Both the position numbers and the translations under genes were made by a program. Positions 1 through 56,618 of a stretch of 56,618 bases of DNA are shown here, piece by piece. The notes beneath the pieces are model-generated. The model was not told the origin of the DNA, ran no database searches, and saw only the letters and a list, made by a program, of their open reading frames with translations. Positions within the stretch are counted from its first letter, which is position 1; every line of letters starts with the position of its first letter. Source of the stretch: a virus (Duplodnaviria > Caudoviricetes); the IMG/VR virus record IMGVR_UViG_3300044837_000080, positions 1 to 56,618 of that record; one strand, 5' to 3'.

Positions 1-741
1 CATGGCAGCCGGCGTCACGACTGCCACAGCGGTAGGGTTCGCACAGTCCTACGCCGGTCTCTACGGGTGGGCACTGGAACACAAGCTAGCCGGCTGGAAG
101 GCTGAGAGTTTCCCGCTACTGGTGGATGTGTTCATTCTGGTAGGGGAGCTAGGTTTGTTCCTTCTGGCGTTGGATGGTTTCCGACTCCAGGCCAGGAAAG
201 TGCTCTCGTGGACAGATCTCCTGATCCCTGCCGCTGTGGCATCCGCCGGTTGGGGAGTCTCCCTCGTATTCAACATTGGGCACGTAGAGAATGCGTCACG
301 CGGTGACCAGTTCACAGCCGGGATTCCCCCGATCACTGCCATGATCGGTCTCTTTGTTCTGTTCCGTACCATCCACCGATACATGGCAGCCTCAGACCAG
401 AAGGCGAACCAGACCGGTACGGAGCTGGACATCATGGCTCCGGTGTTCGTACCAGCGTCCGAGGTACCGGCACAGAGCCCCGTACCGGCACTGGCACAGC
501 CGGTCGTACCAGCGGTGACCACTCCGGCACCGAGCCCTATACCGGCGGTACAGCCTCCCGTACCAGCACTGGCACAGCTACAGCCTCTCGTGCCGGCTCC
601 GAGCACAGAAGCCGTACCGGCACCCGTACCGACAGCCGTACCGGCTGACGTACCGGCACAGGATCCGGGTACGAACCAGGTACCGGAGCGTGCCAATGGA
701 ACGCCGGCCGGTACGTGGCCGGTACACCACGCGGAATGGAA
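1..741. repeat. Terminal direct repeat/circular overlap, copy A
   Basis: Aligns with 55890-56618; identical flanks, internal substitutions and a 12-bp indel. Confidence 0.95.
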
Positions 742-934
742 TGCCGGTGTGCGTGAATACCTGAAGTCGATCAAGGGTGGTAACCCGTTGGGTCAACGTC
801 CCCTAGCTGAGCGTATGGGGATGCGTAATCGGGTCCTGGCATCCAAGGTCATCCAGTACGTGAAGACGAACCACGAGGAAGCGGAAAGGATTTACGGTGT
901 CGATCACGACAGTGCATCTGCGTCCACCACCTAA
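2..934 (+). CDS. DUF2637/SpdA-like membrane protein with Pro-rich linker and C-terminal HTH-like region (5' end lies at 55837 across the junction)
   Basis: Hydrophobic helices with SY..L...A / FPLLVD / SLVFNIGH / IPPI pattern; directly upstream of the TraB-like gene. Confidence 0.75.
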   Translation: MAAGVTTATAVGFAQSYAGLYGWALEHKLAGWKAESFPLLVDVFILVGELGLFLLALDGFRLQARKVLSWTDLLIPAAVASAGWGVSLVFNIGHVENASRGDQFTAGIPPITAMIGLFVLFRTIHRYMAASDQKANQTGTELDIMAPVFVPASEVPAQSPVPALAQPVVPAVTTPAPSPIPAVQPPVPALAQLQPLVPAPSTEAVPAPVPTAVPADVPAQDPGTNQVPERANGTPAGTWPVHHAEWNAGVREYLKSIKGGNPLGQRPLAERMGMRNRVLASKVIQYVKTNHEEAERIYGVDHDSASASTT

Positions 935-2732
935 GCCGATCGGCAAGGGTGGCACGCGTCCGGGTACCAAAGGTAAGGCCGGTACCCGGAAGCCTAAGAC
1001 GCCATACCAGGAAATCAGCTCAGGTGCATTCCGGTACCGGGTCCAGCTCATTCCGTTCGGTGTGGCCGCTCTCGTGGCCGCTGTGGCGGTACTGGTGGCA
1101 CCGTTCCCCGGTGGCACACCGATCCTGGTAGGTACCGCGCTGGCATGTGCCGCTGGACTAGGCCGGTACGCTCGGCAATCCAAACGGCTCAGCACCCTGG
1201 TACCGGCACACTGGAAGGTACCAGGGAGTGGCACACCGGTAGCGCACTGGTACGCGGGCATGTGTGCCACGAGTACGGCGCTGTGGCTCGGCTACGCAAC
1301 CTGGTACGACGTGAAGCCATCCCCGCGTACCATCGCGGTACTGGCACTAGGTACCGCGCTGGTGGCCGCTCCGTTCTGGTACGGCCGGCGCGTCCGAGGT
1401 TCCATCCCGGTACGGTGCCACGACCTGGACCGGCGTACCGCTTCAGCTCGGGTACGTGCCAGCGGCACGCTGGTTAAGGGATGGTACGGCTTCACGGGCT
1501 CGGCAAAACTCGACAGTGCCAAACTGGTATCCGTGGACCATGACCAGTGGTCCGTGTCCCTTCGGGTCCGGCTGAAGTCCGGCCAGTCTTTCGCTGCGAT
1601 CAACCCCAGCGCTATCCGGATGATGGAATCCGCGTACCCGGCAAAGGTGCGTCCGGGCTCGGGACGCGTGACCGCTACCGATGATGCTCAGGTTGTCCAG
1701 ATCAAATTCATACTCTCGGATCCTCACGCGAATCCAGTACCGCCACCGCGTGAAACCCTCTCCGATCGGATCTTGCTCGGACTGTTCGAGACCGGGGATG
1801 ACATCATCTTTTCGCTGGTCAACACCCTGATCGGAGGTATGACCGGAGCCGGTAAGAGTGGCGTCCTGAACATCCTGATCCGGGCTCTTGCCAAGATTCC
1901 GAACGTGGCTCTGATCCTGGTAGACCTGAAGCCGGGAGCCCCTGAATTCACACCATGGCGCAGCGTGGCGCATTCCGTGATCAGCTCCCCGGAAGATCTG
2001 AGTGTGGCATTGGATCAGCTCATGCTCGGGATGCACACCCGTGGCGAGATCATGGCTCGGCGTGGCTGGAAGAAATGGCGTCCTACCAGGTCACAGCCTC
2101 ACGTAGTCGTGATCGTGGACGAGGTCCAAGGGGTCAAGAAAGCCGGCCTAGGCGGGAAGCTGGACACGGCTATCGGGCTGGTTAGGGCGTACGCCATTAC
2201 GTTCGTGGTGGCCACTCAGTACCCAACCGATGCCAACGTGTCCATGACCGTGAAAGAACAGTGCCCACAGAAGATCGGGCTAGCGGTAGAGGATCAGTAC
2301 GGGGAGAATGCCGTATTTGGTCCCCGAGCGGCTCGGCAGGGATGGAATATCTCAGAGATCCCTATGGAGGGATATCTCCTGATTCGGTCCCCTCAGTATC
2401 GGACACCGGTCCGGGGTCGCTCGTACTTCATGGCAGATGAGGACATCCCCGCTGAAGCGGCTCGGCTCGCTGAACAACGGACTGTGATCTCTGAGGACTG
2501 GATGGAACTGGATGCCGGCTCGGGGATGCCCGAAGTGGTAGACGCTGTGGTCATCGAATCGGACCCGGTAGAGACCGTGTTCGGCGTGGTGTGCGGGAAG
2601 TCTGCGATCACGGCTCGGGAGGTAGCAGACCGTTCCGGGCTCCCTCTCCGTACGGTGCAACGGCATCTGAAGGTCCTAATTTCGGGCAACCGAATCGTCA
2701 AGGATTCCGGCGGATATAGCGAGATGCCTTGA
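897..2732 (+). CDS. traB: TraB-like FtsK/SpoIIIE DNA translocase (actinomycete conjugative transfer protein)
   Basis: N-terminal TM helices, Walker A GMTGAGKS, VDLK motif, Walker B VVVIVDE, ATQYP, C-terminal wHTH (AREVADRSGLPLRTVQRHL); start uncertain. Confidence 0.85.
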   Translation: MSITTVHLRPPPKPIGKGGTRPGTKGKAGTRKPKTPYQEISSGAFRYRVQLIPFGVAALVAAVAVLVAPFPGGTPILVGTALACAAGLGRYARQSKRLSTLVPAHWKVPGSGTPVAHWYAGMCATSTALWLGYATWYDVKPSPRTIAVLALGTALVAAPFWYGRRVRGSIPVRCHDLDRRTASARVRASGTLVKGWYGFTGSAKLDSAKLVSVDHDQWSVSLRVRLKSGQSFAAINPSAIRMMESAYPAKVRPGSGRVTATDDAQVVQIKFILSDPHANPVPPPRETLSDRILLGLFETGDDIIFSLVNTLIGGMTGAGKSGVLNILIRALAKIPNVALILVDLKPGAPEFTPWRSVAHSVISSPEDLSVALDQLMLGMHTRGEIMARRGWKKWRPTRSQPHVVVIVDEVQGVKKAGLGGKLDTAIGLVRAYAITFVVATQYPTDANVSMTVKEQCPQKIGLAVEDQYGENAVFGPRAARQGWNISEIPMEGYLLIRSPQYRTPVRGRSYFMADEDIPAEAARLAEQRTVISEDWMELDAGSGMPEVVDAVVIESDPVETVFGVVCGKSAITAREVADRSGLPLRTVQRHLKVLISGNRIVKDSGGYSEMP

Positions 2733-2821
2733 CAGCGCCATCGCGCCATGATATCGCGCGCACGTACGCGCCTGCGCGCGTAGGGGTCCGATGTCGGGAA
2801 TGGCGCGCGATCATGGCGCAA

Positions 2822-2861
2822 CCGGAATCCCCCGACTTAGCGGTCAAGTCGGGGGATTCGG
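2822..2861. terminator. Hairpin between convergent traB and the leftward operon
   Basis: GAATCCCCCGACTT...AAGTCGGGGGATTC inverted repeat. Confidence 0.75.
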
Positions 2862-2871
2862 ACAGTGCAAA

Positions 2872-3012
2872 TTAAACGCTGTGCAACAGGGTGACCACGA
2901 GTACAGCAAACGTCGCCGCGATGACCAGGATCAATACCCCGAGCGCTCCGAGGATTCGCCACGTCAACCTGTCTGCCTCTCGGCTGTGCCACATGGGCTT
3001 CTGACTGCTCAT
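2872..3012 (-). CDS. Small membrane protein (46 aa)
   Basis: MSSQKPMW...ILGALGVLILVIAATFAVLVVTLL; start overlaps the upstream stop. Confidence 0.55.
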   Translation of the reverse strand: MSSQKPMWHSREADRLTWRILGALGVLILVIAATFAVLVVTLLHSV

Positions 3013-3191
3013 TACTTCCCCTTCCTTGTGCTCTGTCCCCATGCCTTGACGGCTTTGTCGGCTCGTCCGTGGACTTCCTTCAGCTCAGACGGTGTGAGAG
3101 ACCGGCCTAGATCTTTCTCATGATCCTTAGCCATGTCCTCAGCGATCTTGCGCGCGTGCTCGGAATCCTTACGCGGGGATGTCCAACTCAT
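3012..3191 (-). CDS. Hypothetical protein (59 aa)
   Basis: MSWTSPRKDS; SD-like sequence, coupled to upstream gene. Confidence 0.6.
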   Translation of the reverse strand: MSWTSPRKDSEHARKIAEDMAKDHEKDLGRSLTPSELKEVHGRADKAVKAWGQSTRKGK

Positions 3192-3580
3192 GACTTCCCT
3201 TTCCCGGTGTCGGTCTGAATGAAAAAGTTGATTCCGGTACGGGAGCGGAGTCCGTACAGCTCGTCTGCCACGGAACGCCGGCTCGGTGTGATCGGGCACG
3301 TTACGTCGATCTCGTCCGGCTCGTCAGCGTTGATCTCGTCCGCGTGCAAGTGCCGGACAGTGATCTCGTACTGGTCGCCATTGCTCATGACCAGGGTCAC
3401 AGCCGGAACGTCCGCGCTGAAGTCCCCGAGCACATCCGAGATCGTAGGGAGATCGGTCCTACCGTCAACGATCGGACGGTCGTGCCAGTCGTGCATGTGA
3501 TCGTGGATGGTTTCCGCGATGGACTCGGCAAGGATCTCGTGTTGCGGCTGGAAGCGGTCCCCGCTGGCGTAGACATCCAT
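3188..3580 (-). CDS. Hypothetical protein, apparent paralog of 3583-3783
   Basis: ORF with SD; shares LA.SI and TL...G..Y.ITV.H motifs. Confidence 0.7.
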   Translation of the reverse strand: MDVYASGDRFQPQHEILAESIAETIHDHMHDWHDRPIVDGRTDLPTISDVLGDFSADVPAVTLVMSNGDQYEITVRHLHADEINADEPDEIDVTCPITPSRRSVADELYGLRSRTGINFFIQTDTGKGKS

Positions 3581-3582
3581 GA

Positions 3583-3783
3583 TCAGTGCCCTTCTGTGTC
3601 GGTCGGTCCCGTGTGCTGGACCGTGATCCGGTACTCACTGCCGTCTTCAAGGGTGAGGACTAGGGTCTGGTCATCACTCGCGATTTCGCTAAGTACCGGC
3701 TCGGAACCCATGTCCTGGAAGAATTCCCGGATGGACGCTGCGAGCATGTCTGCGAATCTCACATGCCGCTCAATCTTGTCCAC
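3583..3783 (-). CDS. Hypothetical protein
   Basis: GTG start preceded by AAGGG; operon spacing. Confidence 0.6.
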   Translation of the reverse strand: MDKIERHVRFADMLAASIREFFQDMGSEPVLSEIASDDQTLVLTLEDGSEYRITVQHTGPTDTEGH

Positions 3784-3785
3784 GA

Positions 3786-3929
3786 TCAGTGCCCTTGCTT
3801 CAGCGCGGACACGAACAGGAGACCGGCCACGAGTGACCATCCCGCGATCACGGTCCAGATCTTCACTTCCTCAGCGAACCGGTTCAGGGTCCGCTGTGCG
3901 GACCGGTACCGGCGTACGGGGTTCGTCAT
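3786..3929 (-). CDS. Small membrane protein (47 aa)
   Basis: MTNPVRRY... with C-terminal TM segment; AGGAAG SD; TTGACA promoter-like sequence near 3986-3957. Confidence 0.55.
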   Translation of the reverse strand: MTNPVRRYRSAQRTLNRFAEEVKIWTVIAGWSLVAGLLFVSALKQGH

Positions 3930-4004
3930 GTTCCACTTCCTTCTCTTGACTACTCCCATTGTCCCCCGAGTGTGACTAGCTGTCAACATCCCTAGCGTGG
4001 ACTT

Positions 4005-4212
4005 TGTACCAGGTACCGAGCCGGCCGGAGCCGTACCGCGTGCCGCTGTGGTCCAGGTACCGAGCCGGTACCGCGTACCGGGTACCAACCCCGAGCCGTA
4101 CCGCGTACCGCTGTGGTTTGGTACCGAGCCCGTACCACCGGAGCCGTACCGCGTACCGCTGTGGTTCGGTGCCGGCTCGGTACGTTCCACCGGACTCCGC
4201 TCGGGTACCGGC
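4005..4212. repeat. GTACC-rich repeat cluster (candidate clt)
   Basis: GAGCCGTACCGCGT(A/G)CCGCTGTGGT at 4028, 4093 and 4141, plus many further GTACC words. Confidence 0.8.
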
Positions 4213-4249
4213 ATCATTTAACGGTATCCATTGACGAGATCCTTAGCCG

Positions 4250-4620
4250 GATGGTTGCCGAGCAACGTTGCCGAGTTACCTAGCCGGATCAGATCACGTT
4301 GCCGATTGACGGTGCCAACCTACTGAACCCCGAGCCGCTCGGTTGCTTGGCAACGTTGCCGAGTTACCAACCTGGACCGAATCACGTAATCCCTTGACGT
4401 TGCCGCTTGACGCAAATCGAGCCGAGCCGGTAACCGAGCAACGTTGCCGAGTTACGAACCTGGATCAGATTACGTTGCCAATTGACGGTACCAATCTACG
4501 AACCCGAATCTAGTTCGGTAACTGAGCAACGGTGCTGAGTTACCGAGCCGGATTCGATCACGTTGCCGATTGACGGTGCCAACCTACGGAACCGAACCCC
4601 GTTCCGTTATCCGGCAACCG
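4250..4620. repeat. 88-bp tandem repeat, 4 copies plus a partial fifth
   Basis: GCAACG(T/G)TGC(C/T)GAGTTAC core at 4262, 4350, 4438 and 4526; GCAAC again at 4614. Confidence 0.9.
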
Positions 4621-4845
4621 AACCTAGATCATTAGTCGGTCCAGCCGGCGTCATTCCGTAATGGCACTAAATAACGGGATCGGATTTGAGATGGAAATCT
4701 GGCAACCAATACGGGGTCTGACCTGGGCAAACTCCTAGCAGAGGGAGACCCTAGGGGCTGTGCCACTTCGGGGGTCCAAGCCGTTAGCGGGCAACTGAGA
4801 GCCATATAGCGGTATCTCACTCTCGGTATCCATTCCGAGGATGAT

Positions 4846-4874
4846 TTGACGGGATCCCTATCGGGGTGTACTTT
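4846..4874 (+). promoter_or_regulatory. Array-1 sigma70-type promoter
   Basis: TTGACG-17-TACTTT. Confidence 0.7.
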
Positions 4875-4908
4875 CAGGATCAATAACTCCACAGTGGAAG
4901 GCAGTCAG

Positions 4909-5136
4909 ATGCCGGAGATCGTTACGTATGACTCTGCCGTTGCCGCTCAGTTCCTCATGATGGGGGATCGGGTAGAGCGCAAAGGACGATTCATGATCGT
5001 GAACAACATCCCCGAGCGTGACCACAGCGGCGGCATGGTGAACGTCGCTCTCGTGGATGAGGACACGGGAACCCTGGTTCCCGATCACATCCCCTACGGG
5101 GTCATGATCCCTCTCGGGTACCCCCTCCCCGCGTGA
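4909..5136 (+). CDS. Hypothetical cassette protein
   Basis: MPEIVTYD; lies between promoter and hairpin. Confidence 0.7.
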   Translation: MPEIVTYDSAVAAQFLMMGDRVERKGRFMIVNNIPERDHSGGMVNVALVDEDTGTLVPDHIPYGVMIPLGYPLPA

Positions 5137-5141
5137 CCACC

Positions 5142-5166
5142 GCCCCGAGCCGCTACGGCTCGGGGC
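5142..5166 (+). terminator. Cassette hairpin
   Basis: GCCCCGAGCCG-CTA-CGGCTCGGGGC. Confidence 0.8.
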
Positions 5167-5254
5167 TGTCTCATGTCCAGGGTCCGGCTCCCGGAACGGG
5201 AGCCGGAACGGGAGCCGGAACGGGAGCCGGCTCGGAAACTCATCTGGATATCTA

Positions 5255-5284
5255 TTGACGGGATGATTTCACAGGGTGTACTGT
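5255..5284 (+). promoter_or_regulatory. Array-1 promoter
   Basis: TTGACG-18-TACTGT. Confidence 0.7.
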
Positions 5285-5321
5285 CTAGGTGAATGACAAC
5301 TCCACAGTGAGAGGTAACCAG

Positions 5322-5543
5322 ATGTGCGACACCGGAAACCTTACCCCGGAAACTCTCGGAGACATCCAGCGAGTGGAGATCATCTCCGAGAGCGACGCGC
5401 GAACCTCGTGGTTCTTCTGTAGCGTATGGTTCGACGGATCCGAGTCCGGACGGGAATTCGCGCCGGATGGCTCGGGGACCGGGAAAACGATCAGTGCGGC
5501 TCTGGATGATGCCGTGACAGACGCCATGGATAACCAGGGATAG
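5322..5543 (+). CDS. Hypothetical cassette protein
   Basis: MCDTGNL; GAGAGG SD; hairpin at 5556-5582. Confidence 0.7.
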   Translation: MCDTGNLTPETLGDIQRVEIISESDARTSWFFCSVWFDGSESGREFAPDGSGTGKTISAALDDAVTDAMDNQG

Positions 5544-5620
5544 ACCTGAGGACATAGCCCCGAGCCGTAGCGGCTCGGGGCTGTTCCATGTCCAGGCTCG
5601 GAAACTCATCTGGATACCTA

Positions 5621-5649
5621 TTGACGGGATGTCATCCTGGCACTAGATT
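5621..5649 (+). promoter_or_regulatory. Array-1 promoter with GGATG-T-CATCC palindrome
   Basis: TTGACG-17-TAGATT; ATG 7 nt downstream (leaderless). Confidence 0.8.
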
Positions 5650-5656
5650 CTAGGTC

Positions 5657-5902
5657 ATGAGCATTAAGGGATTGACGAGCCGGCAACACGCGGCACTGTC
5701 CACAGCGGCTACCCGTTGGGACCGCTCTCTATCTGAGATTGATATGCGCGTAGTTGGACCCCTGATAGATCGGGGACTGGTGGACGTTATGCGTAGTGAA
5801 GTGTCCTACTACAGCCGGCGTAAGGGATGGTGGGTGACACGCCGCGTGATCACGGACGTAAAGATCAATGAATCCGGAACACGAATCCTGAAAGGGGATT
5901 AG
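5657..5902 (+). CDS. Hypothetical cassette protein (possible wHTH-like)
   Basis: LT.RQ..AL ... L.DRGLV ... INE.G pattern. Confidence 0.65.
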   Translation: MSIKGLTSRQHAALSTAATRWDRSLSEIDMRVVGPLIDRGLVDVMRSEVSYYSRRKGWWVTRRVITDVKINESGTRILKGD

Positions 5903-5907
5903 TAATC

Positions 5908-6132
5908 ATGGCGCGTACCAAAGAACCATGGTCGGCACATCTGGTAGGGATGGGAGGTACCCGGCTGAATGACTCCGGAGAGGGATACACCGTGATCTTT
6001 AGTGTTGTCACGGACCGGGAGCCGGATCGGATGATCTACGTGGACATGTCTCCGGAGAGCGCTCGGAACATGGCAGCGGCTCTGCTGGAAGCTGCCGACC
6101 GTACGGAGCGGTACAACGCAAAGAGAACCTGA
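5908..6132 (+). CDS. Hypothetical cassette protein
   Basis: MSPESARNMAAALLEAAD C-terminal helix; hairpin at 6140-6164. Confidence 0.7.
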   Translation: MARTKEPWSAHLVGMGGTRLNDSGEGYTVIFSVVTDREPDRMIYVDMSPESARNMAAALLEAADRTERYNAKRT

Positions 6133-6219
6133 GGACACAGCCCCGAGCCGCTCCGGCTCGGGGCTGTTCCATGTCTGGACCCTGTTCGGAAACTCATCTG
6201 GATTTCTTCCCTGGATGTA

Positions 6220-6248
6220 TTGACGGGATGTCATCCTGGCACTAGGTT
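6220..6248 (+). promoter_or_regulatory. Array-1 promoter
   Basis: TTGACG-17-TAGGTT. Confidence 0.8.
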
Positions 6249-6359
6249 AGGAGTTACAAAAGCACAACGGCACGGAGCACCGACACTCGGAAGTCTCGGG
6301 TGTACGTGAACCAGACAGACCCGAGCCGATAAACTGAACAGGGGAGATGCACAGTGCAG

Positions 6360-6524
6360 ATGAGTAACCGACTGCCGTCCGTAGGCCGCGTGGAAGCCCG
6401 TACTCGGGGGACATGGCGGGATGAGGTACGCGGGGACTACGCATCCGGCAAGTCCGGCTACCGCCGGCGCGTACGCCGGATGGAACGCCGGAACGTCCTT
6501 CGGGAGGTGATGGACGAGAGCTAA
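6360..6524 (+). CDS. Arg-rich small protein (54 aa; possible GTG start at 6354)
   Basis: MSNRLPSVGR...RRRVRRMERR; GGGGAG SD; hairpin at 6533-6565. Confidence 0.6.
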   Translation: MSNRLPSVGRVEARTRGTWRDEVRGDYASGKSGYRRRVRRMERRNVLREVMDES

Positions 6525-6799
6525 CCCCGGACGAGAGCCCCGAGCCGCTACGGCTCGGGGCTCTCCGGCTTTGAGAGCGTCCCTAGCTAGATCCAATCCC
6601 GTACCCATAAGAGAGGTAAGGTTCAGGCGAGTATGAGGCTTACGAGCAAACTGGAAGTCATGGATACGGACACCGGGAGATAGCCCGGAAGTACCTGAAC
6701 CCCGAGAGCTGAGGACACAGCCCCGAGCCGCTCCGGCTCGGGGCTGTTCCATGTCCGGGCCGTGATCGGAAACTCACCTGGATTACTGCTCGGGATGTA

Positions 6800-6828
6800 T
6801 TGACGGCTTGTCATCCTGGCATTAGATT
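6800..6828 (+). promoter_or_regulatory. Array-1 promoter
   Basis: TTGACG-17-TAGATT. Confidence 0.8.
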
Positions 6829-6880
6829 AGGGGACACAACAGCACGTCAACCCCGGATCCCCCAAAGCGAGGTGAGTAAG

Positions 6881-6991
6881 ATGGGACAGAAAGGATGCCC
6901 GCATAGTGACAGTGCCGGCGTGTGTCAGAAGTGCGCCGCTCCGAAGTGCCCGTGTTCCGGACCGCACTGTCAAGGCAAGAAAGGGAAGTAA
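6881..6991 (+). CDS. Cys-rich 36-aa peptide
   Basis: GAGGTG SD; 6 Cys and 2 His. Confidence 0.6.
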   Translation: MGQKGCPHSDSAGVCQKCAAPKCPCSGPHCQGKKGK

Positions 6992-6995
6992 GATC

Positions 6996-7280
6996 ATGAC
7001 ACGTACCGCGCGTTTGCTTCAGCGAGGCAATGAGGGATTTCAGATCGTGGTGGCCGGTGGTCCGGTGTTCCACGGTCGGGAGGATGGCCGGTGGCCGGTC
7101 ACGTACCGTCCCCGCTACTCCACGGACCCCCGTCCGTTCCTTGGATGGGACTCGGGTTTCCGGTACGCCGGTGGGGAGCTGGAAGCCGTCCCCGGTAACT
7201 CGGGGAAGTCGGTGGAGTGGGACCGCGCGGTGTGTCCGGAGTGTGGTAGCTGGCTCCGGCACTGTACGTGTGACGAGTAA
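6996..7280 (+). CDS. Hypothetical protein with C-terminal CxxC...CxC
   Basis: CPECGSWLRHCTC. Confidence 0.6.
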   Translation: MTRTARLLQRGNEGFQIVVAGGPVFHGREDGRWPVTYRPRYSTDPRPFLGWDSGFRYAGGELEAVPGNSGKSVEWDRAVCPECGSWLRHCTCDE

Positions 7281-7315
7281 GAACCAGCACACCGACACAA
7301 CGTGAGGAATGCGCC

Positions 7316-7468
7316 ATGAGTAAGGCCAGTGACAACGCCAAGGTAGACGAGCTGAAGGAAGCCGTCCGTAACCGCGATGGTGCCAAAGCGGCGAAGATCG
7401 TGGAAGAGATCGGGAACAGTAACCCGAAGGCTGCCCGCGACTTCCTAGCCGGCCGGTGGGGCAAGTAA
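7316..7468 (+). CDS. Small helical protein (50 aa)
   Basis: MSKASDNAKVDELKEAV; GAGGA SD; hairpin at 7480-7513. Confidence 0.65.
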   Translation: MSKASDNAKVDELKEAVRNRDGAKAAKIVEEIGNSNPKAARDFLAGRWGK

Positions 7469-7569
7469 CCTCCCGAGCGCGAGAGCCCCGATCGGATCAC
7501 GGTCGGGGCTCTCGTCTGTCCAGGCTCCGGCCGGCTCGGAAACCTATCTGGATTCCTTCCCGAGATCTA

Positions 7570-7598
7570 TTGACGGGATGATTTACTGGCACTAGAGT
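7570..7598 (+). promoter_or_regulatory. Array-1 promoter
   Basis: TTGACG-17-TAGAGT; ATG 7 nt downstream. Confidence 0.8.
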
Positions 7599-7605
7599 CT
7601 AGGAC

Positions 7606-7827
7606 ATGAGCAACCGCAAAGAAATCTATTACGCCGGACACATGGTCTTCATTACGCGTAGGTTCCTGAACAAGGAAACCGGCAAGATGCGAGTCCGGGT
7701 AAAGATCACTAACTTTGCGCGTACCGAAGTGGTGTGTGACGAGTACCACGATTTTGACGACATGCATACCGGAGACACCGCGTACTCAAAGCAGATCAAG
7801 CGATACACGAACCTGGGCATGAGCTAG
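7606..7827 (+). CDS. Hypothetical cassette protein
   Basis: Probably leaderless ORF directly after the promoter. Confidence 0.7.
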   Translation: MSNRKEIYYAGHMVFITRRFLNKETGKMRVRVKITNFARTEVVCDEYHDFDDMHTGDTAYSKQIKRYTNLGMS

Positions 7828-7854
7828 ACCCGGACCTGAAGAGAGGCAGAGATC

Positions 7855-8007
7855 ATGAGTGAAACCGAAGTGACTGTGACCGTGAACCGGCTGGACCTGG
7901 AAGCATTCCTTGACGACATGGCCGCGCGCCGGCTCCCGGACATGACCACAGCGGATGGAACGGACCGCGTACTGTTGGCTCTCCGTGAGACATACATAGG
8001 GGGCTAG
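7855..8007 (+). CDS. Small protein (50 aa)
   Basis: MSETEVTVTVNRLDL; GAGAGG SD; hairpin at 8018-8051. Confidence 0.65.
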   Translation: MSETEVTVTVNRLDLEAFLDDMAARRLPDMTTADGTDRVLLALRETYIGG

Positions 8008-8098
8008 TTCCCGAGCACGAGAGCCCCGATCGGATCACGGTCAGGGCTCTCGTCTGTCCAGGCTCGGAAAATCTATCTGGATTCCTTCCCGAGATCTA

Positions 8099-8127
8099 TT
8101 GACGGGATGATTTCCTGGCACTAGATT
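8099..8127 (+). promoter_or_regulatory. Array-1 promoter
   Basis: TTGACG-17-TAGATT. Confidence 0.8.
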
Positions 8128-8170
8128 CAGTATCACAACAGCACGCCGGCACACTGAAGGGGATCAGCTC

Positions 8171-8449
8171 ATGAGCGCACATGCCATCGGAACCATTGGA
8201 TTCCAAAGCTTGACGAGCCGGCCGGAGATCGTGACCCCTAACCGGTTCACGGTCACCTACCAGGTTTCCGGATCCACCGAGTGGATTCTCACTGAAGGGG
8301 AGTACACCACGAACAACCCCGAGAGCCGCGCCAATGAGCACGCTCAGAACCTTCGGACCGTGGGAGCTATCAAGACTCGGGTCAACGCGTTCCATGGTGA
8401 AATCGCGCTGTGGTCCCGTGAGGACTACGCGGTCATGCACGAAAGCTGA
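8171..8449 (+). CDS. Hypothetical cassette protein
   Basis: AAGGGG SD; hairpin at 8460-8493. Confidence 0.7.
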   Translation: MSAHAIGTIGFQSLTSRPEIVTPNRFTVTYQVSGSTEWILTEGEYTTNNPESRANEHAQNLRTVGAIKTRVNAFHGEIALWSREDYAVMHES

Positions 8450-8565
8450 ACCCCGAGCACGAGAACCCCGAGCCGCTGTGGCTCGGGGTTCTCGTCTGTC
8501 CAGGCTCCGGCCGGCTCGGGACACGGCTCGGGGCGGGAATCCATCCAGGTTTCCGGGTCCAGGGG

Positions 8566-8594
8566 TTGACCAGTAGTCACAACTGGTCTACTAT
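8566..8594 (+). promoter_or_regulatory. Promoter with GACCAGT-N7-ACTGGTC operator-like palindrome
   Basis: TTGACC-17-TACTAT. Confidence 0.7.
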
Positions 8595-8636
8595 CGAGAT
8601 AGACAACAGCACGCAGGACCTAGCGAGAGGCACAGC

Positions 8637-9839
8637 ATGTCGGAAGTCCGGAACGTCAATGACCAGTTCAATGCCGAGCGCGTAGCGCAGATGGAACGCG
8701 TGACCGACCGTCTCGCGTACCTGGAAGGGGAAGTGGCGCTCGGGAACATGCGCAAGCGGGATGACGGTCGATTCGAGGTTCTCGGCAACGGTTGGGACCG
8801 TGGCGAGATCTTCGGAGCCAACGGGATGCCGGTATCCGGCCTGGACACCCTATCCAACGGCAAGACGGCCTTCTACTCCAAGGACCTTCCCGCGTGGCAC
8901 GCACTCGGGACTGTGGTCCCCGGTGGACTCCACACCGCCGCTGAGGTTCTCATGGCCGGTGGACTCGCGTACACCGTTGCACAGAAGCCCGTCACGTTCA
9001 CGCCTGAAGGTTCCGCGGAACTGATCACGGTTCCCGGGTCGTTCGTGAACTACCGTACCGACAACGGGCAACCGCTCGGGGTAGTCGGGAAGTTGTACAC
9101 CCCCGTCCAACCCATCCAGGCGTACGGCATGCTGGATGAACTTCTGAACTACGGCATGGTGGCCGAAACCGCCGGATCGTTCAAAGACGGCGCGCGGATG
9201 TTCATCACGGCAAAGATGCCTACTCCGGCAGTCATTGACCCGGACGGCATCGCTGACGAGATTGAGCAGTACATAGCGCTGATCAACTCTCACGATGGAT
9301 CAACCCCGAGCATGGTTCTGGTGACCCCGTGGCGTATCCTCTGCGCGAATACCGCACGATTCGCCATTGCCGGAGCACAGACCAAATGGGCTATCCGGCA
9401 CACCACAAACGTAGCCTCCCGGATGAGTGAAGCGGCAACGTCGCTCGGACTCACACAGTCCTACTACTCAGCTTTTGCCGCTGAGGAAACCGCGCTGGTT
9501 CAGGCGGAATTCAATGGCAAGATGCTGGACAAGCTGATCACTCAGCTTTGGACTCCGGTCAAGGATGAGGACAACAAAACGGCTGCCACAAAGCACGCCA
9601 AGCGGCGCGCGATCATCCACGAGATTTGGGGGATGGAATCCGAGCGCGTAGGGAAGAACGCTTTCGCCGCTGAGAATGCCGTTACCGGGTACATCGATCA
9701 CTACTCGGAACTACGTCCCCGGTCCGCCGCGCTGAAGGGTAACCGTCTCGCGGCTCTCGGGGATGCGGTCATGTCCGAGAGCATGGATGCGATCAAGGAC
9801 CGGACTCACACGCGGCTCATGACCCTGACGAACCGCTAG
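8637..9839 (+). CDS. DUF932 / TIGR03299 phage-plasmid-like protein
   Basis: PAWH.LG, YTPVQ, ETAGS...G, NSHDGS, R..C.NT and RHT motifs. Confidence 0.85.
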   Translation: MSEVRNVNDQFNAERVAQMERVTDRLAYLEGEVALGNMRKRDDGRFEVLGNGWDRGEIFGANGMPVSGLDTLSNGKTAFYSKDLPAWHALGTVVPGGLHTAAEVLMAGGLAYTVAQKPVTFTPEGSAELITVPGSFVNYRTDNGQPLGVVGKLYTPVQPIQAYGMLDELLNYGMVAETAGSFKDGARMFITAKMPTPAVIDPDGIADEIEQYIALINSHDGSTPSMVLVTPWRILCANTARFAIAGAQTKWAIRHTTNVASRMSEAATSLGLTQSYYSAFAAEETALVQAEFNGKMLDKLITQLWTPVKDEDNKTAATKHAKRRAIIHEIWGMESERVGKNAFAAENAVTGYIDHYSELRPRSAALKGNRLAALGDAVMSESMDAIKDRTHTRLMTLTNR

Positions 9840-9925
9840 CACGATCCGGCCGGACTCCGCTCGGGGTCCGGCCGGTACCGTCCCGGAACAGGGACGGGAG
9901 CCCTCTACAGAAAGTAGGTACGGAG

Positions 9926-10093
9926 ATGGGTAAGCATAAGATGTGGGTTCTCAAGACGGGGGACGGTATGGATCCCATCTCGGGGACCGGGGGATCTGCT
10001 CTCGTTCACAGTAAGAAAGACCTGGACCGGCGTAAGGCTGAAGCCAAGAAAGCCGGCGTCCGGATTACGGTGGAAGAGTACAAAGGGGAGTGA
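9926..10093 (+). CDS. Small basic protein (55 aa)
   Basis: MGKHKMWVLK...VEEYKGE. Confidence 0.55.
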   Translation: MGKHKMWVLKTGDGMDPISGTGGSALVHSKKDLDRRKAEAKKAGVRITVEEYKGE

Positions 10094-10303
10094 GAGCGTC
10101 CCTAGCGCATGCTCCGGCCGGACCCTGGTTCAGGGGTCCGGCCGGCTCCGTTGTGCGGGCTCTCGGCTGGATGAGAGCCGCTGTGCCGTACCCGCTGTGC
10201 CTGCCCGCTGTGGTGACTGGGAGCCGGTATCTTTCAGTGAAAGTTACATGGCAAGTATTCTGGATCAGTTGCGTTAGACATCCCGGCATGGTTAGATAAG
10301 GGC

Positions 10304-10528
10304 ATGGCAAACGAAAGAGGTTCAATGATCGAGATCTCGGACCGGTTCAATGGGCGCATGATGGCCATGGCTACCGAAACCGGAGTGCTACAGACCGATC
10401 TGATCATCATCGCGGCAAAGGTCCAAGCCACGATCAACGGGGCATCTAACCTCAGCGCTAGTGGGCAAGCTGCACTGAGTGAGGTTCTGTCACTGATCAC
10501 GGACCGGCGTACCGAGCAAGGATTCTGA
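10304..10528 (+). CDS. Hypothetical protein
   Basis: Follows a TTGCGT...TAGATA promoter-like sequence; hairpin at 10540-10564. Confidence 0.6.
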   Translation: MANERGSMIEISDRFNGRMMAMATETGVLQTDLIIIAAKVQATINGASNLSASGQAALSEVLSLITDRRTEQGF

Positions 10529-10583
10529 CATTGATCATGGGGGACCGATTGACAATCGGTCCCCTATCTGATTGGATATCCAT

Positions 10584-10754
10584 ATGAGCAACTACGGATC
10601 TTGCACATGGTGCGGACACGAGCTAACCCCGAGTGAGGGTCAACCTTCGGACTCCGCTGAGATCATGCTGGAATGTGCGATCTCGGGATCCGAGGAATGT
10701 ACCGCTGAGTGGTTTACGTGGGAAGCCGTCCTAGGATCCCTCTCCGGCCAGTAG
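10584..10754 (+). CDS. Small Zn-finger-like protein
   Basis: CTWCG...C...C; hairpin at 10766-10798. Confidence 0.6.
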   Translation: MSNYGSCTWCGHELTPSEGQPSDSAEIMLECAISGSEECTAEWFTWEAVLGSLSGQ

Positions 10755-10860
10755 GCACCGAGGTAGAGATCCCGATCGGGAAACCGATCGGGGTCTCTTG
10801 CGTTACGGCTATTCGTATGATTAACTGTGTTCAGAAGGTTCACCTAGCAAGGGAGACAAC

Positions 10861-11139
10861 GTGCGGTACTTCGGAGACAACCAGAAGATGGCGCTTAACT
10901 CACTCTCCCGAGCGAGTTACCCCGGTGGTGGCTGGAACATGGGGAGCTACAGCCGTACCGCTCGGATCCTGGAATCCCTGTTCACGCGGGGACTGGTGGA
11001 CAAGGTGACCCCGTCCAACGGTTGGACGGCTGTGATTTACGAGATCAACGGAGCCGGCCGGACCGCGCTGGATGAGATTCAGGAGGAAGCCCAAAGGGAC
11101 TATGACGAGACCGTACGGGACGCGTGGTACGGACGCTGA
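10861..11139 (+). CDS. Hypothetical wHTH-like protein
   Basis: LESLFTRGLV...YEINGAGRTAL; GGGAG SD; hairpin at 11148-11180. Confidence 0.65.
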   Translation: MRYFGDNQKMALNSLSRASYPGGGWNMGSYSRTARILESLFTRGLVDKVTPSNGWTAVIYEINGAGRTALDEIQEEAQRDYDETVRDAWYGR

Positions 11140-11244
11140 TCCGAGTGAGAGACCCCGATCGGGAAATCGATCGGGGTCTCTTGCGTTACGGTTATCGGTA
11201 TGGTTTACTGGTTTCTAGATGGTTCACCTAGTGAGGGAGCGCGA

Positions 11245-11436
11245 GTGTCTGAAGGCCGGAAAGTCAGCAAAGAGGAACGCCGGCAAGCTATCGGCGGTGT
11301 GGTCAACGAGTCCGAGCGCGGACAGTGCGGCTACTGCGGGGACTGGTACGACGTACCGAGCACGGGAGACATGGGAGTCTGCCGAGCGCACGCATGGGCG
11401 CACGTCCACAACACCCTGACGAGTGAGGGTTACTGA
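11245..11436 (+). CDS. Small Zn-binding protein
   Basis: CGYCG...CRAH; hairpin at about 11444-11477. Confidence 0.55.
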   Translation: MSEGRKVSKEERRQAIGGVVNESERGQCGYCGDWYDVPSTGDMGVCRAHAWAHVHNTLTSEGY

Positions 11437-11494
11437 GCTGAGCAGAGAGCCCCGACCGGTGTCCGGTCGGGGCTCTCGTGTGTTCCGGGCTCGG

Positions 11495-11980
11495 TTACGG
11501 GGTACCGGCCGGCTCTGGATGCGTGCTCGGGGATATGGTCCGGGTCACGGTGTGAGTTGGTCCAGGGACCGCTACCCATTTGGTTACCGTGGGACCGGGG
11601 ACCGGTGTCGGCTTCACAGCTCGCACTGTGACCCTGGTTCTTGGCAGGGTCACGGTAGGACCGGGAGAGAGCACCATGAGTGTACGGACCGAATCAGAGC
11701 CGTCCACCGTTAGTTCAGCGGATGGGGATGCCGAGAGGCTCGGACCAACTAGCCGTACCTCACTCGGGACCCTGAAAACCAGATAGCTACTGATCGCGCA
11801 TACCGTCACCACAAGTCCGGCCACAGCGGCGTACGCGGCTCGGGGTCTACGTCGTGACGGCTCGGGATCCGTGTCCGGCTCGCCCCCTTGCCACGCTCCG
11901 GACTCGTCCCGTGCCAGCATCCCGAAGGCTAGTGTGTCCTCAGGTGGGTTTCCCTTATGTCTGCCAGCGTGCTTGCTCAC
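11495..11980 (-). CDS. Single-TM membrane protein with Pro/Thr-rich tail
   Basis: TM segment AAYAAVAGLVVTVCAISSYLVF; repeated PGPTVT. Confidence 0.6.
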   Translation of the reverse strand: MSKHAGRHKGNPPEDTLAFGMLARDESGAWQGGEPDTDPEPSRRRPRAAYAAVAGLVVTVCAISSYLVFRVPSEVRLVGPSLSASPSAELTVDGSDSVRTLMVLSPGPTVTLPRTRVTVRAVKPTPVPGPTVTKWVAVPGPTHTVTRTISPSTHPEPAGTP

Positions 11981-12237
11981 TAGGCTGCCTCTCGGGGATG
12001 GTACTTCCCTTGCTTGATCCCTAGCTGAAGGTTCCCTATGTGGTACCACCCTTCAGTGTTGCCGCACGCATAAACCCTAAGCTTCTCACCGGGGTAGCGG
12101 TTCCGGGATGCGTACCTTGCATCTGCCCTGTTTGTGTACACCATTTTCTGGCAGTGATCGCAGAACCCTACCGAGTGACCTTTGAGTGCGTTACTGGTGG
12201 ACTCCACTCTGTAATGCCGATTCCGAGTGCTGGACAT
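11980..12237 (-). CDS. Hypothetical Zn-binding protein
   Basis: CDHCQK..Y...A...Y.C....WYH. Confidence 0.65.
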   Translation of the reverse strand: MSSTRNRHYRVESTSNALKGHSVGFCDHCQKMVYTNRADARYASRNRYPGEKLRVYACGNTEGWYHIGNLQLGIKQGKYHPREAA

Positions 12238-12328
12238 GTCCTCACCTTCCTTTGAGAATGGGAACGTAAAAACGAACAACGGCTCGGGGTCCAGTATGAA
12301 CCCCGAGCCGTCAGGTTGTGCGGATGAA

Positions 12329-12805
12329 TCAGCTAGCGGCCGGCGCGCTGAACGGATCCCGTTCCTGAGCGGCCTTCCAGTTCTGGTACCAGGTGAGAGC
12401 CTTCGTGCGGTCTGCGCTCGGGTTGGGGAGCGCGTTCAGGACCCAAGCAAACTCACCTTTCTTGCTCGGACCCTTGACGAGCCGGACGGGAACCACCTTC
12501 CCGATCTTGCTCTGAAGCGAGGACACCACGCCTACTTGCCACTGCCACGCGCCGGAGAATTCCTCCCCGGTCAGCTCGGGGTCCAGCGGGCAGTCGATCA
12601 CGTAGACATCCGACTTGACAGCCGGCGACGGCTTGCCAGGAACAGAGTTGACGGTCGGGAAGTTGGGGCTGTACTCCAGTGGCATGAACAGGAGGAGTGC
12701 GCCTTCCAACCGTCCCATCATGTTCTTGTCAATGAAGCTGGAAGATCCGGGATCCTCAAACGGGTCCGGCTCGGTGCCGTTTGCGGTGGCGGTGTTTTCG
12801 GTCAT
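12329..12805 (-). CDS. Putative ssDNA-binding protein
   Basis: Position near the exonuclease; beta-rich sequence; C-terminal DPF. Confidence 0.45.
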   Translation of the reverse strand: MTENTATANGTEPDPFEDPGSSSFIDKNMMGRLEGALLLFMPLEYSPNFPTVNSVPGKPSPAVKSDVYVIDCPLDPELTGEEFSGAWQWQVGVVSSLQSKIGKVVPVRLVKGPSKKGEFAWVLNALPNPSADRTKALTWYQNWKAAQERDPFSAPAAS

Positions 12806-12850
12806 GTCATGCTCCCTTGCTTTGATTGGGCTTTGGTACTGGATGCCGGT

Positions 12851-13270
12851 TCAGATTTTCCGTATCGGCATGGGATCTCGGCTATCATTGTACTTGAAAA
12901 ACATGGTCTGAGTCTCTCCGGGCTCCCCTCCCATGTAGGCGCACTCGGGTACCCCGTAGTTGCGATCCGTCACGTCATAGATCGTTGCCGTGACCCCGTT
13001 AGAGAATTCCCACACTTCCCCCGTCTTAGGGATCCGGCGTGGGTTCGTCTCGGGGCTAGGGTTGGCATCCGGCACGGTCGGCATAGCTGAGAGGATGCCT
13101 TCGGTTACCTCGCGCTCAGCGGCTAGCTGTGCCCGTAGCGCTACCGAAGCGGCAAACCACGCATTTTGAACACCGATGGGGAGGTCTTCCCACGCCGGCT
13201 GGAAGTACCCGGTACCGTCCATCACAGCGGCGTATCCAGCGTACGCGGTTTGCGCGTAATCCTCACTCAT
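12851..13270 (-). CDS. Hypothetical protein
   Basis: AY..Y...P.WEDLP...Q.AW pattern; coupled to upstream gene. Confidence 0.65.
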   Translation of the reverse strand: MSEDYAQTAYAGYAAVMDGTGYFQPAWEDLPIGVQNAWFAASVALRAQLAAEREVTEGILSAMPTVPDANPSPETNPRRIPKTGEVWEFSNGVTATIYDVTDRNYGVPECAYMGGEPGETQTMFFKYNDSRDPMPIRKI

Positions 13271-14316
13271 GCGCTGATCTCCCTTGGTGCTGGCACTTGC
13301 GTTTGGATTTGGCGTTGACGTTTGATGCCGAGCCGTTCCAGTTCCTTTGACCACATCCCTAGGTCTGTTGCCTCTCGCCACACTGCCGAGAGATCTTCAG
13401 CTCTGGTAGCGGATTCGATAGCCACGCGGAAACGGGTGTCGTTAACCCATGGTTGGATCAGACTCTTCCCTAGTTTCCGCTTTGCTTTGACTTCCAGTGC
13501 CATCATAGCACACGCGTAACCCTCGTCAATGTCCACGCGGTACAGGTCGCACTTTCCCGAGCCGACCGGAGCATGCATGATCACAGCCATGTGAGGGTTC
13601 ACGGCTTCTGGCATCCGTTGCCATGCCGCGTGTTCCTCACTCCACATCCAGTCCGCACGGGCGTAGATAGCCGTCTGGATAGCGAAGGTGAGGCCGCCGA
13701 AATCCACGGACGCTCCCGTTTTGAGATCCCCGATCAGGAACACTCCGGCGGACTCATCGAATAGGACCCGGTCCAGGCGTCCGCATACCCCGAGCGCTGT
13801 GGAGAGAACTACGCGTTCCATGAGTGCGGGGACCACCTTCAGACCGTTCCGGCTCAGGGTGTCCCGGTACGCGTCCAGATCCCGCATGGTGGCCGGAGAT
13901 AGCCGAGCCTTAGTTAGATCCTCCCCATGGTCCAGACGTTCCGCGTAGGCGTGCTGAGCGGTCCCCAAGTTGGCACCGATCCGAGCGCCGGCGGCATCCT
14001 TGGCTTGCTCCACAATCGCGTTCAGCTCGTCCCGATCCTCACGGACATCCATGGAGTGTGCCAGTGCCGCTAGATCCGGCCGGATGGCGATACCCTTTGC
14101 GGTCATCCGCTGAAGCCACAGATTCAGGTGGTACGGGTCATCCATGATTTTCGCGATGGTTGACGCGCGCTGGTAGAGAGCCGGTTTGCCAGTCTCGGGG
14201 TTGGGAAGGTCATACCATCCCCATTTACCATGCCGGACCTTCTCTCCAGGCCGGTACACTCCCGGTGTACTGGACCCCGTACCGTTGTCCGGATCCGTGA
14301 AGCCATCATCGGTCAT
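13267..14316 (-). CDS. PD-(D/E)XK (Cas4/RecE-like) exonuclease
   Basis: GTAQH, E..V, GRLD, DLKTG and Q.AIY motifs. Confidence 0.85.
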   Translation of the reverse strand: MTDDGFTDPDNGTGSSTPGVYRPGEKVRHGKWGWYDLPNPETGKPALYQRASTIAKIMDDPYHLNLWLQRMTAKGIAIRPDLAALAHSMDVREDRDELNAIVEQAKDAAGARIGANLGTAQHAYAERLDHGEDLTKARLSPATMRDLDAYRDTLSRNGLKVVPALMERVVLSTALGVCGRLDRVLFDESAGVFLIGDLKTGASVDFGGLTFAIQTAIYARADWMWSEEHAAWQRMPEAVNPHMAVIMHAPVGSGKCDLYRVDIDEGYACAMMALEVKAKRKLGKSLIQPWVNDTRFRVAIESATRAEDLSAVWREATDLGMWSKELERLGIKRQRQIQTQVPAPREISA

Positions 14317-14465
14317 GAGCGGTTCCCCTTCAGGCTTTTGATTATGTCCTTTGCGGCTTTCGTGACTTCCTTGTCATGGATGCGCTGTTGCTCCGGACTC
14401 ATGGCATCGAAATCCAGATGTTCGGAAATCAGCCTGTCCAGCCTCTGGTCTGGAGTCTCACTCAT
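14313..14465 (-). CDS. Small protein (50 aa)
   Basis: MSETPDQRLDRL; ATGA overlaps on both sides. Confidence 0.6.
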   Translation of the reverse strand: MSETPDQRLDRLISEHLDFDAMSPEQQRIHDKEVTKAAKDIIKSLKGNRS

Positions 14466-14713
14466 GAACGGTTCCCCTTCTGTTTCGGGCACATCCCGTA
14501 TTCCCTGTCATACTTGCTTGGACACGTTCCGATCCGTGACCGTACCGAATCTGGACACTCGCACAGGGTACTGGGCTCGGATACGCCGGCGCTCCGTAGA
14601 AGGTCCTGAAGACGGCTCTCCACATACTCGGGTGTGAACCGAACACTGATCTCAGATTCGATACGGGCATAGGCATCCGCTAGGATTTGTTCTAGCTTCT
14701 CATCATCGGTCAC
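14462..14713 (-). CDS. Hypothetical protein
   Basis: Coupled ORF in the leftward operon. Confidence 0.55.
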   Translation of the reverse strand: MTDDEKLEQILADAYARIESEISVRFTPEYVESRLQDLLRSAGVSEPSTLCECPDSVRSRIGTCPSKYDREYGMCPKQKGNRS

Positions 14714-15033
14714 TGATCATCACTATCCCAATACCCGAATCCATATCCTGATCTCGGCTCCCGTACGGGCTCGGTGCAGGATTCGCACTCCCATCCACCT
14801 GAGCCGTTAGCCCGGATGGTATCACCTTCACTGATTCCGGAACAGTCCCCGAGATCGCACTCCCCATCGAATCCCGCGATGAACCAGGGGCCGGCTTCGG
14901 ACTCGCGAGGATCCGTGAACGGGTCCGGCTCCCGGATCACGGTGTTAGCTATGATCTCACTCACGAGAGCCTTCCCGGTAGTGATCGGATCCGTTTCCCC
15001 ATAGATCCATATGTGAGTCTCGTCCGTGCTCAT
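14710..15033 (-). CDS. Hypothetical Zn-ribbon protein
   Basis: A.F.G.C...C...I..GD.I......W.C..C. Confidence 0.65.
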   Translation of the reverse strand: MSTDETHIWIYGETDPITTGKALVSEIIANTVIREPDPFTDPRESEAGPWFIAGFDGECDLGDCSGISEGDTIRANGSGGWECESCTEPVREPRSGYGFGYWDSDDQ

Positions 15034-16661
15034 GCCCGTATCTTCCTTAGTGGTTTGTCCAGTAGTTGCGACACTTGACGGATGCTAATAGCATCCGATA
15101 GGGATCCCTGTTTCATACCTTCGGTAATCGTAACTCCCATCATCTGGCCAAAGTTCACCATCTTTTCGGAGGGGTCACGCCTACGCCATGTCGCATTCCG
15201 AGCCGTACTGAATTCCAGCTCTGTAGCCTCTTGCTCTATCCATGCCTTACCGGTTTCCAGGTCCACATTACGGTGAGTCCAGCCGTGAACACCTTTGATG
15301 ATCGGTGCTTTGATCGGACGCCACCCTACGTGATACGACTCCGGCTCGGTTCCAGGCCATACGAAATACACATGATCCTTAGTGGTGACGAACCAGATAC
15401 CCATATCGGTCTGAAGCCAATTAGCGCGCGACCGGTGGAAGAGATCCACTTCCAGGTATGAGACCGCGTACCCGCGTAGCGCTGGATTCGCCTGATTGCG
15501 TTCCCGCGTGGCAGCTTCGGTCAGGGACTCCCCCGGACTCATGGTGAGAACACGCTTGCTCGTCAAGTCCACCAGCGATGCCAACCGGTGTTCCTGACTA
15601 GCTCCCACAACATCCAGGACGAGAGCCTGTGTCTTACCGGGGTACGGACGTAGCACTCTCCCCACCATTTGAACGTACAGACCGGAGGAAGTAGTAGGAC
15701 GCGCTATCACTACACACTGAGCCCGTGGCGCGTCGAAACCTTCAGTGAGTACCGCACAGTTGACGAGTATCTGAATCTTCCCGTCCTGGAAGTCCTTCAG
15801 CGTCCGGCGTCTGTCCTCTATCGACTGTGCTCCCCATACCGGAGCGGCATTCAGGCCGGCATCGTTCATAGCTTCAGAGAAAGCCATAGCGGTTTCAACC
15901 GTGGGAGTGAAGACGATACCCGGCATGTCCTTTGCGTGCTCTCCGTACGCGTCCGCTACGAATCCGGGAGCATCCGAGGATAGGAGAGCCTCGCTCAGGC
16001 TACTGATCTGGTAGTCCCCACCGGACATGGCCACTTCGGACAGTGAGAGCCCGTCCACGGTCACGATCTGTCCTCGGACATCACACAGGTACTCGGGGAT
16101 CATGTCCAGGATATCGCGCCGGAAAATGACCTCAGGCCACACGTCCCCGAGTGAGGATGAATCCGAGCGAACCATGGTAGCCGTGAAGCCCACGCACTTA
16201 GTACCCCGTCCGGGGTTCGTGCATCCGAGCGCTCTAAGGATACGCATATAGCCGTCTGCCGTAGCGTGGTGGCACTCGTCCACAATGACCAGACCGACAT
16301 CCCGCGTACCTGTGAGTTTGTCCAGCCGAGCCCATTTACTCAGTGTCTGCACGGACGCCACGATAACGTGGACATCTTCGATCTCGTTACGTTCAGCCTT
16401 GACCACGCCTACATGAAGACTCGGAGAGACTGCCTCCAATTTGGCTACGGTCTGTGTGATCAGCTCGTCACGGTGTACCAGGATCACTATCAGGGATTCG
16501 TGCCGGCGCTCCCACCTGTCTGCCAGATGCGAGAAAATCACGGTCTTACCCGAGCCGGTAGGGAGTACTACGGCTGCCCGTTGTTTGCCCTGGTCAAATG
16601 CCTTAAATATCTCGGCTATGCACTCGTCCTGATACGGACGTGGTTTAAGTAGTTGGGTCAT
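15030..16661 (-). CDS. SF2 DEAD/DEAH-box helicase
   Basis: RPYQ, PTGSGKT, DECH, TAT, LTEGFD and QMVGRVLR motifs. Confidence 0.95.
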   Translation of the reverse strand: MTQLLKPRPYQDECIAEIFKAFDQGKQRAAVVLPTGSGKTVIFSHLADRWERRHESLIVILVHRDELITQTVAKLEAVSPSLHVGVVKAERNEIEDVHVIVASVQTLSKWARLDKLTGTRDVGLVIVDECHHATADGYMRILRALGCTNPGRGTKCVGFTATMVRSDSSSLGDVWPEVIFRRDILDMIPEYLCDVRGQIVTVDGLSLSEVAMSGGDYQISSLSEALLSSDAPGFVADAYGEHAKDMPGIVFTPTVETAMAFSEAMNDAGLNAAPVWGAQSIEDRRRTLKDFQDGKIQILVNCAVLTEGFDAPRAQCVVIARPTTSSGLYVQMVGRVLRPYPGKTQALVLDVVGASQEHRLASLVDLTSKRVLTMSPGESLTEAATRERNQANPALRGYAVSYLEVDLFHRSRANWLQTDMGIWFVTTKDHVYFVWPGTEPESYHVGWRPIKAPIIKGVHGWTHRNVDLETGKAWIEQEATELEFSTARNATWRRRDPSEKMVNFGQMMGVTITEGMKQGSLSDAISIRQVSQLLDKPLRKIRA

Positions 16662-16768
16662 GAGTGCATCGATCGGAAAATCAGATAGAGACCTAGTCCA
16701 GCTAGGGAGTCCATCATCACAGCGTATGACAGGATGGATATCCATGTCATGATCCGCTTTCGGTCCAC
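16658..16768 (-). CDS. Small hydrophobic peptide (36 aa)
   Basis: AAGGGAG SD; stop overlaps helicase ATG. Confidence 0.45.
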   Translation of the reverse strand: MDRKRIMTWISILSYAVMMDSLAGLGLYLIFRSMHS

Positions 16769-16866
16769 GGTGCTCCCTTTGGATCTTCAGATGACAACCA
16801 GTCAGTTTCTACTGTACCATACGAGGTATGTACCAGGTACGCACCTACAGACAGTGAGGATCCCGA

Positions 16867-17076
16867 GTGAGTACGTACGTGAGACACGGATCCGTGCTCC
16901 GGCGCTACCGGCTCCGGGCCGGCTTAACCCAGCTCAGGCTAGCTACGGAGACCGGGATCCCTGTGAGCGCGGTCCGACAGTACGAACATGGCCGGTGTAT
17001 GCCGAGCGCTATCCGTGAGATCGTGCTCATGCTCGCGCTGGACATCCCGCCAATGATCTTGCTTTGGACCCGGTGA
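16867..17076 (+). CDS. XRE-family HTH regulator (Cro-like)
   Basis: LRRYRLRAGLTQLRLA.ETGI....V..YE.G...P. Confidence 0.85.
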   Translation: MSTYVRHGSVLRRYRLRAGLTQLRLATETGIPVSAVRQYEHGRCMPSAIREIVLMLALDIPPMILLWTR

Positions 17077-17080
17077 AACC

Positions 17081-17407
17081 GTGAACCGTGATAAGGGGAT
17101 GATTCCCGCTGGAAATTTCGATGATGATCAGGTTGCCAGTGCGTACGCCTACGTGATGTTGATCATGGCTAACCCGAGCCTCGCGGATGAGGCTCCGGCG
17201 CTTCAGGGTGCAAACCTGGTTCCCGCCACGATCCGAGCCCGCGTGTCATTCCAGAACGCGTGCATGCGCTGTGGTGAGGTGTCCCGAGTCGCCTACATCC
17301 TGAAGACCCCGAGCGGTCCCCGGTGGCTGGACCTGTGCGCCATGGATGCCCATTACGTACAGCTAGCCGCAAATACTGATCTATCCATGTGGACTAGGGA
17401 GCACTAA
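17081..17407 (+). CDS. Hypothetical Zn-finger protein
   Basis: CMRCG...RWLDLC. Confidence 0.65.
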   Translation: MNRDKGMIPAGNFDDDQVASAYAYVMLIMANPSLADEAPALQGANLVPATIRARVSFQNACMRCGEVSRVAYILKTPSGPRWLDLCAMDAHYVQLAANTDLSMWTREH

Positions 17408-19414
17408 GTGATACCGCTTACACGTCCCCCGGCGCGTATAGCCGAGCAAGGAACCTTCCCGCTCTCCGGCCTGATCGGGGCTCGGTACACCATCGGACGA
17501 GAGGCTATCCAGGACGCAATCCCGGAATTCATGACGCTATCCGATTACTACGCGGTGGACATCGAAACCGCCGGCACGGACGCACGGAAGAAATACGATG
17601 TCAAGTGCGTCACCTTCAGTACGGATGACTGGACCCTAGTCCTAGATCCGCGTGATCCGGCACAGTTTCAGGTATGCCGACGGATGCTCAATTCCGGCAA
17701 ACAACTGGTATTCCACCGGAGCGTATTCGACTTCCCTATCCTGTTTGCTACCGGGCTAGCAGACATCTCGGCTATCGCGAACATATGGGATACCCTTCTG
17801 TGGGCTCGTCTCGCCACACCGGGGGAGCACGCTAACCGTGGCCTGAAGAATTCCGCTAACGATCATCTAGGGATGGATCTGAAGGATCCCCTTCCAGCCA
17901 TGCTGAAAATGCTCGGGATCACGAAATCAGTCTGGTATGAGACTAAGGACCTGGACACGCCGGCATACCGGATCATGGCGGTATCGGACGCCATCCTTAC
18001 CTCTCGGCTCCGGCCGGTCATCCGTCAAGCGGCGTACCGACAGATCACGGCAAACCACCCTTTCTCGTCCTTCGGGGTCACGGGGGAGGAAGCGTGGCGA
18101 CTCGTGGACAGAGAGCAGATCATTAACCGCGTGACGCTGGAACGTACGTGTAGAGGGTTCCGGGTCTCCCCCGAATTCCTGGACACCTATCAGGCTAAGA
18201 CTCGGGAACCCCAAGCTGAGCGCGTGAGGATCCTTACGGCTGAAGGTATCGAACCCGGTAATGGTAGCTCCCTTATGAAGTGGATGAACGCGCGTGATCT
18301 GATTCCCGTGGACTACCCGCGTACCGCTAAGACGAAACAGCCTTCCTCAGCGGCGAAGCATCTGGCGTTCCTAGACCACGACATAGCGCGCATATTCAGC
18401 ACGCACAAGACTTCAGCGCACGATCTCCGCTACATGGAAACCGCTATCGATTCCATGGATGCGGATGGACGCATCCATCCTGAAGCAAACATCCTGGCAG
18501 CCGCTACCGGCCGGATGTCCTACTCCGGAGACTGGCCTATCCACCAGATCCCCGAGCCGGCTCGGGGGATGTTGCTAGCGGATGAGGGCTCCCGGCTTAC
18601 CTCCATTGACTGGGCACAGATCGAATCCGTGCTCATGATGAACATTGCCGGAGAGATCAGCTCCCCATCCAAGGTCCTTCAGCGCTACGAATCCGGAGAG
18701 GATCTCTTTACCACGATCTCTAGCCAGATAGGGCAGTCACGGAAGCACACTAAGACAATCGTCTACGGATCCCTGTTCGGAGAAGGGAATCTGAAACTGG
18801 CAAATGATCTCGGGTTCATAACCTCGGGTGAGTTGCTCAGTATCCAGACCCTTACCGCTGAAGCCCCCGAGGAATCTCCCCTGAAGTGGGCGGACAGTGC
18901 TGCCGAGCATCTAGGCATTACCGGGTACCAGGAAGCCGTGAATATCAAGACGGCTATCTTTGACCAGATGCCGCGTACGCAAATGCTCATGGACAAGCTA
19001 CGCGGTATCGCCAAGGGACATCGGAAAGTGTTCACGGTCTCCGGTCGGATCCTCCCTATCCCCATGGGGAAATGGCGCGGCGTGTGGGGAGTCCAGACCC
19101 ATAAGGGGATCAATTACTACGTTCAGGGTGGCGCATACGACATCCTAGCCGAATCCGTGATCAAGCTAGTGGAAGCCGGACTCGGGGACGCAATCCAGAT
19201 CCTTATGCACGATGAGATTGTGTGTAGCCGGGAAGCGGCACATGACGTGGAACGGATCATGCAAACCCCTCCCGAGCGGCTCGTCATGCTAGCCAAGCGG
19301 ACTCCAGTCCTCCGTACGGACCGCGCGGACTGTTTCGGAGAGTCCTGGACCATGCCGTGTGAGACATGCGGATCCGAGCCGTTCACGGTCTCCCACCCTG
19401 AGGGGAAGTGCTGA
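17408..19414 (+). CDS. Family A DNA polymerase (3'-5' exonuclease + polymerase)
   Basis: DIET exo motif, TGRMS, DWAQIE (motif A), RKHTKTIVYGSLFG (motif B), HDE (motif C). Confidence 0.93.
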   Translation: MIPLTRPPARIAEQGTFPLSGLIGARYTIGREAIQDAIPEFMTLSDYYAVDIETAGTDARKKYDVKCVTFSTDDWTLVLDPRDPAQFQVCRRMLNSGKQLVFHRSVFDFPILFATGLADISAIANIWDTLLWARLATPGEHANRGLKNSANDHLGMDLKDPLPAMLKMLGITKSVWYETKDLDTPAYRIMAVSDAILTSRLRPVIRQAAYRQITANHPFSSFGVTGEEAWRLVDREQIINRVTLERTCRGFRVSPEFLDTYQAKTREPQAERVRILTAEGIEPGNGSSLMKWMNARDLIPVDYPRTAKTKQPSSAAKHLAFLDHDIARIFSTHKTSAHDLRYMETAIDSMDADGRIHPEANILAAATGRMSYSGDWPIHQIPEPARGMLLADEGSRLTSIDWAQIESVLMMNIAGEISSPSKVLQRYESGEDLFTTISSQIGQSRKHTKTIVYGSLFGEGNLKLANDLGFITSGELLSIQTLTAEAPEESPLKWADSAAEHLGITGYQEAVNIKTAIFDQMPRTQMLMDKLRGIAKGHRKVFTVSGRILPIPMGKWRGVWGVQTHKGINYYVQGGAYDILAESVIKLVEAGLGDAIQILMHDEIVCSREAAHDVERIMQTPPERLVMLAKRTPVLRTDRADCFGESWTMPCETCGSEPFTVSHPEGKC

Positions 19415-19416
19415 GC

Positions 19417-20154
19417 ATGCAATACATGGGCGGAAAAGCCAAGGTAGCTAAAAGACTGGTTACCGCGATACTGAACGATACTCCCGAGCGTGGTGTGTGG
19501 TTTGAGCCGTTCGTAGGTGGTGCGAACGTTACCGAACACGCGGCGCAGCACTTCACACGATCTATCGGTGCGGATGCTCATACAGACCTAATCATGATGT
19601 GGCAAGCCGTCACGGCTGGATTCAGTCCCCCGGAATACGTGTCTAAGGATCTGTATACGCAACTCAGGAATTCCAGCCCGTCTGCGCTACGCGGATTTGC
19701 CGGCTTCGGTGCATCCTTTGGCGGTAAGTGGTTCGGTGGATACTCCGGAGACCACACAGTGAGAGGAAACCCTAAGTACACATCCGGACAGACAACGTAC
19801 CGCGCGGTAATCAGGCAAGGGGAAGTATTCCGAGCACGTAAAACGGAATTCATACAGGCATCCTTCGGACAGATCACACCACCGGCCGGTACGGTTGTCT
19901 ACTGTGATCCCCCGTACGCCGGAACCACTAAATACACAACGGGACAGTTTGATTATGAACTGTTCTACAAAACCCTGGTTAAGTGGTCCGAATCCGGATG
20001 TGTCGTCTACACATCCGAGTATCAGATACCTAACAGTGTAAACGCTCGGGTGATCTGGTCACGTACAAAATCCATGCCGCTTAGTTCTGAAACAAACACG
20101 CGTAGCGTTACCGAGAAACTATTCCGGATTCTTCCGAGTGGAGAGAATGCGTGA
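19417..20154 (+). CDS. Dam-like (D12 class) DNA adenine methyltransferase
   Basis: YMGGK, EPFVGG and DPPY motifs. Confidence 0.92.
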   Translation: MQYMGGKAKVAKRLVTAILNDTPERGVWFEPFVGGANVTEHAAQHFTRSIGADAHTDLIMMWQAVTAGFSPPEYVSKDLYTQLRNSSPSALRGFAGFGASFGGKWFGGYSGDHTVRGNPKYTSGQTTYRAVIRQGEVFRARKTEFIQASFGQITPPAGTVVYCDPPYAGTTKYTTGQFDYELFYKTLVKWSESGCVVYTSEYQIPNSVNARVIWSRTKSMPLSSETNTRSVTEKLFRILPSGENA

Positions 20155-20534
20155 TGGCTAAGCGTCGGATCCTGGTCACATGCCGGCACTGTACTAAGCA
20201 CGCTCCCCACGGTGCCTGCCGGCTCTGTACCCGGTGTTACGGCAAGTGGCTGGACAGTGACCGGTCCCGAGCCGGCGACGGCTCCCCCGTAGTCCCTACT
20301 CCCCTGGATGGCAACCTGAAACGAATCTCGGATGTCAAGCTGGAAAACATGGCAGTCTACTGGGGTCTAACCAGGATCCTTAACGAGGATCCGGAGCGTG
20401 TCCGTATCCGAATCGGTATCAGTGATCGGACTCGGGAACGGTACGAATCAGAACTAAACCGGATAGGATCATCACATCCGGCAATCCCCCGTGCTTGTGA
20501 GTGGCTTCAGGTAGAGGTAAGGGTGGCAGCATGA
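20151..20534 (+). CDS. Zn-finger/HTH-like hypothetical protein
   Basis: CRHC..H...LC..CY; GISDRTRERY. Confidence 0.6.
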   Translation: MMAKRRILVTCRHCTKHAPHGACRLCTRCYGKWLDSDRSRAGDGSPVVPTPLDGNLKRISDVKLENMAVYWGLTRILNEDPERVRIRIGISDRTRERYESELNRIGSSHPAIPRACEWLQVEVRVAA

Positions 20535-22834
20535 TAGGTGAACTGGATTTCTTCGGGGCAATCGTCGGAAGCGTCGCGGATGGGGAAGTTGGATCCAATT
20601 CCCGTATCGCTAAAGCGCTGATCCGTGCGGGGTTCGCTGTGCTCATTATTGAGCCTCTCGGCAAGCAGCCACTCTGTATCCTCACCACAGCGCAGAAAAA
20701 GAGCGCTGACGTAGCGGCACAGGACGCAGCACGGGAAGCCGGGAATCCCTCGTGGGAACGTAAGCGTCACGCGTGTGGGGTCTACCACGCTCTCACGGAT
20801 GAGAAGGATCTCACGCGGAAAGTGGTCAAGGACGCGCTAGCCAATGGCGCTAACCTCGCTGTGGCTCCCGGTAAGGGGAGTCGAGAGATCCTGATCGTGG
20901 ACGTGGACACCGCTGAGGAACGTCGCGCGTTCCTGAAGGACTGGGCAGCCGGGTCACAGACGCTCGTCACCGGAGCCGAGCCGGAGCCGCTCTCCGTACC
21001 CATGACCGTGACCAGTCCAGGCACCATGTCCACGACCGTCAACGGAGAGGAAGTGTGGGCGCATAAGGACGGGGGGCACTATTATTTCGGGCTCCCGGAC
21101 GGGATCACACTCCCGGACCGGACCGGGAAACTCACCTACTGCTCATGCCACGGGTACCGGCAGCCGGCCGGCGGATGCGTGTCCGCATGGGTCGCCTACT
21201 GGGGAAGCGGCTACGTCCTGATTCCCCCGAGCGTCCGCAAGGAAGGCGCCTACCGTCTCACCGGGGAGGCTCAGGACGCGCCACGGTGGCTACTGGAGAG
21301 GCTCTCGGACTACGCGGTCAACGTCGCATCCGGACCGGGCTCGGGGAGCCTGAGCACGTTCACGGATGACCCTATCGACGCGTGGTCATCCGGGATCACT
21401 TGGGAAGAGATCCTTACCGATGACCGCTCGGGACCCATGACCCCGTACGACCATGACTCATGCGGCTGCCCAACCTTCACCCGTGCTAACGGGGCAAGCC
21501 ATGGGAAGTCGGCTACCGGCCATGAGATCGGGTGCTCACAGTACGACACATCACGCGGGCATGGTCCCATCCACATCTGGACCGATGCTATCGGCGCGTC
21601 AACCATGTCAAAGCTGAGTTACGTTGCTCGGTTCTGGTATGAGGACAACATGGGTACCGCTATGCGGGAATTGAATCTGGCAGCCATGCGTGAGGAAACC
21701 GAACTAGATGATTTCGGGGATGTGCCGGAGTCGGTAAAAAAAGGCGTGGCCACTACTGAGGTAGTGGCTTTCACTGACTCTGCTCTGTCCCTGGTAGAGG
21801 ATCCGTTCGCGCCTATTGACTGGTACGTGCTTTCACAGACGGATTTCAGTAATGCGGACATGCTCCCCGGTATGCTTCTGGAACGTGGGCAGCAAATCTC
21901 ACTGGTAGCTGAAGGCAAGGCCGGCAAATCTCTGGTCATGTTTGAGTGGTGTGTGAAGGCGATTAACGGGGATCCCTTCCTGAACGATGCCCAAACCGAG
22001 CCGCTTACCATCCTGTATCTGGATGGGGAGAACAGTCAGAAAGACTTGTGGAGTCGCGCACAGTCTGTAGGGGCAGATGTCCAGATCCTTAACCGGCAAC
22101 TCAAGTACCTGTCTTTCCCACCGTTCAAACCGCTGGATTCCAATGATGGCGCGCTTCAGGTGATGGCGCTGGTAGACAAGTACGATCCGGACGTGGTCAT
22201 TATCGACACCGTATCGCGGTTCATCAAAGGCAAGGAAAACGACTCGGACACATGGCTTGCGCTGTACCGCGTACTCCACAAGAGACTCAAAGCGCGGAAC
22301 ATCGCGGGTATCCGCCTGGACCACTTCGGGATGGACACCGAGCGTGGCGCGCGTGGTAGTTCGGCAAAGTCACAGGACATTGATCATGTGTGGGAGCTGA
22401 TCGTGGGGGAGGAAACCGAGACCCCTGGAACGGACCATGTTCAGCTAGACACCTTCCTCACGCTGAAACGCACCTTCACCCGTACCGGGCTCGGACCGGG
22501 TCTGATCCCGATCAAGCGAACCGGCCGGCAAACCCTGGACCGGCGGTCATGGCTACCCGGCTTCACGTCTCACACAATGGCAGACCCTATGGAATTGCCG
22601 GATCTCGGTAATTCCGCCACAGCGCGTGAACTTCCGGACCCCGTGATCATGGCGGAGATTACCGCTTATCTAAGCACTCTGAATGAGGGTGTTTCTGGCC
22701 GGAGAATTGTGGACCAACTGGAAAAGAACGCGTCCCGAGTACGGCTAGCGATCAAAGAGTTGATCAAGGGTGAGTACATCACGGGGACCCCTCATACCTT
22801 GATCATGAACTACCAACCGGCCATCGAAAACTAG
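20531..22834 (+). CDS. Bifunctional primase-polymerase fused to an AAA (RepA-like) helicase and C-terminal wHTH
   Basis: DVD, GGHYYF and YVLIPPS prim-pol motifs; AEGKAGKS, LDGEN, IIDT, LDH, RGSS. Confidence 0.9.
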   Translation: MIGELDFFGAIVGSVADGEVGSNSRIAKALIRAGFAVLIIEPLGKQPLCILTTAQKKSADVAAQDAAREAGNPSWERKRHACGVYHALTDEKDLTRKVVKDALANGANLAVAPGKGSREILIVDVDTAEERRAFLKDWAAGSQTLVTGAEPEPLSVPMTVTSPGTMSTTVNGEEVWAHKDGGHYYFGLPDGITLPDRTGKLTYCSCHGYRQPAGGCVSAWVAYWGSGYVLIPPSVRKEGAYRLTGEAQDAPRWLLERLSDYAVNVASGPGSGSLSTFTDDPIDAWSSGITWEEILTDDRSGPMTPYDHDSCGCPTFTRANGASHGKSATGHEIGCSQYDTSRGHGPIHIWTDAIGASTMSKLSYVARFWYEDNMGTAMRELNLAAMREETELDDFGDVPESVKKGVATTEVVAFTDSALSLVEDPFAPIDWYVLSQTDFSNADMLPGMLLERGQQISLVAEGKAGKSLVMFEWCVKAINGDPFLNDAQTEPLTILYLDGENSQKDLWSRAQSVGADVQILNRQLKYLSFPPFKPLDSNDGALQVMALVDKYDPDVVIIDTVSRFIKGKENDSDTWLALYRVLHKRLKARNIAGIRLDHFGMDTERGARGSSAKSQDIDHVWELIVGEETETPGTDHVQLDTFLTLKRTFTRTGLGPGLIPIKRTGRQTLDRRSWLPGFTSHTMADPMELPDLGNSATARELPDPVIMAEITAYLSTLNEGVSGRRIVDQLEKNASRVRLAIKELIKGEYITGTPHTLIMNYQPAIEN

Positions 22835-22972
22835 TGCGTCCCATGATCACGGACGCGCGTCCCGGACGCACTCAGGGTGGGTGCGTCCCGGTGCGTCCTA
22901 CCCGAAGGGGACGCACCGAATCGGGACGCACCCCTAACCCCGGTCCGGACGCAAGGTGCGTCCGGGACGCAC
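22834..22972. repeat. GGACGCAC iteron cluster (candidate replication origin)
   Basis: 8 perfect and 2 near-perfect copies in both orientations. Confidence 0.8.
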
Positions 22973-23039
22973 TCGGACCCGGAACCAGAACCAGACCCCT
23001 ACCTGACAACGATCAAGACCCGAGCCCCGAGCGGAGAGT

Positions 23040-23552
23040 GTGAAAGTGAAAGCGTCCTTTGAACACATGGGAACGTTCATCGTTCCAGGTGACCCCGAGC
23101 AGGCCGGCAGTAAAAACGGATTCGCTATTCATAGGGGATCCAAAGCAAAAGGCAATAGGGAATTCACGGGACGCGTCGCTGTGGTGGACACGAACGAAAA
23201 GAACCTGAAGGGATGGCGAGCCGCTGTGGGGGAAGCGGTCCGGCCGGACGGTCGGCCCGTGCTCCCCGAGCCGCTGAGTGGTCCCCTAGCGGTCTGGTTT
23301 CGCTTCTCCATAGTCCGGCCTAGGTCTGTGCCTAAAACTCGCCTGTGGCCGTCTGTGCGGCCGGACACGACCAAGTATGTCCGTGGCACTGAAGACGCTT
23401 GTACGGATCACGGGCTGTGGCGTGACGACGCGCTGATCATCTGGCAGTCGGCGAGTAAGGCGTACGTCGGCTCGCATCATCCGGACGGCACTCCGGCCCT
23501 GGACATTCCCGGATGCCAGATCGACGTGTATCGGCTCAGCTCCGGTAGTTGA
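23040..23552 (+). CDS. rusA: RusA-like Holliday junction resolvase
   Basis: PG.P..AGSK, P..RPD..K..R...D, W.DD motifs. Confidence 0.85.
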   Translation: MKVKASFEHMGTFIVPGDPEQAGSKNGFAIHRGSKAKGNREFTGRVAVVDTNEKNLKGWRAAVGEAVRPDGRPVLPEPLSGPLAVWFRFSIVRPRSVPKTRLWPSVRPDTTKYVRGTEDACTDHGLWRDDALIIWQSASKAYVGSHHPDGTPALDIPGCQIDVYRLSSGS

Positions 23553-23611
23553 CAAATCGTCAACTGCGTACCACAGTGGCTATCAACGGATCCCCAAGGG
23601 AAGGTCAAGAG

Positions 23612-24055
23612 ATGCCCAAATCGGACACGGTGCGCATTACGGACGGAACCCCTCAGGTTTACATCCCCGATCACGGATGGGTCCGGTATCCGATCACGGC
23701 AGAGAAGCTGATCGCACACGCGCTGGAGAACGGATGGGGAACCGATGACGGTATCCCGGTGCGGCGTGCCGGCTCGGGTGACTTTTTCATCCGGGTACTG
23801 GTAGGGCGGGAGCCCGGATTCCTTCCCGGATCCGATCGGGAGACTCATCCAGACGGGGGATGGTGTGAAGGTCACCACTTCCACATCGTGTGGTTTTTCA
23901 ACCCCGAGACACAGCGGTGGATAGCTAGCAACATCTTCCACCGGTCCACGGGTTTCGACGGGTGGCAATCCCCCGAGTACGTGTCAGCGGCTAGTAAGTG
24001 CATAGGTCGTAACCCTGCCAAGATACCTACTCAGTACGCTGAAGCGCGTAACTGA
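23612..24055 (+). CDS. Hypothetical protein
   Basis: AAGG SD; upstream TTGAC-N5-GTCAA palindrome. Confidence 0.65.
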   Translation: MPKSDTVRITDGTPQVYIPDHGWVRYPITAEKLIAHALENGWGTDDGIPVRRAGSGDFFIRVLVGREPGFLPGSDRETHPDGGWCEGHHFHIVWFFNPETQRWIASNIFHRSTGFDGWQSPEYVSAASKCIGRNPAKIPTQYAEARN

Positions 24056-24234
24056 TGAACGCACACGCGCGGTGTGCAAAGCAGATACAGAAGCAGGTAC
24101 AGACTCCACGCCGGCCTAAAGATCCGGATCCCCCAACGAACCCCGTGACCGGTAAACCGATGAAATTCTGATCTCGGATCCCCTACTTTGGTTCACTAGC
24201 CGGGTAGGGGATCCGGTTCCATGAGAGGAAGCCC

Positions 24235-24597
24235 ATGCGTGACATATCCCCGGAACAGTTCATGAGAGCAGTCACGGAGATACCCGAGCAAGCCATGTGT
24301 TATCACGGCTCGGGTACGGAGCTGTGTCCCCCGGACGAGAACCACACCGAGCCGATATTCATGGTTCAGCTCGTGGGACACGTCGTGTTCACGGACGGTC
24401 CGGACGAGCCAGAGAGCCCCGAGCCCGTGAACATCCCGGACGCTCAGGTGATCAACTACCGGGTCATGTTCACGGTGGACCAAATGGCGCAAGTGATAGA
24501 CGACATCACGGAAGCCTACCGGAACTACCTTACGGCAACTAACCCGCTAGCTGTGCTGATGACCGATCTCGGACTGTTCCCCGAGACTGGTAAGTGA
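24235..24597 (+). CDS. Hypothetical acidic protein
   Basis: GAGAGG SD; followed by a hairpin. Confidence 0.65.
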   Translation: MRDISPEQFMRAVTEIPEQAMCYHGSGTELCPPDENHTEPIFMVQLVGHVVFTDGPDEPESPEPVNIPDAQVINYRVMFTVDQMAQVIDDITEAYRNYLTATNPLAVLMTDLGLFPETGK

Positions 24598-24602
24598 CGT
24601 GA

Positions 24603-24644
24603 GAAAGCCGGATGACCTCAGCGTGTCCAGGTCATCCGGCTTTC
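24603..24644. terminator. Hairpin between convergent genes
   Basis: GAAAGCCGGATGACCT...AGGTCATCCGGCTTTC. Confidence 0.75.
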
Positions 24645-24652
24645 GCGTGCGT

Positions 24653-24934
24653 TCATCCGGCAGAGTTAGCGGGTTCAATTTTGACAACGTACGTAGAACC
24701 ATCCTCCCGAGTCCGGATCTCACGGAACGGGAAAACGTGCTCATTCAGGTACCTACCAAAGGATTCCGAACCGCCTTCCAAAGCGCGCATGGCCGGCGTG
24801 GTCTCCAGATCGAAAGCGTCAAGGATCTTGACGAACAGACCGAAAGACGGCTTTCGCTTTCCGTTCCTCAGGTAGGACACGTAGCTAGCCGTCCGGCCTA
24901 TGCGCTCCCCGAAAGCCTGATTAGTCATGTTCAT
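24653..24934 (-). CDS. XRE-family HTH protein, candidate repressor (probably leaderless)
   Basis: TNQAFGERIGRTASYVSYLRNGKRKPS; TTGACG...CATACT promoter just upstream of the ATG. Confidence 0.8.
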   Translation of the reverse strand: MNMTNQAFGERIGRTASYVSYLRNGKRKPSFGLFVKILDAFDLETTPAMRALEGGSESFGRYLNEHVFPFREIRTREDGSTYVVKIEPANSAG

Positions 24935-24984
24935 AAGGCCAGTATGCGCGGTAAGGTGACACCACGTCAACGTAAGGACATAGC

Positions 24985-25296
24985 ATGAGGCACGAACACG
25001 GGCTAGCGTCGGGAACCGTTGACACCCTGGACACCCTCTCGGGGCGAGTAGCCAACCTGACGAACCAGGTAACCCAAGCGGTCACGGTGTCCGTGACCAC
25101 ACTCGGGAGACTCTCCGGAGCCTACATGGACCGACATGTGAGAGCGAAAGCGCTAGATGCCGCTGTGGCTCTCGCTAACGGAGATCGTAAGTACGGCATC
25201 CAGGCATGGTCACTGGATGAGATTCTACGGCAAGCGGCATGGTTCGAAGAGTACATCCATACGGGAAAGGTGTCACAGACCAATGCCAAGATTTAA
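24985..25296 (+). CDS. Hypothetical protein
   Basis: R.KAL..AV...IL..A..FE.YI..G pattern. Confidence 0.65.
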   Translation: MRHEHGLASGTVDTLDTLSGRVANLTNQVTQAVTVSVTTLGRLSGAYMDRHVRAKALDAAVALANGDRKYGIQAWSLDEILRQAAWFEEYIHTGKVSQTNAKI

Positions 25297-25828
25297 GGGT
25301 GAGATCGGTATCGGGGACGTGCTCGTCACACGCGAGGGACCATGGTACGTGTCCCTGGCAATCAGGCTCGGGGCTCGGCTCATGGGTAGGCCGGCCTACT
25401 GCAATCACGCCATCGTGGTACACCACCTGGACCACAACGGGGTCTGGTGGGGGATAGAGGGACGTCCAGGCGGTGTCGGATGGCGTGACCTTACCGAGCC
25501 GCTGAAGTGGGCCATGACCAATGCGAATAACCAGCAACCTAAAACGGAAACTCAGCGGCTCCTTATCGCGACCGCTATGGAATCCATGCTGAATGTTGCC
25601 TATGACTGGGGAGGTATCCTCACGGATGCTCAGCGGGCAGTGCATGGGTTCTGGCAGTCGGCAGATGAGTGGAGCTACGGACAGAAGCCTTCAGCCGTAG
25701 TCTGCAGCTCGCTAGCGGACTGGGCATACGAGCAAGTCAACATGCCGAATCCGGGAGGGCAAGCAAAGACCCGGCTTACCACGCCCGGAGATTGGGATGC
25801 TTTCATGCTATGGGAGGAATGGAAATGA
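25283..25828 (+). CDS. Permuted papain-like NlpC/P60 (YiiX/YebB-like) amidase
   Basis: GDVLV, NHA (His before Cys), YD, VCSSL..WAY and TPGD motifs. Confidence 0.8.
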   Translation: MPRFKGEIGIGDVLVTREGPWYVSLAIRLGARLMGRPAYCNHAIVVHHLDHNGVWWGIEGRPGGVGWRDLTEPLKWAMTNANNQQPKTETQRLLIATAMESMLNVAYDWGGILTDAQRAVHGFWQSADEWSYGQKPSAVVCSSLADWAYEQVNMPNPGGQAKTRLTTPGDWDAFMLWEEWK

Positions 25829-25956
25829 CCCCGGACTCCAAGTGGACCACGCGCATTACCAATGCCACCATGATTGCGATATGCGCGGTCATGTTCTCGT
25901 TGGCTCTCGGGTGCCTGATCGGTGTGTACGCACTAGCACGGGCAGTGTTCGGATGA
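25825..25956 (+). CDS. Small membrane protein
   Basis: Single TM segment; ATGA overlaps. Confidence 0.55.
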   Translation: MTPDSKWTTRITNATMIAICAVMFSLALGCLIGVYALARAVFG

Positions 25957-26438
25957 GGAAGAACCGAGAGAACCACAACCGCGATATCGTCATGTCGAAA
26001 GTTCAGACGGATATCCATGATCTGATCCTGGATTCGGAGATGTCCCTAGCTGAAGCCATCCAGGTACTCAGCACGGTATCCCTAAGCCTCGCATCTCGTA
26101 TGGTGAGAGCGGAGAGGGACATCCGTAAGGCCCTGGACCTCCCCGAGTCGGAACGCGCTGAAGGACTCCGTAAGGCCCTGGACCTCCCCGAGCCGGCTCC
26201 CGAGCCGGATCTGTGGCTAGCCGAAATGGCCCACACAAAGGGTGCTTCAGATACCCAAACGACTAACCGGATCCATATCGTGTCCATAGTCTTTCATGGC
26301 TATACGGATCTGTACGGGGGAGATACGTCTAGTGTGGTGTGCACATGCGGGGACACTCTGGTAAACCAGACTACCCACCTGACTATCTCGGATCTGCAGC
26401 TAGCCGAGATGAAACACCGGAGAGAATCCTGTGACTAA
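25953..26438 (+). CDS. Hypothetical protein
   Basis: Internal RKALDLPE duplication. Confidence 0.6.
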   Translation: MRKNRENHNRDIVMSKVQTDIHDLILDSEMSLAEAIQVLSTVSLSLASRMVRAERDIRKALDLPESERAEGLRKALDLPEPAPEPDLWLAEMAHTKGASDTQTTNRIHIVSIVFHGYTDLYGGDTSSVVCTCGDTLVNQTTHLTISDLQLAEMKHRRESCD

Positions 26439-26616
26439 GATCGGTATCTGGATTCTTAGACGCCTATTCGGCCTACGCTCTCGTACCTTCCATGAGGACA
26501 TCCGGGCTGAAGCGCGACGCATGTCTGCACTCAGTGATGACGAGTGGGCGCGGCACATGGTCGCATATGGGTACCGCGTACGCGGGTCACAGGGGAACCC
26601 AAACCATGACCACTAA
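26431..26616 (+). CDS. Hypothetical protein
   Basis: Coupled ORF. Confidence 0.5.
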   Translation: MTKIGIWILRRLFGLRSRTFHEDIRAEARRMSALSDDEWARHMVAYGYRVRGSQGNPNHDH

Positions 26617-27337
26617 CGGGAATCCTACAAACGTTGATACTCAGGACTGTACCGGGAACCATTGCCATAGGCCACGTTCCCCACGTCAAGAGGGATCCCG
26701 TAATGATGCGGGTATCCCGCTTGCCTGTCACCGGCCTTCGGGATGGGGGACGGCTAACGCATCCCTCATGACCGCTGAAGGGAAATCCTTTGCGTGCAAG
26801 CTTCACGGGGGACGTACACCGGGGTCTATCTCGTCTGGCCAAACGGAACGGGCTCGGCAAGCCGTTGCTACCTATGGCGGCCCCGTGGACGTGGAACCGC
26901 TTCAGGCTTTGCTAGACGAGGTACACCGATCAGCCGGACATGTGGCGTGGCTCGGGACCGCTATCGCGAACCTGGATTCGGACGAGCTGACGTGGGGTCT
27001 AGCTGAAGAGAATGTCCAGCCTGATATCTGGTTGGAAGATGGGCAACGGGTACTGAGTCAGATATCTGAAAAGTATAAAGCCGGCGCGGCTGTGCTTATC
27101 CAGATGTATATGGCTGAACGCAAGCAACTCGTCTCAGTATCCAAGGAAGCCATCGCGGCCGGCGCGTCCGAACGTATGGTTTCCTTGTATGAGAATGTGT
27201 ATGCTGAAGTCGGTAACGAGTTCGTGGACCTGATCGGCAGGGTGCTGGAGAGGCTGGATCTCACTCCGGCACAGCGCGCTGAAGTCCCTAACGCTGTGGT
27301 TACCGAGCTGCGGATTCTTACAGAAGGGGAATCATGA
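26606..27337 (+). CDS. HGGxSTG-like domain protein, candidate terminase small subunit
   Basis: C...GWGT...CKLHGG.TP followed by a helical region. Confidence 0.6.
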   Translation: MTTNGNPTNVDTQDCTGNHCHRPRSPRQEGSRNDAGIPLACHRPSGWGTANASLMTAEGKSFACKLHGGRTPGSISSGQTERARQAVATYGGPVDVEPLQALLDEVHRSAGHVAWLGTAIANLDSDELTWGLAEENVQPDIWLEDGQRVLSQISEKYKAGAAVLIQMYMAERKQLVSVSKEAIAAGASERMVSLYENVYAEVGNEFVDLIGRVLERLDLTPAQRAEVPNAVVTELRILTEGES

Positions 27338-27699
27338 AACTGTTCAGGGTCACGCGGACGAAATCCCTAGTCCTCAGCGGGTTTGCCGGTGGTATGGGTC
27401 TAGCCGTACTCATGACCGGAGACCCGTACGGACTCGTGGGAGTGTGCGCCGGTATGGGGATGTACTTCACAACGGAACCCGAGCCGGAGCGCTTCAGCGC
27501 CACCCTGGAAGAGAGGGAGTGCCCCTCGGGAGGTTCGCTCCCCGAGTACGAACCCCGAGCGGACGAGATGCCTATCCGGAGTCCATTGTCTGTAGGCCGT
27601 GTGGTCCCGTGTGGGAACCCTGATAGCCATGACCCGCACTACTCCGGGGACCGGTACCAGCACATGACCCTGTGTTCCGGGAAGGGAACAGACGCGTGA
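27334..27699 (+). CDS. Membrane-associated hypothetical protein
   Basis: N-terminal hydrophobic segment; C..P..H.PH...C.G. Confidence 0.55.
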   Translation: MKLFRVTRTKSLVLSGFAGGMGLAVLMTGDPYGLVGVCAGMGMYFTTEPEPERFSATLEERECPSGGSLPEYEPRADEMPIRSPLSVGRVVPCGNPDSHDPHYSGDRYQHMTLCSGKGTDA

Positions 27700-27986
27700 C
27701 AGAATTTGAGCTGATCAGCCTTGCAGCTATCCGGACACTGGAGATCTTGGATACTTCGGACCTGGAAGCCGGCCACTACCATGAGATCAAACACTCGGGA
27801 GGTATGGCGCTGGTTCAGGTCTACACAGCGGACGGGATGCTGATCCCTTTCCCCGGTCCAGGTCCGGCACTGAAGCAAATCCCCGGACTCGTCACGATCC
27901 CCAAGTTGAATGCGGACTATTACCCGCTGAAGGTCGTGCTAGTGGGCAACCCAAACTATCCTTATACGAGGGATGGACTCGGATGA
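27696..27986 (+). CDS. Hypothetical protein
   Basis: GTGA overlap with upstream gene. Confidence 0.55.
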   Translation: MTEFELISLAAIRTLEILDTSDLEAGHYHEIKHSGGMALVQVYTADGMLIPFPGPGPALKQIPGLVTIPKLNADYYPLKVVLVGNPNYPYTRDGLG

Positions 27987-28423
27987 GCTACTGGACCTTT
28001 GTTACGCATCTGGAAGATATCCAATTCATTAACGCATTCCTGAATGAGCGCGCGTGTCCACGGTGCTGGAATGAAGTAGAGGAAGCGGATATGGGTTTCC
28101 TGTGTACCGTATGCGGTACGCATATGTTCAGTGACCCTGGACATGGTCTAAGGGTAAGCGTTCCCCTACCGGTAACCCCGATCCCGAGCCCGCGTGACGT
28201 ATCCAGGTACGCCGCTGGTGGCATGGTAACCCCGTACACTAGCTATGCGGTCCCCGGTGTGTTCATAGGATTTTCAGCGGCTCCCGAGCTGATTGCCACG
28301 CGGGAAGGCGTACGTAACCTCATGGATGCTATCCGAGCCGGTGGTGAGGTAACCATGTCCGCACCCGAGATACGCGCGCTTACGGATGACATGGCGCGGC
28401 CAGTCAGAAGGGACGTGACATGA
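27983..28423 (+). CDS. Zn-ribbon hypothetical protein
   Basis: CPRC...CTVCG. Confidence 0.6.
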   Translation: MSYWTFVTHLEDIQFINAFLNERACPRCWNEVEEADMGFLCTVCGTHMFSDPGHGLRVSVPLPVTPIPSPRDVSRYAAGGMVTPYTSYAVPGVFIGFSAAPELIATREGVRNLMDAIRAGGEVTMSAPEIRALTDDMARPVRRDVT

Positions 28424-28708
28424 GGATCCCCGAGACTCAGTGCCAGTGCTCAGGGTTCCCTGACTGCCCATGCCTAGCTCAGATGACCGCTGAGGATCTC
28501 CGGTGTGACACATGCCGGAGATCCTCAGCGGGATCATCATCCCCGCTTGGGATCCCCTTCAGGGTCCGGACGTGTGGGCGCACTCCCCTGAGCGCGGTGT
28601 GATGAACCCGAAGGAAGCCGGACATCACGTTATCCTGGTACCGGGGGAGCTACGGGAGATACGGCACACACCGGATGGCATCCTGGAAACCATCCAAGGG
28701 AGATCAGT

Positions 28709-28993
28709 ATGATTCGGAAGTGCGACGGCTCGGACCCTAACCTGAGTATGTACCGGGATCCTGAAGGCCGGCCTACCGTCCGGCGCGTGGACGGGGAGAC
28801 TGTCATCCCGTGCTCATGTGGACGCACGTTCGATGATGTGAACCAGAGCACCATTTACCCACATCACCGGATCCACTCCCATGTGTGCAAGCTGTGTGGT
28901 CTAGCGGTACTCATCCCCGGTACCGGGGAATGGGTCCAGCCGGACATGCCGGACTTCCCGCCGATACCGGAGTGCCAGCACGAATCATGGTAA
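28709..28993 (+). CDS. Cys/His-rich hypothetical protein
   Basis: C.CG..FDD.....YPH; GGGAG SD; hairpin from about 29014. Confidence 0.6.
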   Translation: MIRKCDGSDPNLSMYRDPEGRPTVRRVDGETVIPCSCGRTFDDVNQSTIYPHHRIHSHVCKLCGLAVLIPGTGEWVQPDMPDFPPIPECQHESW

Positions 28994-29296
28994 CCTCCCG
29001 GACGTGGGAAGCCCACAGAGCCCCGACCGTGAACCGCGCTCCCGGTCGGGGCTCTGTGCTGTAGCGTGACCCCGAGCCCCGTCCGCGATTCCACCACTCG
29101 TCCTAGGACGGGGCTCCCTAACGTGCTCGGTAGACTGCCGCAGTGGTGCAGCCACGCCACAGCCCGAGCCCCGTCCGTGAGTCCACCCCGGACGGGGCTC
29201 CGGGTACGCTACCGTGGCGCGTATCGGCCGATACTGAATGACGAGAGCCCCCGTACCGGGTTACCGATCGGGGGCTCTCTGCCGTTCCGGGATCCT

Positions 29297-29689
29297 TCAG
29301 GCTGCCATCCTTGCGAGGCTCTGAAGGTGGGCCATGTCGATCATGTAGACGGCTGCCCTGTGATAGCAGCGGACGCCACCCTGACCGGCCTTACATGAGC
29401 ACTCCCGAACGTTCGTATAGTAGACGCTCGTCACGCTCTCCCCCGTCTTAGCGTCCGTCTTGACGCTCGTCACGCGGTAGGTGTCTCCGGCGTAGTGAGC
29501 GATGGCGCGGTCCCGGATCAGCTCAGCGGCCTTACGAACCTGGTAAGGCTTGAAGATCCGGGTGATCTCCAGAGCGATCCGGTTCATCTCGGCGCGGCAC
29601 GCGCGACCGGCAGGGATCCCGGTCCGAGCGGACTCGCGGAGACTACGCGCTGAGGTAATCACTCGCTGGCACCGGATGCACTTTGTCAT
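29297..29689 (-). CDS. SWIM zinc-finger protein with N-terminal CxxC domain
   Basis: CIRCQR.ITS..S...GRAC; CSC.AG....CYH. Confidence 0.75.
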   Translation of the reverse strand: MTKCIRCQRVITSARSLRESARTGIPAGRACRAEMNRIALEITRIFKPYQVRKAAELIRDRAIAHYAGDTYRVTSVKTDAKTGESVTSVYYTNVRECSCKAGQGGVRCYHRAAVYMIDMAHLQSLARMAA

Positions 29690-29836
29690 TTTGGGGGCTC
29701 CCTCTCGCTTGTCTTGTGACTCCAGTATATGGCCCGTGTGACAGTCTGTCTACTGATCTGGATAACCGATCTAAGAAATCATGCAAGCAAAGAACCCCGA
29801 GCCGTGATCCGGCTCGGGGCTCTCGGGGATGTCCGT

Positions 29837-30073
29837 TCAGGATGTGACTTCCGTCAGCATGGCCATGACCACAGACCCCACGTTAGCTCCCAGGACATCC
29901 CGCGTACGGAGGTAACCACGCTTCACGTACTCATCCGCTGTGCTGTAAATGCGGACATCCCAGCAATCCCCGGTAGTTTGGCGGTGTGTCTCCACACGGT
30001 AGTTAAGCGTGCCCGCCGCGATGATTGCGGATTCTAGTGTGATGTTCTGGCCGGCGGTTCCGTTTGTCTTCAT
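29837..30073 (-). CDS. Array-2 cassette protein (MKTNGTAGQN start)
   Basis: Probably leaderless after the promoter; hairpin at 29792-29824. Confidence 0.7.
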   Translation of the reverse strand: MKTNGTAGQNITLESAIIAAGTLNYRVETHRQTTGDCWDVRIYSTADEYVKRGYLRTRDVLGANVGSVVMAMLTEVTS

Positions 30074-30079
30074 GCCCAT

Positions 30080-30108
30080 AGACTAGTGCCAGGATGACAT
30101 CCCGTCAA
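30080..30108 (-). promoter_or_regulatory. Array-2 promoter
   Basis: TTGACGGGATGTCATCCTGGCACTAGTCT on minus strand; nearly identical to 5621-5649. Confidence 0.8.
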
Positions 30109-30191
30109 TACATATGGATAGCCAACCTAAGAAATCATGCAAGCAAAGAACCCCGAGCCGGATCACGGCTCGGGGCTCTCGGGGATGCCGG

Positions 30192-30605
30192 CTAGCGGGC
30201 ATCCCAAGCTGCCACATCCGAGCCACAGCGCGCGGCGAACCAGCGCTCCCCTTCTCCGGTGTTCGTGATCCCGGCATCCGTCATCTCGCCTAGTAGCGCT
30301 GTGAAATCCCACGGGCTAAGCGAGGTGAGGTACGCGCGCTGAGTGGCGTTGATCCGGTAGCCGTCCACATGCTTGTCCCATGAACTAACCGCGTACCGGC
30401 CGGCGTTCAGGATGTCACTCGTAGCCACGGGGTAGTAACCAGGGTAGTTATTCGAGTTAGTGATGATCTCGATAACCTCACGGTTCACGTTCTGCTTGCC
30501 CGCGATGAGAGGGTGCTTACGGAATTGCCGGGTACGGGGTCCAATGTGCATCATCTTACGGAGCGTGTCTGTGAGGTTCTGGCCGGCGGTTCCGTTTGTC
30601 TTCAT
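30192..30605 (-). CDS. Array-2 cassette protein (MKTNGTAGQN start)
   Basis: Promoter at 30612-30640; hairpin at 30148-30180. Confidence 0.75.
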   Translation of the reverse strand: MKTNGTAGQNLTDTLRKMMHIGPRTRQFRKHPLIAGKQNVNREVIEIITNSNNYPGYYPVATSDILNAGRYAVSSWDKHVDGYRINATQRAYLTSLSPWDFTALLGEMTDAGITNTGEGERWFAARCGSDVAAWDAR

Positions 30606-30723
30606 GCCTATAGACTAGTGCCAGAATGACATCCCGTCAATACATCCTGATAACCGATCCAAGAAATCATGCAAGCAAAGAGCCCCGAGCCGTGATCCGG
30701 CTCGGGGCTCTCGGGGATGCCGG

Positions 30724-30954
30724 CTACAGCACAGACGAAGGATCCCCCACCCATGTGCGTACTGTGCTACCGGCGCGGTATGTGCGGCACGGTGAGATGC
30801 TGTTGTCATCCCATGTGATCTCTACCAAGTCGGAAAGTCCTACGGGTCGGTCTATGTACCGAACGTTAGTCACGCGGACGAATCCGGGGATACCGCACCG
30901 TGTGTCAAGGATATCTCCGGGGATCAGGCTATCGGCGCTAACTTCGGTAATCAT
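30724..30954 (-). CDS. Array-2 cassette protein (beta-rich)
   Basis: A..L.PGD.L pattern; GAGAGGGAG SD; hairpin at 30680-30712. Confidence 0.7.
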   Translation of the reverse strand: MITEVSADSLIPGDILDTRCGIPGFVRVTNVRYIDRPVGLSDLVEITWDDNSISPCRTYRAGSTVRTWVGDPSSVL

Positions 30955-31095
30955 TTGGGCTCCCTCTCGCTTGGCTTGTGACTCCAGTATATGGCCCGTG
31001 TGATAGTCTGTCTACTGATCTGGATAACCGATCTAAGAAATCATGCAAGCAAAAACCCCGAGCCGGGATCCGGCTCGGGGTTCGCTCGGGGAAGT

Positions 31096-31437
31096 TCAGA
31101 CCATGACGTGTGCGGTCTGATCTCCCACGGTCAAGGTGAACCGGGAAGTCTCGGAACTCGGCTCGGAGCCATCCCGGTACGTGACGGTAACGGGATGCTT
31201 CACGCCTTCAGAGTCGATCAGCGTGCGGGACAGTGAATCTTGCCGGCTAGGGTCGCATCCCGAGATCACGTCGTAGGCGACACTGGCAAACTCCTTGGCG
31301 TAGTCGCCTAGGGTTCCGGCAACCAGGTAGCCGCTGATTGTGAAGGCGTACCGTGTGGGCTCTCCGGGAGTCTCCAGAACGATGCCCATGTCTACTACGG
31401 TTACCAGGGTTTCGGCGGTGTGTCCGTTTGTGTTCAT
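31096..31437 (-). CDS. Array-2 cassette protein
   Basis: MNTNGHTAET; promoter at 31444-31472. Confidence 0.7.
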   Translation of the reverse strand: MNTNGHTAETLVTVVDMGIVLETPGEPTRYAFTISGYLVAGTLGDYAKEFASVAYDVISGCDPSRQDSLSRTLIDSEGVKHPVTVTYRDGSEPSSETSRFTLTVGDQTAHVMV

Positions 31438-31541
31438 ACCCGTAGGCTAATGCCTGGATGACATCCCGTCAATACATCCCGGTATCTGATCCAATAAGAA
31501 AACCCCGAGCCGCTACGGCTCGGGGTTCGCTCGGGGAGGGA

Positions 31542-31748
31542 TCAGGTTTCGATGCTCAGGACGGGAGCCGCGCCGGCGTACGTGCCCGCGTAGTCGTTGA
31601 ACAGACCGAGCGCGAGAGCCGGAGAGAGGAACCGGTTATCCGAAGCGGTGTTCCGGAGAGCGTTGAACCGGCGCACGATGTAGGATCCCCTGTCCTGGAT
31701 CAGGGTAACGGTAGTGATGTCCCCGGTAGCCTTCGCAATTTCCCGCAC
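31542..31748 (-). CDS. Array-2 paralog 1
   Basis: VTLIQ..YIVRR...YAGAAPVLSIET. Confidence 0.7.
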   Translation of the reverse strand: MREIAKATGDITTVTLIQDRGSYIVRRFNALRNTASDNRFLSPALALGLFNDYAGTYAGAAPVLSIET

Positions 31749-31896
31749 GTTGTGCCTTCCGTAGTTCCCGCTTGCCTGTGACTCCAGTATATGGCCGGTG
31801 TGACATCCCGTCAATACATCTGAATAACCGATCCAAGAAATCATGCAAGCAAAGAACCCCGAGCCGTAGCGGCTCGGGGTTCGCTCGGGGGAGGGA

Positions 31897-32109
31897 TCAG
31901 GTTTCGATGCTCAGGACGGGAGCCGCGCCGGCGTAAGCCATGGCGTAATCGTTGTACTCAGCGAGTGCCGTATCCGGGCTCTCGTGGCGAGTCTGTACCG
32001 CACTCCCGGTCTGCGAGTTGATCCGGCGCACGATGTAAATCCCCTTGATTTCCAGAAGGGTAACCGAGACGGGGGATACCTTACCCATGACCTTTTCGAT
32101 GACCCGCAC
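31897..32109 (-). CDS. Array-2 paralog 2
   Basis: VTLLE..YIVRR...YAGAAPVLSIET. Confidence 0.7.
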   Translation of the reverse strand: MRVIEKVMGKVSPVSVTLLEIKGIYIVRRINSQTGSAVQTRHESPDTALAEYNDYAMAYAGAAPVLSIET

Positions 32110-32195
32110 GTTGTGCCTTCCGTAGTTCCCGCTTGCTTGTGGCTTCAGTCTGCCCTAGGGATGCCAGGATGTCAACCCCGATAATGATCCCGCTA

Positions 32196-32450
32196 TCAGA
32201 TCAGCGCCGGCATGGTGGCGAGCGGCTCGGCATCCGCGTGAACCTCAGCGAGGAAGTTATAGACCCTGAGCGCGGTCACCTTGTCCACGTACCCGTGTTC
32301 GCTACCACCGGTACCCGTGATCTCGGTACGCCGGACAAGGAACCGGTTCCGGGTAGCCAGTGCGGGATGAATCTGGATCAGGGTTACCGTGACGCTCTCT
32401 CCCACAGCCTGAGCTAGCACGTTGCTCCGTACCGTTCCGACGCTCGTCAT
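32196..32450 (-). CDS. Array-2 paralog 3
   Basis: VTLIQ...FLVRR...AL..YN; TTGACT..GATACT promoter upstream. Confidence 0.65.
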   Translation of the reverse strand: MTSVGTVRSNVLAQAVGESVTVTLIQIHPALATRNRFLVRRTEITGTGGSEHGYVDKVTALRVYNFLAEVHADAEPLATMPALI

Positions 32451-32863
32451 TGCCGCACTCCCTACCTTGGATGTGATTCCAGTATCGCATCCGGTTGACA
32501 GGTAGTCAACGCATCCCGGTATTTGGCATCCCGGTATTACGTAGTACCGGCCATGCCCGTACGGGTTACTCTGGTACGGACGTAGGGGTCTCTCCGGAGC
32601 GAGGGTATCCAGCCGGGTACGGACGTGAGGGTTACCCGGTGTCCGGGCTCGGGGTCTCTCCGGCACGAACGGTACCCATAGGCCGGTGTTTAAGGACCCC
32701 GAGCGCGACGGTTACGTCCGGCCTACTCCCACGTTTACGGCTGCCAGGAAGCCGTCCCGCGTGGACACCCCCACGCTTACACCGGTCTCGGTGCCGTAGA
32801 TAGACACCTGAGTACGGTACTACATACGACAATCTCGGTGATCATGAACGTGGGGATGACCCG

Positions 32864-34561
32864 GTGTCCAGGCTCGGGGAGCTGATCCGTCCTTATCCTG
32901 TAGGCATGTCCCCCGTTGTGAGTCCCGTCCGGGGCATCGCTCAGGCCATGCTGAAGCGATACGAGCCGGAGCCGCTCCCCGAGCGCCGGTGGCCTACTCC
33001 CGGTGCTCTCGCTAAGGCTCTGGACCCGAGCACGGTCCAGACGCCGGCGCTGGACCTGATAGACCGTGAACTGGTAGCGCTCATGGATGACCCGGACTCC
33101 CCTAACCGGCTCATTATTTCGATGCCACCACAGGAAGGGAAGTCCAGCCGGGTATCCCAACGGTTCCCGGAATGGTTGCTAGATCATAATCCTGATCTGC
33201 GTATCGCAATCATTAGCTACTCGGATGACTTGGCTCGGGGTTGGGGAGCCGCTATCAAGATGGATGTCTTGACGCATAACGGGATTGAATCCGCTGTGGA
33301 TCTGAAGATCACGCTACGCGAGGACTCCAAAGCGGCCGGACGGTGGAACATCCGGGGACACAAGGGATCTGTCTTCTGTGCTGGAATTGGAGGATCCGTT
33401 ACTGGCAAACCCGTGGACATTTTCATTATCGATGATCCGATCAAGGATCTAGAACAGGCACAATCAAGCATCTACCGGGATCGATTCCGTAAGTTCTGGC
33501 AAGCCGTTGCCATCCCCCGACTCGGACCCTCAGCGCGCTGTGTGGTCATCCAAACCCGTTGGCACGAGGATGATGCTGCCGGTTGGCTTCAGGTCAACGA
33601 GCCGGACAAATGGCGCGTGATCAACATCCCGGCTCAGGCCGGCGTGGAAGAAACCACCGAGGATGTCCACGGGAGGAAGGTAACCAGATGGGTACCGACT
33701 TCCGAGCCCGATCCACTCGGGAGGCAGCCGGGCGAATACATGATCTCTGCCCGTGGCGCTCGGGATTGGGCAGGGATCCGGCGTGACGTTGGCTCCTATG
33801 TTTGGTCGGCTCTGTACCAAGGGCGTCCGGCTCCGGCTGCCGGCGGTCTGTTCAAACGCGCCAACCTTCGGTACTGGCAAGTGATGCCGCGTGACATCTC
33901 GTGGCACGGTCTGCTGAACGGGATGCGTGTTGATCTCGGTGGACGTGTCGTCATGCTTGATCAGTGCTGGAGATTCCTTACGGTTGACCTAGCGGCAAGC
34001 ACCAAGACATCCGCTGACTGGACCGTTGCCGGAGCGTTTGCCATATCTCCAGATGGGGATCTCATCCTACTTGACGGCATCCGGGTACGTGTAGAGGAAT
34101 CCAACCATTGGAATGCCATCCGGCCACTACGTGAAAAGTGGTCTGCAGATGTGGTCTACGTAGAGTCCCGGATGTTCGGTACCACCATGGTTTACGAAGC
34201 CGGCCGGTCGGGTGTCCCCATCCAGGAACTGAAAGCGGATACTGACAAACTGACACGCGCGCTCCCGGCTACTGCCCGATCCGAGAATGGACGGCTGTGG
34301 CTGCCACCGGTCACGTCCTATCCTGAGGTTCTGACCTGGGTAAATGAGCTGGTATCGTTCCCCAACGCATCTCATGACGATTGTGTTGACGTAATCAGCT
34401 ATGCTGCCCGTGTAAGTGCTGCGAATTGGTTGTCACAAACTGACACGCAGTCACTTACCCGGAATAGACCCAAGGTTAACAACCGGTCAATTGAAAACGC
34501 TTATGAATCCGCTACTGGGTACGCGGGTACGGAATCAAATTACGAAACCATGCAATGGTGA
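32864..34561 (+). CDS. terL: Terminase large subunit
   Basis: MPPQEGKS, IIDDP, TRWHEDD, ALYQG.P, TVDLA, DWT and FPNASHDD.VD motifs; start may be later. Confidence 0.95.
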   Translation: MSRLGELIRPYPVGMSPVVSPVRGIAQAMLKRYEPEPLPERRWPTPGALAKALDPSTVQTPALDLIDRELVALMDDPDSPNRLIISMPPQEGKSSRVSQRFPEWLLDHNPDLRIAIISYSDDLARGWGAAIKMDVLTHNGIESAVDLKITLREDSKAAGRWNIRGHKGSVFCAGIGGSVTGKPVDIFIIDDPIKDLEQAQSSIYRDRFRKFWQAVAIPRLGPSARCVVIQTRWHEDDAAGWLQVNEPDKWRVINIPAQAGVEETTEDVHGRKVTRWVPTSEPDPLGRQPGEYMISARGARDWAGIRRDVGSYVWSALYQGRPAPAAGGLFKRANLRYWQVMPRDISWHGLLNGMRVDLGGRVVMLDQCWRFLTVDLAASTKTSADWTVAGAFAISPDGDLILLDGIRVRVEESNHWNAIRPLREKWSADVVYVESRMFGTTMVYEAGRSGVPIQELKADTDKLTRALPATARSENGRLWLPPVTSYPEVLTWVNELVSFPNASHDDCVDVISYAARVSAANWLSQTDTQSLTRNRPKVNNRSIENAYESATGYAGTESNYETMQW

Positions 34562-34576
34562 GAAAGGGGAGCGTCT

Positions 34577-36706
34577 GTGGCAATAACCAGCGCTCCCCGC
34601 ACAGCTCCCGGATACATGTCGGAACAGCCCGGTGTATTCGGTAACACCGTATTTGATATCCTGGAAACCATCCCGGATCTGGTATGGCCTGGATCGGTTC
34701 AAACGTTCGCAAAGATGCGGACTGATCCTCAGCTAGCCGCTGTGTTGAATGCGTACACACTTCCACTCCGGCAAGCATCCAAGCATGTAGACCCGGCTGG
34801 ATGTAGTGACGAGGTAGTCCAGCTAGTTTCGGATGACCTCGGGATTCCCATCCTAGGATCCGGTGACGAGCCCGGTCCAGCGCGTAGGCGTGGTGTGAAT
34901 TTCGATGACCATTTCCGGCTCGCTCTCCTGAGTCTCGTATTCGGGCACATGCCGTTCGCTCTCCGATTCGATATCCTCGGATCCCCACAGCGGGCGCGTC
35001 TAGCTGAGCTAGGCGAACGTATGCCTAGCACCATTACGCAGATGTTCACTAACGATGATGGCAGCCTGAAGGACATCATCCAATTCGGGAACATGACCCC
35101 GATCCCGGCTAGTAATCTGGTCTGGTACGTGCATGAGCGCGAGGGTGCCGCGTGGCAGGGTAAGTCAATGCTCCGGCCGGCGTACGGAGCATGGCTTCTG
35201 AAGCACGAGATGTGGCGCGTACTGGCGACTGGTAACCGGCGCTTCAGTATGGGAGTCCCCAACGTAACCGCTCCGGTCGGTGGCACTCCCCAACAGGTAG
35301 AGCAAGCGGCCTTGCTCGCATCATCCATGCGCGTAGGGGACCAAGCCGGTATCGGGCTCCCGGACGGTTTCAAGCTGGAACTGACAGGGATCACGGGATC
35401 CGTTCCGGACACGTTGGCATTCATCCGGTATCTGGATGGTTGCATGGCGCAAATGGCATTGGCATCTGTGCTTAACCTGGATGCGTCCCCCAACGGGTCA
35501 CGGGCTCTCGGCGCGACTTTCGTAGATCTGTTGCTCTCATCCCTGAACGGCATTGGTAAGGAACTAGCGGGCACGCTTACCGGGCTAGCCGTCCGGATGA
35601 CCGATTACAATTTCGGGGAAGATGAACCAGCGCCGCGTATCGTGATCGGGGATGCCGGATCCCGTCCTGAGGTGACATCCCTCACAATTAGTGATCTCAT
35701 GAAAGTCGGGGCAGTCTCCCCAGATCCGGCGCTGGAAGAATGGGTCCGAGAGCGTTGGAACATGCCGGAACGCGAGGATGACCCCGAGCCCGTACCGGTT
35801 CCCGCACTTCCCCCGGACGCCATTGGTACGCCGCCGGCTGTGCCCCCGGTCCCGGATGTTCCCCCGGTCCCCATGCCGGAGCCAGTGAAGGCGTCCCGGA
35901 AGCGTACGCGTACCCGAGTAGGTGTCCAGACCGGGATCCGAGCCGCCACGGTTGGACACCGGGATTTGACCATGGTGGAAGCCGTGTCTCAGGTGAACCC
36001 CGAGACCATAGATGTTCAGTGGACCTCAGCGCTTACGGCACTGGTGGCAGGGTGGACGGCTATCAGTGCGGCACAGCGCGCGGACATCACGGATCAGATC
36101 AAGGCAGCCGTCAAAGCTGATGACATGGAAGCACTCGCGGCTATCACGGTAGATATCGGGGACGGTACCGAGCTACTGACAGACGCCATGCGAGCCATGT
36201 CTGAAGATGCCGCTAAGGAAGCCAAGCGGGAAGCCAAAGATCAGGGCGTAACGGTTACCGGTGAAGTGATCGATACCGAGCGGCTCGGATCCATCGCGGC
36301 AACTGTAGTAGCCATCATGGGATCAGGGTTTGCCGGCGCGGCTGCCCGTGAAGCGCTACGGGTCTGGAGTCCAGGTAGCAAGGGTTCCGATATCGCGGCA
36401 CTGGTGGATACCCATCTCGGTAGCCTCTCGGATGCGTACCTGAAGGATCAGCTAGGCCACGCGCTATCGTCGGCTCAGAATGCGGCACGTATGGCGGTAA
36501 TGAACGCTGGACCTAAAGCGGATTACTACTCATCTGAAATTCTAGATGAGGCTACCTGTGACCCTTGCCGAGGTATGGACGGTACCAAATTCAAGGATGC
36601 GGATGCCGCTAGCGAGGCTTACGCATCTGGCGGGTACATCCGGTGTCTAGGTCGAGAACGTTGTCGGGGTATTGTCGTTGCCGTTTACGCGGACGTGACT
36701 AAGTGA
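34577..36706 (+). CDS. Portal protein (DUF935-like) with C-terminal Mu gpF-like minor head domain
   Basis: G.S.LRPAY..W..K, GS.ALG; C-terminal SEILD..TC..C...DG...C.G..RCRG. Confidence 0.85.
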   Translation: MAITSAPRTAPGYMSEQPGVFGNTVFDILETIPDLVWPGSVQTFAKMRTDPQLAAVLNAYTLPLRQASKHVDPAGCSDEVVQLVSDDLGIPILGSGDEPGPARRRGVNFDDHFRLALLSLVFGHMPFALRFDILGSPQRARLAELGERMPSTITQMFTNDDGSLKDIIQFGNMTPIPASNLVWYVHEREGAAWQGKSMLRPAYGAWLLKHEMWRVLATGNRRFSMGVPNVTAPVGGTPQQVEQAALLASSMRVGDQAGIGLPDGFKLELTGITGSVPDTLAFIRYLDGCMAQMALASVLNLDASPNGSRALGATFVDLLLSSLNGIGKELAGTLTGLAVRMTDYNFGEDEPAPRIVIGDAGSRPEVTSLTISDLMKVGAVSPDPALEEWVRERWNMPEREDDPEPVPVPALPPDAIGTPPAVPPVPDVPPVPMPEPVKASRKRTRTRVGVQTGIRAATVGHRDLTMVEAVSQVNPETIDVQWTSALTALVAGWTAISAAQRADITDQIKAAVKADDMEALAAITVDIGDGTELLTDAMRAMSEDAAKEAKREAKDQGVTVTGEVIDTERLGSIAATVVAIMGSGFAGAAAREALRVWSPGSKGSDIAALVDTHLGSLSDAYLKDQLGHALSSAQNAARMAVMNAGPKADYYSSEILDEATCDPCRGMDGTKFKDADAASEAYASGGYIRCLGRERCRGIVVAVYADVTK

Positions 36707-38193
36707 CCACTCCGCTTACGGTGCCCACAGCGCCGGCGCTTTCCAGCATTCAGAATGTCGAGATAGCGCAGACTGGTACCTGGAAGATATCCACCGGAAC
36801 GGCAACGTTCACCACAGAAGATTTTCACGCCGCTGTGGCCGCGCTGGACTGCCCTGCCATTCGGAGACCCATCCTGAAGCTAGGCCATGTTGATCCCCGC
36901 TTTGATGGGGAGCCCGCAGTGGGATGGATTGACAATCTAGCGGTCAACGCCAATGGCGTGACGGTGCTCGGGGATTACGTGGGGATGCCTGGATGGCTCG
37001 GACCCGTAATCGCTAGTGCATATCCCGATCGCAGTATGGAAGCGTGTTGGAATTTCAAATGCCAGATCGGGCATACGCATCCATTCGTTATCACTGCCGT
37101 TGCACTGCTCGGGGTTAAACCACCTGGAATAGGCACACTGGATAGCCTTCAGGACGTAGCCACTTTGTATGGCGTAGCGGCATCCGTTGACGAGTCCAAT
37201 AACGGATTCTCATTGATTGTCCACGCAAAGGGAGCCGAACCCATGCCTAATCCAGAGCCGCGTATCATCGCGGCTGGAATCTCCACAGAAGATATCCGGC
37301 GCGAGTACTACGAGGAAGCGGCGAGTCCATCCACATGGATCACATGCTTTGAGCTGGACCCGCTTCAGCTCATCGTGATGGATGATGCAAGCGGGGATAT
37401 CTCCCGGATCCCCATCACGATCAACGGAACCGAATTCACCTTCGGGGACCCCGTTCCGGTAGTGATTCAGTACGTGGATTCTGGCGTGAACCCGCTGAAC
37501 GCATCCGCTCTCGTCTACGCATCCCGAGCCGAATCCCGACCGGCCACGCGTACCGAACCCGTTCTCACCGAACGGCAGTGGAGTGATGTCAACCCTAACC
37601 CCAACCCTGACACGGCTCTCACGCCGGCTCAGGCCATCGCGAAAGTGCACAAAGCGGCATCCCAAGTAGGGACACCGGAAACAGATCAGGGAGGTTCCCC
37701 CGTGAACCGAGAGAAGATGCGGGAAGCGTTGGGACTCTCCCCCGACGCTACCGACACTGAAGTCGCAACGGCTTTCGCCGCTTCGCTTCAGACCGCCACC
37801 CCGGCGGCCCCCGTGACCCCGAGCCTCACTGAGGTGACGGCATCTACGCGCGTGCCGGACGGCATGATGGTCGTGGACGCGTCCGTGATCTCCAGTCTTC
37901 AGGATCAGGCACGCAAGGGAGAGGCTGCCTTTGCCGAGATTCAGAAGAACCGGCGTGACACCGTGATCAGTGCCGCGATCAGTTCCGGCAAGTTCCCGCC
38001 GGCGCGTAAGGAACATTACGAGGGGATGTGGGCTGCAGACCCGGTCGGGGCTGAAGCCACGATCAACAATCTCGCGGCCGGACTGGTTCCCGTCAACGCA
38101 GCGTCCGGGTACCCCGGTACCGGCTCGGAGACTTTCGAGCAAGACGAGACGTACTACGCGCTTTACCCCGAGATGAGGCCGGCCAATGCCTGA
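36703..38193 (+). CDS. Mu-like prohead protease/scaffold
   Basis: LKLGH...GEPAVGWI, YP.RS.E, AVALLG..PPG; LGL..DA scaffold region. Confidence 0.8.
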   Translation: MTTPLTVPTAPALSSIQNVEIAQTGTWKISTGTATFTTEDFHAAVAALDCPAIRRPILKLGHVDPRFDGEPAVGWIDNLAVNANGVTVLGDYVGMPGWLGPVIASAYPDRSMEACWNFKCQIGHTHPFVITAVALLGVKPPGIGTLDSLQDVATLYGVAASVDESNNGFSLIVHAKGAEPMPNPEPRIIAAGISTEDIRREYYEEAASPSTWITCFELDPLQLIVMDDASGDISRIPITINGTEFTFGDPVPVVIQYVDSGVNPLNASALVYASRAESRPATRTEPVLTERQWSDVNPNPNPDTALTPAQAIAKVHKAASQVGTPETDQGGSPVNREKMREALGLSPDATDTEVATAFAASLQTATPAAPVTPSLTEVTASTRVPDGMMVVDASVISSLQDQARKGEAAFAEIQKNRRDTVISAAISSGKFPPARKEHYEGMWAADPVGAEATINNLAAGLVPVNAASGYPGTGSETFEQDETYYALYPEMRPANA

Positions 38194-38560
38194 TTACACT
38201 CCGGTATTCCTTCCGGGACAGATCTACACTACTCAGGCATCCGCCGCGATCACTGGTGGACAGCTGGTGGAAGTCTCGGGATCGGGCACTGTCGCGCCGG
38301 CGGCTCTCAACTCTGTCAAGGTCGTTGGCATGGCCGCTCGGGATGCCGCTTCAGGTTCCAAGCTGCCGGTCATCCTTGACAAGGTAGTCCACGAGTCGGT
38401 TTCTGCAGGCGGCTCTACTGCCGGGGATTCTCTCGGCTCGGGTGCCGCTGGAACGGTCGCGACTGTGGCCGCTGCGGTTGGTGCGGCTGCAGGTACCCGG
38501 ATCGGTATCGCTCTCACTACGGCTATCGACGCAGCGGTCATTCGCTGGGTTGCACTCTAA
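38186..38560 (+). CDS. Capsid cement/decoration protein
   Basis: Ala/Gly-rich, A..AITGGQLV, VGMAA.DAA.G; upstream of the capsid gene. Confidence 0.7.
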   Translation: MPDYTPVFLPGQIYTTQASAAITGGQLVEVSGSGTVAPAALNSVKVVGMAARDAASGSKLPVILDKVVHESVSAGGSTAGDSLGSGAAGTVATVAAAVGAAAGTRIGIALTTAIDAAVIRWVAL

Positions 38561-38577
38561 GAAGGGAGTGACTTAAC

Positions 38578-39507
38578 GTGCCGCATACTTATCCCGCTGC
38601 GCCGCCTACCATTGCCAGTAATGTACTGACAATCTCGCGGTTCCTGAACAGTCCTCCGACCGTTCAGAGGCAGTTGCGTACCATCGCTCAGCAGCGTTTC
38701 ATCGCGGATGTTCTGCTCTCGGGACGTTACGAGACCGCCGGCGGAGCCATTCTTTACGAGCAGTCCGAGAGCATCTACACGGACAAGGCTCCGGAAGCCA
38801 TCGCGGCCGGTGCGGAGTACCCGCGCTCTACTGCGTCCCCCGGTCCCGCCGCTATCGCCGGCGTGGTCAAGTGGGGGCAGGATGTCCCGATCACTGACGA
38901 GCATGTCCACCGGTACGGGCGGCGCGCTGTGGACGTGTCTCTCCTGAAGATCGTCAACTTCCTGGTCAAACAGGTTGACGCGGTGGCACTCGCAGTCATC
39001 GCGGCTGCCGCTACACAGACTGCTGCCGCCACGGTGGCATGGTCCACGGTCGCTACGGCTGATCCCCTTCTGGACCTCATGAAGGGTGCCGCTGCGATCC
39101 GGGCTAACGACATGGGTTTTGACCCTGACGTTGCCGTGATGTCGGATCTCGCCTACGCGTACCTGGTTTCCAACCCGAAGATCATCTCGGGTCTTCAGCG
39201 CGAGTCGGATACCAGCGTCACGCGCTCGGGAACCAGCGGAGTCCTCTCCGTTGCCGGCATGAAGATCCTCCCGACGAACAACCTACCGACTGCCGGGAAC
39301 GTGTTCCTCGTGGACACCACGCAGTGTGGTGGACTGGCGTACGAGCGGCTGGAAAGCCCTGAGTACCAGGGTGATCCGTCGAACGGTGTGGAGTCATGGG
39401 TCCGGCGTGACCCTGAAGCCAACGATCAGTGGCTCGTCCGTGGCCGTCGCCCGGTGGTTCCGATCGTTCAGGAACCGCTCTCTCTGTACAAGATCACGGG
39501 AGTCTGA
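38578..39507 (+). CDS. Major capsid protein
   Basis: Synteny; E.IA.GAEYP, KWG....ITDE. Confidence 0.85.
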   Translation: MPHTYPAAPPTIASNVLTISRFLNSPPTVQRQLRTIAQQRFIADVLLSGRYETAGGAILYEQSESIYTDKAPEAIAAGAEYPRSTASPGPAAIAGVVKWGQDVPITDEHVHRYGRRAVDVSLLKIVNFLVKQVDAVALAVIAAAATQTAAATVAWSTVATADPLLDLMKGAAAIRANDMGFDPDVAVMSDLAYAYLVSNPKIISGLQRESDTSVTRSGTSGVLSVAGMKILPTNNLPTAGNVFLVDTTQCGGLAYERLESPEYQGDPSNGVESWVRRDPEANDQWLVRGRRPVVPIVQEPLSLYKITGV

Positions 39508-39510
39508 TCC

Positions 39511-39849
39511 ATGAGTGATCAGGTGGTATGGGCAGCTCTGTCTGTCACGCATCCCGAGACCGGAGAGGATCTCATTGTCAAACGAGATGACTTCCTCCCG
39601 GACTGGACCGATAGCTTCACGGCTTTCGCTCTCCGGACCACCGGAGCCACGCGGCATGTCCAGGACGGTCCGGCGCTCCCCGAGCCGGAGCCGGACAACG
39701 TTCCGGCCTTCAGCACGGAACAGATCACGCGTCCGAGCACGAGTGACACTGTCGACGTGTGGCGCGCGTACGCGGTCAACCAGGGACTACCCGCTGAGGA
39801 AGCCAATAAGGCGACCAAAGCCGATCTCATCTCTCGCTACCGGTCATGA
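39511..39849 (+). CDS. Hypothetical head-associated protein
   Basis: C-terminal W..YA...G......TKADLI. Confidence 0.65.
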   Translation: MSDQVVWAALSVTHPETGEDLIVKRDDFLPDWTDSFTAFALRTTGATRHVQDGPALPEPEPDNVPAFSTEQITRPSTSDTVDVWRAYAVNQGLPAEEANKATKADLISRYRS

Positions 39850-39853
39850 GAAC

Positions 39854-39893
39854 GTGATCCGGTAACTGTTCCCCCGTTCGGTTACCGGATCAC
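39854..39893 (+). terminator. Hairpin after the capsid operon
   Basis: GTGATCCGGTAAC...GTTACCGGATCAC. Confidence 0.75.
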
Positions 39894-39913
39894 TCTCGGA
39901 AAGGGAAACACTC

Positions 39914-40291
39914 ATGGCCACACTCGCTAGCACTACTCCCCCGATGATCTCCCGGAATTCTGCCCTAGGTGCCAGCGCCGGTCAACAGGTTGGATACGTT
40001 GCCGCTAACGCTGGTGGGGACATGGTCCCGCTGAGCGGTCAAGCTGTTCTGTTCTCTATCAAGACAACGGGCACGGCAGTCACGGCGACCCTGGATAGCG
40101 TGGCTCCGAGTAGCTACGGGACCAATGTCGATATCACCATGGTTCTAGCGGCTACCGATGAACAGCACATTCTGATTAAGAACGATGGCCGGATGGATCA
40201 GGGCAGCGTCAACGCCGGACTCATGGCTATCACCTACTCCGGTACGCCTACCGGCGCGAGCATCCGAGCAACTATTATTCCGGGGATCTGA
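39914..40291 (+). CDS. Hypothetical virion protein
   Basis: AAGGGA SD; structural region. Confidence 0.65.
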   Translation: MATLASTTPPMISRNSALGASAGQQVGYVAANAGGDMVPLSGQAVLFSIKTTGTAVTATLDSVAPSSYGTNVDITMVLAATDEQHILIKNDGRMDQGSVNAGLMAITYSGTPTGASIRATIIPGI

Positions 40292-40292
40292 C

Positions 40293-40616
40293 ATGTCCTT
40301 TGATGACCAGATCGACAACACAAAGAATGCTGACCTGAAGCGTCGGATCCGGCTCGCTTCGATCATTGCCGCTATCGACGTGCAAGGGGAAGCCGTAGCG
40401 GACATGACTCCGGCGGTCTATGCCAAGCGTGCGGCTCTGGCGAATAAGGTCATCCAGACTGCCGGACTCGGGACTCCCGGTGACGATGTCAATCAGATGT
40501 TCACATGGGCAGTCTGCTCTAATGTCGCCATCACTGCCGATAGCCCGGATGGCGACATCCAATTCTCTGTCAACACCGTATGGTCCGACTGTGCCGGCGT
40601 AACGGGAACCGACTAA
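40293..40616 (+). CDS. Hypothetical protein
   Basis: D.DIQF.VN..W C-terminus. Confidence 0.65.
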   Translation: MSFDDQIDNTKNADLKRRIRLASIIAAIDVQGEAVADMTPAVYAKRAALANKVIQTAGLGTPGDDVNQMFTWAVCSNVAITADSPDGDIQFSVNTVWSDCAGVTGTD

Positions 40617-41047
40617 TGACAGCTACCTGGACCCCGACACTACTTCAGGTTGCCGCGTGCATCCCGTCGCGTACGGTCAACCAGTCAGATCCGGGTAGCG
40701 ACCGTCACCTGAATACGTTCACTGTGGACACGGTACCCACAGCGGTACAAGCACAGGTCCGGATAGACAGCGCGGTGGAGAGTGTCATTAATGCCGTGTC
40801 CACTCTCCCGACGCTACTGGAATCAGCGGCACACAGTGCGGCTACATGGCGTGCGGCTGCAGATATCGAATTGGTATACCCGGACCGTACCGCCGATATC
40901 GACATCTATACGAAACTGAACGAGCGCGCCGAAAAAGAATGGAAACTATTCCTGGAGAAAGCCGAATCAGTAGGCGGTAGTTCGGAAGCCGTCAATCCAG
41001 CGTGGTATATGCCCGATCCGGTTTCATGGGGCGATACAGATCTTTAG
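40616..41047 (+). CDS. Putative head-tail adaptor
   Basis: Synteny; W.PT...VA, PTA.Q, AA..IE. Confidence 0.6.
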   Translation: MTATWTPTLLQVAACIPSRTVNQSDPGSDRHLNTFTVDTVPTAVQAQVRIDSAVESVINAVSTLPTLLESAAHSAATWRAAADIELVYPDRTADIDIYTKLNERAEKEWKLFLEKAESVGGSSEAVNPAWYMPDPVSWGDTDL

Positions 41048-41058
41048 GAGATTCTGTT

Positions 41059-41382
41059 ATGGGAACTGATACCTATCCGTACATTGCAACCGAGAACATC
41101 TACGCGGGTACCGTACTGGCCTACGTCCCCGGCGACCCTGTGCCCGAAGAGAACGCACTCCGGCTCGGCTACGTGGATGCCGGCTCGGTTGTCCCCCGAG
41201 CGGAGTACGACCCTGCCGATCCCGTGGCTGAAGGTCAACCGCTGAAGCGTGGTGACATGCCTCCCCATCTGGTCTCTCCCGAGTCCGTGACCGTGCTGAC
41301 TCCCGAGTCCGCTCCGGCTACTACGGTCACTGTCGAGCCCGCTAAGACGGCTACCAAGTCTGCCACTAAGGCGAGTACCTGA
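41059..41382 (+). CDS. Hypothetical protein
   Basis: AGGAG SD. Confidence 0.65.
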   Translation: MGTDTYPYIATENIYAGTVLAYVPGDPVPEENALRLGYVDAGSVVPRAEYDPADPVAEGQPLKRGDMPPHLVSPESVTVLTPESAPATTVTVEPAKTATKSATKAST

Positions 41383-41383
41383 G

Positions 41384-41653
41384 ATGGATAAGGACACGAT
41401 GCTGAAAATCCCAACCCTGGGTGATCGTGTGAAGTACGTGGGGAAGCTAGGCGCGAGTTCCCCGCGTGTTGCTTTCGTCACAAGCTCGTATCTGGATGTC
41501 CAGCCGGGTACGGATCTGATTCCGCTCAGTTCCCCCATGCACGTTTACCTTTGGGTGTTCACTCCCCGAAGTGTGGGATTCCCCGAGAGCGATGTCCCGT
41601 ACGATCCCGAAGGTGCTCCGGGTACCTGGTCATGGTTTTCGGATAAGGACTGA
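41384..41653 (+). CDS. Hypothetical protein
   Basis: PT.G..V.Y...L.VF.P...PGTWSW. Confidence 0.65.
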   Translation: MDKDTMLKIPTLGDRVKYVGKLGASSPRVAFVTSSYLDVQPGTDLIPLSSPMHVYLWVFTPRSVGFPESDVPYDPEGAPGTWSWFSDKD

Positions 41654-41655
41654 TC

Positions 41656-41883
41656 ATGGCGCACAGAGATGATGCCCTAGCGGCACAACCACAGACGGCA
41701 TCCGTTCAGGTTCAACTCGTGGATATGGAACCTGTGCTAGGTCTGGTGGCCGCTGTGTCGTCTTTCTGTGCCCTGATTACCCCTGAGCAGTATCAGGCCA
41801 TGACCACTAATCAAGTGGAAGCGCTCGGCATGGCTCAGGGCATTCTATGGCGTCTGAGTCATTCACGACCTGAGGTGAAGTGA
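41656..41883 (+). CDS. Hypothetical protein
   Basis: AAGGA SD; coupled. Confidence 0.55.
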   Translation: MAHRDDALAAQPQTASVQVQLVDMEPVLGLVAAVSSFCALITPEQYQAMTTNQVEALGMAQGILWRLSHSRPEVK

Positions 41884-42317
41884 TGGCAGTAGGCGGCCGG
41901 CTTCAGTGGTACCAAGCTGCACTAGATGAACTACTCCTATCCGTGGATGGACCCCTAGGTATGTACCTCGGACACCTAGCCGAGATCGTAACCCAAGGTG
42001 CAAAGCGTAGATGTCCGGTATCCCCGGACGGCTCGCATGGTAGACCTTCAGGCTACACGCGGTCTCAGATTGGATGGGAGATCGGGACAGATTCCTATGG
42101 TCCGTATGCCTACGTGATGTCTCCGGCCATGAGTCCTACCGGCTACCCGATCGGTTATGGCCTGGAGATTGGTACTGCACCGCACGTTATCAAGTCTCAC
42201 GGACTGTATCCGCTGAAGGACAAATACGGTCGCGTATTCGGACAGAAGGTCAACCATCCCGGAACCCTTCCACAGCCGTACCTACGTCCGGCACTCGATG
42301 ACATTCGGGGTATGTGA
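41880..42317 (+). CDS. HK97 gp10-like neck/tail component
   Basis: AK..CPV, E.GT.PH.I, VNHPGT.PQPYLRPAL. Confidence 0.75.
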   Translation: MMAVGGRLQWYQAALDELLLSVDGPLGMYLGHLAEIVTQGAKRRCPVSPDGSHGRPSGYTRSQIGWEIGTDSYGPYAYVMSPAMSPTGYPIGYGLEIGTAPHVIKSHGLYPLKDKYGRVFGQKVNHPGTLPQPYLRPALDDIRGM

Positions 42318-42736
42318 TGGCTCTGGATGCAAAGGGGATAGTCCGTGACTGGATCAATACCCGTACCTGGGATCTGGTAGGACCCGGTAACCCTCTGGCT
42401 AACGGTGCCCACCTGAAGCGGCTCCGGGGTCCGGCTACCGGCGCGTACCTCAGGCTTACCACGATCGGGGGAGGCTCGGCATTGACGGCAGAGAACCCCG
42501 TCCACCGAGCCCGGCTATCCGCCACGATCTACGCCGCTTCACAGGGTGCCGCTGATAACGCCGCTGTGGCGTATGCATCCCTACTGGAGACCTTCATAGG
42601 GAAGCCGGTTCCCATGGGTGATTACCGGTGTCTGATTGTGGATAACCTCAGCGGACCCGTTCAGATAGACGATTCCGAATCCACTAAAGAGCAGTATCGG
42701 TGTCTGGTAGACGCTGATTTCTATCTGACCGTTTAG
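42314..42736 (+). CDS. Putative tail terminator
   Basis: Synteny, immediately before the tail tube gene. Confidence 0.6.
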   Translation: MMALDAKGIVRDWINTRTWDLVGPGNPLANGAHLKRLRGPATGAYLRLTTIGGGSALTAENPVHRARLSATIYAASQGAADNAAVAYASLLETFIGKPVPMGDYRCLIVDNLSGPVQIDDSESTKEQYRCLVDADFYLTV

Positions 42737-42758
42737 GACGGTCGGGAAGGTATCCCCC

Positions 42759-43340
42759 ATGCCCGCTATCACAGTCAATATCGGATCCATTGCTCTCGGA
42801 CCGGGGTTCCTCTACTGGGCTCCACTACTGACATCACTCCCGACCAACACCGTTGCCGGCTCGGTGTTCACGGACGTGTGGCCTGGAGCGTGGCTGCCGT
42901 TCGGTGCCACGGATGACGGCTCGGAATTCTCATTCAAGCCGACTACCGAGAACGTGGAAGTCGCAGAGTATAACGATCCCGTCGCCATCGTGTCCACGAG
43001 TCGAGAGATCTCCATTACGTTCGCACTCGCCAACGTCAACGCTACGAACCTCAAGCGGGTCCTTAACGGTGGTACGAATACCGTCACGGGATCCGGCGCT
43101 ACCACCTTGACCGCGTACACTCCCCCGTCTGTCGGTGGTGAGGTTCGTGGCATGGTCGGCTGGGAAGCTCAGGACTCTACCGAGCGTCTCGTGATGGAAC
43201 AGTGTTTCCAGACCGGGGAAGTCAAGGTGACCCGTAAGAAGGGTGCGGCGAAAGCTACCCTTCCCGTGGAATTCCACGCTGAGGTACCGGCCGGTGGGCA
43301 GCCGTTCCGACAGTGGTTCGCTGGCGTGTCCCGAGCCTGA
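42759..43340 (+). CDS. Major tail tube protein
   Basis: GPG.LY.AP, W...GAT.DG.EF. Confidence 0.8.
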   Translation: MPAITVNIGSIALGPGFLYWAPLLTSLPTNTVAGSVFTDVWPGAWLPFGATDDGSEFSFKPTTENVEVAEYNDPVAIVSTSREISITFALANVNATNLKRVLNGGTNTVTGSGATTLTAYTPPSVGGEVRGMVGWEAQDSTERLVMEQCFQTGEVKVTRKKGAAKATLPVEFHAEVPAGGQPFRQWFAGVSRA

Positions 43341-43380
43341 TCCATCACATACGTTCACGAATCTTTAGGAGATTCAGAAC

Positions 43381-43965
43381 ATGGCACAGGAAGTACAGAC
43401 GGTAACGTTCTTCAAGGAAGTCGTACCGGATATTGGCTGGACAGGTAGTGACCCGGAGCCGGGCGGGCACATCCTAGGCGAGAGGTTGAACGCCATTGCG
43501 GACGCGTACCCTCTCACTCCGGACGAAGCCGCTGAGGAACAGGCGCACGCCTTCCAGGCACAGTCTGAAGGCGTAGATGTCACGGACAATGTGACCGCCG
43601 CATGGGGGAAGTCCTACCCGATCGGGAAAAAGATCGGACTCATGCCGCTGATGCGATTCGCTCATGCTGCGAAAAAGGGCATGGATACGAGCGACATGGA
43701 AGCGCTTGCGGCTATCTATGACATGCTGAAGGATTGCATCCACCCGGATCAGTGGGAGCGATTCGAGCTGGAAGCCACAGAAGCATGTGCGGACGCTGAG
43801 CAACTCATGCCGATTGTGGGGGACGTTATCGCGATGATTTCGGCACGCCCTACACAGCCGCCTATCGACTCATCGAATGGGCGGAATCCAATTACGCCAG
43901 ACTCGACGGGTACGCAATCCGACAGGGCTCGGGCAATGGGTCTGGTTCCGGTATCGGAATTGTAG
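43381..43965 (+). CDS. Tail assembly chaperone
   Basis: Between tail tube and tape measure genes; RPT motif. Confidence 0.75.
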   Translation: MAQEVQTVTFFKEVVPDIGWTGSDPEPGGHILGERLNAIADAYPLTPDEAAEEQAHAFQAQSEGVDVTDNVTAAWGKSYPIGKKIGLMPLMRFAHAAKKGMDTSDMEALAAIYDMLKDCIHPDQWERFELEATEACADAEQLMPIVGDVIAMISARPTQPPIDSSNGRNPITPDSTGTQSDRARAMGLVPVSEL

Positions 43966-44129
43966 GGTTGAATGCTCGGCAACTCTGTAACCTCGTCTAC
44001 GCTGTGCTAACCCATGAAGCGGACGAGGATCAGCTAGCGGAGATAGACGCTGAACTGGATGCGCCACTATTCGGGTATGAGATAGCGGCACAGCTCAAAG
44101 TAGACCGATTGTTGAAAGGTGGTGTCTAA
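43846..44129 (+). CDS. -1 frameshift extension of the tail assembly chaperone
   Basis: Open -1 frame PYTAAYRLIEWAESNYARLDG...LKGGV ending at TAA 44127-44129, overlapping the tape measure ATG. Confidence 0.65.
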
Positions 44130-47100
44130 TGGTCGCGCTTGCTACGGCATTTGTGGCCATTAGGCCGGACACTTCACAATTCCAGCGGGATGCCGCTAGG
44201 GATCTGGGCTCGGCCGGACAATCGGCCGGTACCCAATTCGGTACCTCGTTCACGCGCGAGTCCGGTACCCGGATGCGTCAAGGCCATACCCAAACGAATA
44301 CAGACCTGAGCCGGCAAAGCGAGGAAGGTGGACGAACCTCAGGACGCCGGTTCGGTTCCGGCTTCAGTGGCGGGATGGGGAACATAGGTAAGACGGTCGG
44401 TGCCGCTTTCGCCGGCGCGGCATTGGCTCAGGGGCTCTCGGCTGCCCTGGACCTTACGGCTGCCACAGCGAAACTGAAGGCTCAGCTAGGTCTAACTCAG
44501 GTCGAGTCACAGCGCATAGGTAGCGTGGCCGGCAAACTGTACGCCGGCGCGTATGGCGAAAGCATGTCCGAAGTCAATGACGCTATTTCATCTGTGGTCC
44601 AGAACATGGATGGTTTGCGTGGCGCATCTTCAGCGGCACTGCAAGAGACCACAGCGCGTGCTATCACTGTCGGTCAAGTGCTCGGGGAAGATGTGGGAGC
44701 GGTCACCACATCCGTTAGTCAGATCATGCGTACCGGACTTGCGAAGAGTAGCAAGGAAGCCTTTGATATCATCACGTTCGGTGCTCAGCACGGGGCGCAC
44801 TCGTCACAGGACTTGCTAGACACGTTCAAAGAATACGGCACTCAGTTCCGTAAATTGGGTTTGGATGGACAGACCGCACTAGGTCTGATTCAACAGGGTT
44901 TGCAGGGTGGCGCGCGTGACTCGGATCTGGTAGCGGACTCCATTAAGGAATTCAGCATCCGAGCCGTTGACGGATCTAAGCTAACCTCTCAGGGATTCAA
45001 GTCCCTTGGGTTGGATGCTAAGGCCATGGCTGAACAAATCGGCGGTGGCGGTAAGGGTGCGTCCATTGGACTGCAATCCGTCCTGGACAAACTACGTGGT
45101 ATTAAGGACCCGATCAAGCAAGCGCAGATAGCCACGTCACTATTCGGTACCCAAGCTGAGGACATGGGTAAGGCACTCTTCAGCCTGAATCCGTCTACGG
45201 CTATCAGCTCCCTAGGCAAACTGGCCGGCGCTACGGATGCCGCTGGTAAGGCTCTCGGGGAGACACCTCAGGCTAAGTTCACGGCATTCAAACGTGGCCT
45301 GGAATTGAACCTGACTACGTTCATATCAGAGAAGGTTATCCCGGTACTCTCGTGGTTTGGTAGCGCGCTCGGGACCGCTTTCGGTTTCCTCTCCAGCTCC
45401 GGTACCGGAGCGAGCATCCTACGCGGCGCATTGCTCGGGGCTGTGACGGCTATCGTACTCGTGACGGCTGCCACAAAACTATGGTCAATCTATCAAACAG
45501 TCCTGAACGTGGCCATGGATGCCAACCCTATCGGGCTGATTGTCATTGCCATAGCGGCTCTGGTGGGAGCTGTGATCCTTGCCTACCAGCACAGTAAGAC
45601 ATTCCGAGATATCGTCCAAGGTGCATGGTCCGGGATCCAAGCGGCTGCCACAGCCGCATGGGCTTTCCTAAAGCCCATCTTCCAGGGTATCTATACGTTC
45701 GTCACTGTGAACATGATCCCTGTTTGGAGTCTGTTTGCCGCGTATTTCAAACTGGTTTGGAAAGTCGTATCAACTGAGCTGAAGATAGCTTGGATAGTCA
45801 TCCAGATCATTTTCAAAGCCATTGTGTTCTACGTGACGAATTTCATTATTCCCGGATTCAAACTTCTGTGGTCTGCAGTCAAATTGATCTGGTCTGGAAT
45901 TAAGGTAGCTATCTCGGTTGCATGGGCAGCTATCAAAATCATCTGGAAAGCCATCCAGGTTTACATTGACGTTTTGAAATTCGCCTTCCAGGTATGGTGG
46001 GCTCTGATCAAATTCGTCTGGGGTGGCATCCGGATAGCCATATCAGCGGCTTGGAATTTCATCAAACCAATTTTCACCGCAATCAAAAACACACTGGCTA
46101 CCGTTCTTGGTCCTGCGTTCAGCGCCATAAAGACGGTTATCAGTGTCGTATGGGGAGCTATAAAGCTTGCCATATCCTCAGCGTGGTCCAGTATCAAGGT
46201 CACTTTCAACGCGCTAAAGACCGGCGTCAATGCAATCAAGACGGCTTTCTCCATTGCCATGGATGCTATCAAATCCATCTGGAATGGACTGAAGGCTGCC
46301 ACGAAAGCGCCGGTATCGTTTGTCGTCAATACGGTCTATATGAACGGCATCCGGCGCGTGTGGGAAGGTGTCCGGGGCGTAGTGCCTGGACTCCCCGCAC
46401 TCCCGAGTGTCAAGTTTGCCGCCGGCGGTATCTTCCCCGGATACTCACCTGGATACGACAACCTAGCGGTTCCCATGGCGGCATTCTCTGGTGGGGAAGG
46501 TGTGCTCCGGCCTGAGGTTACTAAGGCCATCGGACCCCGATTCATTTACGGATCCAATAAGGCAGCCATGTCCGGTGGTGTCGGGGGAGTGCTGAAGTTC
46601 CTCGGAGGATTCGGGGATCCGGGAGGTACCGGGATACCCGGCTACGCTACCGGTGGTATCGTTCAGCGGTTCTCTGGTGGTGGCATTCTCGGATCCATTA
46701 AGAATGTCCTGTCTAAACCAGTGAACATCGTGAAACATCTCGGAAGCACCATCATTTCCAAGGGTGTTGACTTTTTCGCGAAACAGATTCTAGACCCGAT
46801 TACGAATCAGATCCCCCACGGGGGAGCGCCGTGGATGTCTGCCCTTTCCTACATGCCTGAGCAGATGATTAAGGGATTCCTGAACTTCATTAAGACAACG
46901 GTTTCCCCGAAGATATTCGGGGGAGCTAGCTCCGTTGTCAGTGCGGCTCGGAAGTGGCTAGGGACCCCGTACTCATGGGGCGGTGGCGGTCCCGCTGGAC
47001 CGTCTTACGGCATCGCTCAGGGAGCCCATACCCTAGGGTTTGACTGTTCCGGCCTTACTGAGAACGCGTGGTGGAACGGCGACCATATAGATATCGGTGG

Positions 47101-47527
47101 CACTACGGTGCCGCAGTGGTCTAACTCGTCCCCGATCGGTGGGCCCAAAGCCGGCGCTCTCGCCTTCCCAAGCGGTCCCGGTGTTCACGTCATGCTCGGT
47201 TCGGATAAGCCGGGATATGTCATCCAGGCACCCCATACCGGCGCGTATGTAGAGGAAGTCAAACGGTCGTCTGGTAACTGGCGGTGGCCTAAGTCTGCGA
47301 AATTCGACAGTGGCGGATTCCTGGAACGTGGGATATTCAACGGCACGTCAGACCCCGAGCCCGTTCTGACTGGTCAACAGTGGAGTGACATTCACACGCT
47401 AGCCTCTCGGGGTTCCCAACCTCAGCAAATCGGACCGTTCAATGTGACTGGACTTCCGACCATGCCGTCAGAGAAACAGATCACTAATGCGGTAGACCGC
47501 GCGTTGACGCTTAACGGGAAGTGGTGA
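44129..47527 (+). CDS. Tape measure protein with C-terminal NlpC/P60 domain
   Basis: 1132 aa; Trp-spaced repeats; LGTPYSWGGG..GFDCSGL..HV. Confidence 0.92.
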   Translation: MVALATAFVAIRPDTSQFQRDAARDLGSAGQSAGTQFGTSFTRESGTRMRQGHTQTNTDLSRQSEEGGRTSGRRFGSGFSGGMGNIGKTVGAAFAGAALAQGLSAALDLTAATAKLKAQLGLTQVESQRIGSVAGKLYAGAYGESMSEVNDAISSVVQNMDGLRGASSAALQETTARAITVGQVLGEDVGAVTTSVSQIMRTGLAKSSKEAFDIITFGAQHGAHSSQDLLDTFKEYGTQFRKLGLDGQTALGLIQQGLQGGARDSDLVADSIKEFSIRAVDGSKLTSQGFKSLGLDAKAMAEQIGGGGKGASIGLQSVLDKLRGIKDPIKQAQIATSLFGTQAEDMGKALFSLNPSTAISSLGKLAGATDAAGKALGETPQAKFTAFKRGLELNLTTFISEKVIPVLSWFGSALGTAFGFLSSSGTGASILRGALLGAVTAIVLVTAATKLWSIYQTVLNVAMDANPIGLIVIAIAALVGAVILAYQHSKTFRDIVQGAWSGIQAAATAAWAFLKPIFQGIYTFVTVNMIPVWSLFAAYFKLVWKVVSTELKIAWIVIQIIFKAIVFYVTNFIIPGFKLLWSAVKLIWSGIKVAISVAWAAIKIIWKAIQVYIDVLKFAFQVWWALIKFVWGGIRIAISAAWNFIKPIFTAIKNTLATVLGPAFSAIKTVISVVWGAIKLAISSAWSSIKVTFNALKTGVNAIKTAFSIAMDAIKSIWNGLKAATKAPVSFVVNTVYMNGIRRVWEGVRGVVPGLPALPSVKFAAGGIFPGYSPGYDNLAVPMAAFSGGEGVLRPEVTKAIGPRFIYGSNKAAMSGGVGGVLKFLGGFGDPGGTGIPGYATGGIVQRFSGGGILGSIKNVLSKPVNIVKHLGSTIISKGVDFFAKQILDPITNQIPHGGAPWMSALSYMPEQMIKGFLNFIKTTVSPKIFGGASSVVSAARKWLGTPYSWGGGGPAGPSYGIAQGAHTLGFDCSGLTENAWWNGDHIDIGGTTVPQWSNSSPIGGPKAGALAFPSGPGVHVMLGSDKPGYVIQAPHTGAYVEEVKRSSGNWRWPKSAKFDSGGFLERGIFNGTSDPEPVLTGQQWSDIHTLASRGSQPQQIGPFNVTGLPTMPSEKQITNAVDRALTLNGKW

Positions 47528-47530
47528 CCC

Positions 47531-48871
47531 ATGCCCGCTGTCACTACGATCACGGATCCCTTCGGGGTTGACTGGCCGCTGGATGGTTCAGATGGGCTGT
47601 GGGAAGGTGCGGGTAAGAAAGGTTTCCACGGGGTTCTCTATCAGCACTACCGGGATGAGAGCCCGTTTGTACCCGGTGCCTTCTGGCGTGGGGTCCGAGC
47701 ACTCTCCCGAGAGCTACTGATCCCTGTAGTCATCCGGAACGTGGATCGGGATCAGTTGCTCGCCACACGTCGCGCCCTCGCTAAAGCCGTGTCCCCCATC
47801 CACGGGGAGTGCATTCTTACCAGCGCATGGCCGGACGGTTCCGTGAGACGGATTCGGGCTCGGTACGTGGACGGTATGGACGCCGGCCTTCAGGGTCCAG
47901 GCGAGTACGGCATAACCGTCATGAAATACAGCATGAGGTTCATAGCGGATGACCCGTATATGTTCGGGGACTCACTTGACACTACCTGGTCTCTAGCGGC
48001 TCAGACCCGTACTGAGCTACCGATCCCCGGAGCGGATACGTTCTATGAAGTGGTGTCCTCACCACTCCTGACGAGTAACACACCGGGTACGCCGCTGAAC
48101 AGTAACACAGGCTTTGAAGTCAACACAGCTAACTGGACCGGTAATGGCGGCACCCTTTCCCGAGATACCGCCACATTCAAAAACGGAGTAGCTTCAGCGA
48201 AGCTGATCCCGGACGGGGTGTCAGCCAATGGCCGGATAGACTCGGACCGGTATGCCGTGACTCCCGGCATTCCGTATGTGGCTTCAGGGTGGCTCGCCTG
48301 TGCAACGTCCCGGTTCCTGAATCTAGATGTGAACTGGTACGATGCTGGTGGCGCGTATATCTCCACTTCCAGTAGTGGCATTGGCGTGACGGCTAACGTG
48401 TTCACCTACCTGTCTGAGGTAGTAACATCCCCCGTTAATGCCGTAGCGGCAACCATCATCCCGACCGTTGCCAGTACGCCACCGGCAACAGACATCCTGT
48501 GGGCAGATGATGTGATCCTGAGCCGCGCCGGCGGTGTATCCCTCACTAACCCCGGTGACGTGGACACGTACCCGGAATGGGCATTCAGCGGTCCTTTTAC
48601 TTCCATTATCGCCACGAATAACATAACCGGTAAAACGTACACCATCATCCATACGGCTGCCACAACCGCTAACAGTCTGTACCTGAATACCGATCCGGGT
48701 AACTCGTATCTCGTGGATGAGAGCGGCATTAACCGGTGGGATAAGTTGGTAGGTGGATATCAGCTATGGCCCATGGTGTCAGGGGATAACCCCGTGAACC
48801 TGGTCATGACCGGAGTAGATACCAATTCAGCGGCTACCTTGTCATTCAATCCACTTTATGAGGCAGACTAA
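47531..48871 (+). CDS. Distal tail protein (Dit) with inserted carbohydrate-binding module
   Basis: Follows tape measure; DPY, N.GDV..YP; N..FE....W CBM-like insert. Confidence 0.75.
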   Translation: MPAVTTITDPFGVDWPLDGSDGLWEGAGKKGFHGVLYQHYRDESPFVPGAFWRGVRALSRELLIPVVIRNVDRDQLLATRRALAKAVSPIHGECILTSAWPDGSVRRIRARYVDGMDAGLQGPGEYGITVMKYSMRFIADDPYMFGDSLDTTWSLAAQTRTELPIPGADTFYEVVSSPLLTSNTPGTPLNSNTGFEVNTANWTGNGGTLSRDTATFKNGVASAKLIPDGVSANGRIDSDRYAVTPGIPYVASGWLACATSRFLNLDVNWYDAGGAYISTSSSGIGVTANVFTYLSEVVTSPVNAVAATIIPTVASTPPATDILWADDVILSRAGGVSLTNPGDVDTYPEWAFSGPFTSIIATNNITGKTYTIIHTAATTANSLYLNTDPGNSYLVDESGINRWDKLVGGYQLWPMVSGDNPVNLVMTGVDTNSAATLSFNPLYEAD

Positions 48872-49185
48872 TGAGCGTGTTTGCGTCCCTTCAGGAAGCT
48901 ACCGAGCCCGGTCCCGGTGAGGGTAGGCAGCTAGCCAAGATGACCGCACACCACACCATGTCGGTATTCCTCAGCGCGCCGGCCATTACGTGTGTGGTGT
49001 ATCTGGAAGGCTCCCACGATGGGGACAACTGGATGCGGATTGCGACCATGGCTAGCTACCTCGGAGGGTTCACCGGGACACAACCGACCGGCGGACTCAT
49101 GGCCTGGATACGTGCGAACCTCGCTGAACTGAACGGGGAAGGCGTTACGGTAACGGCGACCATAGCTAGTGCGGATGACATATGA
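48871..49185 (+). CDS. Small tail-region protein
   Basis: LEGS.DG.NW motif. Confidence 0.6.
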   Translation: MSVFASLQEATEPGPGEGRQLAKMTAHHTMSVFLSAPAITCVVYLEGSHDGDNWMRIATMASYLGGFTGTQPTGGLMAWIRANLAELNGEGVTVTATIASADDI

Positions 49186-50342
49186 GCATCCCCACAGCGG
49201 GCGCGCCTTACCAGATCCTTGTCAGGAATGCAGCGCGACGCCGCGTAGGCGAAGTAACCCGATTGACCGCGCTTACCTTGACTCCGGTGTTCAATGGCGT
49301 TGGGGGTTTCTCTATCACCCTGCCGGCGGATGACCCTAAATCGTCTCTGCTCTCTCCCGGTGGATGGCTTCAGTTCCTCTCGGAGGATTCCGAGATCACG
49401 TCAGGGCAGATACGCGGTATCAAGCTGATCAAGGATGATAGCAATCCTTTCTCGGGAACCTTCACTATCTACGGGCCCACATCCGAGCAAGTGATAGCGG
49501 ATAGGCTCGCTTTCCCAGTCCCCACCCTGCCGGCTGCCATCCAGTCCGGAGCTGAGTACGACATACGCTCGGGAGCCGCTGAGACGGTTATCAAAGGGTA
49601 CGTCAGTGCCAATACCAAACCTAGTGCCGGAGCCGGATTCCCCAGGAGCACGGCTGGACTCATCATTGAACCGGACCTAGGTCGCGGGGATCCCGTCTCG
49701 GCTAGTGCTCGGATGAATAACCTACTGGACCTGATCACTACATTGGCACAGTCTGTAGGGCTCGGATTTCGGGTGTCATTCAATACCTTGGATCAACTCG
49801 TCTTCAGTGTGTACGAACCTACCGACCGATCAGGCTCGGCTAAATTTGGTACTGAGCTAGGGAACCTGGTTTCTTTTGAACAGACCACCGAAGCGGCTAA
49901 AACCAATGTGGCGATAGTCGGGGGAAGCGGTTCGGGAACCGCGCGAGTGTTCCGAGAGGTAGCCGATACGCCTTCACAAACGGCATGGGCTAACCGGACT
50001 GAATCGTTTGTGGACCAACAGGACACCGCTACCACTACGGAACTAGATCAGGCCGGCGTGTCGGAACTGGTCACTAACGGACCTATATCCGGTGTGACAA
50101 TCAAGACTATTGACACACCTAAACTGAGGTTCTCCCGTGATTACTTCCTTGGGGATGTGGTGTCCATCCCGGAAGCCAACGTAACGGATGTGCTCCGGAC
50201 TCTCACCATTACCTGGTCTGCAGATGCCGGTCAATCGGTAGAGACCACAGTCGGAACGGCATCCATGACCGGCACTAGAAAGATGATTCAGATGCTCGCT
50301 TTGCTTAATGCCAAGGTGTCGCTACTCCAGACGAATACGTGA
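49182..50342 (+). CDS. Siphovirus Gp37-like minor tail protein
   Basis: FN.VG.F, G.AETVIK.YV, V.G.G.G.AR, DY.LGD.V. Confidence 0.75.
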   Translation: MSIPTAGAPYQILVRNAARRRVGEVTRLTALTLTPVFNGVGGFSITLPADDPKSSLLSPGGWLQFLSEDSEITSGQIRGIKLIKDDSNPFSGTFTIYGPTSEQVIADRLAFPVPTLPAAIQSGAEYDIRSGAAETVIKGYVSANTKPSAGAGFPRSTAGLIIEPDLGRGDPVSASARMNNLLDLITTLAQSVGLGFRVSFNTLDQLVFSVYEPTDRSGSAKFGTELGNLVSFEQTTEAAKTNVAIVGGSGSGTARVFREVADTPSQTAWANRTESFVDQQDTATTTELDQAGVSELVTNGPISGVTIKTIDTPKLRFSRDYFLGDVVSIPEANVTDVLRTLTITWSADAGQSVETTVGTASMTGTRKMIQMLALLNAKVSLLQTNT

Positions 50343-50351
50343 GGTACCGAT

Positions 50352-51392
50352 ATGGCTACTGAAACCGCTGTGCCGTTTGTGGGCTCCCCTATCGCTACGT
50401 CCCAACAGTACCGGGATAGGTATTCACTGGTTCAGCCGGACATGATCGATGGCGGTACCGCGCTAGCGGTCACTAACTCCGCTAACACAGCCGTGTCCAT
50501 CGCCAATGGTGGCGCTATCATCCAGGCCGCTCGGTACGATCTCACGGCTGGACCACTCGTACTCGCTGTGGCTACCAATGCGGCCGGCTCTAACCGATTC
50601 GATATCGTGTGTCTCACCTACGACGCCACGCATAGTCCGGTGGTGTACCTGAGGATCGTTCAGGGTACCGCCGGAGCCGGACTCCCCGCATTGACCAATA
50701 GTGCATCCGGGGTATGGGACTTCCCCATCGCGCATTACGAAAAGCAAACCGGAACCAATCTCATTATCAACATCCGTGACCGGCGTAAGTTTGCGGATGG
50801 CGCTGGACAGACGGTTGGACTGGATGACACTACCGGCACGCTCGGTGTTGGATGGTTCCCGCCGGCACCACGTATCGGTCAAGTGCAAAGGTTCTGGCCT
50901 TCAGGTAATTCGTATGTGTGGGATGGAACCGCGTGGTCTGTCAATGCCGTCACTCTATGGCACTCGGCAGACCAGACCGTGAACAACAATGCGACCCTGG
51001 TAAACATCACGGGGCTATCCGCGCCACTAGCGGCAACGGGCAAATACGTATTTGAGTCATTCATTGTGTACGACTCTGTGACGAACGTTCCGGATATGAA
51101 GATAGCCGTGAACTGTCCGGCTGCCGCCACCATGCACTGGGTTCCTAATGGGTTGGACCCCACTTCCACTACGCGCGTAGGTGCCATAGATTTCCGTGAC
51201 GCGCTCGGAGCTGGATTCTTCACTACGGGAACCACTGGGGGATCTCTTCAGACAATCATCTCGCCTAAGGGGATAGTCCGTACCGGTGGCACGGCCGGCA
51301 CACTTGACATGCAATTCGCACAGTCCACGGCGACTGCCGAGAATACCGTGCTACGCGCTGACTCGTATATGCGCGTTACTCGGATAGGGTGA
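50352..51392 (+). CDS. Minor tail / receptor-binding protein
   Basis: R.D.V.L..D, GT...G.P.LT....W..PIA; distinct C-terminal domain. Confidence 0.7.
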   Translation: MATETAVPFVGSPIATSQQYRDRYSLVQPDMIDGGTALAVTNSANTAVSIANGGAIIQAARYDLTAGPLVLAVATNAAGSNRFDIVCLTYDATHSPVVYLRIVQGTAGAGLPALTNSASGVWDFPIAHYEKQTGTNLIINIRDRRKFADGAGQTVGLDDTTGTLGVGWFPPAPRIGQVQRFWPSGNSYVWDGTAWSVNAVTLWHSADQTVNNNATLVNITGLSAPLAATGKYVFESFIVYDSVTNVPDMKIAVNCPAAATMHWVPNGLDPTSTTRVGAIDFRDALGAGFFTTGTTGGSLQTIISPKGIVRTGGTAGTLDMQFAQSTATAENTVLRADSYMRVTRIG

Positions 51393-51434
51393 CGTTCAGC
51401 TAGCACGCATGATGTTGTCTGGAGAGGGTTAAGT

Positions 51435-51704
51435 GTGGACTACCGCGCCGGTATGGATGCGAATAGCGAGGGACGCGCTATGCCTATGCGTAGGGTTGGG
51501 AGGGATAGTGTACCTGGCACTTACCGATTCCACGAACGCATTCAGTTGGACGGTAATGGTGAGTCTGACCGGGGTTCCCGGCATATCGTCGGCGGTGGCT
51601 CTCCTGATAGGACGCTCCCAACCTGGTATTACGGAGGAATCCTCACAGCCATCGGATTTGTCCTCTTGATCGTGACACTCATTTACTCGGGTAGGTACCA
51701 CTAA
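51435..51704 (+). CDS. Membrane protein of the lysis region (overlapping 51433-51669 is an alternative)
   Basis: C-terminal TM segment; TAATG coupling to the next gene. Confidence 0.45.
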   Translation: MDYRAGMDANSEGRAMPMRRVGRDSVPGTYRFHERIQLDGNGESDRGSRHIVGGGSPDRTLPTWYYGGILTAIGFVLLIVTLIYSGRYH

Positions 51705-51958
51705 TGGCAAAGGAAATATCAGGGAGACTGATTGCGTACCTACTCATCATGTCCTGTGCCGCGCCGGCACTGATAGGCATCTTCGGAGTGCTCTACACGA
51801 GTTACGCTATTCGGCAGAGTAACCAGAAGATGTGCCACGTTCTGAACACGATCTATAATCCGGCTCCGGTCCAGAACACTCCGGCCAATCCAAGGGGGCT
51901 GCAGTTCCAGAAGGATTTGCAACAGCTCCGGCTAGACTACAGATGTGAGGGCAAGTGA
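51704..51958 (+). CDS. Membrane protein of the lysis region
   Basis: N-terminal TM segment; two downstream Cys. Confidence 0.65.
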   Translation: MAKEISGRLIAYLLIMSCAAPALIGIFGVLYTSYAIRQSNQKMCHVLNTIYNPAPVQNTPANPRGLQFQKDLQQLRLDYRCEGK

Positions 51959-52884
51959 CCACGTTCGGTCTGGACTACGCTTATGGGCAGCCAAGCGTAA
52001 AGACCATGAAGGCGACCAAGGATAGCGCCGGACGAGCCGTCACGTTCGTCTGCCGGTATCTCTCCCACAGCGCTGGAAAGAACCTCACGCGCAAAGAGGC
52101 AGACACCCTGACCGCCGGCGGTATCTGGATGGCTGTGGTATGGGAAACCACAGCCGATCGGGCTCTGTCCGGTAAGGCCGGAGGTATCGCGGACGCAAAG
52201 GAAGCGCTCCGGCAAGCTACCGTGTGTGGAATGCCGGATGACCGTCCCATCTATTTCGCTGTGGATTGGGACGCGTCCGCTTCACAGCAGAGCGCCATTA
52301 ACCAGTACCTCATCGGATGTGCATCCGTGCTCGGGGTTGACCGCGTAGGACTGTACGCGGGATATGGTCCCATCACGCGCGCTTTCTCTGCAGGGGTCAT
52401 TGCATGGGGGTGGCAGACTTACGCGTGGTCCGGTGGGGAGCTGAGCACTAAGGCGCAGCTTTACCAGTACTCTAACGGGCACACAGTCGGGGGAATCGGC
52501 TGTGACTACAATCACGGACTACACGACGATTTCGGGCAATGGAAAGTGGGCGAATCATTCATGGCTATCAGTGATGCCGACGCGCTGAAGATCGCGAAAG
52601 CGGTATGGGGAACGGACAACATCATCCCGGCTGCCGACAGTGGCGCGAATCCGGCTAATGCGTTCTGGGCTCCCTCGTTCCACGTCTCGGACATGGGCAC
52701 TCGGGTCCGAGCGCTTCAGAAGGCTCTCACGGGCTCGTCCGGCTCGGTGGACACGTCCGCTGTGGTAGCCGGTGTTCTGGCCGGACTGAATCCCACAGCG
52801 CTAGCGGATGCCATCGCTACGCAGATGGGACCGGACGTAGCGGCAAGCGTCCTGGATGCGCTGAAGGCTCGTCTAGAGTCCTGA
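51955..52884 (+). CDS. Endolysin, DUF1906/GH25-like glycoside hydrolase
   Basis: GLDY, FVCRY, VWE, PIYFAVD.D, WQT.AWS.G. Confidence 0.88.
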   Translation: MTTFGLDYAYGQPSVKTMKATKDSAGRAVTFVCRYLSHSAGKNLTRKEADTLTAGGIWMAVVWETTADRALSGKAGGIADAKEALRQATVCGMPDDRPIYFAVDWDASASQQSAINQYLIGCASVLGVDRVGLYAGYGPITRAFSAGVIAWGWQTYAWSGGELSTKAQLYQYSNGHTVGGIGCDYNHGLHDDFGQWKVGESFMAISDADALKIAKAVWGTDNIIPAADSGANPANAFWAPSFHVSDMGTRVRALQKALTGSSGSVDTSAVVAGVLAGLNPTALADAIATQMGPDVAASVLDALKARLES

Positions 52885-52934
52885 TAGCCATCCCATTAAT
52901 CATCCTGGATGTTCCAGGTGGAAGGGATCCTCAG

Positions 52935-53144
52935 ATGTCAGCATGGCTCGCACAGCGCGCGAAAGCGCTATCGGCTACGCTCGGAGCGCTGGTTACGGCT
53001 CTACTCGCTAACGGAGATCTTTTCGTGAGCAACGTTAATCACTGGTGGCCTATCGTCTCGGCTATCCTCACAGCCGCTCTCGTCTACCGGGTACCGAACC
53101 AGGTACCGGCCACGTCCCCCGAGCCGGCGGGTAAGGACGCGTAA
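52935..53144 (+). CDS. Holin
   Basis: Two TM segments, KA..A, VY.VPN; follows the endolysin. Confidence 0.75.
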   Translation: MSAWLAQRAKALSATLGALVTALLANGDLFVSNVNHWWPIVSAILTAALVYRVPNQVPATSPEPAGKDA

Positions 53145-53159
53145 CCTCAGCTCATGCCG

Positions 53160-53190
53160 AGAGCCCCGACCGTACGCGGTCGGGGCTCTC
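53160..53190. terminator. Hairpin ending the late operon
   Basis: AGAGCCCCGACCG-TACG-CGGTCGGGGCTCT. Confidence 0.8.
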
Positions 53191-53198
53191 TGTTGCGC

Positions 53199-53390
53199 TC
53201 AGGGGATCAGGGTTACTGCCGACTCGGGAACCCACCGGGGATATCCACTCTTCGTGGATCCGTAGCCGTTCTGTGAGTTGGTGTCCTGGACCATGTAACC
53301 ATCCTGCCGGTACTTCCGTTCCGAGCGGATGATGGTAGCGGTTCCGAAACCCACCTTGACTAGCGTGCCACTTGCGATCTCATTTGCCAT
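53199..53390 (-). CDS. Stand-alone cassette (moron) protein
   Basis: Own TTGACA..CAGTAT promoter containing GGGATGTCA; probably leaderless; flanking hairpins. Confidence 0.65.
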   Translation of the reverse strand: MANEIASGTLVKVGFGTATIIRSERKYRQDGYMVQDTNSQNGYGSTKSGYPRWVPESAVTLIP

Positions 53391-53720
53391 GCCTTGATAC
53401 TGACATCCCGGTGACCTCTTGTCAACCCATCCAGATATCCCACCTGGAATGACGAGAGCCCCGACCGTGGGAACGATCGGGGCTCGGGTGCCAGCAGGTC
53501 ATATCCAGGAAGTTCCATCACCGCGCGTCATGCACTCACCACCTTTGTATGCCGGAGATCCCGCACCATTGATTTCATCATACGGGCTCTCGCCTGATCC
53601 GGGTACCTAGCGTGAGGGGAACATCACCCTTACGCCAGAGAGCCCGGACCCTGATCGGGTCCGGGCTCTCACTGATCGGCTGTGCCCGTGCGTTGTGCCC
53701 GCACTCGCACCGATCATGTC

Positions 53721-54248
53721 TTACGGGTTGACAACGGCGACCTTACCGGACTTCCCGGAAGTAGCGGAAGCGGTAGCCGCCGGAGCCTGGAAAGGGTCCG
53801 TGACCGGAGCCGGCGCGGCCGGCGCGTCCGAAGCCTGAGCCGAAACGGTAGCGGGGGCATCCTCAGCGGGCTTGTCCGTTGCCAGGAACACAACCCACAC
53901 ATCCGTACCGGGAGTGACCTTGGGGGCAACGGTCTCTCCGGTGGCCTTGACCCTGGTCGGCTTCAGGTCCTTCAGCGGGATGACATCATCGGTGCTAGCG
54001 GTCCCCGGTGACTTGCTCAGAACCTGGACCGTGACACTCCAGCCGTGACGGGTGGCCGCACGACGGATCAGACGCTCGGCATCCGGCGCGTCCTTGGCGC
54101 TCATGGGGAGTGCCTGAGCCTTGCCGGCGCTGTGGGAGAGGGAGAGGTGACCCTCCAGTGGGTTCGTGTTCGGCTGCCGTCCGCGTGCCGACTTCAGGAT
54201 CTCGGCGGGCTCCGGCTTAGCCTCTGCGAGCCAGTTCAGATCTTCCAT
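53721..54248 (-). CDS. Hypothetical protein with Ala/Pro-rich tail
   Basis: GGAGG SD; hairpin at 53637-53670. Confidence 0.7.
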   Translation of the reverse strand: MEDLNWLAEAKPEPAEILKSARGRQPNTNPLEGHLSLSHSAGKAQALPMSAKDAPDAERLIRRAATRHGWSVTVQVLSKSPGTASTDDVIPLKDLKPTRVKATGETVAPKVTPGTDVWVVFLATDKPAEDAPATVSAQASDAPAAPAPVTDPFQAPAATASATSGKSGKVAVVNP

Positions 54249-54315
54249 GATTCGTTCCTCCGTTTGTACCGCTGATTTGACTGCCTAGTTCGATTACCTG
54301 AACAGTACCCCATGA

Positions 54316-54978
54316 TTAGACCTTAGGCAACACCGTGCCGACTAGTTCAGCGATGATGCCCACTACGAACACCGGAACCATCACCCAACGCTCAAACGGT
54401 CCGTTCGTCCTGAACAAACCTAGTTTGAAATTACGCTGATCAACCGGCCAGAGGATCGGGCATCCCTGAAGAGTGACCACGTCCCCGAGCACATGCACGA
54501 GGCACCCGAGTACCAGCGCCGGCGGTACGATCCCGAGCGGTACGTGTGTGAAGGACACGATCCAGATCACTACCGGGATAGGTGCCAGATCATCCAGCCA
54601 TCCCGGTATCCCGAGTAGCCGAATCGGTCCAGCGAACGTAAGTACCATCACGCCGCACAGGAACACCTGAGCCATGAAGCCGGTCCGGTACGTGACTGCC
54701 GTCTGTGCTAGTACCCCGAGCACAGCGATACCGAGAATCGAGTGTGTACCTCTCCGGTGTCCCCCGGTAAGAGCGCTCATGATCCAACAGAATGCGCGCG
54801 TGATCGGTCCGAAGGAATTGGACACCGTTGATCTAGGGTGATCAATGTCCGGGAGGAGTGCCGCTCCGGTACAGACGGCTACGCCGGCACACGCTTCAGG
54901 TACCGGCATGTGTACCAGGTACGCGGCAACACCGATCCCCACAGCGGCTCCCGAGAGCGCGTGTGATCTCCCCATCAT
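54316..54978 (-). CDS. Membrane metal-dependent hydrolase (YdjM-like)
   Basis: MG.SH, GA.LPDIDHP.S, HR..THS, H..GD..T..G.P..WP. Confidence 0.88.
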   Translation of the reverse strand: MMGRSHALSGAAVGIGVAAYLVHMPVPEACAGVAVCTGAALLPDIDHPRSTVSNSFGPITRAFCWIMSALTGGHRRGTHSILGIAVLGVLAQTAVTYRTGFMAQVFLCGVMVLTFAGPIRLLGIPGWLDDLAPIPVVIWIVSFTHVPLGIVPPALVLGCLVHVLGDVVTLQGCPILWPVDQRNFKLGLFRTNGPFERWVMVPVFVVGIIAELVGTVLPKV

Positions 54979-55406
54979 GGGAGCGTCATCGGTTCCAGTG
55001 ACCAGAACAGGATCACAGCCGGAGTGTCTTCAGGCATCCCCATGTCCACCAGGACTACCGATCTCAGGTGATCTAGGATCTCCGCTCGGCTCCGGGAGGA
55101 TGTCTCCGCAATGGGCATGACGTAGTTACGCGTAACGGTCTGAGTATCCATGCCGGTATGGCTGTACTGGAGAGTGATCACCGCGTGGTACTCGGTCACG
55201 GGAACCGCGTACCTGATCTCACCACGTGCCACCCTTCCCGCCCATTCCAGGATGATGCCTTCTACGGGACGTTCATCCCCCGAGAGACCAGGCATGAGAT
55301 CGAGTAGGCCGCCTACCAGACGGTTATACCGTTTTTGTACCTCCCTAAGTTCCACTAGTTCCTGTGCCTGGTACTCGATTCGTGAATCTCTGCCGTCCGG
55401 TGCCAT
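54975..55406 (-). CDS. Hypothetical protein
   Basis: GGAGAG SD; C-terminal FWSLEP. Confidence 0.65.
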   Translation of the reverse strand: MAPDGRDSRIEYQAQELVELREVQKRYNRLVGGLLDLMPGLSGDERPVEGIILEWAGRVARGEIRYAVPVTEYHAVITLQYSHTGMDTQTVTRNYVMPIAETSSRSRAEILDHLRSVVLVDMGMPEDTPAVILFWSLEPMTLP

Positions 55407-55527
55407 GTGCTCTCCGTTCCGGTTCCGAATCGGAACCTACTTACGTTCCCTTGATCGTTACCACTCTGGTACACAGTGGTACGCATCTAAGCTTGACAGT
55501 TAGTCAGCGGTACGTCAAGCTTGGTAT

Positions 55528-55806
55528 ATGGCACACGACATGGAACCGTTCCGGAAAAACGTACCGGACACGTACCCCGAGCCTCACGGCGAGTGGTACG
55601 CGGCTCAGGTAGCGGACGTGCCTTCATGGATGGAAGCTCGTCCCACGTACCACGCTGATGACAAGATCGGGAAGGTGTGGTCTGACGTGATGGTCTGGCC
55701 GCGCCGGCTCGCTATCGCGTTCCTATGGATCACAGATGTCTGGTGGAAGTCCGGGATAGCCGTCCTGATCGTGGTCATCCTCACTCTGATGTACCAGCAT
55801 CGCTAA
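55528..55806 (+). CDS. Small membrane protein leading the DUF2637-traB operon
   Basis: C-terminal TM segment; TTGACA at about 55493 upstream. Confidence 0.65.
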   Translation: MAHDMEPFRKNVPDTYPEPHGEWYAAQVADVPSWMEARPTYHADDKIGKVWSDVMVWPRRLAIAFLWITDVWWKSGIAVLIVVILTLMYQHR

Positions 55807-55836
55807 CGTGCCAGAACGGCACAAGGAAGGAACGTC

Positions 55837-56618
55837 ATGCAAGTAGGCCGGATTTCTCGCAACATCACACGCGGGATAACCGTAGGGATCATGGCAGCCG
55901 GCGTCACGACTGCCACAGCGGTAGGGTTCGCACAGTCCTACGCCGGTCTCTACGGTTGGGCCGGCGAACACAAGCTCTCCGGCTGGAAGGCGCAAAGTTT
56001 CCCGCTACTGGTGGACGTATTCATCCTGGTAGGGGAGCTAGGTCTGTTCCTTCTGGCGCTGGATGGTTTCCGACTCCAGGCTAAGAAAGTGCTCTCGTGG
56101 ACAGATCTCTTGATCCCAGCCGCTGTGGCATCCGCTGGTTGGGGAGTCTCCCTCGTGTTCAACATTGGGCACGTAGAGAACGCGTCACGCGGTGACCAGT
56201 TCACAGCCGGGATTCCCCCGATCACTGCCATGATCGGGCTCTTCGTTCTGTTCCGTACCATCCATCGCTACATGGCAGCCTCTGATCGGAAGGCGAACCA
56301 GTCCGGTACGGAGCTGGACATCATGGCTCCGGTGTTCGTGCCAGTGAACGGGGTACCGGCACAGAGCCCCGTACCAGCACTGGCACAGCCGGTCGTGCCA
56401 GCGGTGACCACTCCGGCACCGAGCCCTATACCGGCGGTACAGCCTCCCGTACCAGCACTGGCACAGCTACAGCCTCTCGTGCCGGCTCCGAGCACAGAAG
56501 CCGTACCGACAGCCGTACCGGCTGACGTACCGGCACAGGATCCGGGTACGAACCAGGTACCGGAGCGTGCCAATGGAACGCCGGCCGGTACGTGGCCGGT
56601 ACACCACGCGGAATGGAA
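55837..56618 (+). CDS. DUF2637/SpdA-like protein, second allele (true 5' end, runs off the window)
   Basis: AAGGAAGG SD; MQVGRISRN... in frame with MAAGVTT. Confidence 0.8.
   Translation, partial: MQVGRISRNITRGITVGIMAAGVTTATAVGFAQSYAGLYGWAGEHKLSGWKAQSFPLLVDVFILVGELGLFLLALDGFRLQAKKVLSWTDLLIPAAVASAGWGVSLVFNIGHVENASRGDQFTAGIPPITAMIGLFVLFRTIHRYMAASDRKANQSGTELDIMAPVFVPVNGVPAQSPVPALAQPVVPAVTTPAPSPIPAVQPPVPALAQLQPLVPAPSTEAVPTAVPADVPAQDPGTNQVPERANGTPAGTWPVHHAEW
55890..56618. repeat. Terminal direct repeat/circular overlap, copy B
   Basis: Matches 1-741. Confidence 0.95.

Follow-up and report, generated by a model that had tools for sequence, protein, structure and literature searches.

A putative plasmid-type DNA transfer module in the genome of a probably virulent actinophage

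We interpret the analyzed stretch of DNA (the window; 56,618 nucleotides) as a complete genome of about 55.9 kb from an uncultured, siphovirus-type phage that infects a soil actinomycete. In this genome, phage genes are accompanied by a candidate dsDNA transfer module of the kind found in actinomycete plasmids and AICEs. We put at about even the chance that this is a probably virulent actinophage whose pump spreads phage DNA between compartments. Under this proposal, the wHTH domain of the hexameric pump would dock it on repeats, as TraB does on clt, the DUF2637-like and small membrane proteins would act in an Spd-like manner at the membrane or septum, and replicated, unpackaged phage DNA would be pushed across the cross-walls of hyphae or into cells in contact. 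As a pump of the plasmid-mating type is encoded in a phage genome, phage DNA may move between compartments without virus particles, and because DNA would be pumped across cross-walls, one infection could spread along the mycelium without adsorption.

The core of the module is a gene at positions 897 to 2732 (plus strand) for a predicted Tra/TraB-type dsDNA translocase of 611 aa with a basic N terminus, a membrane anchor, an FtsK-type ATPase domain, and a C-terminal wHTH; the last three had been noticed in a preliminary description of this DNA. The ATPase has Walker A (GMTGAGKSG) and Walker B (VVVIVDE) motifs. Pfam searches recovered FtsK_SpoIIIE over residues 309 to 397 only (E = 5.5e-8) and HTH_24 at the C terminus (E = 4e-4), and the family search reported no match to FtsK_alpha or FtsK_gamma; the top NCBIfam model was plasmid_TraB, at 32.6 bits, far under its 800-bit cutoff. 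Homologs of 620 to 660 aa align over the full length, and a search with the family profile recovered the FtsK motor (PDB code 2ius; E = 3e-19) and, for the C terminus, wHTH folds. In hhalign comparisons, the profile aligned with pIJ101 Tra over 308 columns, wHTH included (E = 5e-21), with chromosomal FtsK nearly as close (E = 1e-18). Profile matches over the full length reached E = 1e-78 to 1e-84, and these fell on Tra genes of Actinomadura and Spirillospora in int-xis-tra-NUDIX-GntR surroundings. Three trees, which are quick searches of very divergent sequences with SH-aLRT support only, recovered the window family with support of 99 to 100 inside an equally supported (99 to 100) clade that also holds pIJ101-type Tra, pZL12.71c, AICE Tra, and translocases of Streptomyces prophages; a Bacillus phage FtsK-like protein branched outside it, as did four chromosomal FtsK sequences, including a Streptomyces one. 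Within the clade, the window family is sister to the AICE/prophage translocases with a support of only 90. In the comparison of TraB versus chromosomal FtsK that had been proposed, the trees thus place the ATPase within the Tra/TraB radiation and not with chromosomal FtsK.

The operon that ends with this gene crosses the ends of the window. The last 729 bases (55890 to 56618) correspond to the first 741 at 93% identity (an overlap of ~730 bases with a 12-base indel), of which about 118 bases at the very end are identical. Most simply, the ends are an imperfect overlap, with two strain variants of a ~55.9-kb circular or circularly permuted genome having been co-assembled; through this overlap, the molecule can be closed into a ring, and two alleles of a single DUF2637-like gene are present. 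The circular junction described earlier therefore stands as far as closure and the passage of the operon across the joint are concerned, but the junction itself is an imperfect 93% overlap. The first gene of the operon (55528 to 55806, plus strand) encodes a small tail-anchored membrane protein of 92 aa, or 88 aa from the second ATG, with one C-terminal TM segment by hydrophobicity (residues 71 to 89), and has homologs at the equivalent position in eight related loci (L102, L097, L098, L113, L115, L125, L111, and L095). It is followed by the DUF2637-like gene, whose right-end allele (55837 to 56618, plus strand) has its 3' part cut by the contig end and is 93% identical in DNA to positions 1 to 741, and whose left-end allele (1/2 to 934, plus strand) lacks the 5' part; aligned with relatives, the two pieces combine into one full-length gene. 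Both upstream members of the operon named in the preliminary description are hence present, with the DUF2637-like protein scoring barely above the PF10935 cutoff (23.6 to 23.7 versus 22.8 bits). It has four hydrophobic (TM) segments, and its left-end allele, which matches phrog_733 (E = 1.4e-6), holds a Pro/Ala-rich linker and a C-terminal HTH-like segment; a C-terminal block (H..W..G...LA..LG..N..LA) is kept in relatives. BLAST recovered no relatives of this protein in cultured phages or plasmids, and a profile comparison with a plasmid DUF2637 protein was weak (probability of 26%). As to context, a DUF2637+HTH protein is encoded after Tra in the 7.8-kb Streptomyces plasmid p-XQ-29-C, a DUF2637 gene follows each of two FtsK-domain genes on a Streptomyces chromosome, and one precedes the translocase in two of the three Streptomyces prophages examined. 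Together, these features support the assignment of the predicted three-gene operon to the actinomycete plasmid/AICE transfer type.

Directly after the translocase gene lies a candidate clt-like cis element (2733 to 2825) with an 11-mer core, CTGCGCGCGTA, at 2772 to 2782 that is unique within the window. The core is flanked by GCGCCAT at 2735 and 2743 and its complement ATGGCGC at 2800 and 2813 (four copies seen versus 0.04 expected). It recurs 28 to 40 bases past the stop codon, the window included, in five related loci (L100, L102, L097, L095, and L096), being unique in each, and farther downstream in two others (L101 and L099), while the repeats around it are short (6 to 7 bases) and differ by lineage. 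The sequence comparison reveals a conserved element consisting of a unique core and lineage-specific repeats, although an operator, an origin, or a packaging signal would be equally good readings of it. Passages of two papers describe published clt loci as plasmid-specific 7- to 9-base direct and inverted repeats in and next to the tra 3' end that TraB recognizes via helix alpha-3 of its wHTH (PMC3583192, PMC4447253). In the wHTH helix of the window family, the residue before a conserved Arg is Tyr in all five loci with GAGACG repeats, Gln in the window with its GCGCCAT repeats, and Asn in L099 with GTCGCY repeats, a match that covers three classes of motif in a small number of independent lineages. 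Next to the element is an inverted repeat with a strong stem when folded (2826 to 2860), a predicted two-way terminator hairpin common to the convergent units.

The convergent unit beyond it (2872 to 3929, minus strand) was delineated from translations and hydrophobicity as an operon of five small genes, none with a family match, for a 47-aa TM protein (3786 to 3929), an acidic protein (3583 to 3765/3840), a 130-aa acidic protein with coding-type GC3 (3188 to 3580), a 59-aa basic protein (3012 to 3191), and a 46-aa TM protein (2872 to 3012). Small minus-strand ORFs also occupy the equivalent position in L100, L102, and L095, where their membrane character was read by eye from sequence. A noncoding repeat region follows (4018 to 4618), with repeats of about 48 to 65 bases at 4018 to 4210 and an 88-base unit repeated 3.8 times at 4260 to 4593, and 8 of the 12 genome copies of ACGTTGCC fall within 2732 to 4700; TRF found a comparable array in none of the 18 relatives' loci scanned. 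The convergent small TM ORFs and repeat clusters noted earlier are thus borne out. On the other side of the operon, a divergent promoter region (55407 to 55527) has a TTGACA read from sequence at 55493 to 55498; a consensus scan of the region found no canonical promoter, and the early motif TTGACGGGATG is absent from it. The divergent minus-strand unit begins with a 143-aa soluble protein (54975 to 55406; coding-type GC pattern, no match in family searches) and continues with a YdjM-family membrane metal-dependent hydrolase with four hydrophobic segments (54316 to 54978; Pfam YdjM, E = 3.9e-26), whose gene is divergent from the translocase operon. Beyond these lies a 175-aa protein (53721 to 54248, minus strand) that has no Pfam match and is a conserved neighbor of the module, with homologs in the same position (tblastn, 34 to 41% identity) in L102, L097, L115, and L098.

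In the search for related phages with the same linkage that had been proposed, we found that this arrangement recurs in relatives. An independent 58.9-kb metagenome contig (L102) carries tail, endolysin, 175-aa protein, YdjM, small TM, DUF2637, translocase, and DUF932 genes in one stretch. The translocase is present in 35 of 36 metagenome loci; among these 35, a BLAST-detectable DUF2637-like gene lies just upstream in 12, a YdjM homolog occurs in 12, and homologs of the window's tail/lysis genes occur in 7. These linkages support the view that the transfer-type operon is an inherited part of a phage lineage.

The same molecule encodes a terminase, Mu-type portal, protease, capsid, tail tube, tape measure, Gp37-like tail protein, and Rv2525c-type endolysin, in agreement with the head, tail, and lysis genes reported at the outset, together with PolA, a PrimPol-helicase, an exonuclease, RusA, and Dam. 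An early promoter motif occurs in nine exact copies, which lie in cassettes with terminators. The absence of a recognizable integrase or ParAB was likewise upheld: six-frame searches of the window recovered no tyrosine or serine integrase, resolvase, rve transposase, ParB, or ParA-type (AAA_31) match, nor did the 117 ORFs in the loci of six relatives include one for an integrase, ParA, or ParB. We found no GntR-type Kor/TraR regulator in the window and no repressor or immunity region, in a search that would miss small repressors. From these absences, the phage is probably virulent, and its own replisome and early promoter-terminator cassettes also look virulent. The closest portal relatives (46 to 54% identity) are from Nonomuraea, Actinomadura, and Spirillospora, which are mycelial genera, and a Jiangellaceae MAG, a hint of an actinomycete host; the G+C content of the phage is 59% versus about 66 to 69% in the actinomycete loci fetched.

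The preliminary description had proposed a conjugative phage-plasmid, i.e., an extrachromosomal prophage that moves both in virions and by mycelium-to-mycelium mating via the Tra-like pump. The part of this claim that finds support is the actinomycete transfer-type module in a phage; the phage-plasmid part, which we consider unlikely, does not find it. The Tra-type module with its clt-like site and the failure to find an integrase are consistent with it, although the latter is no less compatible with a virulent phage. There is precedent in pZL12 (GQ919031), ~130-kb circular Streptomyces "plasmids" carry the translocase type of the temperate phage Gilgamesh, and Prim-Pol proteins are described in a passage of PMC3218068 as AICE replication proteins, the window encoding a PrimPol-helicase. 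However, stable plasmid maintenance has no indication in the window, where neither ParA/ParB, which pZL12-type elements have according to a passage of PMC4487206, nor a repressor or immunity region was found; the replication genes point to a self-sufficient lytic replisome, and the nine promoter copies in terminator cassettes also argue against this reading. No plasmid-record relative was recovered at useful identity, and pZL12.71c is distant (hhalign E = 1e-6).

It is comparably improbable that the pump and its small membrane partners work in the manner of a sporulation-septum translocase and its small targeting protein, moving phage DNA into prespores or daughter compartments for a carrier state and dispersal. 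In layout, with a small membrane protein preceding an FtsK-family pump, the operon resembles the SmeA-SffA pair of Streptomyces. FtsK/SpoIIIE-like genes are common in phages of spore-forming Bacillus (41/45 phage records matched), and a sequence-specific loading site would fit directional pumping of the phage's own DNA; yet the family groups with conjugative Tra, the Bacillus phage protein falls outside that clade, and, just as in plasmids and AICEs, the pump is partnered by a DUF2637 protein. Equally doubtful is an envelope role other than cell-to-cell transfer, such as genome pull-in after the first segment, superinfection exclusion, or action on the host chromosome. Such steps could be carried out by a membrane ATPase that has a DNA-binding domain, the operon's own promoter adjoins the early region and the large repeat arrays (4018 to 4618), and phage databases class such genes as "host takeover" (phrog_1358). 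Against this, a Tra-type pump is used so in no known example, relatives show no conservation of the repeat arrays, and the conserved site by the gene, taken with the homology to AICE/plasmid Tra, suggests that the DNA being recognized is that of the element itself. A misassembly in which phage sequence was joined with that of a separate AICE or plasmid is very improbable: the contig ends do sit within the module, with an imperfect 93% overlap, in a record filed as linear and 73% complete by CheckV, but gene order is continuous through the joint in L102, L097, L115, and L098, contradicting a chimera or neighboring AICE, the L102 contig is unbroken from tail genes to DUF932, G+C is even across the window (0.55 to 0.62), and phage genes adjoin the module in seven metagenome loci and three Streptomyces prophages.

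The reading that we favor, a transfer module within a probably virulent actinophage, can be set against several known systems. The pZL12 plasmid-phage was reportedly presented by Zhong et al. (2010, J Bacteriol 192:3747). It is filed as Streptomyces phage ZL12 (GQ919031; 90 kb, circular), with an FtsK-like 71c beside 72c and 73c. A passage of PMC3583192 cites it as a plasmid-phage whose conjugal transfer needs the tra gene and two neighbors. Like the window, it is, as far as these sources describe it, a virion-forming actinophage with an FtsK-type tra beside large membrane/unknown genes (71c, 72c, and 73c), and pZL12.71c falls in the same Tra radiation in the trees; unlike the window, it is a circular plasmid with ParA/ParB, its 71c is very distant (199 hhalign columns, long branch), and its 73c has no Pfam match to DUF2637. 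Gilgamesh gp10 and prophages L085, L089, and L091 also have phage-borne translocases of Tra size (637 to 668 aa), and in L085 and L089 DUF2637 lies directly upstream, near terminase, portal, and capsid genes; however, these translocases are only 24 to 28% identical to that of the window and belong to a different clade, and Gilgamesh is temperate with a tyrosine integrase. In the literature searched, we found no functional study of a Streptomyces phage "FtsK-like DNA translocase." According to passages of PMC4447253, Thoma et al. (2015) noted SpdB2 homologs in phiC31 and VWB, and actinophage Spd homologs were suggested to help phage DNA spread; compared by description, these phages are cited for the Spd homolog only, whereas the window has a translocase and a cis site. 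With the transfer-proficient pZL12, as described in its source, and annotated phage "FtsK-like translocases" on record, and with the Spd precedents, the idea of a phage with a transfer module is less new than the preliminary description implied.

Among integrating elements, AICE Tra proteins of Actinomadura and Spirillospora (L166, L168, and L169) match the window profile over positions 27 to 606 at the above E values, and a DUF2637 gene is found in the neighborhood of L169 and of L167 (Nonomuraea; no integrase seen). BLAST identity to the window translocase is, however, 27 to 28%, and, over the 20 kb examined, the AICEs lack phage genes but have those for an integrase, excisionase, NUDIX, and GntR, the opposite of the window's set. 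Streptomyces plasmid proteins such as pSVH1 TraB, pIJ101 Tra, and pWTY27 TraA resemble the window translocase in size (about 600 to 690 aa), N-terminal membrane anchor, FtsK-type ATPase, and C-terminal wHTH, and, as in the window, small membrane proteins (Spd in the plasmids) are encoded nearby and short direct and inverted repeats, as described for clt, lie at or just past the 3' end of the gene. Identity to these proteins is about 25%, and the gene order differs, DUF2637 preceding the translocase in the window and tra preceding spdA and spdB in pIJ101. The 11-mer core conserved across lineages belongs to the window family and is not a described feature of clt, and the carrier is a phage instead of the conjugative plasmid of the Tra/TraB-clt systems.

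The genes at issue form a three-gene operon across the contig ends, preceded by a promoter-like TTGACA at 55493. [quoted passage not shown] The IMG/VR record of 56,618 bases is labelled linear and 73% complete (CheckV). Its last 729 bases match its first 741 at 93% identity, with a 12-base indel and about 118 identical bases at the end of the overlap. Terminal repeats proper would not differ within one molecule; the genome is therefore most simply read as circular or circularly permuted, of ~55.9 kb, the assembly having circled once into another strain variant. Both the end overlap and the full set of genes point to a complete genome, which the CheckV estimate and the linear label understate. 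The gene cut by the contig ends is a single gene: the right piece ends in HHAEW, and the left piece continues with W-N-x-G and an LA..LG..N..LA block that is present at the C termini of the relatives.

To survey the linkage of this operon to phage genes, we used a translocase-family alignment as the query against public metagenome contigs, which yielded 36 loci. One 58.9-kb contig (L102) preserves the order of the window unbroken, namely, four tail genes, the endolysin, a 175-aa gene, a YdjM gene, a small membrane gene, the DUF2637-like gene, and the translocase, with a DUF932 gene further along the same stretch and the homologues of window proteins at 34-63% identity (BLAST and Pfam). The same passage across the joint is seen in three further loci (L097, L115, and L098). 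The translocase was recovered in 35/36 loci and YdjM in 12 of 36; a DUF2637-like gene is detectable by BLAST directly upstream in 12 of 36 (11 of the 27 translocase loci, out of 35, that retain 1,200 bases or more on the upstream side), and tail or lysis genes homologous to those of the window occur in 7 of 36. G+C content is even along the window (0.55-0.62). The preliminary description had seen a three-gene operon over the junction of a phage molecule, and both this and the linkage that it proposed to look for in related phages are borne out by the end overlap and these four loci. Among the findings that it had named as overturning its reading are a chimera and an actinomycete integrative and conjugative element (AICE) that is separate from the phage and lies beside it; both are excluded for practical purposes by the synteny, the locus counts, and the even G+C. 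Public reads on 52000-56618 came from one run with matches (8% of sampled words) and gave eight contig fragments of 151-292 bases, none across the contig end; given the order shared by the relatives, an assembly artefact can be virtually discounted.

The public gene call for the translocase (P0005; 369 aa) covers 60% of the open reading frame; since homologues of 601-664 aa align from their first residues onward, we take the 611-aa form with the membrane anchor to be correct. Its match to PF01580 (FtsK_SpoIIIE) is weak and partial (E 5.5e-8), and the Walker A (GMTGAGKSG) and Walker B (VVVIVDE) motifs are conserved across the family, whose profile matches the FtsK motor structure 2ius at E 3e-19. 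A hydrophobic segment at residues 49-67 is followed by more conserved hydrophobic stretches to ~165; the length and the short anchor leading straight onto the motor, without the long FtsK linker and alpha domain, are those of Tra/TraB proteins (~600-770 aa). Pfam recovered neither FtsK_alpha nor FtsK_gamma in the translocase, whereas the chromosomal FtsK P0033 carries both. At the C terminus, HTH_24 matches residues 570-597 (E 4e-4), profile matches to wHTH structures cover positions 550-605, and the region aligns with the wHTH of Tra from the Streptomyces conjugative plasmid pIJ101. [quoted passage not shown] The best NCBIfam model was plasmid_TraB NF041214, at 32.6 bits against an equivalog cutoff of 800.

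In three quick IQ-TREE trees (37, 31, and 36 rows), which carry SH-aLRT support without bootstraps and are indicative, not final, one clade (support of 99-100) united plasmid Tra, AICE Tra, pZL12.71c, the Streptomyces phage and prophage translocases, and the window family, with chromosomal FtsK outside as a clade of its own. The latter comprised three sequences in tree 1 (Listeria, Cytobacillus, and one metagenome protein) and four in trees 2 and 3, where a Streptomyces one was added. The window family had a support of 100, and its sister clade (support of only 90) unites Streptomyces phage and prophage proteins with Tra of Streptosporangiales elements. A family-profile search of five genomes recovered matches over profile positions 27-606 (E 1e-78 to 1e-84); these supplied the full-length AICE relatives, the alignment-based search of genome contigs having given matches of 24-28% identity only. 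In three of the five regions, the genes around Tra encode a tyrosine integrase, an excisionase-type HTH, a NUDIX protein, and a GntR regulator, and phage genes are absent from the 20 kb; passages of PMC3218068 and PMC3429521 describe this arrangement as the classic AICE layout. In one such element, of Spirillospora (L166), a reverse transcriptase-domain gene (13454-15076) directly follows the NUDIX gene. Architecture, trees, and full-length profile matches together identify the protein, as far as sequence comparison goes, as a Tra-type translocase that is not an equivalog of TraB from the conjugative plasmid pSVH1; the TraB-versus-FtsK question raised in the preliminary description is thereby answered in favor of the Tra clade.

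The DUF2637-like protein combines a four-TM core with a conserved C-terminal block, and its gene adjoins the Tra gene. Matches to PF10935 (cutoff, 22.8 bits) are marginal for the right-end copy (23.6-23.7 bits) and stand at 22.1 bits as translated protein and 23.2 bits in six frames for the 5'-cut left-end copy; the relative on L102 scores 29 bits. BLAST against cultured phages and plasmids returned no match. Comparable arrangements occur elsewhere. The 7.8-kb Streptomyces plasmid p-XQ-29-C has, after Tra, a 105-aa gene and next a gene for a protein with DUF2637 (E 1.4e-15) and HTH_38, in the position taken by spdB on pIJ101. In one Streptomyces chromosome, a DUF2637 gene comes after each of two FtsK-domain genes, and a third one precedes a prophage translocase; of three Streptomyces prophages examined, two have a DUF2637 gene directly before the translocase, near terminase, portal, and capsid genes. 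From these plasmid, chromosomal, and prophage contexts, the Tra-DUF2637 pairing is, by gene order, a recurring unit of actinomycete mobile elements, phages included. Comparison of the DUF2637-like alignment with pIJ101 SpdB and pZL12.73c showed no relation (hhalign probability of 6% and 0.1%, respectively); Pfam found nothing in SpdA, SpdB, or KilB of pIJ101 or in 70c-75c of pZL12. Complex prediction with translocase residues 1-250 and DUF2637 core residues 1-160 gave no verdict either way (score of 0.00).

Immediately after the translocase stop lie 93 noncoding bases (2733-2825), followed by a terminator hairpin (2826-2860). Within them, at 2772, is the only copy in the window of the 11-mer CTGCGCGCGTA, for which our own arithmetic gives a chance expectation of ~0.03 in 56.6 kb. 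Five relatives (L100, L102, L097, L095, and L096) likewise have one copy each, always 28-40 bases past the translocase stop; it lies 578 bases downstream in L101 and ~450 bases downstream, on the other strand, in L099. The repeats flanking this core differ among lineages: in the window, GCGCCAT stands twice to the left of the core and its complement twice to the right (4 copies versus 0.04 expected); in five relatives, CGTCTC is the left-hand and GAGACG the right-hand repeat, with four to six copies in total; and L099 has about eight direct copies of GTCGC(C/T). The wHTH residue preceding a conserved Arg is Tyr in 5/5 GAGACG loci, the window has Gln there, and L099 has Asn, a pattern that, over three motif classes, fits covariation of this residue with the repeats. 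Passages of PMC3583192 and PMC4447253 place plasmid clt loci in and adjoining the 3' end of tra, describe several plasmid-specific direct and inverted repeats of 7-9 bases, and state that these are read by helix alpha-3 of the wHTH. The stretch 2733-2825 resembles such loci in its place, in its short repeats, and in their variation between lineages; conserved in position and with repeats that vary with the wHTH residue, it is a candidate cognate clt. We also considered a structured RNA: the window copy folds well by itself (z of -4.8), but Rfam has no match in the whole window, six aligned copies gave no convincing common fold (-6 kcal/mol), and the direct rather than inverted repeats of L099 count against it. 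A second repeat region, a noncoding stretch of ~600 bases, consists of ~48- to 65-base repeats (4018-4210) and an 88-base unit present 3.8 times (4260-4593) and is rich in ACGTTGCC and TTGAC. As tandem repeat finding (TRF) detected no comparable array in any of 18 loci of relatives, the larger arrays at 4018-4618 are not conserved, and the 88-base array, which falls outside the conserved module, was rejected as the conserved clt; the repeats at 4018-4593 could serve as an origin, packaging site, or protein-binding array.

Divergent from the operon is a minus-strand unit encoding a 143-aa protein, a YdjM-family membrane hydrolase, and a 175-aa protein, of which YdjM is a conserved neighbor of the module in the metagenome loci. 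Beyond the shared hairpin, five small minus-strand genes converge on the operon, two of them encoding 46- to 47-aa membrane proteins; L100, L102, and L095 have small minus-strand open reading frames with hydrophobic stretches in the same place, as judged by eye from sequence. Two adjacent minus-strand genes (3188-3580 and 3583-3765) encode small acidic proteins with a common motif (…NGDQYEITVRHL… and …EDGSEYRITVQHT…) that look like paralogues, the stop of 3188-3580 overlapping the start of the next gene (ATGA). A DUF932/TIGR03299 "phage/plasmid-like protein" is encoded at 8637-9839 on the plus strand (E 2e-47 and 2e-61), and its gene is kept downstream of the module in L102, L097, L100, and L104.

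The remainder of the genome is that of a tailed phage. Pfam and PHROGs recognized a terminase, a Mu-type portal with a Mu F-like part, a protease/scaffold, a cement protein, and the capsid; a tail tube, a tape measure (44129-47527, plus strand) with an NlpC/P60 peptidoglycan hydrolase domain (E 3.5e-5), and a Gp37-like tail protein; an Rv2525c-type endolysin; and PolA, a PrimPol-helicase, an exonuclease, a DEAD-type helicase, RusA, and a Dam methylase. The virion, packaging, and lysis set is complete, as in a phage-plasmid, and confirms the earlier claim of head, tail, and lysis genes on the same molecule. The terminase is closest to phages of Arthrobacter and related genera (36-39% identity), and for the portal, the nearest relatives (46-54%) are encoded in Nonomuraea, Actinomadura, and Spirillospora genomes and in one Jiangellaceae metagenome-assembled genome. 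The three named genera are mycelial actinomycetes, and the portal relatives are a hint, not proof, as to the host. No tRNA was found in the window.

A six-frame search of the window for Phage_integrase, Recombinase, Resolvase, rve, ParB_N, AAA_31, and DUF2637 matched DUF2637 only, in agreement with the integrase- and ParAB-free genome first described. A Tra-type gene is present, but no tyrosine or serine recombinase was found in the window, which falls outside the AICE definition used in passages of PMC3218068, an integrase together with Rep and Tra. No repressor or immunity gene was recognized among 90 open reading frames by Pfam and 66 by PHROGs, a search in which small repressors are easily missed. 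The motif TTGACGGGATG has nine exact copies, five on the plus strand at 5.2-8.1 kb and four on the minus strand at 30.1-31.8 kb. In a repeat scan of 5-8.6 kb, every plus-strand copy preceded a -10-like TAGATT and was part of a cassette that includes a G+C-rich hairpin (AGCCCCGAGCCG...CGGCTCGGGGCT). Such cassettes look like strong early transcription units, and 4846-8130 (plus) and 30098-31814 (minus) look like two outward-facing arrays of such units for very small genes. The long minus-strand open reading frames of the initial gene list across 5094-8524 (5094-5609, 5899-6234, 6231-6752, 6822-7298, and 8096-8524) are unlikely to be genes, since GC3 and the promoter-terminator cassettes on the plus strand favor short plus-strand genes, for example, 5289-5543, 5657-5902, 7316-7468, 7606-7827, and 8171-8449. 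Taken together, the early cassettes, the phage's own replication genes, and the missing integrase and ParAB suggest a virulent phage, a reading that leans on absences.

We consider it highly probable that a Tra-type module has been inherited by this phage lineage. How it would act is less certain. In the scheme that we propose, the pump would assemble in the membrane, dock on the repeats through its wHTH, and translocate double-stranded phage DNA, with the DUF2637-HTH protein and the small membrane proteins acting in the Spd role; in a mycelial host, unpackaged genomes could then pass through cross-walls or into touching hyphae. This mechanism as a whole, in which a Tra pump moves unpackaged phage DNA between hyphal compartments, combines observed parts, conservation, and kinship with an action that we infer, and we regard the case for and against it as evenly balanced. 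A more specific form is doubtful: a virulent phage without integrase or maintenance genes would, with a Tra pump of plasmid origin, a DUF2637-HTH partner, and a clt-like site of its own, pump replicating genomes through cross-walls or into fused or touching hyphae during lytic infection, with a single wHTH residue and the repeats around the core retuning the pump's DNA specificity from lineage to lineage.

Other explanations were weighed against this movement of unpackaged genomes. A true conjugative phage-plasmid, as the preliminary description had it, would draw on the same Tra-type module in a real phage, a part of that description upheld by synteny and trees. Its plasmid persistence is not supported: neither ParB_N nor AAA_31 was found in six frames, no plasmid Rep family is among the Pfam matches, and the PrimPol-helicase is an ambiguous plasmid trait, being of a type used by phages and AICEs alike. 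We therefore hold this explanation to be improbable. By analogy with a sporulation translocase paired with a small targeting protein, the module might load phage DNA into spores, which we likewise think improbable. The translocase might also act elsewhere at the envelope, for instance, in exclusion or in the completion of DNA entry, again with a low probability.

If the module works as proposed, with the Tra pump moving unpackaged DNA, phages of mycelial actinomycetes would gain a second, receptor-free route of spread that bypasses adsorption-based resistance, and the modelling of phage spread in Streptomyces-like colonies and in soils would change. If the more specific lytic form holds, this would be virion-independent cell-to-cell spread of a bacterial virus, like the movement of plant viruses through plasmodesmata. 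The line between conjugative element and virus would also blur, because AICE and phage Tra genes interleave in one tree. The conserved core and the lineage-specific repeats provide a concrete DNA-protein pair to test.

Among known systems, the Streptomyces phage Gilgamesh has a translocase annotated in GenBank as an "FtsK-like DNA translocase." Gilgamesh-type translocases, ~30% identical to that of the window, are also carried by L134 (NZ_CP070374.1) and other circular Streptomyces plasmids of 130-132 kb, close in size to this 129-kb temperate phage; these plasmids may be phage-plasmids. A full-text literature search, with subscription papers and supplements outside its scope, found no title or abstract describing a Tra-clt pair in a virulent phage. 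The precedent is pZL12, where the FtsK-like 71c lies beside 72c and 73c in record GQ919031, filed as Streptomyces phage ZL12; the title of Zhong et al., as cited in PMC3583192, calls it a plasmid-phage. The general idea is thus already published, with pZL12 as precedent and Spd homologues as a suggestion. Against this background, the core-plus-repeats element is a new detail of the window, which is best seen not as a first discovery but as another well-documented case, possibly one in a virulent phage.
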